The notes below the pieces were generated by a model that saw only the letters and a program-made list of their open reading frames with translations, had not been told where the DNA came from and did no database searches. Of a stretch of DNA of 64,000 nucleotides, positions 1 through 64,000 are shown in pieces. Where the stretch lies: NCBI GenBank assembly GCA_043228905.1, contig JBHGNT010000015.1, positions 12,710,001 through 12,774,000 of the forward strand, in the 5' to 3' direction. The number at the start of each line of letters is the position of its first letter. The stretch's first letter is position 1. The DNA is from Azolla caroliniana (lineage: Eukaryota; Plantae; Polypodiophyta). Made by a program: the position numbers and the translations under genes.

Positions 1-40
1 CAAAATCGGTAGTGGGAATAAGTATAATAATCTATACCCA

Positions 41-3000
41 TTGATGGCAATCAACCTTGAAGGGGCCGTGAACGTAGCCGAGAAAACAGACCCGAACTTA
101 TGGCATGGCCGACTCGGCCATATGTCACAAGCCGGACTTGATCGACTGATGTCGGTCGGCTACATCTTGAAACTCCAGGCAAAGAAGGACTTCTGCGAGC
201 ATTGTCGATATGGGAAACAAACCCAAAGTCTGCACTCTCTCAACTACGAGATAGTACAACAACCCCTAGAGCTCGTGCACACAGACATATTTGGGCCCAT
301 GCTAGAGCGATAACTAGGAGGCTCCCAGTACTTCATCACATTCGTAGATGACTGTACACGGAAAGTTTGGGCATACTCTATCAATTCCAAAGATGAAGCG
401 CTTGAGGTCTTCACTTGATGGATATTTGAAGTGGCGAACCGGTCGGGACACAGAGTGAAGACACTCCGATACGACAACGGAGGTGAGTACACCTCCAGAG
501 CCTTCAAACAGTACCTGTCCGAAAAGGGGATCCGGAATCAAAAGACCGTTCCTTACACACCCATGCAGAATGGGGTGGCTGAATGGATCAACCGAATGAT
601 CCAGGAGAGGGTGACAACAATGCTCTAGCAAGCCGGACTGAAGCTGGAATTCTGGGCAGAGGCATTGCAGACGACAGTGTACCTGATAAATCTAGCGCCT
701 TCAAGAGCAATCAGGCTCGATGTGCCATAGGCACTATGGTCAGGCTAACAACCGACCTACAATAGGCTCCGTATATTCGGATGCTAAGTGTACGTGTTCA
801 TCCCTAGGGACAAAAGGGGACGAAGTTGGCACCCAATGCAACAAAGTGCATATTTCTCGGTTATGGAACCGATGGGGACTTCGGCTACCAACTATGGGAC
901 CCTGAAACTAGAAATTGGTCCGGAGCAGCAACGTAGTCTTCAATGAAGACTCCATCTTCTCTCAACGGAACCAGCAGAAAATAGTGGGCAAGAAGGTATC
1001 CTTCGAAGATGACAACGTCATCGTAGAAAGATCGACCCACCGGGCCGAATCAGAGAGTCAACAAACAATTGAACTCCAACCAGTCGAGACCGAATCGGCA
1101 ATAAGTTCCAATGTCAAACTCAAAGACAAAGCCGAATCGACAAGAGTCGACAAAGGCAGAGTCACTAAGAGGCAAGTTAGAACTGAGTCAACGACAACCA
1201 CAAGGGAGAACAACCAGACACCGCCGAAATCCCAAACCGGGGGCGGAATACCGAACAAGACTCCTGACTCAACTGGTTCAACAAATGCTGATCGTAAAAA
1301 AGAACCGATTGAAGAATCCGAACCAGATATTACGGCACCCAGGAGATCGAGCTCGAAGGAAAACAGAGTTTTATCAACCGGGCCTCGACTACGTCAACTA
1401 CACGGATGCAAGCGAACCAAGCACGTATGATGAAGCTATGGCCGCACTGGACGCCAAAACATGGCTACAAGCCATGAAATCCGAAATGGACTCAATTCAT
1501 CAGAATCAGACATGGGAGCTAGTCGAACTAGCAGTAGGAAGAAAGCTGCTACCTTGCAAATGGGTGTTCCGATACAAGTATGTATCTGATTCAGAGAAAC
1601 CCAAGTACAAAGCTCGGCTTGTCACGAAAGGATTCAAACAGGAATACGGGGTCGACTACGACGAGATATTCTCATCAGTAGTCAAGATGACCACCCTTTG
1701 ACTCCTACTAGGAGTCGTAGTGACAGAAGACCTAGAGCTCGTGCAGATGGACGTAAAGACGACATTCCTACACGGAGATTTGGAAGAAGACATATACATG
1801 TCTCAATCGGCAGGCTTCACGACGACGGGGGAGGACAGTCACCTCGTATGACAACTAAAGAAAAGTCTATATGGCCTCAAACAAGCACTGAGAATGTGGT
1901 ACCATAAGTTCGAGTCCCACGTAAAGACGACATTCCTACACGGAGATCTGGAAGAAGGCATATACATGTCTCAACCGGCAGGCTTCACGACGACGGGGGA
2001 GGACAGTCACCTCGTATGTCGACGAAAGAAAAGTCTATACGGCCTCAAACAAGCACCGAGAATGTGGTACCATAAGTTCGAGTCCCACATAAGGCAGCTT
2101 GGATACAACAGATTAGACTCCGATCCATGCATGTATGTTCGGCAACTGGCCGACGAGTCCAGGATCTATCTGATCCTTTATGTCGACGACATGCTGATTG
2201 CAGGGAGCAATCAAGCAGAGATCGGAAAGCTCAAGCGGAGCCTTCACGCAAAGTTTGCGATGAAGGAACTAGGACAAGCCCAACACATATTGGGCATGAG
2301 GATAGAGCAAAATCGGACGACCATGACTCTCCGACTCTCCCAGTCCGACTACATCCGCAAGGTGCTAAAGCGCTTCAACATGGAGAACGCGAAGCCAACA
2401 CCGACACCGCTTCCGACGTCGATTAGACTATCGGATAGAGACTCTCCTATAACGGACAAGGAGAGAGAGCTTAATGGAAAGATACCCTACGCATCGGCAA
2501 TAGGAAGTATCATGTACGCAATGGTGGCGACCCGACCCGACCTAGCTTATGCCGTGGGGGTGGTCAGTCGGTACATGTCAAACCCAGGAAAGAAGCATTG
2601 GGAGGCCGTCAAGGACATCCTTAGGTATCTGAAAGGAACCACGGATGCACATCTGACATTTGGTACGACAACATCAACAGAAGTTGAAGGCTACACCGAT
2701 TTTGACTATGCTGGAAACACAGATAATCGGAAATTGACATCAGGCTACATATTCACCTATGGTGGCGGTGCAATATCATGGAGGTCGAAACTTCAGGAGT
2801 GCACGACTCTGTCTACCACAGAAGCCGAGTACATAGTAGCATCGGAAGCAGCGAAGGAAGCGATCTGGCTGCACTGACTGTTTGCCAATTTCGGAACTGC
2901 AAACCGAATAGACCGACCAACGCCGACCATCTATTGTGACTCATAGAGCGCAATACACCTCATCAACGATCCCGTATACCATGCGAAGAAGAAGCACATT

Positions 3001-3160
3001 GAGGTGCGGTATCATTATATTTGGGAGCTTGTGACTGAGAAAACTCGAAGTCTGGAAGATTGACACCGAGGCGAACATCGCTGATTGCCTGACGAAGCCA
3101 CTCCCAAATCAACACTTTGGAACGCTAAGGACGAAGATGGGGTTACGACAAGCGACCGAG
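41..3160 (+). pseudogene. copia pol (integrase-RT-RNase H) with stops, frameshifts and a 168-bp internal duplication
   Basis: ORF fragments 41-313, 431-628, 1111-1701 and 1894-2877 carry copia motifs, broken by in-frame stops. Confidence 0.9.
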
Positions 3161-3349
3161 TAGAAGAAAGCCGAACGAGGAGCAGAAGGTAAGAGCTGAC
3201 TGACACTCATACTATACCTCTGCTGACTCAACTACTTGCCGACAGACTTGTAACATAAGATCTAGTTAAATTTGTAATCTAGGTTTACGGGGGAGATAAC
3301 CCCAAGCACTTGTACATGCAAGGAAGAGTAGCCCTTTTACGGGGGAGTT

Positions 3350-3654
3350 TGTTGGCATAAAAGGCCGACTCCTTCCAAGTTGTATCCGTCCGAGTGTGAA
3401 CTCATTAATAAGTTAGGGCTTAGTATATAAGCGAATACCTAACATTGTAATGAGTGACGAGGAAGAAGACGATTGTAATCTTTGAGAGAGAAAAACGCAT
3501 TGTGCAGAAATAAGAAGCTTTCCATTAAAGCTCGTATCTGTGTAAGTCTATATCTGCCTTCTCTATCTTCTGTGTGTTTGTTGTTTGTTGTTTGTTGTTC
3601 ATAGCCATAAGATCCGAACACACACTTCCGCATAACTGTTGACATTAACCAACA
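3350..3654 (+). repeat. 3' LTR of the copia element
   Basis: Starts TGTTGG right after the PPT and ends CCAACA (6-bp inverted termini). TATATAA at ~3425. Transposase coding sequence resumes at 3655. Confidence 0.85.
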
Positions 3655-5210
3655 AAGACATCAATGATGAGTGCCTTGTTCAAATGCACTTGGTGGGATG
3701 CTTAGCTTATAATAGGTTTGTTGGACCTCACGTTTTCATTACATACCCCAATGTTCACAATGACCCTAACCTAATAGTTACAGTGATTCACCGAGTTTTG
3801 ATGTCTTGGAGCCAACCGTTCCCCCCTGTTCTATACATTCAATTGGACAATATTGCTAGTGAGAACAAAAATTCAACTATGTTTGGCAATCTAAGTATGT
3901 TGGTCAACCAAGAATTGTTTAGAAAAGTGAAAGTCAATTTTCTTTTGGTTGGCCACACACATGATCATATAGATCAGATGTTTAGCACATTCTCCAAACA
4001 GTTGTCTCGGCATGATGCTTTCACATTACCAAAACTATTTGATGTCATTTGTGATGCATATACACCACACCCAAAAGTGTTACACTTGAAGGAGGTATAT
4101 GGCTTTAAGAGATATATATCAGATGGGGGTGTTGGGAATGTTAAAGTGCGCGCCTAGTTAAACAATATAAGCTTCAATCACATTTTTATGATAAAGGAAA
4201 ATGAAATAAGTGGTTCTACGCTTTTGTATGCTAAACAATATTCATCTTCTACAACATGGGAACCTGAAGGTGGTTGCCAATTATTACTTTGTATGCTGAG
4301 TACAAATGTCCATGGAGCTAAACAAATACCAATTGAGCAGAAAGGACAGTTGCATAGTGACTTGGTATCGGAAAAAAAACAATTATGGCTGCAAGCCTTA
4401 GAAGAAAAAAGAAAGCATATTGAGGCCGCAAAGAAATATGCCGCACAACAAGACACGTCATGGTGGGATGTAGTTTTTAGTGATAAAAAAGGAATTATAG
4501 ACAATTGTGTATTTGGTGATAATTGGAATTTGGAAATGCCATTCACATGGTCGCTACAACATGATCGTGTAAATAAAACTCCGGAGCAACCAACAAATGC
4601 GATTAATGACAGTTTGGTCTATCCACAATAAAGAGACATTTATGTGGGACCAAGGATGACCAAAGCAGTTGAAGCTAGATGGCAAGGCAATTTGCAAGAG
4701 CTCGCGGTGGGGATGTTGATTGCAACACCTACTGATGAGAACTCAAATGGCCACCAATTTTGGGTTGGTAAAATTCTAGAAGTGCTAATGCATGAAATAT
4801 AAAACACGATCAAGACTATAAACGTTCATTGGTACAACACTAGAAGTGCAAATGCTTTTACGGGTAAGTATACATTGGAGATGATTGAATGCCCAACGAC
4901 AAGGGGAGGTAGGAAGAGGAAGTGAAACATTCGTAACACCTTGACCCTTGATATCTCTGATGTGGATATCATTGAGTACTACTTCACGCTTACAAAAGCG
5001 GGACGATTAAGGAAGTCAACAATAGATATAATAAAAGAAAAATTACCAGGTCTACAAGGTGGCTCAAGTCGAAGGCAAACGAGGTCTGCTACGTATAATC
5101 TAGAGTCAAACCATTTGGTTTATGACGAAGATAATGCATTGATTGGTACATCTGAGGATGACGAGGAGGAATTGCCATTGTATATTAGTTATAGTAGTGA
5201 TTCTCCATAA
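3655..5210 (+). pseudogene. Sola1/DUF7869-type DDD transposase, C-terminal part, interrupted by the copia element
   Basis: LYIQLDN..SENKN...FLLVGHTHDHIDQMFS motif. ORFs 3639-4157, 4188-4631 and 4941-5210 lie in one frame, separated only by point stops. Confidence 0.7.
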
Positions 5211-5575
5211 AGGAGTGATCATGAATGTATTTATGGCTATTAAGTGTAACTACATTTCGCTTGTAACAAATCGAGTAATATAAAAGCATGTGTTTTGAAT
5301 TCTTATGATTTCTAAAAAATCGTTTCTTATAAAATAACATTGGTTGTAAAGTTTGTGATATAAATTGAGAATGTAACTTTTTGAAATTCCTCTTTATTTA
5401 TTTATTTCTAAATCACAAAAATAGTGGATTTTTAACCTTTTTCATAGTATATTTGAACATGTATGATACTGGTATCAATGTGTTTGGTAAAATCATTGAA
5501 AAAGTACTAAAATCAATCAAAATATTCCTTATCCTTCCATTAATGCGCAATCCTTCCACTTGTGAACGTGATCGT

Positions 5576-5775
5576 GTTCAACAAAATCCAAAAATCTTTG
5601 AGTTTTAGCTTCAATTATATTTCTCACCTCTTCAAACCCCAGATGAAACAAACGATTAAATTGAGATTGCAATTTCTCCTTTGATTGTGAACATAATAGT
5701 CAAGCATTTCCCACCTCTTTAACCCCGAGATGAAACAAAGGAGTAAACTGAGACTACAATTTCTCCTTCGATTGC
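5576..5775. repeat. Satellite unit (same family as 22091-23300), split by the chromovirus insertion
   Basis: GTTCAACAAAATCCAAAAATC...CTCACCTCTTCAAACCCC matches the units at 22091-23300. The unit continues at 21550. Confidence 0.85.
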
Positions 5776-5874
5776 TGTTAGGATTAGTACTAAGACAGAG
5801 AAGGAATTAGTACTAAAAGATGAGGATTAGTACTAAGAGAGGTGTAGAACTCTTGAGAGAAGGAAAGAGTGAGC

Positions 5875-5905
<31 letters not shown>

Positions 5906-6211
5906 GATGAGAGAATGATGATAAAAGATATATATTATGTGAAGAGAGTATTCAATAGTAGCTAGGAGGCTTAAGACTAGCGTTGAACCGATTTGGTTCG
6001 AAATAAGTCCTTGTGCCTCCTCTTATAGTGTTCTCAGGAGTACTCCTGAAGTTTCTAGAATGTTCTAGAGAAATCTGGAATATACATCAATTTTCTATAA
6101 TAAAACATCAATGAAAATAATATTTTACATATTACAATGTATGGTCTAATGGTCAAGAGCTCGACCCATGTAGCATAAGGTCATGGGTTTGAGTCTTGCC
6201 ATATCATGACA
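5776..6211 (-). repeat. 3' LTR of chromovirus A
   Basis: Closely similar to 21102-21549; contains a (GA)n tract. Confidence 0.93.
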
Positions 6212-6214
6212 CTA

Positions 6215-8594
6215 TCCCCCCTTTAAAACGACGAGTGTCACGAGTCGTTTTGGATTGAGGACCCGGTTTGTTTGGATATTGACGATGGAAGTCTTCAAGA
6301 AGAGCATGAGCATTGGCCACATTCTCTATCGGTTCCCAAGTACGCTCACTAGGACTATATCCTAGCCAATCGACTAGATAGTAGAGCTTGTTGCGAAAAA
6401 TCTTGGAATCAAGGATGGCAGCAACCTCGTACTCAGGTTCATCTTCAAGCTCGATCGGGGGTGGAGGCTATGTAATACGTCCTGGGATGGTGCTCTCTTT
6501 ATAGGGTTCGAGGAGAGAACTATGAAACACCGAATGTATCCGAAGTTGCGGAGGTAGATCGAGACGAAAAGCGACATCATTAATCTTTCCTATAATATGG
6601 AAAGGACCTAATCGCCGATAATCCAACTTCTCGCATGGGCGAGTAGTCTTGATGTGTCGTCGTAATAGCCATACCCGATCTCCAATGTTAAAATAGGATG
6701 GAAGTTGATGACGATCCGCATAAACCTTGTGTGTTTGTGGAGCTTGTTGGAGATGAGTAGATAAATCGGCTTGTATCTTGCGTAACCGCTCTAAACTATC
6801 CTCTGCGCAAGGATTTGTGGACAAGTCTGGGGTTTCAAATACACACCACCGGGGGTGAAAACCCGTATAAGCATAAAATGGCGTAACTTTAGTCGATGCG
6901 TGGACAGAGTTATTGTAGGCAAATTCGGCGAAGTGGAGAATATCTGCCCAGTCATCCTGATGATAGCTTAGAAAGCACCGAAGATACTGCTCCAACGTTT
7001 GATTTGTTTGTTCTGTTTGGCCATCGGTTTGTGGGTGGTAGCCGGAGGAGAGGTTACAAGTGACCTTGAGCATTTTCAAAAGGTGCTTCTAGAATTTTGA
7101 TACGAACTAGGGTCCACGGTCGTTGATGATACTATCGGGAAGGCCAAGATGTCGACATACTTCACGCATGACAATTTCATCAGTTTCTTCACTGGATATT
7201 TCTTTAGTACATGGCAAGAAATGAGCCATCTTCATATATCGATCTACGACTGTTAGAATCGCATTGAAACCCTTAGAGATTGGAAGATCTGTGATGAAGT
7301 CTAGAGCAATGGATTGCCATGGCTTGCTTGGAATTGTTAATGGTTCTAATAAACCATATGGATGATGCCTTGGCATTTTTGCTCTGCAGCATGTATCACA
7401 AGTCCGAACAAAATCTTTGACAAATTGTTGCATACGGGGCCACCAAAATTATCGTTGTACTAAATCTAATGTTTTAGTACTAATAAAATGCCCAGTTGTA
7501 TATGTGTCATGACAGTTTTGGACTACTTGAAGGCGGCAAGAACCATTAGGAACATACAACAGTTTATTAAAGAATAGTAATCCATCATGGTATTTGAATT
7601 GTCGATAGTCCGTACCTGGTGGTTGCGACTGTGAACAAGATGCTCGAGAGGGATCAATTTGTGCTAGAATGGCTTGGGCGAAAGCATCGGTCTTCAAGTC
7701 CTCACGTATAGTAGCGATAACGTGGGAATCCATGGGCATGCCAAGGACCTATGTTGCTTGCACTCGTGTCGGTCCCAAGATTACTTGCTTTTGGTTATCA
7801 AAAGCTGGCTCGCCGGGACGCGGTGCTAGGTACGAACGCCGTGATAATGCATCTGCCTTCCCTTGGTGCTTCCCCGGACGATATGTAATTTTCAAGTCGA
7901 AACGGGTGATAATGCATCTGCCTTCCCTTGGTGCTTACCCGCCGAGCTTGACGTCGATTTAACACACGAGCGTCCTGAAAGTAGGCAAGGTATTTGTGGT
8001 CACTGAATACGGTGACTTGATGAGAGGATCCCTCTAGAAAATGCCTCCATTGTGTAAAAGAGTCCACTATTGCCAATAGCTCCTTATCATGAATTTCATA
8101 GTTGATTTCGGCAGCGTCAAACTTGCGTGAGTGAAAAGCCACAAGATGTAGCTTCTCATCATTACCCCGTTGTGACAGAATGCTCCCTAATGCGAAATTC
8201 GATGCGTCTGCTTCGATAATGAATGGTTTTTCCGGATCAACATGAGCTAGAGTTGGAGTCGATGTAAATTCCTTTTTAAGACTCTCGAAAGCCATGTCCG
8301 CTTCTTTAGACCAAACGAACAATTGTCCCTTCCTGGTAAGCTGTGTGAGAGGCAGAACGAGCTTTGAGTAATCCTGTATGAACTTCCGATAAAAATTGGC
8401 AAAGCCTAAAAAGCATTGCACATCTCGCACCGAACGCGGAGTCTGCCACTCTACCACAGTTTTGACCTTAGCTGGGTCCATGGAGATGCCTTCCGAGGAA
8501 ATGACATAGCCCAGAAATTCCACCTGGTTGCACCCAAAACTACAGTTTTCCAGCTTTGTATAAAGACCATGTTCTCAAAGTCATTTTAGTACTA
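6215..8594 (-). pseudogene. chromovirus A pol 3' part (RT end, RNase H, integrase, chromodomain)
   Basis: FLGFANFYRKF, EADAS, HPQTDGQTE, GPF and YLVDWLGY motifs, with stops. Confidence 0.9.
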
Positions 8595-9367
8595 GGGTGA
8601 AAGCATGCGAGTGGAAACAATTAGCTATGTCCTTGACATAGCTAATTAGCTATGCAAAAAGCTACCATTGATAAATAGTCATTTTAGTAAAAAGCCATCA
8701 TTAATAAATTAAGTATGCAAAAAACTACCATTGAAAATACTAGAGTGTTTTAATTACATATGTAAATGAGTGCCATAAATGTGCAACATAAATTGATGTG
8801 TGCACCATAAATGTGTACCATAAATTATATATCGAATTCCTAGGTCCATTATGCATGATCCTTTGCCACATCACGTAGGCCATCTCTAGTTGAGTATTGT
8901 GGGTTAGTTGCTATCACTGTTGCTAAACCCTATCGAGTCCACCTGCCGCCACTCTACACTGAGGGGCCGCTACTGTGCGTTCCAAGCATCATCAAAGAGT
9001 TGCTCAATCTAACGGGGTTCTCTCCTCCATTTCCATCATTCTATACTCAATTGCCGCTACTGTCCAATCCCGGATTGCTTCCACATTTCGATTTGACGGA
9101 GTTCACTCATCCAACGGCAACATTCTACACTTAGTTGTCGCCATTGGTCGGTCTTGGATCGCCTCCTCAACTGTTCGATCCAACGGAGTGAACTCCTCTA
9201 CTGTTCGGTCTTGGATTGCAATAACTTTTCTGTCTATTGATTATCTTGTGTATTGTTGTGTCTAATCTTGTGTATTGTGGAATATTTTTGTGTATTGTTG
9301 TTGCCCATAGCCATCTTAAATACTTGTTTTTTTTCTGGAAATTTAGGGTTTTAACATGTCCAGCCAA

Positions 9368-12300
9368 ATGGAAGGGGAAGAAGGGTGTTTAGAATTACCC
9401 CTCAATGATCATAAGGATAGGGATGATGCTATCAGGACACAACAAGCCATACGAAACTATTGGGCAGAAAAAAAAGGAAACATCGTCAATTGTTGAAGGA
9501 TATGAAAGCCACACTCAGTAAAGGTAAGGATAGTTTAGCTGAGAATGTAAGTAATGCGACTACCATCATAGAGAGAAAGGTTGTAGACTATTTCAATGTT
9601 CAAACCAAGCACATCAGCAATGAAGAAAAGAAGGTAGTACTTTATGGAATATGTAATGATCCATCGATAAAGGACTTAGTTGATTGTGATGGTCTTAATG
9701 CAAACATATCATCTATTTTAGTAAATAATCTTCGTAATAGTTTCGTATCCATGAGCAGGTCAGAAGATGATCTTGTCTTAAAAAGGTCTACTCTAATGAT
9801 GTTACTTAATAGTGATGTTGACGATATAAACATCAGTGAGCTATCTAAGGTAATTGGTGTTAGTAGAAAAACAATGTACAATACAATGAACCGTATAATT
9901 TCCTCGGGTGAAGGAACTAGTCTACTAAAGCTAACTACAAGATGTAAGCCAATGACACCCATAACATTTGAAATCAAGGATGTAATCACAATGTTTTGGA
10001 CTAATGAGAGTAGGGTTTCACCCAATAAAAAGGATTTATGCAGGAAACGTGTTGGAAGAAATCAATACGAGGAGCATCCCATTCATCTTCTTGATGTACC
10101 TCAGGTATTTACATTTATCTCAACATTTGTTTTGACTCTACACGGAAAGTTAATTAGCTCAGTTAGCAGAAAAGCTAATTAGCTTATCAGTTACATTTAC
10201 CTCAGTTAGCTACTAGGATAACTACTACATAGGTAACTGGCTACTCTCAATAGCTACTACCATGATAGCTAATTAGCTATTCTCAATAGCTAATTTAGGT
10301 ACTACCAGATAATTAGCTGTACTGGTAGCTAGTTAGCTATTTCGTTATTACCAGCTAATTAGCTACCATGATAGCTAATTAGCTTACTAGGACAACTAAT
10401 TAGCCACCGTGATAACTAATTAGCTACTAGACCAGCTAATTTGCTACCATGATAGCTAATTAGTTAGGACAGCTAATTAGCCACCATGATAGCTAATTAG
10501 CTACTAGACCAGCTAATTAGCTACCATGATAGCTAATTAGCTACTAGACCAGCTAATTAGCCACCATGATAGCTAATTAGCTACTAGACCAGCTAATTAG
10601 CTACCATGATAGCTAATTAGCTACTAGACCAGCTAATTAGCTACCATGATAGCTAATTAGTTACTAGGAAAGCTAATTAGCCACCATGATAGCTAATTAG
10701 CTACTAGACCAGCTAATTAGCCACCATGATAGCTAATTAGCTACTAGACCAGCTAATTAGCTACCATGATAGCTAATTAGCTACTAGACCAGCTAATTAG
10801 CTACCATGATAGCTAATTAGTTACTAGGAAAGCTAAATAGCCACCATGATAGCTAATTAGCTACTAGGAAAGCTAATTAGCCACCATGATAGCTAATTAG
10901 CTACTAGACCAGCTAATTAGCTACCATGATAGCTAATTAGCTACTAGGACAGCTAATTAGCTACTAGAATAGCTAATAAGCTACTAGAATAGCTAATTAG
11001 CTACTAGAATAGCTAATTCGCTACTAGAATAGCTACTAGGATAGTTAGCTAGTTACGAGAATAACTAATTCCCCTTTATTACGCAGGTCGATTTATTTAT
11101 GGTTCAAACGAATGCATCCAACTATCGAAGTTCAACTACGAACATTCGAGTCTCTTAAGCCACACTTTGTGAGACGCTTAAAGGATCGATACACATGTTG
11201 TTGCATTTACCATGTACAGATGGGTTTTCTGAAGGACTCTATTAATCTACTACGTCACCATAGCGCATCCCTAACTAATACAGTTTGCACATGTGGGTGC
11301 CCAATCTGTCGATCAAGCCCGCAAGAGGAGTGTAAATCATCTGAGCACGTTATCTCTTCCATGAGTTATTTATTAGATTCAATATTGTGTCTGAGAGAAA
11401 CTGATGCTATCTTCCATATTCATAAATGTGTCATGGGTTTATGTCAAGATTGTGGCCCTACTAGATTTAGGTGGTGTCCAAATGAATTGAGTAGTGAAAT
11501 ATTGATCTCTGTGAAGTTCTTTGAGTCAGTGAACACCAATTTCGAAGGAAAGGTGTGTAAAAGAAAGGATCTAGTTCGGAAGATGCTTAAACCAAGGGAT
11601 TTGGTGTCTCTGTTTGTAGTATCTCTAGGAAAGTTCATTAAACACAACTTCATTTATTCATGGCAGGCCCATCAGTTTAAGACTTGCATATCTGATTTCC
11701 CAAATGATGTAGTAGTCTCAGTAGTAGATTTCGCAGAGAATTATACTTTCAAGCAGCAGAATGAAATTCAATCTATGCATTGGTGTTCAGTTCAGGTAAC
11801 CATTTTTGTGCACATAACATATTTTCGAGTTTCAGGTGATGTTAAAAAAGTAATTCATTTCTTTATTTCCGATGATAAGAAGCATGATACCTTGTTCGTC
11901 CAACACTGTTTTAAGTTACATTGGCAGTGGTTATTAGCTCAACGTTTGGAGCTTACTCAACATTGGGTCTGGTCTGACGGAGCTGCTTCACAATTCAAGG
12001 CTCGACGTCCATTTTATTTTGTGGGGAGGTGTCCTGCTATAACAGGTTTGGAGATGAGATGGAATTTTTTTGGGTCTGGCCATGGTAAAGGTGAACATGA
12101 TGGTGCAGGGGCTGTTATAAAGCGGGCACTTACCCATGAACAACTAAAGACAGATGGTGTGCACATGAATTGTGCATCACATGTAGTTGAATTTTTAAGA
12201 ACAAATATGTCAACGAGTGCAACATGTGTTTATTCCTCGCAAGTCCGAGATATCAAACGTGAATTTTGGGAAGTGAAGATAGATGAAGTAAATAGGGAGA

Positions 12301-12926
12301 AGACCTGGGAGTGCCAAGGAATTCCCGAATTGCGATCTCTGCATGCTGTTCGCGGTTATTCCAGGTTGGATGGTCATTGTATTGCGGTTAGAGAATTGAC
12401 TTGTTTTTGCTTCCATTGTGTGTAGGGAAGTTGGAGATATTGTCTAAACAAAGCATACATTCAGAATTGGGAGTATCACACTCTGAATGATAAGGAAGCA
12501 GTTGATGGAGAAACAGGGCAGAATGCTGACTTCACATATGAGGGACTTGGAGATACTTTGAGTGATGTCCTGAACGTTGGGGATAACTTCGCTGTAAATG
12601 CTGAAGAAGGCAATTCAGAGGGTGCTAATTTCTATATATTAAAGTGCACGGTTAGTAAACAGTGTGCAAGGCAGAATATTGTAGATGCATGGGGAAATTT
12701 TGTATCTGCCGGGACATTCTACATCGAAGGCATTTTTTATGCAAAACTAGATGACTACGAATATGTGTACAGGCTGTTAGAAGACAAACCAACGGCGTAC
12801 ATGTACTCTCATTTGGTCAGGTGCATCAACGTCCCAATGTCAGAATACAATAGCTGCTCAGGTTTATACACTGTTGGTGCTAATGTGTATGAATGTATTT
12901 ACAATAGTATGCCATGGAATTTGTAG
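9368..12926 (+). pseudogene. Sola2-type DDD transposase, 2 coding exons (~9368-10104, 11087-12926)
   Basis: DFAENY, SDGAASQFK and GHGKGEHDGAG catalytic motifs plus Cys clusters. GT-AG intron 10105-11086. Lesions: a frameshift in the A-run at ~9470, a frameshift at ~11102, and TAG at 12423 followed by in-frame continuation to 12926. Confidence 0.82.
10150..11070. repeat. Intronic minisatellite of 20-bp units built on the palindrome TAGCTAATTAGCTA
   Basis: Alternating CTACCATGAT-AGCTAATTAG and CTACTAGACC-AGCTAATTAG units, with exact 20-bp phase over 10481-10980. Confidence 0.95.
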
Positions 12927-15900
12927 CTACAAGTAGCCCAAAAATCAGAAAGTCTCTTGAATCTTGCAGCTTCCATTTGCTCACAATTTTCTCGTGCCCA
13001 TTGACCTTTAAAACGACTTCGCCATTTTGGGAAGAATCTTGCCAAACACTTCCACACATCTAATTTTGGTTTTTCACTCCAAATAAACAAATCAAAGTAT
13101 TGCACAACCCACTCTAGAAACAAATCAAAGTATCGCGTCCCTCCTTGGTTGCATATATCTCACACTCATCAAGACTTTATCAAGCTCCAAGATCAAGGCT
13201 CTTCTTTCGACTTCTAGTGGTTTAGGTTTCCATTCCTAAAACTGAGCCGTTGTTACACCATTTTCTGGTAAGATACGATCAATCTCAATCAGCTCAGGTT
13301 CGGCCGACACAACTGGCGTCCTTTTCCTCTTCAAACCCCTAGTCGACTGTGTTGGGCCTGGCTTCACATTCTGGTGCTCTTGTTTTGTCGACTTAGTTAT
13401 CAATCCTTGGATTACCTCGGTGCATGTAGCTACTGATCTGCTCGATATCAGTCCACTGGTATCACATGCTGCATCTACCTGCAACACCAAGTCATCAGTG
13501 CTACATGCTGCATCTACCTGCAACACCAAGTCATCTGTGCTACATGCTGCATCTACCTGCAACACCAAGTCATCCGTGCTACATGCTGCATCTACCTGCA
13601 ACACCAAGTCATCCGTGCAACATGCTTGATCAACTTGTGTGACCAGATCACTTGTGTGACCCGATCACTTGTGTTAGTTGCTACATCTACTTTCAAGATG
13701 GGGCCCTTTAAACATGCCGCAACATCAACAGTATCCACACTGCCATTGGCCTTACGAGCAATAGAATCAAACCCTTTAGACTCTGCAACATCAGAAAACA
13801 CCAACATATTCACACTCACAAAGTAACTAACAGTCTCACAAAACAACATCTTGAACATCAAAGAGTTTCAGTCATAGAACAACACTCTTCAAATTATCTT
13901 GGAAAAACATCATAGAGTTCCATTACATAATGTGGATCAAGCAACAACCAATCTGAGGTTTTACTTGTCCAACAGGATAGTAAAACTTCATAAAACCCTA
14001 GCAAAATCCCTAAGCTAACAATCATATCCAACTAAACAGTATTTCGCTCCACTACGTCTGGGCCCCTTGACCGAGTAACTGGTCTTGTTCCCGATCGTGG
14101 CCCCTTCTTCAGCCTTTTTCTGGTCGGTTCCCCATTTAGCCTTGCTTCTTTCACCGAATGTGCAAGTGTGTCCTCCTCTGACAACCTTCCCATCGCCTCA
14201 GCAGCTAATTGCACATCAGCCGTTTCTTGAACTAGCTTTTCAAGTACAGAGGGATTTGTTTGGACATTTTCAGTAGTTGGGCTCGGTGGGGTGGAATCAA
14301 GGTCTTGAGATTCGAAGAAATGTTGCATCAAGTGTTCATAAACACTGTTGTTGTGAACCTCAGTTTTACATGTTGTTTCCACTATTTCATGGCATTTCAC
14401 ATCGTTGCCTAATTCAGTACACTGTTCCAAAAGAATAGGGTGGAGCTGTTCTGAAGGAGATGTGATAGCAGGACTCTTACTTTCAGCCACGTTGGCAGTA
14501 GTATTTTCATCTGTTGCAGCGTCATCAGCACCAGACACATCATGTGCCGTCCTTAATCCACAAGATTCTACAATAACATGGCAACTATTTAGGATAGCTA
14601 ATTAGCTACTTTACTAAACTATGGTAGAAGCTAGGATAGCTAATTAGCTAGTACGATAGCTAATTAGCTAGTATGATAGCTAATTAGGATAGCTAATTAG
14701 CTACTTTACTAAACTATGGTAGAAGCTAGGATAGCTAATTAGCTAGTACGATAGCTAATTAGCTAGTATGATAGCTAATTAGGATAGCTAATTAGCTAGT
14801 ACGATAGCTAATTAGCTACTTTACTCAACTATGGTAGTAGCTAGGATAGCTAATTAGCTACTATGGTAGCTAATTAGCTACTTTACTCAACTATGATAGT
14901 AGCTAGGATAGCTAATTAATTAGCTACTTTACTCAACTATGGTAGTAGCTAGGATAGCTAATTAGCTACTATGGTAGCTATGGTAGCTAATTAGCTACTT
15001 TACTCAACTATGGTAGTAGCTAGGATAGCTAATTAGCTACTATGGTAGCTATGGTAGCTAATTAGCTACTTTACTCAACTATGGTAGTAGCTAGGATAGC
15101 TAATTAGCTACTATGGTAGCTATGGTAGCTAATTAGCTACTTTACTCAACTATGGTAGTAGCTAGGATAGCTAATTAGCTACTTTACTCACTATGGTAGT
15201 AGCTAGGATAGCTAATTAGCTACTTTACTAACTATGGTATTAGCTAGGATAGCTAATTAGCTAGTAGGATAGCTAATTAGCTACAATGATAGCTAATTAG
15301 CTACTTTCTCAACTATGTAGTAGCTAGGATAGCTTATTATCTACTAGGATAGCTTATTAGCTACTTTACACAACTATGGCAGTAGCTAATTAGCTACTAT
15401 GAGGGCTAATTAGCTAATAGGATAGCTAATTAGTTGCCAGTAGCTAATTAGCTAGTAGGATAGCTAATTAGCTTTTTTACACAACTATGGTACTAGCTAA
15501 TTAGCTAGTACCATAGCTAATTAGCTACTAGGATAGCTAATTAGCTGCTAGTAGCTAATTAGCTACTAGGATAGCTTATTAGCTGCTTTATACAACTATG
15601 GCAGTAGCTAATTAGCTAGTAGGATAGCTAATTAGCTACTAGGATAGCTAATTAGTTGCCAGTAGCTAATTAGCTACTAGGATAGCTAATTAGCTTTTTT
15701 ACACAACTATGGTACTAGCTAATTAGCTAGTAGCTCATTATCTGCCAATAGCTAATTAGCTAGTAGGATAGCTAATTAGCTACTTTACACAACTATGGTG
15801 CTAGCTAATTAGCTATGAGTAGCTAATTAGCTAGTAGCTAACTAGCTGGCATTAGCTAATTAGCTAGTAGCTAACTAGCTGGCATTAGCTAATTAGCTAG

Positions 15901-18330
15901 TAGCTAACTAGCTGGCATTAGCTAATTAGCTGCTAGTAGGATAGCTAATTAGCTAGTAGCTAACTAGCTGCCACTTAGCTAATTAACTATTGTAGTAAAC
16001 TATGGCAGTAGCTAATTAACTAATAGGATAGCTATTAGCTGCTTTAATCAACTATGGTAGTAGCTAATTAGCTACAACGATAGCAGCAAAATAGTTTCCA
16101 TACTTTTTACGACTTAGCTAATTAGAAAAGACTAAGCTTATTAGCTACAGTATGGTATACCTATTAGTTTTCTCCACTCATTTGGTAGAGCTGGCTGTAC
16201 TGCAATCTCCCAAACAGAATGCAGCAATTCGACAGGCATGTTGAAAACAAAGCAGATGGTATGTGTGGTTGCATGGTTGTAGGTGAACCAACAAAGACGC
16301 AATTTTGTCCTCCACACCTAACCCGCAAGCGATGCAACGTGCTTGAACTGTCAATAAATCATTTTCTGGTTTTGCTTCATTTGGTAAGGGAGCAAGAATG
16401 TTCAGGTCCAAATCCTGTCTGGTCCTTACCATTCCCTCCACAAAATGTAGCTGCTTCTTAAGGCAGCTAACTACCTGTTCTTGATGAATGTATTGTTCCT
16501 TCAACGCAACAGAGAAATTTACCGATTAATTATTCCTGTTGTTGAAAGATACACCAACTTTGCTCAGGAATCGTTAACTTACTTGAAGCTTATCCAAATT
16601 GTAATCTGCAACAGTATTTACACCTAGAAGGTCCAGGTTCATTGAAAGAACCTGGATCTCTATTTGCAGTTGTATTTTACGCTGGGGATCCAGTGGCCCC
16701 TCTAATTCAAGCTCCTGTTGCGCAACCTATTCTAGATAATGCTTGATTAGCACATTTTACCCTTAAAGTTATTTATAACACAATCACATACCAACAAAAC
16801 AATAGTTACCTGAATCTTATTTCTAATCGTTGTAACAGCGGAAGTAACTTTGCTCTCCATTGCAGAAGCCATTGTGGCTTTCTCTAAATCAGTCTTAAAA
16901 CATGTCAATGTCTCACATGCTTCATGGACATTTTTTAGCATATAGCTAACCAATGTGTCACCTATATCATCGACATTGGCTTTCCTTGGGTGTCGGTGTG
17001 ATGTATGCCCCCGGTCTTGCTGGGAGTCGGCAGTTGCATCAACAACTGCCATGCTCCAAAATCTGTCTATTTTTTGTGCCAAGGTCCCCATCTTTCGGCA
17101 TCTTTTTACCGATGCCTCACCATAGACTGCCCAAGCTACCCTATACATTTGAGGGTCTCTAGATTCCTTCGCTGTTTTGCAGTACTCATATGCAAATGCT
17201 CTAGCAAATGAAACTGACAACTCATTGTTGACTGGGATCTCCTGATGAACTTTCTGGTGCAGTCTCATGCAGTCATCATACAAGTCGGCTCGTACATGCT
17301 TCAGCTTGACCTTGCCTTTGACTCTAGGCATTGTATATACTGTCATCCAGTCTACATCACTGATCAATTTATCACTTAGGACAATAGGGTCAACACCCTC
17401 GAGTGACAGACCATAGGTGTTGTGGAAGTCCTCCTTTGTCTCGCAAAATTTTGCGAAGTTTAGCACTCTTGTATACGGAGGAACGAGCCATCTGAAATAT
17501 CATTTCAAAAATTAGAAATAGTGCAAAATCAGAATATGTGAGAATCAGAAACCCCAATCAAAAACAACAAAAATGGTGCAAAATCTTTAACTTAGCAAAT
17601 CAGAAACCCTAATCATAATTTGTATTCAGAAATTTGAAATCAGAAACCCTAATCAAAATTTGTAATCAGAAGTTTGAAATCAGAAACGCTAATCAAAATC
17701 TGTAATCAGAAGTTTGTAACCAGAAACCCTATTCAGAAATTCTAATAAGAAATTTATAATCAAAAACCCTAATCAGAAATTTCAATTAGAAACCCTAATC
17801 AGAAAATTCAATCACAAACCCTAATCAGAAATCCTAAACAAAAATTTATAAACAAAAACCCTATTCAGAAATTCTAATCAGAAATTCTAATCTGTAATCA
17901 AAATTTGTAACCAGAAACCCTATTCAGAAATTCTAATCAGAAATTTATAATCAAAAACCCTAATCAGAAATTTCAATCAGAAATTTCAATCACAAACCCT
18001 AATCAGAAATTCTAATCAGAAATTTATAAACAAAAACCCTAATCAGAAATTTCAATCAGAAACCCCAATCATCACTAAAGACAGGATTAAACACAAAAAA
18101 AGTAATATAAACACACCTGTTGCTACTCCCCGATTTGCGAGACATCCTTGTATGGGACTCCAAGGACTTCGCCCTATTTGATTTTGGAGAAATATGAATC
18201 GGCACCAAAGTTCAGACAGTAGTCAAAAAGAAAAAACAAATGTTTGGGGTTTCTGTAACTGAAACATACCTGGACGATGATCGAGCGGGTTCTGTGTTGT
18301 AGCTCTCAATCTGCAATGTCGATTTTCTGC
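12899..18330 (-). CDS. Multi-exon accessory gene of the Sola2 element (probably partly decayed): unknown N-terminal domain, coiled region, RING-like finger, acidic and repeat region
   Basis: ORF blocks bounded by AG/GT sites at ~17491-16810, ~16727-16583, ~16499-16162, ~14550-14040 and ~13785-12899. CIAC...CNHTYHLLC...C motif. Exon limits are approximate. Confidence 0.6.
13465..13627 (-). repeat. 39-bp coding tandem repeat (TDDLVLQVDAACS x4)
   Basis: CATGCTGCATCTACCTGCAACACCAAGTCATC repeated 4 times. Confidence 0.9.
14590..16150. repeat. Second intronic array of TAGCTAATTAGCTA-based units
   Basis: Dozens of GATAGCTAATTAGCTA cores with variable spacers such as CTTTACTCAACTATGGTAG, lying between exons of the accessory gene. 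Confidence 0.95.
17520..18072. repeat. Intronic AAACCCTAATCAG (telo-box-containing) minisatellite
   Basis: Repeated CAGAAACCCTAATCAGAAAT variants. Confidence 0.85.
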
Positions 18331-18624
18331 TGTTGCGGGAGCTACGTCTGCATTCGTGCTCTGAGTACTCCATCTGCGTTCAAAATCAGACTTAGGCTAA
18401 ACAGGAAATTGATGACATTGAAGTCGACCTTAGATGATGGTGCTATTCCCCAAGTTCCACTACGTCTGAAACAGAAGTTCAAATATTTGAGTTTTTTCAT
18501 AAATTAGTTTTTCAAATATTTGATTTTCCCACAAAAAAGACTAGTTAAACAAATAGCTAATTAGCTATGGCCATTTTAGTAGCTAATTAGTTATAATAGT
18601 GTTTCTACTCGCATGCTTTTACCC

Positions 18625-20944
18625 ACTAACAGTACATGAGAATCATGCTCTTCTTGGGTCTTCAAATAAACCAGTAGATCATCTAAAGAGATGATCAAAC
18701 AAATATCCAAGAGATCTCGGAAAATATCATTTTCCATGTGTTGGAAGACTATTGGCGCATTAGTGAGGCCGAACGGCATGACCGTATACTCAAAGTGCCC
18801 ATATCTAGTGCGAAACGCAGTCTTCCATTCGTAAGTCGATCTTCGTGAAGAACTTGGCACCATTGATCCGTTCTAAAAGACTTGAGATAAGGGGAAGTGC
18901 ATACCTATTTCTAATTGTAACCTTATTCAAGCCACTCTAATCTACAACGAGACGAAGTGATCCATCCTTTTTCTTGACGAAGAAAATGGGTGCGCCGGCT
19001 AGAGATTTCGAATGCCCAATAAAACTATTTTCCAAATTCTCCTTTATATAGGCTCGCAGGACTACTAGCTCGGTTGGTGACAAATTGTAGATCGGTCCCC
19101 ATGGTGACTCTTTCCCCGGTTGTAAATCGATGGGGCAATCATACGGTCAATGGTGAGGAAGCGTATTGGCTTGTACTTTATCGAACACATCGGCATAATG
19201 ATGATACTTCTTTGGAAGTTGAAGGGTGGAATCCTCTTTAATGGTGTCTGAGGGCCTTACTGATATTGCGAAGAGAAACATTTCTTCATTGCGTCCTTCT
19301 TCCCGCAATTGATGTAGCGAAATGGTTGTAATCTCATGAGTAGACCCTCGGGCTTTTCGATACCAGATTTCTCTTGTTCTCCAATCCATGTTTGGGTTAT
19401 GTAATTCAAACCATGGTAATCCTAAAAAAATGGGGTGTTCTGGGATGCTAATTATATTAAATGATACTACACATGCTAGATTATCTAGCACAATATTAAC
19501 GGGCTCTGACTCTTCTATGATATTTCCGGAAGCAATGGGACGACCATCAATGACTACTACAGAGGCTGGACACGAGAGTTTTCTGAGTGATATCTGATGA
19601 GCTTGGGCAAAGATCCTATCCATGAAGCAAGAATTAGCTCCGGAATCTAGAAGTGTTAAGACATGTACTAGAGGGGTACTTTTAGTACAAATGTTACTTG
19701 GGCTACGAACACATTGCTAACTTGCTTAGAGGGAATGGAACCACTAATGGGCTGCACAAATCTAGGGCTATCCAACCAAACGGCTCCTATTTTGGCTGGA
19801 CTTAGTCGTTTAACTCTTCTTCTAACTGACTAAGGACATCAAATTTGTTCGCTAGATTTGGGCTATTAGTACTATTAGGACTATCAGATATCCCTATTGA
19901 AATAGACTCGGGTTTAGTACAATCAGAACTTGCAACTATTTGGTTTACCTGCCTTCTTGGCCTATGGGTACAGTTTACCGCGATATGCCTTGGTCCACCG
20001 CAATAAAGACATAGTCGGTTTGCTCGGCATCGTTGCTTTTCTTCTTCCAATAGCGGTCCACGACAACGTGTGGTGTCAATTTCCATCGGAGTTGGAGTAC
20101 TTACTAGAGGCACATTATATGACTACCTCGGAAAAGGTTTCGCTACCATTGAGGCGTAGGTAGGCTCAGATCTTGCCCTTGGCATCTAGAATTGACATTC
20201 TGAACGCCGTTCGAAGAGGCGATTGTCGCATCTCACTGCGCGACTGATTGCTTCTATTAATGACTTTGGTTCTTCGGGAAAGGTCAAGAGTAAATCTTTG
20301 ACATCGTTACGTAGACCATAACGAAATTGCTCAATTAATGCTTGATCATCCTAGGGGATATCGGAGGCGAGTAGACAAAAATCTGCAGCGTATGTGGAGG
20401 CTAGACGATCGCCTTGACGTAGTCGTCGGATTTTGTTGATTGTTGTCCTTATGCTGTCAGTATCTCCAAAACAGGCTTTAAACTCACTTATAAATTCTTC
20501 AAATTTGTTTAGTACTGGAGATTCTTTTTCTAACAACGGAGCGAACCATGCCAACGCTGAGCCACTTAACAACGTGCCTACTAAACCCACTCGTGATGCA
20601 TCGGTGGGATATCGGGAAGGATGCATCTGAATAACTAGTCGTACCTAATTAAGGAACCCCCTAAACTGCAATCGCGTTCCATCGAATTTCATGGGAAGGC
20701 CGATCTTGGGTTCTTTATGAATCCCTTGTGTTCCGGGTCCTTGTTGTTGCATCGCTACGATGGTTGCTTCGATTTGTTGCACACGTAACGTCAGCTCCCC
20801 GTGTTGTTGTTGTTTTTCCTGTGCTATTTGTTGAAGATCCCCCAACAAACGATGATTTTCTTGTTCTAGTGCTACAAATTTCTTCTTTAAGCACTGGAGT
20901 TCCGAGAAAACAGATTGGTATTCCTGAACACTAACAGTTTCCAT
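18625..20944 (-). pseudogene. chromovirus A gag and PR-RT 5' part
   Basis: gag ORF pieces 20944-19802; protease; RT motifs [12 protein letters not shown] and MPFGLTNAP. Confidence 0.9.
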
Positions 20945-21101
20945 TTTACTAGGGAGGATAAGAGGATTAGTATGAAAGGAAGAAAGGGGTAAGAAGATGT
21001 GGGAAACCGAAAAGAAGACCGGAAAAAGGGGATATGTAAGAAGATAAAAGGAAGAGGAGGAAAGGAGGAGACGGAAGGAGGACGTGAAAATCGGTTCAAA
21101 C

Positions 21102-21191
21102 TGTCAGGATCAGTACTAAGACAGAGAAGGAATTAGTACTAAAAAATGAGGATTAGTACTAAGAGAGGTGTATAACTCTCGATAGAAGGAA

Positions 21192-21256
<65 letters not shown>

Positions 21257-21549
21257 TGATAAAAGATATATATTATGTGAAGAGAGTATACAATAGTAGC
21301 TAGGAGGCTTAAGACTGGCGTTGAACCGGTTTGGTTCAAAATAATGCCTTGTGCCTCCTTTTATAGTGTTCTCAGGAGTACTCCTGAAGCTTTTAGAATG
21401 TTCCAGAGAAATCTGGAATATACATCAATTTTCTATAATAAAACATAAATGAAAATGATATTTTATATATTACAATGTATGGTCTAATGGTCAAGAGCTC
21501 GACCCATGTAGCATAAGGTCATGGGTTTGAGTCTTGCTATATTATGACA
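21102..21549 (-). repeat. 5' LTR of chromovirus A
   Basis: Paired with 5776-6211; adjacent non-tRNA PBS at 21088-21099. Confidence 0.93.
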
Positions 21550-22090
21550 ATTGCCAACATAATAACGAAGAACATATGATTACAAAACGTCTCTTTCTTT
21601 CTTGTTGTTTTATCGTATTTACCTTTTTTTTCCAAAAACAAAACCACTTCCATTAGTTAAGGCAATGTACATAGGATAATAAACAACTCATATCTTACAA
21701 GCCAACTTGCATGACGAAACAGGAAAAGAAACTCCAAAACTCCACATCCTCCGATGAGCATAGCATTACTCGACCGCATACCCTCCACGTGAGCCTCATA
21801 CAACCCGAATTCCTCATAGACATCCTCCAATATTTTCTTGTGGCAACACCCATCTATATGTTAGGTACACTCGGGGGGAACAACCACTATGGTGGTTGAT
21901 CATTCCACTTAGCTTTGTCATCCACCATCTGCAGCATCGAAGAACCTCTCCATTTTAGAAGGAATCGAGCTCTAGCTTCCCCACTCGCGTCCATGGGCCC
22001 CTGAAGACTTTCAAATGCTTCTCGTAGCATAGAAATAAGATTAAACCAGATCATCATTAAACTCTCAACCGATGGGGTTTAGGGTTTAGG

Positions 22091-23300
22091 GTTCAACAAA
22101 ATCCAAAAATCTCTGAGTTTGAGCTTCAATAACATTTCCCACCTCTTCAAACCCCAAATGAAACAAATGATTAAATTGAGAGTGCAATTTCTCCTTTGAT
22201 TGTGAACATTATAGTCAAGCATTTCCCACCTCTTTAACCCCCAGATGAAACAAAGAATTAAATTGAAACTACAATTTCTCCTTTGATTGCCAACATAATA
22301 ATGAAGAAGACACGATTACAAAAAGTCTCTTTCTTTCTTGTTGTTTTTTTATCGTAATTACCTTACCCTAGCTCTACTACTGAATAATAAACGTAGATTT
22401 GAGTGGAATGCATAATAAGCATCATAGTTCAACAAAATCCAAAAATCTTTGAGTTTGAGCTTCAATTACATTTCCCACCTCTTCAAACCCCAAATGAAAC
22501 AAATGATTAAATTGAGAGTGCAATTTCTCCTTTGATTGTGAACATTATAGTCGAGCATTTCCCACCTCTTAAACCACCAGATGAAACAAATGATTAAATT
22601 GAGACTACAATTTCTCCCTTGATTGCCAACATAATAATGAAGAAGACACGATTACAAAAAGTCTTTTTCTTTCTTGTTGTTTTTTTTATCGTAATTACCT
22701 TATCCTAGCTCTACTACCGAATAATAAACTAAGAATTGAGTGGATTGCATAATAAGCATCATAGTTCAACGAAATCCAAAAATCTTTGAGTTTGGGCTTC
22801 AATTACATTTCCTACCTCTTCAAACCCCAAATGTAACAAACGATTAAATTGAGACTACAATTTCTCCTTTGATTGCCAACATAATAATGAAGAAGACACA
22901 ATTACAAAAAGTCTCTTTCTTTCTTGTTGTTTTTTTTATCGTAATTACCTTATCCTAGCTCTACTACCGAATAATAAACTAAGAATTGAGTGGAATGCAT
23001 AATAAGCATCATAGTTCAACAAAATCCAAAAATCTTTGAGTTTGAGCTTCAATTACATTTCCCACCTCTTCAAACCCCAAATGTAACAAACGATTAAATT
23101 GAGACTGCAATTTCTCCTTTGATTGCGAACATAATAGTCAAGCATTTCCCACCTCTTTAACCGCCAAATGAAACAAAGGATTAAATTGAGACTACAATTT
23201 CTCCTTTGATTGCCAACATAATAACAAAGAAGACATGATAACACAACATATCTTTCTTTCTTGTTGTTTTTTTATCGTAATTACCTTATCCTAGCTCTAC
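22091..23300. repeat. Tandem satellite, ~335-bp units with ~77-bp internal subrepeats
   Basis: GTTCAACAAAATCCAAAAATC recurs at ~22091, 22426, 22763 and 23014. Confidence 0.9.
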
Positions 23301-24028
23301 TAGTAACTCTAGGTCTTGGTTTTGAGACCCAATATTCTAAATTCTCTATTACTCCATACATATCCTCTATTCAATTGTAGTCCTTAGAATTGTTGATGAT
23401 TATCAAGCACAAACAAATGCCTAACAACCAAGTATATACCTTGCAAAGGAATAAAAAAATGTAGTGCAAAGGGAAAAAAGTTTCATAATGATTGATATGA
23501 AGCTCGAAAATTCCTTATGAGTTTGTTATAATCAAGGATAAGGAAAATTATAAAAAACGATTGCATGAATATAAAAGACTTTCAAAGAAAAAGAAGAATA
23601 TGGGAAGTTACTCAAAAACCGCATCAAACATGAGAAAGCAAATGCATGTGCTAAATATTGAGAAATCTAAATGGGAAATGTGTTGAGCATTTATGGTGAC
23701 TTAACTCTTATGGACTTGTCTATGCATTATAAGAAAGTATATGGGCACTCAAATGTTGGAAAGATGATGTGTTATGGTTCTCTTTCACATACACGTCCAT
23801 TCTTTACAATTGAAGATGTATGCATAGGGCTTAAGAATTTGGCCTTTTAAAATGAAAGGGATGATCAAAGTCCAAAAGTTGAAAGGTTCAAATGGATAGG
23901 AAAGGAAGTACATACAAGAATAAGTGATATGTTTAGTTATGGATTGCAACATGGTGTCAGGAATAGTACTAAAGCAGAGATGGAGGTAGTACTAAAGAAG
24001 GGAAGTACTATTAGTACTAAGAGGACGG

Positions 24029-24732
24029 TGTCGTAGTGTATTCCACACACTACGTGAAAACCATAAAATAATATCTCTGATTTTAGATACATATAAATAA
24101 ATAAATAATATATCAAAATATTTATCACGTGCATAGGGCAGGATTCGAACCCTGGACCTCCAAGTAGATAAACCTCAACTTTATCATTGTAATAACTTAT
24201 CTTTAGTGTTATACATATAGATTTAATACGTATAAGACCTTTATTTACACATACCTTTATTAAAAGGTAAAAATCATGTATTCTTTAGGGTGTGAATATT
24301 TTATTTACACGTGACATTAAAAGTGACTCATGCACATCTAGCGTGCATGAGCCCTATACTTAGGAAATGACAAAGCATCACATGCACATTTAGTGTGCAT
24401 GGACACTTTTGGTGAAAAAGCATGAAGTCATGCTTAGCCTCTTCCATCTTTATATAAGGAGGAGAGAAATATGTATAAGGTTGTTGATTAATATACAAGG
24501 ATTGATCAATCCAATATATTCGTGGGATTCACGAATTTTGCCATCTAAATTACTCTTATAATCTAAATATTGTTTTAAATACACTAAACTCGTGGGATTC
24601 ACGAGATTGCTATCTTACTTCTCTTTCTACTATTCATAACTAGCCTTAAGTTGTATTCCTCTTCCTCCTAGTCCAAAACCTCGGCGGTTCCCACCCGACT
24701 CACGCAACGATCCGGAGCCGAAAGGCACGACA
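24029..24732 (+). mobile_element. Solo LTR of the tRNA-Trp-primed family (family C)
   Basis: TGTCGT...ACGACA termini, 4-bp TSD ACGG, homologous to 25485-26382. Confidence 0.9.
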
Positions 24733-24751
24733 ACGGGACTACGTAAGACTC

Positions 24752-24825
<74 letters not shown>

Positions 24826-24893
24826 TAGATAGATAGATTATATTATCGTCTTCGGAGATCAAATATGACCTATGAGACCAAAAATATTACATT

Positions 24894-27800
24894 TCACGTG
24901 ATACGTGTGAAAGTGAGTAGTGACTCTCGATGTTCAAGAACTTTACCAATGAATGTTGCAATCGAGAGTGCACATTGTGGTTGTGAGAGGAATTCATGCA
25001 AAGATTGGGCTCGATCGAAGAGATATGGAAAGCATGGTCGAATATGATCAAAGGCAGAGCATTGTATCAAAGTGTGATACTCAGACTCGCGAACTTGTTT
25101 AGGGCAAAGTGTACATAGCCGACCACTCTCATCACTTGTACCCCAACGCCTTATTTCACATCGCAATGCATGTGAGCTAAGTCGCATGGAAGCAATGGTT
25201 CGAATGGCAGATAACGGTATGGGCTCTAACATGTATGGATGTGTACGATTTCCCCGTTCCGCAAAGAATATGGTTTTGTAGTTAGGTGCAACATGTGTAG
25301 TATAATGTGTGAAGCGTGAGCCTCCACATTTGTCCCATGTCATGGTACATTGGCGTTGCAAAAATGCCTCATTTACAGAGGAATCTAATGATGCATCATG
25401 AAGCAAGTGTCTCGCATCCCATCTACCAAACCATTTTTCTACATCTTGCATCCAACCGGAACACAAAATTTTGCTTTTATGCGTTGTCGTAGTGTATTTC
25501 GTACACTACGTGAAAAAGTAAAAATAATATAACCGATTTAATTACATATAAATAAATAAAATAAGAATATCAAGATATTTATCACCAATAAATAAAATAA
25601 AAATATCAAGATATTTATCACGTGCATAGGGCAAGATTTGAACCTTGTACCTCCACGTAGCCAAACCTCAACTTTACCATTATGCTACCTTATCTTTAGT
25701 GTTCTATAAATAGATTTAATAACTATAACTGCTTTATTTGCGCCTACCTTTATTAAAAGGTAAATCATGTATTTTTAGAGTGCGTGAATATTTTATAGAA
25801 AAACGCAAGCGACTAAAAAGTGACTCATGCACATCTAGCGTGCATGAGCACTATATTTAGCAAATAAAAGCAAGGATTAGAAAAGCATCACATGCACATT
25901 TAGTGTGCATGAACATATTAGAAAAAAAGCATGTAGCTATGCTTAGTCTCTCCCATCACTACATAAGGATGGGGAGCACAATGTAATAGGTGTGTGAAAA
26001 ATATTTGGGAAATTGGATATATTTCCTAAAACACCAACAATCAATAAAATATACTCGTGGGATTCACGAAGTTTAAGATAATCTATCTCTTTCAATCTAA
26101 ATTCATATTCTTACATAAATATTGATTAATGTAATACTTGTGGGATTCACAAGGTTTGATCTCTTTTCTCAATCTACTCTAATCTATTCTAAATTATTTC
26201 AATTTATTACTACGATTTAGATAAACTAAAACAATTATACTTGTGGGATTCACAAGTTTCTATATCTCTTTCTAATAATCTATTCATTACTAGCCTCATC
26301 TCATATTCTTCTTTCTCCTAGTCCAAAACCTCGGCGGTTCCCACCCGACTCACGCAACGATCCGGAGCCGAAAGGCACGACACAGTTGGTGAACCCGACG
26401 TGAAGGCGGGTGGCAAGGAGATGGAGAATCAACAAGAGGCGATGAACATGATGATGATGATGTTCGAGAGAATGCTACAAGAACAACGCGAGATGTCGGA
26501 GATCACGACAGTAGTACAACGGCTCGTGCAACAGAACGGGCAATTCGATGGAAAGGACGTGTCACGCTATCTACGTGACTACAAAATGGAGATGTTGCGA
26601 TATGGTATCTCAGAAAGATTGCAAGTGTTATCTTTCAACCGGGTGGCTACGGATGAGCTTCAAGAGAGAATCCACGAGATACGACAACAAAGCCCGATGT
26701 GGGAGTCCTTTGAAGAAGCTATACGAGACACATATGACTATCTAAGACCGAAGCGGACGAGGACATGGTCCACGAACGGCGGTCAACAGTGGGTGAAAAG
26801 CGGCCACCGACTACCACCGAAGGAGAGCTTGATGCGGAAGGGTTCGGAGATGCATGAAAAGTCGCAAGTCGACATTGAAGGGGAGCTTAAAACCGAACCA
26901 AAGTCGAGGCCAACAAAGGACGAGGAGGAGGAAGATCGAGGACGAAAGGGTATCCCCACACCGGTTCCAGAGACTTCGGCGGCTGTGCCCGTGCACCAAC
27001 GTGAGACCGGAGAGACGGAATGTGTCGGTGGAAAAGTGGAGGACCGGAAGGGCAACGAGGAAGACAAAGTAAATGAGCACGAACGAAGGGATTCCTTCAC
27101 CATTGTTTCGGAGACTTCGGTACTGGAGCCCGGGTGTCGACATAACACCGAAGATAAGGAAAGTGGCGGCAACGAAACGAAGGTCGAAGCCGATGCATAC
27201 GAAGGAGAGATAGCCAAGGAGAACATGGCTATGGGTGAAACAACGGAAGATGATAATACCGAGGATTCCTACCCACTAATTCTAGAGACTTCGGCGGTTG
27301 TGTCCGAGAACCAACGTGAGACCGGAGAGACGGGAGGTGGCAACAAGGAAGGTAAAGTCGGAAGCCGGTTCGGATGGAAGATGATCCGTCTGAAATTCCG
27401 ATGTAAACAAAAGCATGACAACGCGAAGGTCGGGTCTACGATGGGAGAAGCATGTAATACGGAGCACGCACTACGGCACCAAAAGAAGCACGTGCTACGG
27501 CGTAAAGAGAAGCACACGCTACGGCGCAAAAAGAAGCACGCGCTACGGTGCAAAAATAAGCATGCACTACGGGGTAATACGGCGCATGCACTACGATGGA
27601 ATACGAAGCATGCGCTACGGCCTAATACGACGCATGCGCAACATCGAGAAATAAAGCATGCATTAAAGCCGCACAAGGACCTAACAGCGAGCGCGTATTC
27701 GGAGGTCGACATCGACGCGTGGGTAGAACCTACGGAAGACAAGCGCGGAGTGGAGAGAGACAACACACCGAGATGCTCAAGAGTACCACAAGGGACCATG

Positions 27801-30800
27801 ACAACCACTCATGGCAATGCAAAGAATGAACAAAGAATATGGTGGATCGGATGGCGACAATGGTTCGGGTGGAAAGAATGGGTCTACTCAAAATGGAGAG
27901 ACAAAGTTGACATAGCGGGACAAACGGAGGATGAAGGGGAGACAACGAGCATCGGCAACTTCGGCACATACCGGAGGATGTGCGGGTTCGGAGGGGGCGA
28001 GTGTCGTAGTGTATTTCGTACACTACGTGAAAAAGTAAAAATAATATAACCGATTTAATTACATATAAATAAATAAAATAAGAATATCAAGATATTTATC
28101 ACCAATAAATAAAATAAAAATATCAAGATATTTATCACGTGCATAGGGCAAGATTTGAACCTTGTACCTCCACGTAGCCAAACCTCAACTTTACCATTAT
28201 GCTACCTTATCTTTAGTGTTCTATAAATAGATTTAATAACTATAACTGCTTTATTTGCGCCTACCTTTATTAAAAGGTAAATCATGTATTTTTAGAGTGC
28301 GTGAATATTTTATAGAAAAACGCAAGCGACTAAAAAGTGACTCATGCACATCTAGCGTGCATGAGCACTATATTTAGCAAATAAAAGCAAGGATTAGAAA
28401 AGCATCACATGCACATTTAGTGTGCATGAACATATTAGAAAAAAAGCATGTAGCTATGCTTAGTCTCTCCCATCACTACATAAGGATGGGGAGCACAATG
28501 TAATAGGTGTGTGAAAAATATTTGGGAAATTGGATATATTTCCTAAAACACCAACAATCAATAAAATATACTCGTGGGATTCACGAAGTTTAAGATAATC
28601 TATCTCTTTCAATCTAAATTCATATTCTTACATAAATATTGATTAATGTAATACTTGTGGGATTCACAAGGTTTGATCTCTTTTCTCAATCTACTCTAAT
28701 CTATTCTAAATTATTTCAATTTATTACTACGATTTAGATAAACTAAAACAATTATACTTGTGGGATTCACAAGTTTCTATATCTCTTTCTAATAATCTAT
28801 TCATTACTAGCCTCATCTCATATTCTTCTTTCTCCTAGTCCAAAACCTCGGCGGTTCCCACCCGACTCACGCAACGATCCGGAGCCGAAAGGCACGACAG
28901 CGTCTTTTGGATCTTTTTGCTTGCTTCCCACGCAATTCTAGGAAGTCGATGTGAGGGACTTTTTTGAACCTTAAGCATGTATTCAACAACCCTTTCCATG
29001 GCCATGATCTCAATGGGAAGCGATCCCGTCTCAAGGAGGAGGAGGGTGTAGGGCGTTTGTTTCTTAACTTGTAGAAACTTGGTAAGAAAATGCTTTTGGA
29101 CATTTTCAAACTCTTTCCACATAGACTTAGGGATGCTACCGCCCCATACTTCCACCCCATAGAGAAGAACTGGTGTCACCAAAGTGTCAAAAAGATATTT
29201 CTTGAGGACCCAACACTTAATATCTCCAAGATTGCATGTGTTCTCAAATGCATAGTATGCTCGTTTGCCCGCCTTTAAGCGGCGTGTAGCACATTCATTC
29301 CATCTATGATTTGAAGGAACTTCAAGGCCAAGATATTTGAAGCTTTCCACACATTCAAGTGGCTCATTGTTGTACATAATGCATGGTTTATCTCTTTTTT
29401 GGCTCTTCACAAGCATAATCTTTGTTTTAGAGCTATTGACACTTAATTTAGTATGCATGCAAAAATTTTCCAATGCCTTCATAAGCTTTTGTGCATCTCC
29501 TAAAGTATTTGCAAAAAGCACTACGTCATCTGCATATAGCAAAAGCATAATCACAACATTCCCAATGGCAACTTCTTCAACACATTCTTCCTTTGCAAAC
29601 TTGGTAACCATTTCTTCCAATTCATCAATGCATAGACCAAATAGTGTTGGTGAGAGTGGGCATCCTTGCTTTACACCAATAGTGCTTTTGAAAAAATCTG
29701 AAAGTTTATCTCTCATGCGCACACAACATATAACCTTCTCATAAATTCGGGAAATTGCAAGCATATATTCACTTGGCACCTCAAGTTCTTCCATTCTCCT
29801 CCAAAGATGCTCACGAGGTACCATATCAAAAGCTTTCTTGAAGTCTACAAAGCAACAATATAAACCTTTACCTCTAAGGCGACTTTCCTCCATTAATACT
29901 CGAAGGGTGATAAGGTGATCAATGGTGCTATGGTGTTTCCGAAAGCCAGCTTGTCCATAAGCTCTCTTACCACTTTTTTCAGCCCATACACTTATCTTTG
30001 ATTCCATTATACATCCAAATAGTTTTGCCATTAATGAGCCAACCATGATGGTTCGATAGTTGTTTACATTATTTATATCTCCACCTTTATGTAAAGGTTT
30101 GATCCAATTTGTAGTCCAATCGTACGGCATACCATGTTGCAATGCATCATTAAACATATCGCTTATCCATATATGTGCTTCCTTTCCCGTCCATTTGAGC
30201 ATTTCAGCCTTTATACATTGAAGATCGCTTGCCTTTCGAGAGGCCAATTTCTTAAGTCCTATGCATATATCTTCAATTGTAAAGAAGGAAGGCATATGTG
30301 AAAGAGAACCATAACACATCATCTTTCCGGCAAGAGATAACTCATATAAATTCTTACAATGCAGAGACAAGTCGTGAAGAGTTAAGTCACCATAACTCTC
30401 AACACGTTTTCCCTTTAGATTTCCCCAAAATTTAGCACATGCATGTGCTTTCTCTTGCGTTTGGATAAATTGTTGAGTAACTTCCCATATTCTTCTCTTT
30501 CTTTGAATAAGCCTTTTATACTCATGCAAATGCTTTTGGTAATTCTCTTTATCCTTAACTACATCCAAAACCATAAGGCACTTTCGAGCTTCACGACATT
30601 CTTTATCAAACCATTTTCTCCTAAGTTTCTTGGTGCATTTCCAAGATGTGCGGTTGGTCGAAAAACATTTGTTTGTACATGAGAGAATGACTTTCTTGAA
30701 AGCTTCCCATTTGCATTCTAGTGTGGCACCATGTTGTATCTTTGTCATTTGTAACATATCCTCAACCATCTTGGAATACATGGGTGCTCGCTTAAGGTTC

Positions 30801-31687
30801 ATGCTCAAGTGCGGTTGTTTATTAACTTCAATAGCCTTCTCACAATCAAACCTATGCATACATTTGAGATCAATACATAAAGGCCTATGATCTGATTCCG
30901 GTGTCCATTCACCAAGTGAGAATTTATGTATACGATCCAAAATACCTTCGGAAAGTAGCACATAATCAATCACACTATTTCCGTTGTATTTTCTACATGT
31001 AAAACCATTAGTGTTGGGCCATGAGGAAATACCATTTGCAATAAGCAATCTGGTACTATTGCACATTTGTAGGAGTAACTTCCCAAATTGGTCCGGATCT
31101 TTTTCATCGCTAGAAGAGCGGTTATACATTTGCATATCCTCTTGCATCCTTGAGATATGTGGCATGAAAGATTCTTGTGAATCAAGTTGGAAACTTCTTG
31201 TACGAGCATTCATGTCACCAAAGACAATAACTTCCCCTTTGGATTTGAAATAAGCAATATCATCTTCTAGATTGGCAAACGGTTGATCTTTATCCAAACA
31301 AGCATAAAAGTTAGAATCTTGATGAGGAATGTAACATCCAACAACAAAAGTGGGCAAATCATTAGGTGTTTCTATTTTGAGCCATATGTAGCATTTATTT
31401 TCATCATTTTTTATGATTGACACATATTTCTCTATTTCCTTCTTAATCAAACATGCCACCCCTCCTTGTCCTCTTCTTTGTCTTGGATTTTTCTTCCATA
31501 TCAAAGAGTGTACATTATAGTTTCCTAAACCTTGAATCCTTTGAGTATCATGCTCCCATGTTTCAACCAGAAGTGTGATATCCGAGTCATTGGTGAACTC
31601 CTCTATGCCAAATCCTGCATTCCATGGGTATCCATTGCAATTCCAAAAGCATAGTCGTAAAAGGCGTGGGTTAGTCTCATAGATCAC
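24894..31687 (-). CDS. LINE ORF2 (AP endonuclease + RT + Zn finger), open except for the LTR-element insertion at 25485-28899
   Basis: FWNCNG, GDMNAR, SDHRP, QAGFR, GVKQGCPLSP and LLYADD motifs. The frame rejoins across TSD GCGT (KKIQKTH-KSKILCSGW). Confidence 0.9.
26387..26404 (+). promoter_or_regulatory. Primer-binding site complementary to the 3' end of tRNA-Trp
   Basis: TGGTGAACCCGACGTGAA is the reverse complement of the plant tRNA-Trp 3' end (recalled sequence). Confidence 0.8.
26421..28049 (+). CDS. Gag-like protein with long low-complexity and basic repeat tail
   Basis: N-terminal GQFDGKDVSRYL resembles GRFDGKDATSYL of the gypsy gag at 53064. The ORF is open across the whole internal region. 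Confidence 0.65.
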   Translation: MENQQEAMNMMMMMFERMLQEQREMSEITTVVQRLVQQNGQFDGKDVSRYLRDYKMEMLRYGISERLQVLSFNRVATDELQERIHEIRQQSPMWESFEEAIRDTYDYLRPKRTRTWSTNGGQQWVKSGHRLPPKESLMRKGSEMHEKSQVDIEGELKTEPKSRPTKDEEEEDRGRKGIPTPVPETSAAVPVHQRETGETECVGGKVEDRKGNEEDKVNEHERRDSFTIVSETSVLEPGCRHNTEDKESGGNETKVEADAYEGEIAKENMAMGETTEDDNTEDSYPLILETSAVVSENQRETGETGGGNKEGKVGSRFGWKMIRLKFRCKQKHDNAKVGSTMGEACNTEHALRHQKKHVLRRKEKHTLRRKKKHALRCKNKHALRGNTAHALRWNTKHALRPNTTHAQHREIKHALKPHKDLTASAYSEVDIDAWVEPTEDKRGVERDNTPRCSRVPQGTMTTTHGNAKNEQRIWWIGWRQWFGWKEWVYSKWRDKVDIAGQTEDEGETTSIGNFGTYRRMCGFGGGECRSVFRTLREKVKII

Positions 31688-31693
31688 GTGTCC

Positions 31694-32563
31694 CTATTTG
31701 CCTACATTTCCATCTTTAGGCACATCCTTAACCTTGTTTTTCAATCTTTCTTCATATGCTTTACGACGAGCATTTTGTTGTGAGATAGTACGATCTTCAC
31801 TCACAAAGCATTGTGTACCTTTGAGGTATACCCAACTATTTTCGAGTATGATTCACCGCTTTGTATCATCTGTCATTGTGCATACAATAGGCCTTTCTCC
31901 GGAGCGAGTAACACCATGTTTCCCAACTCGGTGTGCCCCATATACATTCACATCTGACATCCCATAATGCATGCTAAAAAATTCACCAATGGCCTTTCCA
32001 AGGGATGTGGGTGTTTCCATACTCTCTTCTTTAATCCCACGGACGACAATGTTCTTTGATCGTCGTTCGCGTTCTTTCAATTCTCGGACATCTATGCTTT
32101 CTATATTCTTCTCTTGATGCATCACATGCATATTAGATGAGTTTGATAACACATCCCCACCACATACATCGGCCCATGACTTCGTTGTACATACATTTTT
32201 CATCTCACTTACATCCCGCCTCATCGTGTCCAATTTTTCTTCTTTTAATGCTTCCTTTAACTCAATCTTGTTAAGGCGCTCATTTGTTTCAAATGAAGCT
32301 CTTTTACATTCTTGAATCTCTTCTTGAAGTTTTGCAACCATTTGTTTAAGACTTTCATTCTCAATGACAACACTTTGGAGCTTAGTATTCTCTTTCATTA
32401 ACATCCTAATCTCTTCACCTTGCTTGTTTATGGTTTCTTGAAGAGAAATCAAGTGACTCATAAGCATTTTGTCCATTGCATTAGAATCGAGATTTGTTGG
32501 TGATCTCGGCTCATTATCAATCATACCCCCAAACTTTACGGCGGTTTTACGAGTATTTGCCAT
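31694..32563 (-). pseudogene. LINE ORF1 (coiled coil + RRM-like) with one premature TGA at 31853
   Basis: ERERRSKNIVVRGIKE, HRVG, RPIV and VSEDRT motifs. The frame continues past 31853 to TAG at 31694. Confidence 0.8.
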
Positions 32564-32831
32564 TGTAGGGACAAACCGTACGGGAAAAGAGAGACAAAGA
32601 GGGAAGCAGAGAGAATGTACCTTTCACTCAATTTAGGGCTTCAAAATCTACCTTCCGTTTGAGGAACCGTGGGGCAAAGATGGCTGCGGATGAAAATGCT
32701 CATAACTTCTCGCCACGGTAACGGAATTCAGTAAATGAACATTCTTTAGAAAGCTCTCTCAAAGAGCTTTCCAACGAGCTATAGAACGTAGAAAACGATG
32801 ACCTGGCCGGAGTGAACTTACAGAGAGCTTT

Positions 32832-32921
<90 letters not shown>

Positions 32922-33253
32922 AAAAGAGAGATAGCGAGGATGAGAGAGAGAGAGAGATGATGATAACAACCAATATATTATGTGAAGGATAAGTACAAAA
33001 TGGCTAAGAGGCTTAAAACTGGCGTTGAACCAATTTGGTTCAACATAATGCCTAGTGCCTTCTTTTATAGTGTTCTCAAGAGTAATCCTGAAGCTTCTAG
33101 AATGTTCCAGAGAAATCTAGAATATACATTAATTTCCTATAATAAAACTTAAATGAAAATAATATCCTACGTATTACAATAGATAGTATAATGGTTAAGA
33201 GCTCGACCCATATAACATAAGGTCATGGGTTCGAGTCTTGCCATATCATGATA

Positions 33254-36200
33254 CTATTTCCCCCTTAAGGCGACGAGTGGAACGAGTCGGCGCTGATTGC
33301 GAACTGGGTTTGTCCGGATACTTTCGATGGAACTCAGCAAGAAGATCTTGAGCATTGGCGACATGCTCCGCGGGTTCCCAAGTACGTTCACTCGGACTAT
33401 AGCCGAGCCAATCGACCAAATAATAAAGTTTGTTGTGAACAAATTTGGAGTCGAGGATGGCAACAACTTCATACTCCGGGCCGACGTCTAACTCAAGCGG
33501 GGGCGGCGGTGGTGTAACACGATCGGGAATAGTGTTTGCTTTATAAGGTTCAAGAAGAGAACTATGGAAGACCGGATGTATCCGAAGATGTGGAGGAAGA
33601 TCAAGGTGGAACGTGACATCATTAACCTTACAGGTAATATGGAAAGGACCGAGTCGTCGATAATCCAACTTGTCGCACGGTCGAGTAGTCTTGATGTGAC
33701 GACGTAAAAGCCATACTCGATCTCCGATGGCAAAAGAGGAGGGAAGCCGATGACGATCCGCGTAAGTCTTCTGTGTCTCTTGAGCATGACGAAGATGAGT
33801 AGAGAGATCCATTTGGATCTTGCGTAGTCTCTCCAAATGATCCTCAGCACGAGGATTGGTAGGTAGCTCTGGGGTGTCGATCACCGACCAGCGAGGATGA
33901 GAACTGGTATAAGTGTAGAATGGGGAGACTCGAGTCGAGGAGTGAACAACATTATTATACGCAAACTCCGCAAAGTGGAGAATCTCGGCCCAATCGTCCT
34001 GCTGATAACTCAGGAAACACCGGAGATATTGCTCCAGCGTTTGGTTTGTTCGTTCCGCCTGCCCATCGGTCTGAGGATGGTAGCCGGAGGAGAGGTTGCA
34101 AGAGACTTTGAGCATCTTGAAGAGATGTTGCCAAAATTTGGAGAAGAATTGCAGTCCTCGGTCACTGATGATACTGTCTGGGAGACCATGATGCCAAAAT
34201 ACCTCACGCATGACAAGGGCGGCGGTTTCCTCGCTAGTGATGGCCTTAGTACACGGCACAAAATGTGCCATCTTCGTATATCAATCGACGACGGTTAAGA
34301 TAGCATCGAACCCCTTCGAGACCAGCAGATCTGTGATAAAGTCAAAACAAATAGACTACCACGGCTTACTTGGAATCGGTAAGGGTTCCAACAAGCCATA
34401 TGGATAGTGTCATGGCATCTTTGCTCGGCAGCAAGCATCATAGGTCTGAACGTAGTCGTCGACAAAACGTCGCATATGGGGCCACCAAAAGGATCGTTGA
34501 ACTAGATCCAACGGCTTAGTGCTACCAAAATGTCCCGCCATATGGGTGTCGTGAAAACTTTGGACGATTTGAAGGCGACAGGAGCAATTGGGGACATATA
34601 CAAGCTTTTTAAAGAATAACAAACCATCATGATATTCGAATTGTCGGTAGTCCATACCTGGTTGTTGAGACTGGGAACAGGATACCCGAGAGGTATCAAT
34701 GTGCGCAAGAATGTCTTGAGCAAAAGTGTCCGTCTTCAAGTTCACACGTATGGTGTCGGTAATCTGGGAATCCATTGGAGTGTGAAAAATCCGCGTTGTG
34801 TGCAATCGTGTTGGTCCCAAGATTACTTGCTTTTGATTATCGAACGCCGGATCACCAGGACGAGGTGCAAGATATGAACGCCGTGATAGCGCATCTACTT
34901 TTCCTTGCTGCTTCCCCGATCGATATGTGATTTTGAAGTCGAAACGTGTGAGGAATTGAGCCCACCTAGCTTGCCGTTGATTTAGCACCCGAGCGTTCTA
35001 GAAATAAGCAAGGTTTTTGTGATCACTAAAGACGATGACCTGATGTGGAGAGCCCTCTAAGAAATGCCGCCATTGCACAAAGGAATCCACGATGGCTAAT
35101 AACTCCTTGTCATGTATTTCATAGTTGATTTCCGCGGCATCGAATTTGCGCGAATGGAAAGCCACAGGATGTAACTCTTCTTTATCTCCTTGTTGAGAAA
35201 GGATGCTACTGAGGGCGAAATCCGATGCGTCGGCCTCCATGATGAATGGTTTCTTTGTATCCACATGAGCTAGAATAGGAGTTGATGTAAAGGCTTTCTT
35301 AAGATGCCGAAAAGCCATGTCCGCTTCATTGGACCAAAGAAATGCTTGTCCCTTCTTCGTAAGTTGTGTGAGAGGTAAAATAATCTTTGAGTAATCCTAT
35401 ATAAACTTGCGATAGAAGTTAGCAAAACCTAGAAAACATTGCACATCTCGTACCGACTATGGAATTTGCCACTCTAGCACAGTTTGGACTTTAGCTGGAT
35501 CCATGGAGATGCCCTTTGAGGAGATGACGTAGCCTAGAAATTCCACTTGCTTGCAGTCAAAGCTACATTTTTCTAGCTTGGCATAAAGACCATGCTCGCG
35601 GAGTCGTTTTAGTACTAATAGTACATGAGAATCGTGCTCTTCCTGGGTCTTCGAATAAATCAATAGATCATCCAGATAGATGATCAAACAGATATCCAGG
35701 AGGTCTCTGAATATATCATTTGCCATGTGTTGGAAGACTGCGGGTGCATTGGTTAGACCGAACGACATAACAGTATATTCGAAATGCCCATACCGCGTGC
35801 GAAAGGCGATCTTCCATTCATCTCCCGGTTGGATCCACACGAGGTTATACGCTCCTCGTAGATCGATCTTTGTAAAAAACTTGGCACCATTAACTCGCTC
35901 TAAAAGACTTGATATAAGAGGAAGTGCATACCTATTACGGATGGTGACTTTATTTAAGCCGCGGTAATCAACGACGAGACGAAGTGAGCCATCTTTCTTC
36001 TCGACAAATAAGATGGGTGCACCGGCCGAAGATTTCGAATGACGGATGAACCCGCTTGCCAAGTTCTCCTCTATGTAGGCTCGAAGGACTTCTAACTCGG
36101 TGGGGGACAAGTTGTAAATTGGTTCCCATGGTGGCTCTACTCCCGGTTGTAGATCGATGGGACAATCATAGGGACAACGATGAGGAAGAGTACCGGCTTT

Positions 36201-37987
36201 TACCTTGTCAAATACATTGGCATAAGGATGATATTTCGCCGGAAGTTATACTAAGGATTCCTCCTTAATAGTGCTGGTAGGATGTACTGATATTGCAAAT
36301 AGGAACATTGCCTCCTTGTGTCCTTCTTCACGTAATTGACGTAGTGAAATGGTTGAAACTCGATGAGTAGGTTCTTGGGGTTGTCGATGTCAGACTTCTC
36401 TTGTTCTCCAATCTATGTCTGGATTATGTAATTCAAACCAAGGTAATGCCAGGACAATGGGATGCTCTTGACTACTAATTATATTAAATGCTACTACACA
36501 CACAAAACTACCTAGGACAACTTGAATGGGTTTTGACTCTTCTACAATATTCCCGGAAGCAATGGGACGACCATCAATGACTACTACAGATGCGGGGCAA
36601 GGAAGTTTTCTTAAGGATATCTGAGAAGCTTGGGCAAAATTTCGATCCATGAAACAGGAATTAGCTCCGGAATCTAGAAGTGCTAGGACATGTACTGGGG
36701 GAGTACTTTTAGTACTAACTATGACTTGGGCTAGGAACACATTGCTAACTTGCTTGGAGGGAATGGAACCACTAATGGGTTGTACAGATCTAGGGCTGTC
36801 CAACCAAACGGCTCCTTTTTTGGCTGGACTCAATCGTTTAACTCTTCATCTAATTGACTAAGGATTTCAAATTTGTTTGAGATACTTGGGCTATTAGTAC
36901 TATTAATACTATCAAACACTCTATTAGTACTATTAATACTATCAGACACTCCTAAGGGAAGAATTGACTCGTGTTTAGTATAGGCTACAATTTGATTTAC
37001 CTGTCTTCTTGGCCTATGGGGACAATTGATTGCGATATGCCCTGGTCCACCACAATAAAGACATAATTGATTTGCACGTCTTCGTTGCTTTTCTTCTTCT
37101 GATAACGGGCCGCGTCGACGCATGGTATCGATCTCTATCGGTGTCGAAGTATTTGATTGAGGTATGTCTCGTGCAAACGGTTTAGCCGCGACTGAGGCGT
37201 AAGTGGGCTCCGGCCTAGAGCGTGGTATCTGTAATTGACGTTCCCAACGTCGTTTGAAAAGGCGGTTGTCACATCGGACCGCTCGACTAATTGCCTCCGT
37301 AAGAGACTTTGGTTCTTCGGGGAAAGTTAGAAGTAGATCTTTGACATCGTTTCGCAGGCCATAGCGAAACTGCTCCATTAGTGCCTGATCATCCCAAGGG
37401 ATATTTGAAGCGAGTAGGCGGAAATCCGTCGCGTAGACAGAGGCTGGACGATCGCCTTGACGCAATCGTTGAATCTTGTTGATCGTCGTCCTGATGTTGT
37501 CGGTGTCTCCAAAGCAAGCTTTAAACTCACTAATAAAGTCTTCAAAGTTATTAAGCAAGGGCGATTGTTTTTCTAGAAGCGGAACAAACCATGCTAAGGC
37601 TGAGCCGCTAAGCAACGTGCCTATTAGGCCGACTTGGGATGCATCAGTGGGGTATCAGGAAGGATGCATTTGGATGACTAATCGTACCTGATTAAGGAAT
37701 CCCTTGAATTGTGATCGCGTTCCATCAAATTTCACAGGAAGTCCAATCTTCGGCTCTTTATGAAATCCTTGGGGACTTGATCCTTGTTGTTGCAAAGTTG
37801 CTTCGAGTTGTTGCACCCGTAACGCTAACTCCCCATGTTGTTGCTGCGTTTGTTGTTTTTCTAGAACGATTTGTTGTAGATCCCCTATTAGCCGTTGGTT
37901 TTCTTGTACCAAGGCAACAAATTTTTCTTTTAGGCACTGTAGCTTGGAGAAAACGGATTGATATTCTTGGGCGCTAACAGTAGCCAT
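33254..37987 (-). pseudogene. chromovirus B gag-pol (PR, RT, RH, INT, chromodomain)
   Basis: ORFs 37987-36830, 36833-36390, 36110-35457, 35318-34998, 34988-34410 and 34271-33246. YLDD and YEVVAIL..YLVDWLGY..TWEP motifs. Confidence 0.92.
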
Positions 37988-38055
37988 AGTATAGGGAAAA
38001 GGGTAGGAGGATGAGGGAGAACGACAAGTAGGCTTGAGGGAAATTTGGTTCAAAC

Positions 38056-38505
38056 TGTTAGGAATAGTACTAAAGCAGAGATGGAATTAGTACTAAAGAA
38101 GGGAAGTACTATTAGTACTAAGAGGGCGGGATTGCGTAAGACTCCCAAGAGAGAGAGAGAGAGAGAGAATAGAAAAGAGAGATAGCGAGGATGAGAGAGA
38201 GAGAGAGAGATGATGATAACAACCAATATATTATGTGAAGGATAAGTACAAAATGCCTAAGAGGCTTAAGACTAGCGTTGAACCAATTTGGTTCAACATA
38301 ATGCCTAGTGCCTTATTTTATAGTGTTCTCAGGAGTAATCCTGAAGCTTCTAGAATGTTCCAGAGAAATCTAGAATATACATTAATTTCCTATAATAAAA
38401 CTTAAATGAAAATAATATCCACGTATTACAATAGATGGTATAATGGTCAAGAGCTCGACCCATATAACATAAGGTCATGGGTTCGAGTCTTGCCATATCA
38501 TGACA
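38056..38505 (-). repeat. 5' LTR of chromovirus B
   Basis: TG...CA termini; matches the reassembled 3' LTR. Confidence 0.9.
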
Positions 38506-38999
38506 CATGGCATGTCTTACACTTGGAGTATAAATTGGATCAAACCTTTACATGAAGCTTGAAATGTAACTTATAAACAGTTTTTGGACAACCCGGACAA
38601 CGATGGTCGTCTCACTTATGGAAAAACTAATTTGGATATATAATGAAATAAAAGCTAAGTGTATAAGCTGAAAAAAATGGTAAGAGAGCTTATGGACAAG
38701 GCGGATTTTGAAAAGACCACAACACACCTTGTTACCCTTCTACTATTTATGGAAGAAAGTTGTTGGAGAGGCAAGGGTTTAAATTGTTTCTTGGTAGACT
38801 TCAAGAAAGCTTTTTTTATGGTTTTAGTGAGAATCTTCATGCAAATGGAAGAAATTAGAACACAAAGTGAATATATCTTGTAATTTCCTAAAACTATGAG
38901 AAGGTTGTACATTGAGTACATATGGGCGATGAAATCTCAAAATCTCCCATTAGCATTGTTGATGTTAAATAAGGATAGTGCCCACTCTCATCAACTTTA

Positions 39000-39626
39000 T
39001 GTTGGGATCGTTACCGGCCACAACCGGTTCTCGTTCACGTATTCGGGTGTGTAGAGAAACGAGCAAGGTAGTGCACAGATAGAAAAATGAAAAGATACAG
39101 AGACACAAGATATTTTACGTGGAAAACCCGAAAGGGAAAAATCACGGGGGTTCACAAACCCCGAGAAACAGAATCACTATAATCGAGAAGAGAATACAAC
39201 ACTGAGAATCTCAAGGCAACGACCTATAAGTTCTCCTTCGTCAGACCGACGGTTGTAGAGTTACACACACTCACTCTCACTCACTTAGTTGTAGAGGCCA
39301 TTACATTCTCTAACTATACAATAATGATAATCAACTAAAATGATTCTAACACCACACAAAGTTTGCCCCCCACATAATGTTTGCCCTAGTTGTATTTATA
39401 CTATACAACTTTCTGGTTATTGACATACATAGCCCACAAGGGGCACATTTAGACTATTTACAAATATAGTCTCCCGAATCAATCATAAAATCGATTCTTC
39501 AATTTTCAGTTTTCGATTTCCAATTTCGGCCTCGACTGAAATACTCATCAACTCCATGGGAATTGGTTCTCCCCTTCTCCTTGATTTGAGCTCCACTTCC
39601 CATCCGGAGGGACCTGTTATCCAACA
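39000..39626 (-). mobile_element. Solo LTR of another family
   Basis: TGTTGG...CCAACA termini; 5-bp TSD CTTTA at 38995-38999 and 39627-39631; TATAAATA on the minus strand at ~39395. Confidence 0.85.
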
Positions 39627-41466
39627 CTTTACTTGTTTAATGCCATGATGAATTAGAACAAATGGTCTCCAAGTTTTTAAAGGACAATGGCATGAAAGAA
39701 CTTATCATTGAGAATGTAGTCATCATATTTCTATTATACGTAGATGTTGTGGTGCTTTTGCAAATTCTTTTAGAAGATGTAGAAAAGCTTCTTCGAGCAT
39801 TGGAAGAGTTTTGCATGCACACTAAGTTGATTGTCAATATCTCCATAACGAAGATTATGTTAATGAAGAGCCAAAATAGGGATAAATTGTATATTATGTA
39901 TAATAATATTGGTGCTTCTCTGTGAGGTGGAAGTATGGGGGTAGTAGCATCCCGAAGTCCACCCGGAAAGAATTTGAAATTATTCAAAAGCATTTTCTTA
40001 TAATGTTTCTTCAATTCAAGAAACAAACACTATAAACCATTTAACTTCTTGAGATAGGACTCGATGTTATGCCTATCTAGTCGATTCTCAATATTTCTAA
40101 CATGGTATCAAAGCTGAGAGGTTGACCTAGATTAGGTCTATATGGGTAGTTGTCTCGCAACACAAAGAAATAGAGAGAGTATGAATGGCCTTTTCCATGA
40201 ATGTTGCGGTTGATCCATTACGCATTTGCCCACCTCCATTGTTTAACTTCTTATAATGTTTCTTCAATTCAAGAAACAAGCAGCATTGTCCGACGGAAAT
40301 CTAGATGGAACCAACTACACAATGTTTATATCATTTTGGACTCACAATGAATTGTTGGAGATAAACTTGGGACCTACAATAGAAGATCCTTAATTCATGG
40401 TTACCTTTAGCCCTGCACACCCTAGTACATCAATCACTTTGATTGTTGACCTACTTTGATTATGGAAGAGAAGGAATCGTTACACTTCTCATTACATTTC
40501 GTCTAGTTCTCTTGCGAACCATCACCATGAAGCAACTACATGTATTTGTTTGCAAACTGCTACACAGCATACAATCAAGTCTAATATGGTACATACAAGG
40601 TGTGTATGGCCAATTTTTATTGTGCATATAGATGCAGTATAGGCTTCAATGGTGTCAATGATGTAATTCACCCCTACTTAACTTTTCCATAACGAACATA
40701 ATAACACCACCAAATTTGGCCACATCTAGTATATATTGAGATGATGTTCTAACCCCCCATGCCTACACATGTCACTTTCACAGTCAATCCAATCAAAAGT
40801 TCAGATATTTAATTAAAAATCCTGTCAATATCACTTACTTTGACATGCCTGTATTAAGATTGGAAATTTGTAATTTTCTGCTACCAACAGAGGACAGAGA
40901 ATATTATCTTCCTTGGAAACTCTAACATATACAGAATTTCCCAGTCAAATGAAAAAACAATCTTACATCCTTTACCTTCATATTAATGCGTGTATCCACA
41001 TGCGCCTTGACATATATTTCGGCTGTTTGTGATAAGGTGAAGGATGGCACATATTAATAAAGAAGAGTAACTGATTTCTCATTAAGCAGCACAATGTTTA
41101 AAAATGTAGCAGAGATACACAACGTAAGTAACTGTATTGTTGTCGCCCATAACGAATATGTAGATCATCAGGCATTACTATTAGTTCGTAGAAGCAGTAG
41201 AATCATCCAGCACTCCACTGCTTAATTGTATCTACCATAAATTCAAATTTTGGGATGAGTTCAACAAATTCACATCCTGATTTCTCAGATAAACATCCAT
41301 TCACATCCTGGGTTCTTAGGTAAACGAACATATATCAATATGCATTCCCCCCTTGCACTGCAAGTATGCATACATACACACTTGTAATTGGAACCTTACT
41401 AACTGAACAAGGTAAAAAGTAAAGCGATCAGAATGCTTTTGAGTTATAGCTTTCAGGAAGTCTAAT

Positions 41467-44400
41467 CTAATAGTCCCTGTCTCTTTCTCTACCTCTCTCT
41501 CTCTCTCTTCCTCTATCTCTATCTCTCTCTCTTCCATAATCTCTATCCCTACCTCTTCCTCTATCTCTATCACGATCCCTCTCTTTACTTCTCTCTCTTT
41601 CTCTGTAGCGATCACGATCCGAGTATTTGTCATCTCTCTCCTTTCCTCTATCATCTTTATGCCCATACTCATCATCGTTTAGTGAAGATCGGTATCCATC
41701 GTGGCCATCCCAATCACCACCTCTTCTATCCCTTCCTTTCTCTTTTGCCTTGTCACGTTCGACTAAACCAAGGTCCTCAACCCAACCAGCTTTACCACCA
41801 CCACCACCTGCAGCAATTTCCTGACTTGCTCCAACTTCACCTTGCTTGGCTTTGATACGGAACTTCTTTTTGAGGTTTCCAAATTCATCATACATTTCAC
41901 CATCATCCTGATTTAGAAAAGATACTCAGTCGGGAAATTTGGACAAATAACATGAAGGAAACCCTGAAATTGAAGGCAAGAGTGAGATCAGACACCTCCT
42001 CAGCTTCTCGACGTCTTCTCTTAGTTTCTTCAAGCTCTGCTTCATCCAGTTCTTTGTACCCACCTGCCCGTCCTTCCCTATAAAGACAATAACCAATAAG
42101 AGCACACAAACACCTTTCCTACAGGATTCTTAATATCACCAATAATCTTGCAAATGTACAACCCTAAATTCAGTCAACAATGCAGAAGTAGAGACTAGAG
42201 TGTACTAGAACCTAAGAAGGCTCAATCTCAAAGTTGCCAGCCAGAGTTGAGACACAGCAACAAAGAGGGGCTAACCTAAACTATGTAAGAGGCGGCCATG
42301 TGAACTATCATCTACAGAATACTAGCAATAGAGTTGATATAACAAAATGCCAATGAGAAAGTCTGGACAAAATCACACAGGAATCATAAGATTAGTGTTA
42401 TAAATATAACTAGATGAATATTATATTATAACAAGTTTACCTCACTCCACCCTCATTCAATCCTGGTTTTGATGTATTGCATATGTTACATTTGTTCCTT
42501 TTTGCCCAATTGATATTCTCGCACCTGATTAGACAAAGAATTACAAATTTATGGTCAGCATCCATAAATACAAAGTCCTCCGTTGGGTCACACATATGTC
42601 CACGTAAATCAAACAAACAATTCGCATTAATGAAAGAAAGAAACAGAAGCATAAAAAAATATGGAGTAGACTCAGATGTGCAAGAGACAGCGCGCTTTCA
42701 AACATGGTTAGGAAAAATGTTGCATAAATTAGGTCCAGAGAGTCTTGTAGAAACTTCATGCTCATACTTACATGGGACATGTCCAATCATTAGGTCCAAA
42801 TAGTCCAGGAGGTCCACCAGGACCCCTTCCACGGTCTCCTCCATCACCCCCACCTCTTCGGCCTCTACCACGGCCTCCACCACTTGCACCAGCTGGGCGT
42901 GCAGTGCCACACCGATTACAGACACCTCGAAAAGCAAAATTGACATTCGTACAGCTGCCAAGATGATTATAATATAATAATGCCCAGATAATCAAAATTC
43001 TTCTGTCCAACTTAAAAGCTTTGTGAATTTGAGAACAAGAATGCAAGCAAATATAAATCTACAAACATGTACAAATACATGTAATGCATTGATAGATGAA
43101 TAGACTATGGATTTAGGGACAAACTCCAAAAATACCCATAAGTTTTTTTTATCCCCAAAATAGCCTGAAATTTTTGTTATCCCCCCACATGCCCTTGGTT
43201 GCAGCCCTCTCGCGCAACTATATGTCCTGATTTTGAGCAATTATTTGGTCAATTTGCTCCCTTTCCTCTTTTCCGGGGCAAGCAGCATTTGGGGAATTCA
43301 CAAAATTTAGGGGCATTTATGAGAATAAAAGGAAACTCGAGAATTTTCTGGATGTTTCCACATATGAAGTGTATAATAAAGATAGAATATACATTCATAG
43401 GGGTTCCGAAAGAGCTGCTCACCAAAGTCATCACAGACCTTGGATTGGGGCATGGCCAGTCTCCATCCTGTTGCCAGGCCTTCCCACCTGGATCTCCACG
43501 ACCCCTGCCTCGACCGCCACTCCAGCTATTATCTTCTCCATGGCCACCCTCCTCAACAGACTCTAGACCAGTGCTATCTGGCATGACAGGATCCACACCA
43601 CTATATCCTGTTGAACCATCTAAGTCCTTACTTTTTGTCTCCGCAATGAAAACACTAATCACATTTCCATGGAACTCCTTGTTATTGAACCATTCCACAG
43701 CCGCTGCTGCTGCAAAAGGATCTTCATAAGTTACTGTAGCATCACCCTTTGGTGTATTGGTTGCTTTATCTCGATAAATCCATATCTTCGGTCGCCCAGA
43801 CCTTTTGTCTTTCTGCATGTCAAAAGACACTCATCATTAACAGAATGCAAAAAACTATGCCCAAAATATTATATCTATACTTGAAAGTTCAAATGGAGTT
43901 TTATGCATTTTTCAAGTGGATGTAGACACAAAATGTATTTAAAACTACCTATTTGACTCAGATCCTATACAGTTGTCAGTAACGAAAAAGATGAGTTGGA
44001 TATTAACTAATATCATGATGGGTTGGACATTAACTACCACCTCCCCTGTCTCATAACCATTCTGCAAGACTCATACTTAAAAGTTCCATCATGCCAGAGA
44101 TCATATTTTAGGCATCGTTTTATACAGTTTTCTCCTCCTGTGGTATGTGTTTTAGCTAAGACAACTAGCTAAGTTCTTCCTAATAAGAGTCATGAGGTAA
44201 AAATCATCACCAAAAATGTTGTTCGAGTGGAAAATAGCATGTAAACTGCAGGATTTTAGGCATTGGTTGGTTCATCCTAGGTAAAACCTAGACTTTAGTA
44301 TAAGTGGTGGAAAAGGTTCAGAGTTAATTATATCTATAATCATTAAAAAACACAGTGGCATGACTATACATAATCCTCTTCGTACCCAGACTCATCACCA

Positions 44401-45271
44401 ATATTTCTTCAATCTGTAAAGTATTCGCATAATAACATACTTTCATTCTGCACCATTCATCATTGCTTGTTGCAAAATTCAATGATAACGAAATAAAATG
44501 TGACATTTGTGATGCTTATGAATTTGCAAAGTTAATGAAAATAAAATCTGGCATATGTCACTATTACAAAAGGATCCAAAACTACTGGAGGCAGCAAAAA
44601 GGGGGAAAATGAACATAGATGCTATATATTCCATTAATTTTTAAAAGACATGTCAGAAAGAAACATTTGAAGGAAATGATGGCACACATAAAGAATGAAT
44701 TATAACCTACAGTTCTTGCTACTTCCATGACTTAGGTCTTTCACAAGATGTGAGGAGAAAGGGAATTATCTCGCCCTGCAACATTCAATGTTGTATTCTT
44801 GCAAATTTCAAAAAAAATGTAATCATAATGGTGACTACAATGAAAATCTTCAAAACACTATTTGAAGAAGATAATCGGAAAGAAAAATATTCAAACAGGA
44901 ATAGAAACTACAAAGCAAGAGCCAACCAGGAGTACAAAATTTTCCTTATTTTCCATGACATAACGCTTCCTTTAATTAGAGAACTCTATTTGAGACAGAT
45001 CCAGAACTCGATTAGCAGATGCGGATGAGAGAACACACAGAGAAATAGCGATGAAGAAGCTGCATTTTTATTCTTTCTCGTCTTCTCATTTACATGAATT
45101 AGGGGTCTCGGGGGGGGGGGGGAGGACCGACCAAAAGAGGGAAAGGAGAAGGTTGGGTTCAAATACCTTAAGGAGGCCGATGGTGCCGAAGTGGTCAGCA
45201 AGGAGGGTCTCGTCTGTGCCAGGGGGGAGGTTGCAGACGTAAATGGCGTTGGTCGCAGGGGCACCTACCAT
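41467..45271 (-). CDS. TAF15: TAF15 / FET-family RNA-binding protein (RRM, RanBP2-type zinc fingers, RD/RE tail), 422 aa; exons 45271-45167, 43812-43439, 42954-42772, 42524-42441, 42077-41996, 41907-41467
   Basis: All introns are GT-AG and the exons sum to 1269 nt in frame. Motifs YVCNLP..FGTIGLLK, PKGDATVTYED, GDWPCPN.SCTNVNFAFRGVCNRC and EEDDGEMYDEFGNLKKK match plant TAF15 as recalled. Confidence 0.95.
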
Positions 45272-45595
45272 GGCGTCTGGGAAGAAGCTTTCCTCTCCCC
45301 ACTCACTCACTCAGAAGAAGAAGAAGAAGAAGAAGAAGACCCAAGATGTTTGTTGTTGATGATGATGATGGTGGTGTTATTATTATGTTATTAAAGAGGG
45401 CCTCCCTTTTCTTGTAAATTACAGAAGTAGCCCCAACCCTTGTGGCCAAACACACACCACCACCACCACCATCATTCCTTCCATTTCCGAGTCCGTCTAA
45501 ACCACATCTCTGATGCATAATGTATAACACTACATTTTCTTTGCTATGAATCCTATCACGTGCATGCCAGAAAACATTCATTAGAAGTTAGAACC

Positions 45596-45626
<31 letters not shown>

Positions 45627-46750
45627 TGTATGTATGTATGTATGTATGTATGTATTGTATTGTATTGTATTGTATTGTATGTATGTATGTATGTATGTAT
45701 GTATGTATGTATGTATGTATGTATGTATGTATGTATGTATGTATTGTATTGTATTGTATTGTATTGTATTGTATGTATGTATGTATGTATTGTATGTATG
45801 TATGTATGTATGTATTGTATTGTATTGTATGTATGTATGTATGTATTGTATGTATGTATGTATGTATATATGTATGTATGTATGTATTGTATGTATGTAT
45901 GTATGTATGTATGTATGTATTGTATGTATGTATGTATGTATGTATGTATGTATGTATGTATTGTATGTATGTATGTATGTATGTATGTATGTATGTATGT
46001 ATGTATGTATGTATGTATGTATGTATGTATGTATGTATGTATGTATGTATGTATTGTATTGTATTGTATTGTATGTATGTATGTATGTATGTATGTATGT
46101 ATGTATGTATGTATGTATTGTATTGTATTGTATTGTATTGTATTGTATGTATGTATGTATGTATTGTATGTATGTATGTATGTATGTATTGTATTGTATT
46201 GTATGTATGTATGTATGTATTGTATGTATGTATGTATGTATATATGTATGTATGTATGTATTGTATGTATGTATGTATGTATGTATGTATGTATTGTATG
46301 TATGTATGTATGTATGTATGTATGTATGTATGTATTGTATGTATGTATGTATGTATGTATGTATGTATGTATGTATGTATGTATGTATGTATGTATGTAT
46401 GTATGTATGTATGTATGTATGTATGTATGTATTGTATTGTATTGTATTGTATGTATGTATGTATGTATGTATGTATGTATGTATGTATGTATGTATGTAT
46501 TGTATTGTATTGTATGTATGTATGTATGTATGTATGTATGTATGTATTGTATTGTATTGTATGTATGTATGTATGTATGTATGTATTGTATTGTATTGTA
46601 TGTATGTATGTATGTATGTATGTATGTATGTATGTATGTATGTATGTATGTATGTATGTATGTATGTATGTATGTATGTATGTATGTATGTATGTATGTA
46701 TGTATGTATTGTATTGTATGTATGTATGTATGTATGTATGTATGTATGTG
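45596..46750. repeat. Compound microsatellite (TATG)n/(TATTG)n, ~1.15 kb
   Basis: Direct reading of the sequence. Confidence 0.98.
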
Positions 46751-46863
46751 TCTATGTGTGTGCGTAAGTATGTGTGTATGTATCGCATAGGTTGAGGGCT
46801 TTGCGTGTCCTTGCTCTAAATGCTAAAGATTGCATGAATGGAAAACACCTTTGAGTTTCGCTT

Positions 46864-48690
46864 TGTTTAATAAATTATTGTAATACACATCATTATTTCC
46901 AATAAGTTGTAATATAGACATAATTAAGTTAGTTTTACAATTTGTATCAAAGATACATTTTAGGGTTCACTAAAACCTTTTGAGTATTTGCATAAATAGT
47001 CCATAGAATATGTATGTGTCCATTATAACACACACACACACACACTACAATATAACTCTCCCCACTAGTGTGCATATACGTTTGAGTTGGAATTAACTCA
47101 TAAGTGTAACTTCCTCTCTCTCTTCCTCTCACACACATACACACATACACACACAAATCACATAATCTTCCGCTGCTTTATCAATACTTACATAATTAGA
47201 CTCTAATTAACCCTAGTTAATTACCTAATTATTAACATGGTATCAGAGTGTGTGGTTTAGTACATCCACTAAGCCCACCCGACTTCATGATTGTGTGTTC
47301 GAGACGCCGACGACAAATCCGGCTATCCGCTACCGTAGTGCCGCTACGTACCACGTGTATGTGATCGAAGGAAGAAAAAGCAAAAAATAAAAAGACACTA
47401 CAACAACATGAACATACAAATGGGTAGCTCACTCCCTAGTGAAAAGCTAGACCGGAGCAATTATTCATCTTGGGAGTACAAGATGAACCAATACCTAGTC
47501 GGCCAAGGGTATTGGAGCTACATCAACGATGCACAAGAAAATCGACCCAACCCAAAGAATGCTAACTACTCAACATGGGCGCAAGCAGCGAGTCGAGTCA
47601 TGTATTTCTTGGCAACATGTGTCCATGATCACATGCTTAGCCACGTTCAAGCCACCTAAATAGGCATGGGCGAATCTCAAGAAGATTTTCGCAGCTAATA
47701 CGACGACACACAAGCTTCAACTCCGGCAAGAGTTGAACAACATACAACAAAAAGATATGTCCATGTCGGACTATACCACCAAGATCAAGAGCTTTTGCAA
47801 CTCGCTTGGCTCCATCAACATAAACGTCGACGAAGACGAGATGGTTCAAGTATGCTTGGGTGGCCTCGCACAACGATTCGACCCGTTCAGGACGACAATC
47901 TTAGTGAGGGAAAACCCTTCTGCATTCTTCGAACTTCAATCAATGCTATTGGTCGAAGAGAACCACATCCGAACCAAGACCAAGACGTCGGGAGGACAAA
48001 TGTTCTTCTCGAATTCAGATGGTGGCCGACGACGAGGTCAAGGCGGTAGAAGAGGTCGATTCGACCCATCACACGAAGGGAATTCAAACCTTCGACAACA
48101 AGACAAAAGTCATCAAGGAACCTTCAGAAGAAGGAGGAGCTTCCATGCCGAACAAGGTCGGCAAGCGAGGCCCGCTTCTTGCAACAATTGCGGCAAAATC
48201 GGCCACCGCGAAGAGAAGTGAATTGGCTTCAACAAGCCGACAACTCACAAATTACGCCACCAACTTCGAATACGAGGACTATGGTGGGCTATTCGTAATG
48301 AGACATAGAGCGAATTCTATGACGACCTCCGACTCCACAAGCACCTTCAACTCGGAAGACGTGTGGTTCGTCGACTCCGGCGCCTCGCATCATATGACGT
48401 CACACCAAGAGTGGTTCCGTGACTTAAGACCGCCGGACCGACCCGGCTACATAGAGATGGGAGATGACACCACACATCCCATTCGACACATCCGCAACGT
48501 TCCATTCGGCAACAATAGCCAAAACAATTGCATCAAGAATGTCTTGGTCAATCAAATCTTGGAGCAAGGCATGTAAGTTCGTTTCAACAACAAAGGATGC
48601 TTCATCGAGAAAGATGGTCGACTCATAGTTAATGGACGAAGAGACGGTTGAATGTTCATTCTCGATTTGAACGAGGTGAAATCGGCCATG
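46864..48690 (+). mobile_element. Ty1/copia 5' part (5' LTR ending 47237, PBS-Met, gag, protease), interrupted at 48691
   Basis: ...TTAACA TGGTATCAGAG (PBS 47238-47248). gag KLDRSNYSSW, CNNCGKIGH knuckle, WFVDSGASHHM protease. The LTR start is uncertain. Confidence 0.85.
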
Positions 48691-51600
48691 TGTCAGGGAT
48701 AGTACTAGAGGAAAGGAGAATTAGTACTAAAAGTAGAGGAGAAGAATAAGGATTAGTACTAAGAAGGGAAAGAGTTGTGAGAACCATGTGAGAGGAGAGA
48801 GAGAGAGATAATGATGACAACAAGAAGTATATTATATTATAAGAAGAAAGATACATGAACAACTAGGAGGCTTAAGACTGGTGTTGAACCGAATTGGTTC
48901 TCAATAATGCCATGTGCCTCTTTTTATAGTATGTTTAGGAGTACTCTTGATATTTCTAGAATGTTCCAAAGAAATCTAGAATATGCATGGAGTGAAATAA
49001 TAAATGGAAATAATTATTTTTGTATTACAATCTATAGCTTAATGGTAAGGCTTCAACTTATGTGACACAAGGTCATGGGTTCAAAATCTTTTTGAAGCCA
49101 TACCATGGTATATCATGACACTACTCCCCCCACTTAAGACAATGAGTAGGACCTGGCTTGTCAGTATATTACCGATGGAAGTCCTCAATAAGAGCTCAAG
49201 CATTTACCACATTCTCGACTGGTTCCCAAGTACGCTCACTTGGACTATAGCCCAACCAATTGATCAAATAATAGAGCTTGTTGCGAACAATCTTGGAATT
49301 GAGGATGGTAGCAACTTCGTACTCCGGTCTAGCTTCAAGCTCGATCAGGGGTGGAGGTGGTGTAATACGATTCGGGATAGTGTTGACGCGATAGGGTTCG
49401 AGAAGAGAATTATGAAAAACCAAATGTATCCGTAGTTGTGGAGGTAGATCAAGACGATAAGTGACATCATTAATTTTTTTGATAATACGGAAAGGACCTA
49501 ATCATCGATAATCCAATTTATCGCATGGTTGAGTAGTCTTGATATGCCGTCGTAATAGCCATACCCGATTTCCAATGTCAAAACAAGATGGAAGCCGATG
49601 ATGATCCACATAAGCCTTTTGTGTTTGTTGAGCTTGATGTAAATGGGTAGATAGATCTACTTGTATCTTGCGTAGCCGCTCCAAATGATCCACTGCACGA
49701 GGATTTGTGGATAACTCTAGAGTTTCGAGTACACACCATTGAGGATGATAGCATGTATAAGCATAAAATGGTGTAACCCTAGTCAATGAGTGGATAGAGT
49801 TATTGTAAGAAAATTTGGCAAAGTTGAGAATATCCGCCCAATCATCTTGTTGATAGCTTAGATAACACTGAAGATACTGTTCCAGCATTTGATTTGTTCG
49901 TTCTGCTTGTTCGTTTGTTTGAGGATGATAGCCGGAGGAGAGGTTACAAGTGACATTAAGCACTTTGAAGAGATGCTTCCAGAATGTCGAGACAAATTGA
50001 GGTCCACGGTCGCTGATGATATTATCCAGGAGGCCATGATGCCGAATTACCTCATGCATGACAACTTCGACGGTTTCTTCACTAGTGATTGCCTTAGTAC
50101 AAGACAGGAAATGTGCCATCTTAGTATATCAATCTACTATTGTTAAGATCGCATCAAATCCCTTTGAAACTAGAAGATCTGTGATAAAATCTAGAGCAAT
50201 GGACTGCCACGGCTTGCTTGGAAGTGGTAATGGTTCCAATAAACCATATGGATGATGTCTTGGCATCTTTGCTCTACAACATGTATCACATGTCCAAACA
50301 TAGTCTTTGACAAATTGTCGCATATGAGGCCACCAAAATGATCGTTGTACTTAATTCAACGTTTTAGTACTACCAAAATGTCCCGTTGTATATGTGTCAT
50401 GACAATTTTGGACTACTCGAAGGCGACAAGAACCATTGGGAACATACAAGATTTTCTTAAAGAATAGTAATCGATCATGACATTTGAATTGTCGATAATC
50501 CGTACCTAGTTGTTGTGACTGTGAACAGGTTGCCCACGAGGAATCAATTTGCGCCGAAATGTCTTGAGTGAAAGCGTCTGTCTTCAAGTCTTCACATATG
50601 GTCTCGATAATACGAGAATCCAATGGAGTATCACAAACCCACGTTGCTTGTAGTCGTGATGGTCCTAGGATGACTTGCTTTTGATTATCGAATGCTAGAT
50701 CACCGGGACGAGGTGCTAGATACGAGCGTCGCGATAATGCATCTGCCTTCCCTTGTAATTTTGAAGTCGAAGTGAGTGAGGAATTGGGCCCACCGAGCTT
50801 GACGTTGATTTAATACACGAGCATTCTAGAAATAGGCAAGGTTTTTGTGATCACTAAATACAATGATTTGATGAGAAGATCCCTCTAAAAAATGCCTCCA
50901 TTGTGCAAAAGAGTCAACTATTGCTAATAGCTCCTTGTCATGTATCTCATAGTTTATTTCGGCGGCGTCAAACTTGCGTAAGTGGAAAGCCATAGGATGT
51001 AGTTTTTCATCATCGCCTTATAGTGACAGAATGCTACCAAGGGTGAAATCCGACGTGTCTGCCTCCATGATGAACGGTTTTTTCATATCAACATGAGCTA
51101 GAATAGGAGTTGATGTAAATGCTTTCTTAAAACTTACAAAACCCGTGTCCGCTTCCTTAGACCAAACAAACAACTGCCCCTTCTTGGTAAGCTGTGGGAG
51201 AGGCAAAATAAGCTTTGAGTAGTCCTATATAAACTTGCGGTAGAAATTTGTGAAGCCTAGAAAACATTGCACATCTCGCAACAAACGGGGAGTCTGCCAC
51301 TCTACCACTATTTTGACCTTAGTTGGATCCATGGAGATGCCTTCCGAGGAGATGACATAGCCTAGAAATTCCACATGATTGCAGTCAAAACTACATTTTT
51401 CCAGTTTTGCATAAAGACCATGTTCTCGAAGTCGTTTTAGTACTAATAGTACATGAGAATCATGCTCTTCTTGAGTCTTCGAATAAACTAGTAGATCATC
51501 CAAATAGATGATCAAACAAATATCCAAGAGATCTTGGAATATATCATTTGCCATGTGTTGGAAGACTATTGGCGCATTGTGAGACCAAATGGCATAACCG

Positions 51601-52384
51601 TATACTCGAAGTACCCGTATCGGGTGCGAAAAGTGGTCTTCCATTCATCTCCTGGTCGGATCCGTACGAGGTTATATGCACCTCGTAAGTCAATCTTTGT
51701 GAAGAATTTTGCACCATTAACCCGTTCTAAAAGACTCAAGATAAGGGGAAGTGCATACCTATTCCTGATGGTGACCTTATTTAAGCCACAGTATCTATGA
51801 CGAGACAAAGTGATCCATCCTTTTTCTTCACAAAGAAAATGGGTGCGCCCGCTGGAGATTTCGAATGTCGAATGAACCCATTCGCCAAATTCTCCTCTGT
51901 GTAGGCTCGAAGGACTTCTAGCTTGGTTGGTGACAAGTTGTAGATCGGTCCCCATGGTGGCTCTTTTCATGGTTGTAAATCAATGGAACAATCATATGGT
52001 CAATGGTGAGGAAGAGTATTGGATTGTACCTTATCAAATGTACCTTATCAAACACGTTGGCGTAATGATGGTACTTCTCTGGAAGTTGAACTATGGATTC
52101 CTCTTTAGTGGTGTTGGAAGGTCATACTGATACTGCAAATAGAAACATTGATTCCTTGCCTCCTTCGTGCAGTTGATGTAGCGAAAGGGTCGAAACCTTA
52201 TGGGCAGCTTCTCGAGGTTGTCAATACCGGATTTCTCTTGTTCTCCCATCTATGCCCGGATTGTGTAACTCGAACCATGGTAACCCCAAAACAATGGGAT
52301 GTCCTGGACTACTAATTATATTGAATGATACTACACATGCCAAATCATCTAGGACAACATTAATTGGCTCTGACTCTTCTACAA
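48691..52384 (-). mobile_element. Tcn1-like chromovirus (copy D): 3' LTR 48691-49120 plus decayed pol; interrupted at 52385, rest outside window
   Basis: LTR related to A and B; INT, RH, RT and PR fragments collinear with copies A and B. Confidence 0.9.
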
Positions 52385-53601
52385 TGTCGTGGAGAAAACC
52401 GTCCCTAGGAGGAATCGGTGGATGGTGTGCATGAACCGGCCCTTACACACAGGCACATGTTTTGATATATTTACATACATAGTTAAGTACAGGTTGGCGA
52501 TGTAATTATCCTAGGTAGCACGAATTCATTAAGTAGGGAATCAAAGAGGATCTTTGTCCGAAAGGATAGAGAATAACAATGATTTAACAGTTTGTAAACG
52601 ACTCTCTCTCCTTGTGCTATAAAAGGAGAGGAAAAGGGCCTGAGTAGGGATCGCGCGTTTTTGAGAGGACAAAGTGTTGTTGGATTGGGAACTGAGCTCT
52701 CTCCTCCACCATCATTGTTGTTTCTGTAGGGATTTTGGGTTAGGTTGGTTGCCTCTCCTACGTGAAAGCCCGCGTGCTTCCAGTAGAGGCTCCATTGCGT
52801 ATTTCAGTGCGTGTGTTCGTCTGTGTTGAGTCTGTCACCGGCTTGCCAATTGTAACATTGCAAGCTCTGTAATCTATACTGTTATTGGAATTGATACTTT
52901 CGTTTCTGTCTCTCTATGTTTCTACGAACCTCTCCCCCTCTCATCTCTCGTGCTCCTCGGTTCAGGGCCCCCGCGGTCCCGCCTTATTTTATACGCGAGA
53001 CCGTTACAACACGACATATATTTGGTGAACCCGACGTGAATTAAGGCGGCAGAGGAATCGAAAATGAGGGGATCAGAGCTCGTCGAAGCCATGGCGGTAG
53101 CAGTCGATCGGATAGTAAGTGCTCGCGAGGGTAGGGGTGCCCTCGACAGGGCCATCGAAGCAACTGTTGGCACAATAGGCCGGTTCGATGGGAAGGATGC
53201 CACGAGTTATTTGGTGGCCTACCGAGCCGAAATGGTGATGAGAGACATCCCGGAGGAGAGGCGTTTGGCTGGGTTCCCTCGGGTATCCACGTAGAGGTGC
53301 TTGAGGTGCAGGCTGGATGCCGAACCTGGGGGGAATTTGAAGCGCAGCTCCTCGAACAGTACGGGCTTGATGACACACTTCGGTTATCAAAGCAGGACTT
53401 TATGGATTGGGTGGAGACCCCAGGAAAGGGGAGGAATGCGTCAACACTCCTTCGAGAGTTTGAGGAACGCTTCACACACCTCTCAACACTGGACAAGACC
53501 GTACTGGACACGAGCCACGTCCTTTTATTCATCAAAGTTGTGGACGTACGAGATCGGGAGCAAGTGGGTCTCCTATTGGAGACGGGCGATGGGCTAACGC
53601 C

Positions 53602-56600
53602 CGTCATGATATGGCAAGACTCGAACCCATTACCTTATGGTATATGGGTCGAGCTCTTAACCATCACACCATCTATTGTAATTCATAGAATATTATTTTC
53701 ATTTATGTTTTATTATAAGAAAGTAATGTATATTCTAGATTTCTCTAGAACATTCTAGAAGTTTCAGGATTACTCCTGACAACACTATAAAAGAAGGCAC
53801 TAGACATTATGTTGAACCAAATTGGTTCAACACCAGTCTTAAGCCTCTTAGCCGCTTTGTACTTATCTTTTCACATAATATATTAGCCGCTGTCATCATC
53901 TTTCTCTCTCTCTCATCCTCGCTATCTCTCTCTCCTCTTCTCACTTCCTCTCTCGGGAATCTCACGCATCCCGTCCTCTTAGTACTAATAGTACTTCTCT
54001 TATTAGTATTAATTCCATCTTTGCTTTAGTACTATTCCTGACAGTTTGAACCAATTTTTCTTCCTTTCCTCCTACCCTTTTCCCTATACTATAGCTACTG
54101 TTAGTGCCCAAGAATATCAATCCGTTTTCTCCGAGTTACAGTGCCTAAAAGAAAAGTTTGTTGCCCTGGAACAAGAAAACCAACGGTTGATAGGGGATCT
54201 GCAACAAATCGCTCTCAAAAAACAACAAACGCAACAACAACATGGCGAGTTAGCGTTACGGGTACAACAACTCGAAGCAGCGTTGCAACAACAAGGATCA
54301 AGTCCCCAAGGATTTCATAAAGAGCCCAAGATTGGACTTCCTGTGAAATTTGATGGAACATGATCGCAATTCCGGGGATTCCTTAATCAGGTACGCTTAG
54401 TCATCCAGATGCATCCTTCCCGATATCCCACTGATGCATCTCGAGTCGGCCTAATAGGCACGTTACTTAGCGGCTCAGCCTTGGCATGGTTCACTCCACT
54501 TCTAGAGAAACAATCACCCTTGCTTAATAACTTTGAAGATTTTATTGGTGAGTTTAAAGCCTGCTTTGGAGATACCGACAACATCAGGACGACGATCAAC
54601 AAGATCTGAAGATTGCGTCAAGCCGATCGTCTAGCCTCGGCCTACGCGGTAGATTTCCGTCTACTCGCCTCAGATATCCCCTGGGATGATCAGGCCCTCA
54701 TGGAGCAGTTTCGCTACGGCTTGCGCAACGATGTCAAAGACTTGCTTTTAACCTTCCCCGAGGAACCAAAGTCTCTTACGGAGGCAATCAGTCGAGCGGT
54801 CCGATGCGACAACCGCCTTTTCGAACGGCGTTCGGAACGTCAGTTACAAATACCACGCTCTCGGCCGGAACCCACATACGGCTCAGTCACAGCTAAACCG
54901 TTTGCACGCGATGTACCTCAAGCCAATATTCCGACACCGATGGAGATTGACACCATGTGTCAACGCGGCCCGTTATCGGAAGAAGAAAAGCAACGACGAC
55001 GTGCCAATCGATTATGTCTTTATTGTGGTGGACCAGGGCATATCGCCATCAATTGTCCTCATAGGCCAAAAAGACAGGTAAATCAAATCGTCGCCTGTAC
55101 TAAACCCGAGTCAATTATTCCCTTCGGAGTGTCTGATAGTATTAATAGTACTAATAGGGTGTCATATAGTATTCATAGTACTAATAGCCCAAGTATCTCA
55201 AATAAATTTGAAGTCCTTAGTCAATTAGATGAAGAGTTAAACGATTGAGTCCAGCCAAAATAGGAGCCGTTTGGTTGGACAGCAGCCCTAGATCTGTACA
55301 ACCTATTAGTGGTTCCATTCCCTCTAAGCAAGTTAGCAATGTGTTCCTAGCCCAAGTCATTGTTAGTACTAAAAGTACTCCTCCAGTACCCTTCCTAGCA
55401 CTTTTAGATTCCGGAGCTAATTCCTGTTTCATGGATCGAAATTTTGCCCAAGCTTCTCAGATATCCTTAAGAAAACTTCATTGTCCCGCATTTGTAGTAG
55501 TTATTGATGGTCGTCCCATTGCTTCCGGGAATATTGTAGAAGAATCAGAACCCATTCAAGTTGTCCTAGGTAGTTTTGTGTGTGTAATATCATTTAATAT
55601 AATTAGTAGTCCAAAGCATCCCATTGTCCTGGGATTACCTTGGTTTGAGTTACATAATCCAGCCATAGATTGGAGAACAAGAGAAGTCCGATATCGACCA
55701 CCCCAAGAATCTACTCACCGAGTTTCGACCATTTCACTCTATCAATTACGCGAAGAAGGACACAAGGAGGCAATGTTCCTATTTGCAATATCAGTACATC
55801 CTTCCAGCACTATTAAGAAGGACTCCTCAGTACAACTTCCGACAAAATATCATCCTTATGCCGATGTATTTGACAAGGTAAAAGCCGGTACCCTTCCTCA
55901 TCACCGTCCCTATGACTGTCCCATCGATTTACAACTAGGAACCGAGCCACCATGGGGACCAATTTACAACTTGTCACCCACCGAGTTAGAAGTCCTTCGA
56001 GCCTACATAGAGGAGAACTTGGCAAGCGGGTTCATCCGTCATTCGAAATCTCCGGCCGGTGCACCCATCTTCTTTGTCAAGAAGAAAGATGGCTCACTTC
56101 GTCTCGTCGTTGATTACCGCGGATTGAATAAGGTCACCATCCGGAATAGGTATGCACTTCCTCTTATATCAAGTCTTTTGGAGTGAGTTAATGGTGCCAA
56201 GTTTTTTACCAAAATCGATCTACGAGGAGCGTATAACCTCGTGCGGATCCGACCGGAAGATGAATGGAAGACTGCCTTTCGCACGCGATATGGGCATTTC
56301 GAGTATACTGTTATGCCGTTCGGCTTAACCAATGCACCCGCAGTCTTCCAACACATGGCAAATGATATATTCAGAGACCTCTTGGATATCTATTTGATCA
56401 TCTATCTGGATGATCTATTGATTTATTCGAAGACCCAGCAAGAGCACGATTCTCATGTACTATTAGTACTAAAACGACTCTGCGAGAATGGTCTTTATGC
56501 CAAGCTAGAAAAATGTAGTTTTGACTGCAAGCAAGTGGAATTTCTAGGCTACATCATCTCCTCAAAGGGCATCGCCATGGATCCAGCTAAAGTCCAAACT

Positions 56601-59270
56601 GTATTAGAGTGGCAAATTCCACGGTCGGTACGAGATGTACAATGTTTTCTAGGTTTTGCTAACTTCTACCGTAAGTTTATACAGGATTACTCGAAGATTA
56701 TTTTACCCCTCACACAACTTACGAAGAAGGGCCAAGCATTTCTTTGGTCCATTGAAGCAGATATGGCTTTTCGGCATCTTAAGAAAGCCTTTACATCAGC
56801 ACCGATTCTAGCTCATGTGGATACCAGAAAACCATTCATCATGGAGGCCGGCGCTTCAGATTTCGCTCTCGGTAGCATCCTTTCTCAACAACGAGATAAA
56901 GAAGAGTTGCATCCGGTGGCTTTCCATTCGCGCAAATTCGATGTCACGGAAATCAACTACGAAATACATGACAAGGAGTTATTAGCCATCGTGGATTTAT
57001 TTGTGCAATGGCGGCATTTCTTAGAGGGCTCTCCACATCAGGTCATTGTCTTTATTGATCATAAAAATCTTGCTTATTTCCAGAACGCTCGCGTACTAAA
57101 TCGACGGCAAGCTCGATGGGCGCAATTCCTCACGCATTTCGACTTCAAAATCACATATCGACTGGGGAAGCAGCAAGGAAAAGCAGATGCACTATCACGA
57201 CGTTCGTATCTTGCACCTCATCCTGGATCCAACATTTGATAATCAAAAGCAAGTAATCTTGGGACCAACACGATTGCACACGACACGGATTTTTCACACC
57301 CCGATGGATTCACGGATTACCGATGACATACGTGCAAACTTGAAGACAGATAGCTTTGGTCAAGACATCCCGGCGCACATTGATACTTCTCGGGCATCCT
57401 GTTCTCAGTCTCAACAACCAGGTATTGACTACCGACAATTCGAATATCATAATGGTTTGTTATTCTTTAAAAAGCGCCTATATGTCCCCGATTGCTTCTG
57501 TCGCCTTCAAATCGTCAAGCATTGTCACGACACCCATACAGCGGGACATTTCAGTAGTACTAAGACGTTGGAGCTAGTGCAACGATCTTTTTGGTAGCCC
57601 CACATGCGCCGTTTTGTTGACGACTACGTTCGGACTTGTGATGCTTGCTGCCGAGCAAAGATGCCACGACACCATCCATATGGCTTGTTGGAACCCTTAC
57701 CGATTCCAAGTAAGCCGTGGTAGTCTATTTGTCTTGATTTTATCACAGATCTGCCGGTCTCGCAGGGGTTCGATGCTATCTTAACCGTTGTTGATCGATA
57801 TACGAAGATGGCACATTTCATTTCGTGTACTAAGGCCATCACTAACGAGGAAACCGCCGCCCTAGTCATGCGTGAGGTATTTCGGCATCATGGCCTCCCA
57901 GACAGTATCATCAATGACTGAGGACCGCAATTTGTCTCCAAATTTTGGCAGCATCTCTTCAAGATGCTCAAGGTCTCTTGCAACCTCTCCTCCGGCTACC
58001 ATCCTTAGACCGATGGGCAGGCGAAACGAACAAACCAAATGCTGGAGCAATATCTCCGGTGTTTCCTGAGTTATCAGCAGGACGATTGGGTCGACATTCT
58101 CCACTTTGCGGGAGTTTGCGTATAATAATGTTGTTCACTCCTCGACTTGAGTCTCCCCATTCTATGCTTATACCGGTTCTCATCCTCGTTGGTCGGTGAT
58201 CGACACCCCGGAACTACCTACCAATCCTCGTGCCAGGGATCATTTGGAGAGACTACGCAAGATCCAGACAGATCTCTCGACTCATCTTCGTCATGCTCAA
58301 CAAACATAGAAGACTTACGCGGATCGTCATCGGATTCCCTCCTCTTTTGCCATCGGAGATCAAGTATGGCTCTTACGTCGTCACATCAAGACTACTCGAC
58401 CATGCGACAAGTTGGATTATCGACGACTCGGTCCTTTCCGTATTACGGGTAAGGTTAATGATGTCACATTCCGCCTTGATCTCCCTCTGCAGCTTCAGAT
58501 ACATCCAGTTTTCCATTGTGCTCTTCTTGAACCTTATAAAGCCAACACCATTCCCGATCGTGTTACACCACCGCCGCCCCTGCTCGAGTTGGACACCAGC
58601 CCGGAGTATGAAGTTGCTGCCATCCTCGATTCCAAACTTATTCGCAACAAACTTTATTATTTGGTTGATTGGCTTGGTTATAGTCCGAGCGAACGCACTT
58701 GGGAACCCGTCGAGCATGTTGTCAATGCTCAGGATCTGCTTGCTGATTTCCACCGAAAGTATCCGGACAAACCCGGTTTGCAATCAGCACCGACTCGTTC
58801 CACTCGTCGTCTTTCAGGGGGAGATAGTGTCATGATATGGCAAGACTCGAACCCATTACTTTATGGTATATGGGTCGAGCTCTTAACCATCACACCATCT
58901 ATTGTAATTCATAAGATATTATTTTCATTTATGTTTTATTATAAGAAAGTAATGTATATTCCAGATTTCTCTAGAACATTCTAGAAGTTTCAGGATTACT
59001 CCTGACAACACTATAAAAGAAGGCACTAGACATTATGTTGAACCAAATTGGTTCAACACCAGTCTTAAGCCTCTTAGCCGCTTTGTACTTATCTTTTCAC
59101 ATAATATATTAGCCGTTGTCATCATCTTTCTCTCTCTCTCATCCTCGCTATCTCTCTCTCCTCTTCTCACTTCCTCTCTCGGGAATCTCACGCAGTCCCG
59201 TCCTCTTAGTACTAATAGTACTTCTCTTATTAGTACTAATTCCATCTCTGCTTTAGTACTATTCCTGACA
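53602..59270 (+). mobile_element. Tcn1-like chromovirus (copy F), full length, inserted in the gag of element E
   Basis: LTRs 53602-54043 and 58828-59270 are highly similar. gag ~54090-55248, pol to ~58830 with a chromodomain, PPT AGGGGGAGATAG. No clean TSD. Confidence 0.93.
55236..55290 (+). promoter_or_regulatory. Putative -1 ribosomal frameshift signal at the gag/pol junction
   Basis: G TTA AAC in gag phase, a 6-nt spacer, then stem GTCCAGCCAAA/TTTGGTTGGAC. pol is in the -1 frame. Also present in copies A and B. Confidence 0.7.
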
Positions 59271-62200
59271 GTGGCCGATTGGGCCATGGTAAAAGGGGTC
59301 TGCGGCTGTTTCGACAAACAACGTGAGTGGGTCGACAAGGGCTCGTCGGGGGCAGGAGCGGTTGCGGCAAGAAACCTCGAGGGATCCTTGCCGGCGCGCA
59401 AGGAGGAAACCCGAGATTGGCTTGAGACAGGTTCGTCCTGCATGGTCAAGGGCCCGTCCGGCGGAGCAGCTCTGGAAGAACTGACGTAGATGGTACAAGA
59501 CCTCCAGATTGCACAAGCGAGGAGGGACGACGGCGAGCAGCCTCACGACCGAAGGCCTCGGGGTGGGCATTGGTGCTTGTGGTGTGATGCGGTTAGTCAA
59601 GTCCGGAAGGACTGCGTGGACTTCACAGAAGCAATAAGGACTAATGTAGTGTACCTATGGAATGAGAGGGTGCACGCTAGCGAGACCCGGAGAGCCCTGG
59701 AGCTGAATATTGGGCGGGGAGGAATGAAGAGGCTGATGGAAGAAGTGGCGGCGCGCCACCCGGAGACCATCCACTACTCGGCGTCGACAGGAATCCGGGT
59801 ATGGAGTGATGAAGGCTGGAAGACGAAAGACTCTGGGATCTGGCCAGTGGTGCTAGAAGGCCTCGCCGGCATGTTGTTGAGAAGGGAGGAAGCGGAACGT
59901 GCGGAAAGACGGGTCTGGGAGGTCACCGGGTGGAGCGATCCGGTCGAAGAAAAGACCGGCTTTGTGAAAGCCGCGTGCCAGAACTACGAGGTTCTGGTAG
60001 AAGACAAGCGTGCGGGAAAAACCAGAGGAGCCAGACCCTTGCAACGGTACAAGACCCGATCCGGGCCGAAGTAGAATGACGTTGGTGCTGCCGGCACATT
60101 GGATAAAGTAAAGAAAGTCGATTACCGGTTGAGTACCGAGATAGAAAGAGCGACGGACCCGCAGAAGGTCCTTGAGGGAAGTGCTCGGGATCGCCAAGAA
60201 AGAATTCCATGACTCCATAGTGGACCTAGTGAAGCGAAAAAGGCTTTCGACAAAGCCGGAGCCGGAGAAGCCGGTTGAGGTGCGAACGACGCACCTAGAA
60301 GACATGGCCCTGGAAGACGAGTTGGTGGAAAGCCACTATTCAAAGCTGCACTGGGCAAGAGCTAGTATGGAGACCCCGGTTAGGATCGGGGACGTTCAGG
60401 AGCCGGTGGTGGCATTGGTAGACCACGGTTTGGAGATCAACCTGATGTCTATGGACTTCTACAAGAAGGGCAAGTGGCCAATCAACACCAAGCACGGGTG
60501 GAAAATATGAGCGGCGACGCATGCCATGGAAGAGCTACATGGGGCTTGCCCGAATGTGCGGGTGAAAATCGGTGATGTTGAGATCGACCAACACTTCTTC
60601 GTGGAGGAGACATCCTTGCATTCGGTGATACTCGGAGAACCATACATTACGGAAACACGTATGGAGACGAAAGTGTTGGATAACGGTTCGGCGTACGCAC
60701 GCGTGAAGAGCCAAGATGGATGACACTCCATCCAATTCCTAACCATGCAACCGAACCATGAGCACAACCGCGAGACCGTTGGCGGCGAAAGCCGAGGGGA
60801 TTTTTAGAGAGAGTTATCAAGGCGTGGGGCCGCGATAGTCTGAACTCCCCAGAAACACCCCACACATGTACCATAGGAAGGAAGCCCTGTACTATAGATA
60901 GGAAATTTTGGTTCTCCGACAATGGAGGCTGTACGATAACCGACATTAGCGGTCGGGAGAAGAAACGGGCAGAGGGACGTCTCAGGGCGTGCGGAGTCCT
61001 AGGCCTCGACGATGACATTGGTGGAGCCGTGGAGGCGGTCTCTTTCGACGACACCTTGGGGGAATTAAAGAAGGTGTTCAAAGAAGGCCTGATCGAAGAC
61101 TGGACGATTCCGGTTAGTTCAGAAAAGATGTACGAAGTCATCGCCGACTTCGGGGAGAGGGTCGAATTGGATTGGACGGCCCATGTGCATACGAAGTACA
61201 AGACTGTGGACCGGAAGGTGAGGCCAGTCGCGGCACCCTTGCTGGAGGGCAACAAGTTAAGGATGAAAGGGGTCGCGACGGACCCAAGTCTATGGGATTC
61301 GGCCGACATAGGACACCGGTTCACCGACATAACGCTATGGGAGCTCAAGGTTGGTGGGGGTGGCTTTCTACTGTTGGTGGAGGAGGAACGGTTTCGGAGA
61401 ATGCTCGGGAGGCACGAGAAGGCCTTCGCATTCTCGCCGAAAGAGATCGGGTGTGTGGACCCGACGGTCGTTGAGCCGATGGTTATCTTTACGGTACCCC
61501 ATGTGCCGTGGAATCTCAAACCGATTTCGGTACCCAGAACTTACATCCCGAAGCTGATGGAGCTGCTAAAATAGAAGGTGGAGATGGGCATCCTCGAATC
61601 GTCGAGTGCCCCATACTCGAATCAGTGGTTTATCGTGCCAAAGAAGAACGACACATTGCGCTTTATTCAGGACCAGCAGCCGATCAACAAGGTGACCATT
61701 TGGAACGCAGGAATCAGACCAACCATTGACGAGTTCACGGAAGCCTTTGCTGGAAGGTCGATTTACTCGGTTGGGGATCTATACTCGGGGTACGACCAAT
61801 TCCAACTAGCCGTAGAGAGCAGGGATATTACGACAATGCGAACTCCTCTCGGCCTAGTGCGGATGTGTACCCTCCCGCAGGGGGGGGACAAACTCAGTAG
61901 CGCATATGGTGAATGCGATGAATAAGGTGCTAAGGGATTGCATTCCGGACATCACCATGCCGTTTTTGGATGACATTCCGATCAAGGGATGTCCGGTGGA
62001 GGGTAAGGACGAAACGGTCAGACCGGACGGGTTTCGGAGATTCGTCTCAGACCGCATCAGAGACTGCGAGAAGGTGCTACAAAGGTTGGAAGATGCGCGG
62101 CTCACCTTCTCCGGGGAGAAGTCAGCTTTCGGACAGTTGGAAATCATGGTTGTCGGTCATTTGTGCGGGCCTTATGGCCGGAATCCGTCTCTGGGAAAGG

Positions 62201-62303
62201 TCAAAGCCATTTCCACGATGAAAGAAGAATGCAAGTCGGTAACGGAAGTTCGGAGATTCTTGGGAGCTTGCACGTTCTACCACATTTGGATCCTGCATTA
62301 CGT

Positions 62304-63291
62304 TGTCGTGCCTTTCGGCTCCAGATCGTTTGCGTGAGTTGGGTGGGAACCACCGGGGTTTTGGACTAGGAGGAGGAAGAATTTGAGGCTAATCTAGTTA
62401 TGAATATGAATAGATTATAAGAAAGAGATATAGAAACTTGTGAATCCCACAAGTATAATTGTTTTAGTTTATCTAAATCGTAGTAATAAATTGAAATAAT
62501 TTAGAATAGATTAGAGTAGATTGAGAAAAGAGATCAAACCTTGTGAATCCCACAAGTATTACATTAATCAATATTTATGTAAGAATATGAATTTAGATTG
62601 AAAGAGATAGATTATCTTAAACTTCGTGAATCCCACGAGTATATTTTATTGATTGTTGGTGTTTTAGGAAATATATCCAATTTCCCAAATATTTTTCACA
62701 CACCTATTACATTGTGCTCCCCATCCTTATGTAGTGATGGGAGAGACTAAGCATAGCTACATGCTTTTTTTCTAATATGTTCATGCACACTAAATGTGCA
62801 TGTGATGCTTTTTATTTTATTTTATTTTATTTCCTAAGTATAGGGCTCATGCACGCTAGATGTGCATGAGTTATTTTTAGTGTCTCGTGTTTTTTCTTTT
62901 TCATATATTAAAGAAATACACGATTTACCTTTCAATAAAGGTATGCATAAATAAAGGTCTTATACATATTAAATCTATATTTAAAACACTTAAGATAATT
63001 TAATGTAATGGTAAGGTTGGGGTTTGTCAACGTGGAGGTGTAGAGTTCGAATCACGCCCTGTGTAGTAGTGAGTATTTCCTTTCTTTTTACATTTATGTC
63101 TCTTTATCCGGCTCTTCCTTGCCGGTATGCCGTTTTCCTCCTTGCCGGTATGCCGTTTTTCCTCCTTGCCGGTATGCCGTTTTCCTCCTTGCCGGTATGC
63201 CGTTTTCTTCCGGTTCTCACCGAGCACTCCATTCTCTATCCGGAGGGACAAAAATATAATTTCCACATAGTGTGCAACCTACACTACGACA
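62304..63291 (-). mobile_element. Solo LTR of family C (mosaic) inserted in the RT/RH region of element E
   Basis: TGTCGT...ACGACA termini, TSD ACGT at 62300-62303 and 63292-63295, and a ~22-bp tandem repeat at 63113-63205. Confidence 0.9.
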
Positions 63292-64000
63292 ACGTCCATA
63301 TTGCGGAGCCACTCTACGGGTTGTTGAAGAAAGGACGCAAGTTCGAGTGGAGCAAGGAGCATGCGGAGTCGATCCGGAAAATGAAAGAAGCGCTTACCGC
63401 GGCACCGGCGCTCCAGAAAGCAGTCTATGATAAACACGTTCTGATTTATGTAACCATAGACACGAGTCCGACCGGGATCGGATGGGTGATCAACCAATAG
63501 GATGAGAACGGCGTAAGGTTTCCCCGTCCGGTTCGGTGCGAAAGTACTTAGCACGCGATAACAAGGGTACGCCCATGTTAAACTCGAACTTTGGGGTATC
63601 GTTTCGGCGGTCAAGGCCGACAAAGACCACCTGATCGGGATAGAGGTAATAATAGAGACGGACTATTTACCGATTCTCGGTATGGTTTCCGGATGCGCGA
63701 GCTAGACCTGGCAATGCTCAGGTGGATAGCGTACATTAAGTCCCTGAATCTAGAGATACGACACATTTCCGGGAAAGACAACGCCATGGCCGACATGCTT
63801 TCAAGAGAAAGGTTTGATGACAAAAACGGCACTCCGACGCTTAATGAGTTTGATGAGAGCAAGTACGATGGCTCCAGATCAGTGGATTCTTGAGAACGAT
63901 GGCGACAGACGCGGCATGGACAAAGGAAGAGCCTAGCCGGATCCGGAAGAAAGCGTACTGATTCTTCCTACGAGATGGGAGCATATGGAAGCACCCGAAG

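What the first reader, a model, noticed from the sequence alone, without database searches (positions are those of the whole stretch)
6135..6211. Antisense tRNA-type Pol III promoter (A and B box) at the U3 end of every chromovirus LTR
Seen: TGGTCTAATGG (6142-6152) ... AAGGTC ATG GGTTTGAGTC (6186-6195), with tRNA spacing (46 nt from the T8 to the T54 equivalent) and a variable-loop-like AGGTC. Other copies have TAGTATAATGG/GGTTCGAGTC (33184/33228), TGGTATAATGG/GGTTCGAGTC (38436/38480), TAGCTTAATGG/GGTTCAAA (49035/49078) and TGGTGTGATGG/GGTTCGAGTC (minus strand, 53671/53627). Substitutions fall mostly at degenerate positions of the TRGYNNARNGG consensus. No cloverleaf forms. The unit reads antisense to the element, toward the LTR edge. 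Known: TFIIIC-bound A/B boxes act as chromatin barriers, and Cassandra TRIMs carry 5S Pol III promoters in their LTRs. Inference: a built-in insulator protecting the LTR promoter, or a source of antisense Pol III RNA.
Basis: partly seen in the sequence, partly recalled or inferred. Interest (0 to 1): 0.8.

Follow-up and report, generated by a model that had tools for sequence, protein, structure and literature searches.

The report
Backward tRNA-type promoter in retrotransposon LTRs
A high-copy plant retrotransposon family carries a backwards, tRNA-type promoter sequence, predicted to fold into a hairpin, at the start of its end-repeats; two unrelated repeats carry similar ones, and it likely recruits the tRNA-gene transcription machinery beside the element's own promoter, though only part of it is conserved and no RNA evidence was available.

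Summary
All 7 family LTRs in the window that keep their U3 end carry an antisense A box and B box, 32-33 nt apart, in the first ~80 bp; shuffles give this in 1 of 20,000. The host is a self-priming, Tcn1-like chromovirus of a land plant, shared by at least four organism labels. It is not a tRNA gene. First, the unit folds into a ~20-bp rod hairpin, and conservation follows pairing: paired positions vary about 1% or less, the unpaired 5' part of the A box 12-27%, more than the flank. Second, two LTRs that do not align with it (a tRNA-Trp-type-primed family; a gypsy in locus L015) carry the same antisense U3 unit, with perfect boxes in the youngest copies and a T5 terminator. 'Every chromovirus LTR' is too wide: it is one family. 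Best reading (0.45): an outward-facing TFIIIC/Pol III site back-to-back with the Pol II promoter. Main rival (0.3): a promoter relic kept as a replication hairpin. No expression or binding data. Closest known: Helenus (sense, non-autonomous) and foamy-virus U3 Pol III genes. The scan noted tRNA-like LTR units before in other genomes.

The parts
6142..6152 (+). A box (tRNA positions 8-19), antisense to element E1
   Evidence: 0 mismatches
6186..6195 (+). B box; this copy has C56>T (CpG decay)
6149..6202 (.). Predicted rod hairpin, about 20 bp with single-base bulges; left arm starts in the A-box 3' end, right arm contains the B box
5776..6211 (-). 3' LTR of chromovirus copy E1 (family A); unit fills LTR positions ~10-77
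6212..6223 (-). Polypurine tract of E1, directly before the LTR
21102..21549 (-). 5' LTR of E1 (94.5% to 3' LTR; 5-bp TSD); A box 21480, B box 21524
32815..33253 (-). 3' LTR of E2 (U5 end lost; left limit approximate); perfect A box 33184 and B box 33228
38056..38505 (-). 5' LTR of E2; perfect A box 38436-38446 and B box 38480-38489
38343..38360 (-). Heat-shock-element-like GAAnnTTCnnGAAnnTTC array upstream of the TATA box (motif recalled)
38316..38322 (-). TATA box of the LTR Pol II promoter (LTR position ~184)
38278..38286 (-). Predicted transcript 5' end, complementary to the primer-binding site (self-priming)
38045..38053 (-). Self-priming-type PBS of E2
48692..49120 (-). 3' LTR of diverged copy E3 (~74% to E2): perfect A box 49035; damaged B box 49078-49088 looped out; T5 at 49089-49093; a new right arm 49092-49106 pairs with its changed left arm
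53602..54043 (+). 5' LTR of E4 (98.2% to 3' LTR); unit on minus strand, A box 53671-53661 (A14>G), B box 53627-53618
58828..59270 (+). 3' LTR of E4; A box 58897-58887, B box 58853-58844 (minus)
33246..34280 (-). Integrase C-terminal part with chromodomain (E2)
25485..26382 (+). Family B 5' LTR (tRNA-Trp-type PBS, label recalled; 4-bp TSD) with perfect antisense A box 25687-25677, B box 25644-25635 and T5 31 nt later
28002..28899 (+). Family B 3' LTR, 100% identical to 5' LTR; unit at 28204 (minus)
24030..24735 (+). Family B solo LTR; B box perfect, A box with 2 mismatches (24194, minus)
62304..63293 (-). Family B solo LTR; unit at 63001 (plus), 1+1 mismatches

Best explanation
A tRNA-type A/B-box unit sits backwards in the first 80 bases of every intact LTR of one chromovirus family, and it likely still works as an outward-facing TFIIIC/RNA polymerase III site, with its predicted ~20-bp hairpin the most strongly kept part. 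Origin (inferred): a tRNA-derived SINE head or tRNA copy captured long ago and copied into both LTRs at each cycle. Working (inferred): TFIIIC binds mainly the B box near the LTR edge, and TFIIIB would load on the AT-rich tract behind the A box, back-to-back with the LTR's heat-shock element, TATA box and start site. The complex would block host read-through and chromatin spreading into the 5' LTR promoter. Where the A box is intact it would also make a short antisense RNA that begins with the rod hairpin and runs out of the LTR to the first T run. Shown: sequence, position, orientation, recurrence in three unalignable LTRs, variation pattern. Predicted: the hairpin. Untested: binding, transcription, barrier effect.
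For: Motif pair beyond chance. Same antisense orientation, U3 position and 32-33 nt spacing in three LTRs with no other alignable sequence: family A, family B, and the putative LTR after a WFGPY-type integrase tail without chromodomain in L015. Boxes are perfect in the youngest family-B element (LTRs 100% identical) and in L015, each followed by T5 31-35 nt on, although all other tRNA features are gone. E3, 74% identical to E2, differs from it at 3 A-box positions, all permitted ones, and keeps a B-box-like segment as a loop while rebuilding the stem with another arm. The B-box CpG is intact in 38 of 49 copies versus 42-68% at four other CpG columns. Family is old and abundant: 1,445-2,781 contigs laid per run in four organism labels. 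TFIIIC sites block Pol II read-through in yeast (PMC4228148, abstract); Pol III genes in LTR U3 are shown for foamy viruses (PMC3993851, passages); tRNA-derived SINE RNAs refold into bulged stems (PMC2408557, passages).
Against: Strict A-box positions vary as much as flank in two of four runs; unpaired A-box 5' part varies 12-27% while paired bases vary about 1% or less. The youngest family-A element has A14>G in both LTRs. B-box conservation equals that of the neighbouring terminal 16 nt, and the read table is blind within ~31 nt of its ends, so it says nothing on the B box. Family A has no terminator in the LTR; first T4 is 52-91 nt out in three LTRs and absent within 400 nt in three. In E3 a T5 directly follows a broken B box, so a Pol III transcript would stop before the rebuilt arm. 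In four family-B copies the boxes are no more invariant than flanks (6/11 and 6/10 versus 28/40, 20/32, 14/25). Only 1 of 21 hairpin pairs shows a two-sided change. The CAA before the A box may just be the reverse of the common LTR TGTAA motif, also seen in a copia LTR without boxes.
Confidence: 0.45

Rival explanations
1. The promoter is a relic. The captured tRNA-like sequence is kept because it folds into a hairpin about 9 nt after the polypurine tract in the element's own RNA or cDNA, used in plus-strand priming, packaging or end handling; the boxes persist only where they overlap the stem.
For: Variation follows pairing, not boxes. The hairpin forms on the element strand and as DNA as well (z -2.7 to -4.0 RNA in six near-identical-type copies, -3.7 to -4.8 DNA). 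E3 rebuilt the stem across a T5. No terminator in family A.
Against: Families B and D have perfect boxes and terminators but no significant fold (z -0.8, +0.9, +0.3, -0.7). The stem keeps a bulged T of the B box. E3 retains both an A box and a looped-out B-box-like segment. Little covariation.
Confidence: 0.3
2. Neutral hitch-hiker: an old SINE or tRNA-bearing solo-LTR insertion next to the constrained LTR end; the hairpin is SINE ancestry plus template-switch correction of an inverted repeat.
For: A-box drift; family-B boxes not above flank; SINE heads naturally show boxes without cloverleaf; Kojima notes that many Repbase LTRs hold tRNA-like pieces.
Against: About 45 nt stay near-invariant across four organism labels; three lineages share orientation and region; no SINE body, tail or TSD is visible around the units (by eye).
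Confidence: 0.15
3. The antisense tRNA-like sequence anneals a host tRNA (D and T arms) to the 3' end of the genomic RNA, as the split primer sites of Ty1 and Ty3 do.
For: Antisense orientation near the RNA 3' end is what annealing needs; Ty1 and Ty3 pair with T and D arms (PMC4974528, passages); other gypsy lineages of this genome were noted to carry tRNA ends at the PPT position (earlier notes, untested here).
Against: Family A self-primes and has a normal PPT. The unit's T-stem halves do not pair, so it is not the complement of a real T arm; the sites are buried in the hairpin. Family B's sequence after the B box matches the tRNA end implied by its PBS in only 1 of 4 copies (by eye).
Confidence: 0.07

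Closest known systems
Helenus / TRIMp3 (Kojima 2024, PMC10886601; read parts 1-4 of 6, figure legends, two supplement passages)
   Same: tRNA-derived sequence inside both LTRs, A and B boxes kept, no functional tRNA; one plant family (Selaginella).
   Different: Helenus are 311-1263-bp non-coding TRIMs whose unit is proposed to transcribe the element; the supplement consensuses I saw have it in sense. Here it is antisense, at the U3 edge, in a 5.7-kb gag-pol chromovirus with its own Pol II promoter. The paper states that counterpart autonomous elements must use Pol II and did not follow up the non-TRIM LTR hits.
Cassandra TRIM (as described in PMC10886601)
   Same: Pol III promoter inside plant LTRs.
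   Different: 5S type, non-autonomous, transcribes the element itself, shown experimentally.
Foamy-virus LTR U3 Pol III miRNA genes (PMC3993851, passages)
   Same: Pol III units giving hairpin RNAs in U3 of an autonomous LTR retroelement.
   Different: Animal retroviruses, several units with terminators, expression shown; here one tRNA-derived antisense unit without terminator in family A and no expression data.
Tcn1 chromoviruses, Tf1/sushi group (PMC6317226 and PMC2864245, passages)
   Same: Chromodomain integrase, self-priming, fungal-like RT, plant host.
   Different: The passages searched mention no tRNA-like or Pol III unit in the LTR.
tDNA/ETC TFIIIC sites as Pol II roadblocks (PMC4228148, abstract) and tRNA-derived SINE RNAs such as SB1 (PMC2408557, passages)
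   Same: Likely way of working: B-box binding blocks read-through; refolded bulged stems bind dsRNA-binding proteins.
   Different: Host loci or free SINEs, not a fixed part of an LTR.

Membership tests
Pol III type 2 promoter | A box and B box at workable spacing | tested here: met
   0-1 mismatches in 6 of 7 LTRs, spacing 33 (32 in E3); 1 of 20,000 shuffles
Pol III type 2 promoter | Box positions conserved above flank | tested here: inconclusive
   A box above flank in 2 of 4 runs only; B box low-variation but confounded with stem and LTR end
Pol III type 2 promoter | T-run terminator downstream | tested here: not met
   None inside family-A LTRs except E3; met in families B and D
Pol III type 2 promoter | Plant upstream TATA (~-35) and CAA (-7 to -3) (PMC3082873) | tested here: inconclusive
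   Conserved AT-rich/TATA-like tract present; CAA lies at +1 to +3, not -7 to -3, and may be the reverse of TGTAA
Pol III type 2 promoter | TFIIIC/Pol III occupancy and transcript | not testable with these tools
   No RNA holder listed
tRNA gene | Cloverleaf / covariance-model hit | tested here: not met
Helenus (TRIMp3) | tRNA-derived sequence with A/B boxes in LTRs | tested here: met
Helenus (TRIMp3) | Short non-coding TRIM | tested here: not met
   5.7-kb element with gag, PR, RT, RH, IN, chromodomain
Helenus (TRIMp3) | Unit oriented to transcribe the element | tested here: not met
   Antisense in all copies; sense in the Helenus consensuses seen
Tcn1 chromovirus | Chromodomain with aromatic cage on integrase | tested here: met
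   PF00385; Tyr, Trp, Tyr at the cage positions by eye, positions recalled
Tcn1 chromovirus | Self-priming instead of tRNA PBS | tested here: met
   8-12-nt PBS complement at LTR 218-230, ~35 nt after TATA, in 3 of 3 elements with a 5' LTR
Tcn1 chromovirus | RT groups with the Tf1/sushi clade in a tree | not tested
   Named hits are fungal and amphibian at 57-63%; no reference tree built

The most novel reading that the evidence does not exclude
Several unrelated gypsy lineages of this plant group have converged on a built-in, outward-facing Pol III unit in U3. It insulates the LTR promoter at any insertion site and, in the chromovirus, makes a VA/SB1-like hairpin RNA that decoys or feeds the host RNAi machinery; tens of thousands of LTRs would then seed TFIIIC boundaries across the genome.
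Probability: 0.25. Interest if true: 0.8.

Novelty: new variant of a known kind. Interest (0 to 1): 0.52.

Why it matters
Known Pol III promoters in LTRs (Cassandra, Helenus) drive small non-coding elements in sense. An antisense unit fixed in a high-copy autonomous element cannot do that, so it must do something else or nothing. If TFIIIC binds, each new insertion would carry its own boundary and possibly a hairpin RNA, giving a testable answer to how heterochromatin-targeting chromoviruses keep their promoter usable. If only the hairpin matters, it is a case of a tRNA-derived sequence recycled as a replication signal.

Tried and rejected
No whole genome held, so no genome-wide LTR alignment. 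No RNA holder listed: says nothing on expression. tRNA gene: rejected; donor tRNA not identified. B-box invariance in the read tables: rejected as an edge effect, since no row lies within ~31 nt of either end; one search also showed only 40 of 84 rows. The 44 metagenome loci were picked by a pattern covering the A box and left arm, so those columns were not used as conservation evidence; 8 of 50 units with indels or truncation were dropped before the pair count. Strand of the hairpin: undecided (G-U 30 versus A-C 21, biased sample; z slightly lower on the tRNA-sense strand in 6 of 7). Searches for relatives: viral contigs none, genome contigs one distant locus, handles not held. L015 integrase tail: no Pfam hit on two short pieces, so it rests on the WFGPY motif. 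Host lineage: a TAF15 exon hits land plants at about 55-69% with no close relative; not resolved. Unit absent from family C LTR and L045 and from the two copia LTR regions (window-wide scans). Literature searches found no description of an antisense A/B unit in an autonomous plant LTR; one search returned 0 papers; subscription papers and Repbase notes were not searchable.

Full report
Setting. The window is a nest of retroelements around a TAF15-like host gene whose exon hits land plants. Four copies (E1-E4) of one gypsy family carry gag, protease, RT, RNase H, integrase and a chromodomain. LTR pairs are 94.5% (E1) and 98.2% (E4) identical; E3 is about 74% identical to E2. The family has a normal polypurine tract and a PBS that is complementary to a site about 35 nt after the LTR TATA box (8-12 nt), which is the self-priming layout described for Tcn1 (PMC6317226, passages). 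Named RT relatives are fungal and amphibian. I call it Tcn1-like; no tree was built.

Observation. The cited boxes are all present, plus two unlisted copies. All 7 LTRs that keep U3 have the unit antisense within the first 80 bp (about 95 bp in E3). A strict pair arises in 1 of 20,000 shuffles; none of 117 background tiles has 0-1 mismatches. It is not a tRNA gene. A pattern scan gave 44 more copies in metagenome contigs, and sequencing runs under four organism labels hold the element with 1,445-2,781 contigs laid on U3 per run.

Hairpin. From the last four bases of the A box to just past the B box the unit folds into one rod of about 20 pairs with single-base bulges; z is -2.9 to -4.6 on the tRNA-sense strand and -2.7 to -4.0 on the element strand for six copies, and -2.4/-1.8 for E3. 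It also folds as DNA. Other LTR windows reach similar z values over the palindromic heat-shock array and the self-priming site, so a low z alone is not unique. Covariation is slight: 1 of 21 pairs in 20 copies. E3 is the informative case: its left arm has changed, a new right arm pairs with it, and the B-box-like segment is looped out and followed by T5. This is one old copy with a damaged B box.

Conservation test. In contigs not chosen by motif (summarised), paired left-arm positions vary about 1% and the paired ATGG end of the A box 0%; the loop varies 5-6%, the flank 8-12%, and the unpaired 5' part of the A box 12-27%. Strict A-box positions are below flank in runs X1 and X5 and above it in X11 and X12. 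G10>A is the main change and is tolerated by the looser RRY form of the consensus (recalled). These values are depth-weighted and limited to contigs at least 80% alike. The table cannot see the B box (edge effect). In 50 aligned copies the B box has 3.8% mismatch, against 6-19% in the LTR interior but 4.0% and 1.5% in the terminal 16 nt; its core is intact in 32 of 42 ungapped units (8 of 50 dropped), with losses mostly CpG decay.

Other families. Family B (4-bp TSD, tRNA-Trp-type PBS, orphan 542-aa ORF with only unnamed homologues) has an antisense unit 140-200 bp into its LTR, perfect in the element with identical LTRs (4 of 20,000 shuffles), decayed in three other copies, and followed by T5. 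Across four copies its boxes are not more invariant than flanks, and it does not fold. Locus L015 holds a third case: a perfect antisense pair with T5, about 70-120 bp into a putative LTR behind a non-chromodomain integrase tail; only one copy, and the LTR limits are inferred. The three LTRs do not align. Family C, two copia LTR regions and the distant chromovirus locus L045 lack the unit.

Mechanism. I favour an outward-facing TFIIIC/Pol III site (0.45), because three unrelated LTRs share orientation, region and spacing, and two of them have boxes and terminator without any hairpin. It would sit back-to-back with the heat-shock element, TATA box and start site and block read-through, as TFIIIC sites do in yeast (PMC4228148, abstract); a transcript would be a bulged stem like SB1 SINE RNA, which binds HYL1 (PMC2408557, passages). 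Against it: A-box drift, A14>G in the youngest family-A element, and no terminator in family A. The rival (0.3) is that family A now keeps the sequence only as a hairpin next to the PPT. A neutral relic (0.15) and tRNA annealing as in Ty1/Ty3 (0.07; PMC4974528, passages) are less likely. No binding or RNA data were available.

Comparison. Helenus has tRNA-derived A/B boxes in LTRs but is non-coding, short and, in the consensuses seen, sense; the paper mentions other tRNA-like LTR hits in Repbase without describing them, so related cases may be catalogued there. Foamy viruses have Pol III hairpin genes in U3. Six searches found no report of this antisense layout in an autonomous plant element. 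Earlier scan notes list tRNA-like units in fungal LTRs and TRIMs and, in this genome, tRNA ends at the PPT position of other gypsy lineages; none was tested here.

Verdict. Real, old and recurrent; a new variant of a known kind; function open. Interest 0.52.

Noticed in passing
window 25485-28899, 24030-24735, 62304-63293; L015 ~136, L017 ~1589: Family B makes 4-bp target duplications that are all R-C-G-K (GCGT, ACGG, ACGT in the window; ACGT beside two locus ends): an apparent CpG-centred target preference.
   Followed up: partly
window 26421-28049 (+): Family B internal ORF, 542 aa, no Pfam hit; 21 unnamed homologues only. LTRs 100% identical, so a very recent insertion.
   Followed up: partly
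window 38343-38370 and matching sites in all family-A LTRs: Tandem heat-shock-element-like array 20-40 bp before the TATA box; the family may be heat-inducible.
   Followed up: partly
L015 1000-1629: Third LTR-like region with a perfect antisense A/B pair and T5, behind a gypsy integrase tail without chromodomain.
   Followed up: partly
window 52386-64000: Family C gypsy with tRNA-Trp-type PBS, interrupted by E4 and a family-B solo LTR; its LTR has no A/B unit. E4 shows no clear TSD.
   Followed up: partly
window 10170-11070 and 14580-16150: Two arrays of palindromic 20-40-nt repeats in opposite orientation, possibly the ends of a DNA transposon nested in E1; ORFs between them lack Pfam hits.
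   Followed up: no
window 41467-45310 (-): Multi-exon TAF15-like host gene (RRM, RanBP2 zinc fingers) among the retroelements.
   Followed up: partly
window 45577-46820; 22008-23302; 28835-31693: 1.2-kb TATG/TATTG microsatellite; tandem ~336-bp repeats with one copy at 5493-5792; a LINE ORF2 of 952 aa cut by family B.
   Followed up: no

Follow-up and report, generated by a model that had tools for sequence, protein, structure and literature searches.

The window, the stretch of 64,000 nucleotides of Azolla caroliniana DNA analysed here, holds a transposon at positions 8595–18624 that we assign to Sola2. It lies between 25-bp TIRs (left, 8595–8619, plus strand; right, 18600–18624, minus strand) with two mismatches and the termini GGG..CCC, and is flanked by the 4-bp TSD ACTA (left copy 8591–8594, plus strand; right copy 18625–18628). 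The insertion is enclosed by a gypsy-type LTR retrotransposon on the minus strand (5775–21549), whose LTRs (5775–6211 and 21101–21549) are 92% identical. The original prediction had listed TIRs, a 4-bp TSD, a transposase of Sola2 type and a spliced second gene running towards it, and all of these were found where it had placed them, the second gene having several exons. It had also called the two-gene element complete, which was right for the ends and wrong for the genes: the window copy is defective, with both genes broken by indels, a stop codon and a deletion of ~630 bp (junction at 12929–12930) that took out a motif cluster lying between the genes, together with the 3' end of an NIF-like exon.

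The transposase is encoded on the plus strand. Exon 1 (9356–10104; 1-bp deletion near 9467 in the window copy) matched HTH_11 weakly, with an E of 5.6e-5 in copy L007, which does not reach the Pfam cut-off. Exon 2 (11087–12926) carries DFAENY at 11727, SDGAASQFK at 11973 and HGKGEHDG at 12081, as well as a 2-bp deletion near 11100 and a TAG at 12423–12425 in the window copy. Exon 2 had no Pfam match, and a PDB sequence search with the transposase returned no match. D215, D298 and D339 were invariant in 32 sequences, marking a DDD transposase. Sola2 termini read GRG..CYC. The 4-bp TSD is a Sola2 feature in the accessible text of PMC10741241, and the motif set matched by eye the published Sola2 alignment in the accessible part of PMC3627910 (Additional file 10). 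Our assignment of the element to Sola2 is based on the DDD motif set, the 4-bp TSD and TIRs starting GGG. Named relatives came from moss, liverwort, fern and conifers.

Between the two exons lies a GT..AG intron of 982 bp (10105–11086, plus strand) that holds an array of 35 sites; in nine other copies it measured 842–1797 bp, a tenth (L115) being left out because its anchor was misplaced. Removing it gave one open transposase frame, ~863 aa from the first ATG, in four of six other copies, the remaining two being one with a stop and one left unread because its anchor was unmatched. In the relatives L044, L045, L061, L062, L064 and L085, exon 2 follows exon 1 without a gap and in a single frame, the last residue of one being next to the first of the other. 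Other relatives have a ~90-bp intron at the same junction. Because relatives join the two exons in frame or with a short intron, we regard the array region, by homology, as the transposase intron. Contigs of four runs, in the region from transposase exon 2 to gene-2 exon 5, showed no read-through into transposase exon 1, and a loose contig end at the transposase intron acceptor (run X2) did not match exon 1.

The convergent accessory gene (gene 2) is on the minus strand. Exon 1 (18117–18145, MSRKSGSSNR) is followed by intron 1 (17492–18116); exon 2 (16810–17491) encodes a conserved helical domain of ~135 aa and then long helices. Exon 3 (16583–16726), its acceptor set by a relative's spliced contig, precedes the RING-H2-like exon 4 (16161–16498; 4-bp insertion at 16190–16193 in the window copy). 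Directly after the RING exon comes intron 4 (14568–16160, GT..AG) with an array of 58 sites, then the acidic, low-complexity exon 5 (14035–14567) and the last, NIF/FCP1-like exon (12930–13830, start approximate), truncated and broken in the window copy. A five-exon GT..AG model yielded an open frame of 570 aa in six of the 10 copies, the other four being unread because anchor strings were unmatched. One study provided three probable RNA runs of an organism that is ~95% identical. Their contigs skip gene-2 intron 2 (78 nt, CT..AC), and in two of these runs exon 1 is joined to exon 2; a fourth run had no gene-2 contig. The relative's contigs leave the element within gene-2 exon 3, so they show neither array intron spliced. 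Intron 1 contains an array of its own, of AAACCCTAATCAGAA type (17598–18071), which is unrelated to the end motif. The non-coding DNA of these Sola2 elements is repeat-prone: repeats unrelated to the ends have grown there and, in L065, as its 5' repeat.

The NIF-like domain scored above the Pfam cut-off in copy L007 (PF03031, E = 4e-8). In FCP1/SCP (NIF) phosphatases the catalytic motif is DxDx(T/V). At this position the window copy has ELDKV and relatives have DLNG or DMNG; the catalytic aspartate is missing, and we classify the domain as a predicted pseudophosphatase lacking DxDx(T/V). The N-domain was found in 155 representatives at E ≤ 0.001, and all named gene-2 homologues were from Adiantum. 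Among 45 long homologues, three carried NIF and one RING at E ≤ 0.001, which speaks for a single gene. The N-domain was modelled with pLDDT 92 and appears to be a conserved, confidently predicted fold for which no match was found: Foldseek gave nothing at E ≤ 0.001 in PDB and BFVD (best VIA Z 2.6), no Pfam family or recognisable DNA-binding fold was assigned, and a PDB sequence search with gene 2 returned coiled-coil noise only. The empty fold searches are evidence of neither a different nor a new fold. A VANC/MAIN-type Pfam family was absent among the 25 families listed, out of 56, for 57 gene-2 homologues. A likeness to dynamin helices (Atlas) was dropped for low recognition. A variable loop of the N-domain (residues 54–72) was net positive in 56/56 homologues, a weak hint of nucleic-acid contact.

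Both genes have been under purifying selection. Subfamily-shared changes in the transposase had a pN/pS of 0.15 and changes in gene-2 exon 2 common to two older copies a pN/pS of 0.30, compared with 0.82–0.91 for private changes (two old copies each).

The subterminal motif and its arrays

The motif at the ends and in the arrays is the 14-mer palindrome TAGCTAATTAGCTA. With at most one mismatch it occurred at 76 sites in the window, all within the element, and at none in 100 shuffles. Allowing two mismatches gave 35 sites at 10172–11023, 58 sites at 14595–16147, three subterminal sites (8639, 18554 and 18580) and one site outside the element (47214). The subterminal sites bear out the predicted placement of the palindrome just inside both TIRs. 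On the left, a hairpin (8620–8652, plus strand) consists of a half-site, ATGTC-N3-GACAT and a second half-site, and its 3' end is one full 14-mer (8639–8652). On the right there are two copies (18554–18593, plus strand), an exact one at 18554–18567 and one with a single mismatch at 18580–18593.

The window element belongs to a recently amplified family, here called family A. Its TIR pattern matched exactly 557 times in the 523-Mb genome (control 0), which corresponds to ~280 copies. The best 40 exon-2 matches, the window's own included, were 99–100% identical, and each of the 10 complete copies checked besides the window copy had its own 4-bp TSD. When a distant protein was used to look for sister families, family A alone came up. 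Arrays were present in 10/10 other full copies examined, as anticipated, and their location in introns held at the sequence level, in that GT..AG removal reopens the frames, with the splicing itself predicted. A third motif cluster, between the 3' ends of both genes, had 2–6 sites in 10/10 other full copies; it is the one lost from the window copy. A 12-bp core was 84–100% conserved over 546 and 709 units, a figure partly built in by selecting sites with at most two mismatches, whereas the flanking bases are variable and not the same in both introns. The commonest spacing in the transposase intron was 20 bp.

Other families and relatives

A second family in the same genome, family B, served as a control. 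It had 195 TIR matches and a length of 8–13 kb, with a 4-bp TSD in 11/11 copies, and the family A core was absent from these 11 copies. Family B has AGTACT words at both ends and, like family A, an array directly downstream of the RING exon of its convergent gene, in the next intron; this array is of AGTACT. The spacing in family B is 52 bp. A second, GTAC-rich array lies in a transposase intron other than that of family A. The convergent gene of family B encodes a distant form of the gene-2 N-domain (hhalign 73%, E = 3e-5) and RING. Words were shared between family A ends and family A introns beyond all shuffles (0/200 in all four cells). Sharing between family B ends and the family B gene-2 intron was modest (3/200 and 10/200 shuffles), that with the family B transposase intron was not significant (23/200 and 27/200), and cross-sharing between the families was at shuffle level.

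Relatives from metagenomes have arrays of other words. L022, at 60% identity, has an array of TGGTAATTAGTA plus CTAATAGTG in the same transposase intron; this intron holds a ATGCTAATTAGCAT-like array in L024, a GGTACT-based one in L026 and a AGGTGAAA array in L027. L067 has a TTAGTACTAA array in a different intron, and L022, L024 and L026 have a further cluster after the transposase stop. We compared 8-mers common to the first 120 bp and the element's own intron array with 200 shuffled ends. End words matched the own intron in the window element, L022 and L067 (0/200 shuffles each) and in L027 (3/200), that is, in 4/4 array-bearing families with a left end; L035 had no array and no match between end and intron. 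Sharing was also high in two mismatched pairs, namely between the window end and the intron of L022 (6/200) and between the L067 end and the intron of L035 (0/200). As anticipated, the array motif differed by family and matched the family's own ends in these four families, and modestly, in the gene-2 intron only, in family B. In the left hairpin of L022, ATGTC-N3-GACAT was kept and the half-sites were changed. The genome analysed here contained no match to family L022, and the metagenome loci yielded no TIR pair flanked by a TSD. Among the 80 metagenome loci, mostly short contigs, the gene-2 N-domain profile matched none and the NIF profile matched L024 and L027 only.

Across 24 loci, the transposase intron that is filled in family A held a clear array in eight, a weak one in two and none in 14, many of them decayed and only roughly delimited. 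Such patchiness would fit a functionless by-product, in which ends are copied into introns by gap repair, expanded by slippage and tolerated there; copies with 99% identity also show about a twofold range of array length, and unrelated repeats expand in the same elements. We nevertheless consider this origin improbable, as the cores are held while spacers differ between both introns, the same arrangement reappears with new motifs in elements of 45–60% transposase identity and in two different transposase introns, and an array follows the RING exon in both families A and B.

The motif outside the element

Exact motif sites numbered 19,622 genome-wide (control 11). This number fits ~280 copies at 52–69 sites each plus fragments, MITEs and LTRs, which rules out a satellite independent of the element, in agreement with the original prediction. 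Its remark that the motif was not seen outside the element holds within the window at up to one mismatch and fails genome-wide, where copia LTRs and a MITE carry it. Among the first 79 distinct sites on one contig, 73 lay in or beside Sola2 ends, assigned mostly by position, five in copia LTRs and one in a MITE.

The MITE is a gene-less element of 297 bp with one or two end motifs and no array, present in at least 40 full-length copies, and 10 of 11 copies read had a matching TSD. Because this array-less MITE spread, the arrays are not needed in cis for movement, which argues against a cis requirement for them in transposase loading, one of the roles suggested earlier. A role in transposition could take another form: the transposase would bind the motif, and the arrays would act as a transpososome enhancer for elements of 10–13 kb or as a titrating sink. 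The motif sits no more than ~70 bp from either terminus, the MITE has retained it, an HTH-like region is present in exon 1, and spacing is mostly 20 or 40–42 bp, near two helical turns. Against these points stand the at least 40 moves of the MITE without an array, the 52-bp spacing of family B and the copia LTRs described below, since an LTR retrotransposon gains little from transposase-loading sites and yet 11/11 LTRs keep the cluster. We think such a role unlikely, although less so than a by-product.

In one type of copia LTR, which has 447 LTR starts, the motif cluster lay in the first 200 bp in 11/11 LTRs, a position that is probably U3. A sister copia type (RT ~53% identical) had the cluster in 0/22 LTRs and unrelated repeats of its own instead. 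The copia LTR and Sola2 clusters have exact strings of 20–31 nt in common, spacers included, and the 10-mer share between copia and family A was 0.072 (shuffle maximum 0.023). Both gypsy LTRs around the Sola2 insertion end in three TTAGTACT(A/G)A words, which are the family B motif, with a 10-mer share between gypsy and family B of 0.054 (shuffle maximum 0.023). The cross pairs, copia with B and gypsy with A, shared 10-mers at shuffle level. The gypsy link is the weaker one, as it is a post hoc observation and concerns the 3' end of the LTR. A retroelement capturing a VANC target was reportedly described by Sasaki in 2022.

These clusters raise the alternative that host transcription factors act on the arrays as enhancers, which Sola2 and LTR elements would each use on their own. 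TAATTA is a homeodomain-type core and GTAC an SBP-type core. Each of the two co-resident Sola2 motifs is clustered in one of the genome's LTR families, and the sister copia LTR has unrelated repeats of its own, as host-factor enhancers might. The spacers common to LTR and Sola2 clusters point instead to common descent. In addition, the clade has at least six unrelated array motifs, and the hairpin half-sites change along with the array word; a reader encoded by the element explains more easily why end half-sites and array word change together. This alternative seems to us about as improbable as the by-product.

Candidate role of the arrays and known systems

We see roughly even chances that the arrays serve as platforms to which a protein encoded by the element binds, sustaining transcription of its genes in the face of silencing. 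We favour docking sites that raise expression because the motif turns over with the family and is kept at the ends, in separately evolving arrays and in a retrotransposon's likely promoter region, and because the arrays are dispensable for movement. The protein-plus-array system originally proposed is upheld in its sequence-level predictions and weakened by a gene 2 without a VANC/MAIN match and by arrays that are not universal in the clade. As we picture it, a dimeric reader would bind the palindrome, arrays would expand through tandem duplication at places where splicing keeps them out of the coding sequence, and dense binding would recruit activation or demethylation. The gene-2 protein, with its new domain, RING and dead phosphatase, would be the likely effector, and the copia family would have gained its cluster and would ride on the same activator. 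As to the reader, we lean slightly towards the transposase N-terminal region over the gene-2 domain, because of the motif at MITE ends, the HTH in exon 1 and the AtMu1 precedent; gene-2 conservation and the TnpA/VANC precedent pull the other way. If binding platforms are the right reading, the arrays help to keep the element's genes switched on.

We rate as unlikely the broader proposal that seed-free-plant Sola2 elements independently evolved a sequence-specific anti-silencing system, in which an accessory protein whose fold is uncatalogued, along with a RING ligase and a dead phosphatase, is brought to family-specific intron arrays, and that two unrelated LTR retrotransposon families of this genome each hijacked the motif cluster of one Sola2 family so as to be switched on by the system. 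A single genome offers the contrast of two families with two motifs, a MITE that lacks arrays, and LTR families some of which have a cluster, and it raises the question of one transposon class parasitising another's activator.

Sola2 had been taken to be described mostly outside plants, but plant cases have been recorded: in Cupressus it is the most abundant DNA-transposon superfamily (bioRxiv 10.64898/2026.07.23.736688, accessible part). The element resembles Sola2 as described in the accessible part of PMC3627910 in its DFAENY, SDG..QFK and HGK..DG motifs, Cys cluster, short TIRs and 4-bp TSD. It differs in its length of 10–13 kb, the conserved convergent accessory gene, the end-matched intron arrays and TSDs that go beyond AWWT. 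Our search, which covered neither subscription papers, Repbase entries nor bioRxiv supplements, found no description of such arrays or of the accessory gene in plant Sola2. Sola1-1_Ec32 of Ectocarpus is likewise a large Sola element with an opposite-strand accessory gene, proposed there as a DNA binder; it is a Sola1 with ParB-methyltransferase cargo, unlike the element here, and the accessible text of PMC12477816 makes no mention of palindromes.

The Spm/TnpA and AtMu1 systems offer a candidate likeness, as far as the available accounts go, in that proteins made by the element switch on its copies by way of dense motif clusters, subterminal sites among them. There the proteins bind at termini, whereas here most sites are intronic. 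Spm/CACTA elements have CACTA termini and a 3-bp TSD, unlike the GGG termini and 4-bp TSD here. TnpA depends on a dense clustering of motifs, and for AtMu1 the transposase by itself suffices to activate the element's copies, according to the accessible part of bioRxiv 10.64898/2026.08.24.746577, in which Sola, moss and bryophyte are not mentioned.

The VANDAL elements of Arabidopsis, as covered by the accessible parts of PMC5735166, PMC10398659 and PMC13547354, likewise have an accessory gene, VANC, and short family-specific tandem motifs in non-coding DNA that are rapidly gained and lost; VANC targets are tandem repeats in introns and in intergenic and terminal regions (PMC5735166). VANDALs are Mutator-like with degenerate TIRs, whereas the element here has Sola2 motifs and intact TIRs, and VANC is dicot-specific and MAIN-related (same three sources), whereas the gene-2 domain has no Pfam or solved-fold match. 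The logic of self-activation is already known from VANC, TnpA and AtMu1. What is new is the match of end and array words by family, the same layout with another motif in family B, the array-less MITE, the cluster in the copia LTR, and a gene 2 that has been kept by purifying selection and is in part spliced in a relative. Sequence-specific self-activation by transposons has so far been shown in flowering-plant MULE and CACTA elements; a Sola2 case from seed-free plants would mean a further origin of the strategy, in a different superfamily and a different lineage.

Non-coding repeats and an unmatched domain in family A

Intron 1 of gene 2, the convergent second gene of the Sola2 element, is filled by a telomere-like AAACCCTAATCAGAA array (window 17598–18071) that is unrelated to the family-A end motif. 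The length of this intron ranged from 316 to 665 bp among the family-A copies where it was measurable. An ~80-bp unit (window 8948–9027) occurs once or twice in this element, while in other copies, such as L007, it forms an ~8-copy tandem array 5' of the transposase ATG. The motif arrays of L007 were CG-poor, with 4–10 CG per kb compared to 29–48 in exons, and every cytosine of the family-A core in these arrays is in CHH context. In a single case (L009 and L010), a young copy lay directly past the start of the gene-2 array of an older one, with a further old fragment lying beyond the young one.

The C-terminal domain of the transposase (~145 aa, window 12426–12923) had no match in Pfam or Atlas; a Tudor/BAH-like reader is a tentative possibility.

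Palindromic motifs in LTRs and a MITE

A family-A motif cluster was found within the first 200 bp of one copia LTR type (L101:891–1342, G000:C1:7126190). This type accounts for 447 LTR starts in the genome, and the wider pattern, including a sister type, for 3,783. Family-A ends also delimit a 297-bp MITE (L104:3102–3398) with at least 40 copies at 93–100% identity.

Three TTAGTACTAA-type palindromes, spaced by ~22 bp, close the LTRs of a gypsy-type family at four sites in the window (5780–5838, 21106–21164, 38060–38121 and ~59206–59253). Sola2 family B has this palindrome as its motif; alternatively, its presence at LTR ends may reflect an RNA dimerisation signal.

Other repeats in the window

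Two identical 898-bp direct repeats (25485–26382 and 28002–28899), with a 24-bp tandem array between them (27454–27662), probably represent a very young LTR element. An array of 87-bp and 250-bp units occupies 22091–23302, and an additional copy lies at 5576–5775, on the opposite side of the gypsy element. A TATG microsatellite extends over 1.2 kb (45597–46783).

Sola2 family B

Family B (L141–L160) has ~100 copies in the genome, and its transposase has one extra intron. Its gene 2 contained both the N-domain and the RING, with no match to the NIF (FCP1-like phosphatase) domain, and its terminal exons differ from those of family A.

Follow-up and report, generated by a model that had tools for sequence, protein, structure and literature searches.

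Antisense A and B boxes of the tRNA type stand upstream of a TATA-like site within the long terminal repeats (LTRs) from two distant gypsy lineages of Azolla caroliniana, one Phygy-like and one Tcn1-like, on integrase branches with 100/100 support. This was the central claim of a first-pass annotation of the window (the whole stretch of 64,000 nucleotides analyzed here, from contig JBHGNT010000015.1), and it stands. The arrangement of these paired boxes, referred to here as the module, is real in autonomous plant gypsy LTRs; the function that we propose for it, that of a chromatin boundary, is predicted. Both the Phygy and the Tcn1 lineages were described from non-seed plants.

Box pairs in the LTRs of the window

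The module was recognized in a 3.4-kb element at 25485-28899 that has an LTR pair, a primer-binding site (PBS) for tRNA-Trp and a polypurine tract (PPT). The 5′ LTR (25485..26382, 898 nt, with TGT...ACA ends) and the 3′ LTR (28002..28899) are 100% identical, and the target duplication GCGT lies at 25481-25484 and 28900-28903. The PBS (26387..26404, complementary to the 3′ 18 nt of tRNA-Trp, a gene for which occurs at locus L157 of the same genome) and the PPT (27990..28001) place the element on the + strand by their positions. A stop-to-stop frame of 575 codons (26322..28049, +) contains no pol and had no match in a Pfam search; over ~480 nt its 5′ part shares 78-79% DNA identity with, and is related to, the gag region in those members of the same family, family C, that encode pol. 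Two solo LTRs of family C are also present, one of subfamily C2 at 24029..24732 (+, ACGG duplication) and one of subfamily C3, inverted, at 62304..63291 (−, ACGT duplication), and all three family C insertions in the window have 4-bp target duplications of the NCGN type. Relatives of ~7 kb (L138-L141) encode gag-pol, with the order RT-RH-INT and no chromodomain in the pol frames of L139 and L141. Phygy has been described as a non-chromovirus Ty3/gypsy lineage with 4-bp NCGN duplications, a tRNA-Trp PBS (81%) and a length given as 7.7-10 kb in the available text of Neumann et al. (2019, PMC6317226). On the basis of the NCGN duplication, the tRNA-Trp PBS and the domain order, family C is Phygy-like, its pol-encoding members falling at ~7 kb slightly below the published size range, and the window element is a non-autonomous derivative of pol-encoding family C. 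The comparison lineage contains the Chromo domain (PF00385) and a self-priming PBS complementary to the start of the LTR R region, as in Tcn1, for which a chromodomain and self-priming are described (PMC6317226; Novikova et al. 2010, PMC2864245).

Modules were scored with a position weight matrix (PWM) trained solely on 33 tRNA genes of the same genome, whose own scores have a median of 24.3 bits and a tenth percentile of 18.5 bits. On the − strand of the 5′ LTR, the A box TAGCATAATGG (25677..25687) scores 11.3 bits against the genome's own tRNA A boxes and the B box GGTTCAAATCT (25634..25644) scores 12.7 bits. The motifs quoted in the first-pass annotation were all found where it had placed them, TAGCATAATGG at 25687-25677, GGTTCAAATC at 25644-25635 and GGTTCGAATCC at 24151-24141 on the − strand and, in the inverted solo LTR, TAATGTAATGG at 63001 and AGTTCGAATC at 63044 on the + strand. 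The spacing it gave, 45 nt, had to be corrected to 43 nt from start to start, which falls within the 42-45 nt seen in the genome's own tRNA genes (n = 33). Paired A and B boxes at tRNA spacing, a feature of type 2 RNA polymerase III (Pol III) promoters, are present in the 5′ LTR, with a total of 19.8 bits that was reached by 0 of 2,000 dinucleotide shuffles of the LTR (25485-26382). The 3′ LTR carries an identical module (A box 28204-28194, B box 28161-28151, −). The modules of the solo LTRs are weaker: that of the 24029 LTR (A box 24184-24194, B box 24141-24151, −; 12.2 bits) was matched by 25 of 2,000 shuffles and that of the 62304 LTR (A box 63001-63011, B box 63044-63054, +; 13.1 bits) by 21 of 2,000. 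The 24029 LTR does have the perfect B box claimed for it, with a degenerate A box at −0.3 bits. The copia LTR in the window scored −2.9 bits, with 1,845 of 2,000 shuffles as high.

Seven further modules in the window belong to Tcn1-like LTRs. Four lie on the + strand at 6142..6196 (18.7 bits, 70 nt inside the start of the LTR of an element on the − strand), 21480..21534 (18.7 bits), 33184..33238 (20.9 bits) and 38436..38490 (in a subfamily with a long hairpin fold, z −4.3); a fifth, from a second Tcn1-like family, lies at 49035..49088 (+, 14.8 bits) with a T run directly after it. The remaining two, at 18.3 bits each, are on the − strand in a 5′ LTR (53617..53671) and a 3′ LTR (58843..58897), with the element on +. 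In total, the window contains 8 sites of at least 18 bits, which are copies from two lineages, against 0.02 in block shuffles. A match to the shuffled background, a null explanation named with the original claim, fails, as the module is kept beyond neutral expectation. A functional tRNA gene was considered and rejected: ARAGORN found no tRNA gene in the window, Rfam gave no tRNA match with E up to 10 in 24029-26400, so that neither detected a cloverleaf, and the family C copy in the window folds ordinarily (z −0.6 to −1.1).

Distribution and orientation of the module

The spread of the module was assessed by an element-first approach in which 3′ LTRs were placed by an integrase/RNase H match and a PPT and were scored afterwards, an antisense module being counted at 12 bits or more. 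The sample of 1.43 Mb comprised 3 contiguous element-rich regions, 54 arbitrary stretches and 7 loci chosen by module-like matches. From 132 pol clusters, 88 were kept and 44 were dropped (PPT not called or more than 800 nt off, C terminus missing, duplicate or too short). Coding sequence for copia RT and gypsy gag also contains PWM matches, of 12-19 bits, which were treated as chance, and a score of 12 bits is therefore not proof by itself.

Antisense modules were present in 13 of 13 Tcn1-like chromovirus LTRs, 69-106 nt in from the start of the LTR (L213, one of these rows, was taken from a module-picked locus), and in 8 of 8 LTRs of Phygy clade A, the clade of family C, 162-338 nt inside. 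Other Phygy LTRs had one in 3 of 12 cases, at 537-883 nt, and the single occurrences in distant chromoviruses (1/5) and copia (1/50) were both on uncertain LTR ends. The antisense module is a trait confined to two gypsy lineages and is not genome-wide. The suggestion that it reflects a general strategy in this genome does not survive these counts, nor the existence of a Phygy clade that lacks it. The presence/absence label requires at least 3 changes on the integrase tree, which covered 33 of the 38 gypsy rows. Five of the nine Phygy negatives fall in one clade (100/99 support) without the module, 3 of these with complete LTRs; one has lost it by a clean deletion that recurs in another copy; one bears a sense-oriented homologous module; and two are apparently interrupted by insertions. 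The module is therefore dispensable, since a supported clade lacks it and it has been deleted in 2 copies of another subfamily.

Box-bearing sites are abundant beyond the sampled elements. A genome-wide search with the clade-A B-box pattern returned 2,081 TTCRA and 776 TTTGA sites and 0 for the reversed control, which gives at least 2,857 box-bearing sites of the family C clade. Across 54 arbitrary 10-kb stretches there were 22 sites of at least 18 bits, against 0.8 in shuffles, including tRNA pseudogenes and several LTR families.

The module of the window element points away from its predicted Pol II core promoter, a TATA-like site at 25960..25968 (+) that occupies the place equivalent to TTATATAA of the 24029 LTR and that, at this probable position, would lie ~270 nt from the A box. 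The orientation opposite to the element, initially taken to hold throughout, is not invariable: in one Phygy subfamily a homologous module stands in sense orientation in U3 (spacer p 0.002 to 4 of 5 Phygy-B modules), which alone is weak (57-59 of 1,000 shuffles as high), and in some Phygy LTRs a further, sense-oriented module follows the TATA box. In four further Phygy-like LTRs the TATA box stands between two modules, an antisense one (19-25 bits) upstream of it and a sense one that starts 79-83 nt downstream, with the antisense one 249-281 nt ahead of the other (0-3 of 1,000 shuffles), so that both modules point away from the core promoter. The antisense copy is decayed in a fifth such LTR, and a tandem second antisense module (13.4 bits) occurs in at least one Phygy-like LTR. 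Alternatively, the module could be a landing pad, next to which Pol III-targeting retroelements would insert at a fixed upstream distance. This is extremely improbable, as 56 of 62 modules have at least 200 nt of unbroken homology upstream and the breaks in the other 6 (at 52, 67, 136, 167, 178 and 199 nt) have no common distance.

Conservation, predicted transcripts and origin

Element pairs were binned by integrase identity, and box conservation was scored over the 13 positions of the tRNA rule. In pairs with integrase fourfold-degenerate sites only 0.28-0.36 identical, in which silent sites are saturated, box positions are still 0.82-0.87 identical in Phygy (28 pairs) and 0.76-0.78 identical in Tcn1-like elements (50 pairs), figures that come from non-independent pairs and, for Phygy-B, from rows classed by the same score that is used for conservation (ascertainment). 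The same saturated pairs are 0.52-0.58 identical in the spacers (shuffle baseline 0.42), 0.53-0.60 in the upstream flanks (baseline 0.51) and 0.42-0.44 in the 3′ tails (baseline 0.33). No indel occurs between A and B in any of 17 dereplicated clade-A copies, which have many on both sides, and the box spacing is 43-44 nt in 12 of 13 Tcn1-like and 12 of 12 scored Phygy elements. We conclude with moderate confidence that the box positions are under selection.

The first-pass annotation had also named neutral decay of an inserted SINE as an observation that would count against its proposal, and this mostly fails, because box positions outlast the neutral expectation. It is improbable, according to the same comparison of box positions with spacer, flanks and silent coding sites, that the module is a functionless passenger, copied along ever since a tRNA-SINE or a fragment of a tRNA became fixed long ago in an ancestral LTR; the held spacing and the repeated module gains or duplications around the TATA box also speak against it. 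Several observations nevertheless have the look of a passenger. The C56T form of the B box (TTTGA) is frequent (776 sites against 2,081 TTCRA), and the tolerated G57A form, TTCAA, made up ~30 of the first 100 TTCRA matches listed, by hand count, which makes the two CpG-decay products about equally frequent. Within the first 100 TTTGA matches listed, about 10 pairs lie close together on the same strand, which suggests that C56T copies have been replicated. In the amplified subfamilies C2 and C3, the A box departs from the canonical form by a change at G10. Symmetric decay and replication of decayed copies would be expected of a passenger, as would the loss of the module in one Phygy clade, its deletion in a subfamily and its occurrence in a small mobile repeat. 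The overall pattern fits a benefit over many generations and not a need in every round.

Whether selection would act on a transcript can be weighed from the predicted product. In 10 of 12 Phygy elements a run of T4 or longer occurs within 60 nt downstream, as T4-T5 at 11-33 nt beyond the B box, the flanks being T-rich; in the window copy, a T5 run at 25599..25603 (−), 31 nt beyond the B box, is a putative Pol III terminator and, if used, would yield an RNA of ~95 nt. The commonest Tcn1-like subfamily has a long hairpin (z −3.3 to −4.5), and the miRNA cassettes of foamy virus LTRs depend on A and B boxes (PMC3993851, in its available text). These observations, the hairpin-forming subfamily above all, are what would be expected if the module were a functioning Pol III gene with a short antisense RNA that is of use as a decoy, a silencing modulator or an miRNA-like hairpin. 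We regard such a gene as unlikely, though it deserves serious attention. The T runs are not at a shared position across families, and only 3 of 13 Tcn1-like elements have a T4 run inside the LTR, so that a transcript from the other 10 would continue into copy-specific flank. Spacers and tails are near the shuffle baseline between families. In folding against shuffles, 6 of 33 representatives reached z −3 or lower, with differing structures; no RNA structure common to the 33 was found, and the window copy folds no better than its shuffles.

Traces of a tRNA ancestry persist in the spacers, chiefly an AGGT-like motif that lies 4-5 nt ahead of the B box in most modules of both lineages. This motif qualifies the earlier statement that the family C spacer shows no evident similarity to that of the chromoviruses; cross-lineage spacer similarity (z up to 4.1, 276 tests) is no higher than that between modules and tRNAs (z up to 5.5, 672 tests). 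Both independent capture and one old capture followed by transfer therefore fit, and on these comparisons the convergence originally proposed cannot be told from a single ancient capture plus LTR exchange. Between Phygy-A and Phygy-B, the spacers are homologous. In a spacer-only comparison with 21 tRNA classes (two of them mutated Lys copies, and the set being without Ala, Pro, Met, Leu, Ser, Tyr, Ile(aat), Arg(acg/cct), true Glu and Thr(agt/cgt)), the best matches were of Lys, Thr, Asn and Cys type, with p of 0.003-0.08 for Tcn1-like and 0.007-0.22 for Phygy modules. Tcn1-like spacers are nearest to Lys-type tRNAs and Phygy spacers are weakly similar to Thr, Cys, Arg or Asn types; no single donor tRNA was found among these classes. 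An alignment of 17 copies contained no recognizable SINE body, tail or target duplication of its own around the tRNA head. A small repeat with GA-tract flanks contains two convergent modules, the left of which is shared with one Tcn1-like family (z 7.7); this homology implies that modules move between element types.

The tRNA-like character of the module could alternatively serve reverse transcription, if on the element RNA it acted as an anti-tRNA, base-pairing with the tRNA primer and aiding minus-strand transfer. The bipartite PBS of Ty3 and a tRNA-like stretch in HIV-1 U3 are precedents for primer-tRNA pairing. The antisense orientation and the U3 position would suit such pairing, and in subfamily C3 the region of the B box is similar to the T arm of tRNA-Trp. 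We nevertheless consider this role very improbable: Tcn1-like elements are self-primed from the LTR R start (PMC6317226) yet carry the module in 13 of 13 cases, tRNA-Trp is outside the top three spacer matches in 12 of 12 Phygy representatives, and sense-oriented modules exist.

A predicted chromatin boundary and its relation to known systems

Because boxes and spacing are kept, while spacer, tail, fold and terminator vary, a role at the level of DNA appears indicated, and the duplicated, inverted and promoter-flanking modules point the same way. The antisense module cannot produce the multikilobase sense RNA of the element. Insulation of the tDNA type has been studied chiefly in yeast and mammals. 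Barrier, insulator and roadblock effects are described for Pol III complexes, with the tDNA and ETC sites of yeast as the example (PMC4228148). By analogy, it is close to an even call that the module binds TFIIIC (and TFIIIB) and would serve as a chromatin boundary for the predicted Pol II promoter of the LTR. The module may have been captured from a tRNA gene or a tRNA-SINE. TFIIIC would then sit on the boxes at the outer edge of the LTR, and the outward-facing module would place TFIIIB between itself and the TATA box. The bound complex, and not an RNA product, would be what selection keeps; it could hold a nucleosome-poor zone and block the spread of flanking heterochromatin or read-through, so that the promoter would stay open.

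A broader version of this proposal is possible but on the whole doubtful. Two gypsy lineages would carry their own TFIIIC-bound insulators beside the Pol II promoter, each new copy would build a boundary on landing, thousands of LTRs would shape the chromatin of the genome, and the module would have undergone repeated gain, duplication and inversion, as well as exchange among LTRs and with a small repeat flanked by microsatellites. If TFIIIC is bound, the module may be a built-in defense of retrotransposons against silencing, and mobile TFIIIC sites would number several thousand in the genome, with one clade contributing at least 2,857.

The accessible text of the papers on Phygy and Tcn1 makes no mention of Pol III boxes in LTRs (PMC6317226, PMC2864245), and the published LTR of Selaginella SM-Tcn1 (PMC2864245) has no clear module when inspected by eye. 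A literature search that included the available text of PMC7466625 and PMC10424219, with subscription journals and Repbase outside its scope, found no report that describes such modules in the LTRs of autonomous gypsy elements from plants.

The closest described system is Helenus/TRIMp3, in which the LTRs have tRNA-like sequence, conserved chiefly around the A and B boxes and in most cases without a functional tRNA, and for which SINE capture has been proposed (Kojima 2024, PMC10886601). Helenus elements are non-coding and 311-1263 bp long, with Selaginella as the sole plant case; the accessible text also states that “not a few LTRs” resemble tRNA, in an analysis restricted to TRIMs of less than 1000 bp (PMC10886601). 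The family C element at 25485-28899 likewise has tRNA-derived A and B boxes in both LTRs. In the Helenus LTRs given in the available supplement text, the module is in sense (PMC10886601), whereas that of family C is antisense in U3; here, moreover, LTRs are 0.43-0.99 kb and elements 3.4-7 kb, often encoding pol, and the TATA promoter is kept. Family C was therefore rejected as a form of Helenus, as it is not miniature and non-coding and its module is not in sense. Cassandra TRIMs similarly have a Pol III internal promoter inside a plant LTR, but theirs is of the 5S rRNA type and drives sense transcription of the short, non-autonomous element itself (PMC10886601), whereas the boxes here are of the tRNA type. 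Simian foamy virus resembles the present case in having A/B-box Pol III units in the LTR of an autonomous retroelement with a Pol II promoter; its units encode defined hairpin miRNAs with terminators (PMC3993851), whereas here no hairpin or terminator is shared among the modules and tRNA ancestry is visible. The principle proposed here, a barrier, insulator or roadblock that is independent of any product, is that of the yeast tDNA and ETC sites, which are fixed host loci (PMC4228148), whereas the modules described here lie in mobile LTRs in thousands of copies and their function is predicted. The known Pol III promoters of LTRs, in Cassandra and Helenus, drive miniature elements; those of the two Azolla lineages face backwards in full-size elements of the Pol II type.

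Orientation and loss of the module in LTRs

In some Phygy-like LTRs, the TATA box is preceded by one or two antisense modules (tRNA-type A and B boxes at tRNA spacing) and followed by a sense module. Antisense and sense modules surround the TATA box in this way in sampled loci L252 (near position 8541), L302-L303 (near the junction), L285 (near 8450), L270 (near 2954), and L173 (at 1315). A Phygy-like subfamily (L264 near 2260 and L265 near 5496, minus strand) carries its U3 module in the sense orientation, and the spacer of that module is homologous to the spacers of the antisense modules of Phygy-B, a group of Phygy elements outside the clade of family C. Among the sampled loci, two copies of a Phygy-B LTR variant (L240 near 4996-6000 and L237 near 4357) have lost the module through a deletion of approximately 90 nt.

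The module of the commonest Tcn1-like chromovirus subfamily (window positions 38426-38506 and related LTRs) forms a long hairpin, with z scores of −3.3 to −4.5 against shuffled sequences, because part of its spacer repeats the B-box region in inverted orientation; no comparable long hairpin is seen in most other families. A distant chromovirus at L291, in the C4 sample and starting TGTTACAGGCAT, has an antisense site scoring 14.7 bits against the matrix trained on the tRNA genes of this genome. The site lies 714 nt from the LTR start, and it is not placed firmly inside the LTR since the LTR end is undefined.

Probable recombination in family C and neighboring repeats

Within the solo LTR of family C at 62304-63291 of the window, positions 62406-62812 are 100% identical to positions 25881-26287 of subfamily C1, whereas the U3 part belongs to subfamily C3. 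The LTR is thus chimeric, and this mixture of segments points to recombination between family C subfamilies. The family C element also interrupts the end of a LINE-type endonuclease-reverse transcriptase frame of 952 codons (28835-31693, minus strand), and an L1-like 3' region appears on both sides of the insertion. The window further holds several tandem arrays (10200-11050, 14590-16080, 17600-18070, 22090-23300, and 45590-46790). Among them are a long TATG microsatellite and arrays whose units measure ~336 bp, are palindromes of the TAGCTAATTAGCTA type, or span 13/40 bp and are full of AAACCCTAA-like motifs.

tRNA arrays and a repeat with paired modules

Genes and pseudogenes for tRNAs (Trp, Gly, and Lys) stand in tandem arrays in this genome (L157, L194-L207, L031-L039, and L335-L346), and contig C12 has an array of the Val type. 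Two convergent tRNA-type modules, the left one scoring ~25 bits, also occur together in a single repeat of ~230 bp (L166:1574-1806, L166:4425-4656, L313 near 2462, L254 near 3137, L215, and L160) flanked by GA/CT microsatellite. Nine units of ~61 bp, each corresponding to an A/B module of this repeat, form a tandem array at L290:8797-9287 (minus strand). The GA tract of one Tcn1-like LTR holds a copy of the repeat. In the Tcn1-like LTR at L212, the U3 module is homologous to the left module and tail of the repeat. The repeat may be SINE- or MITE-like and either the donor or a derivative.
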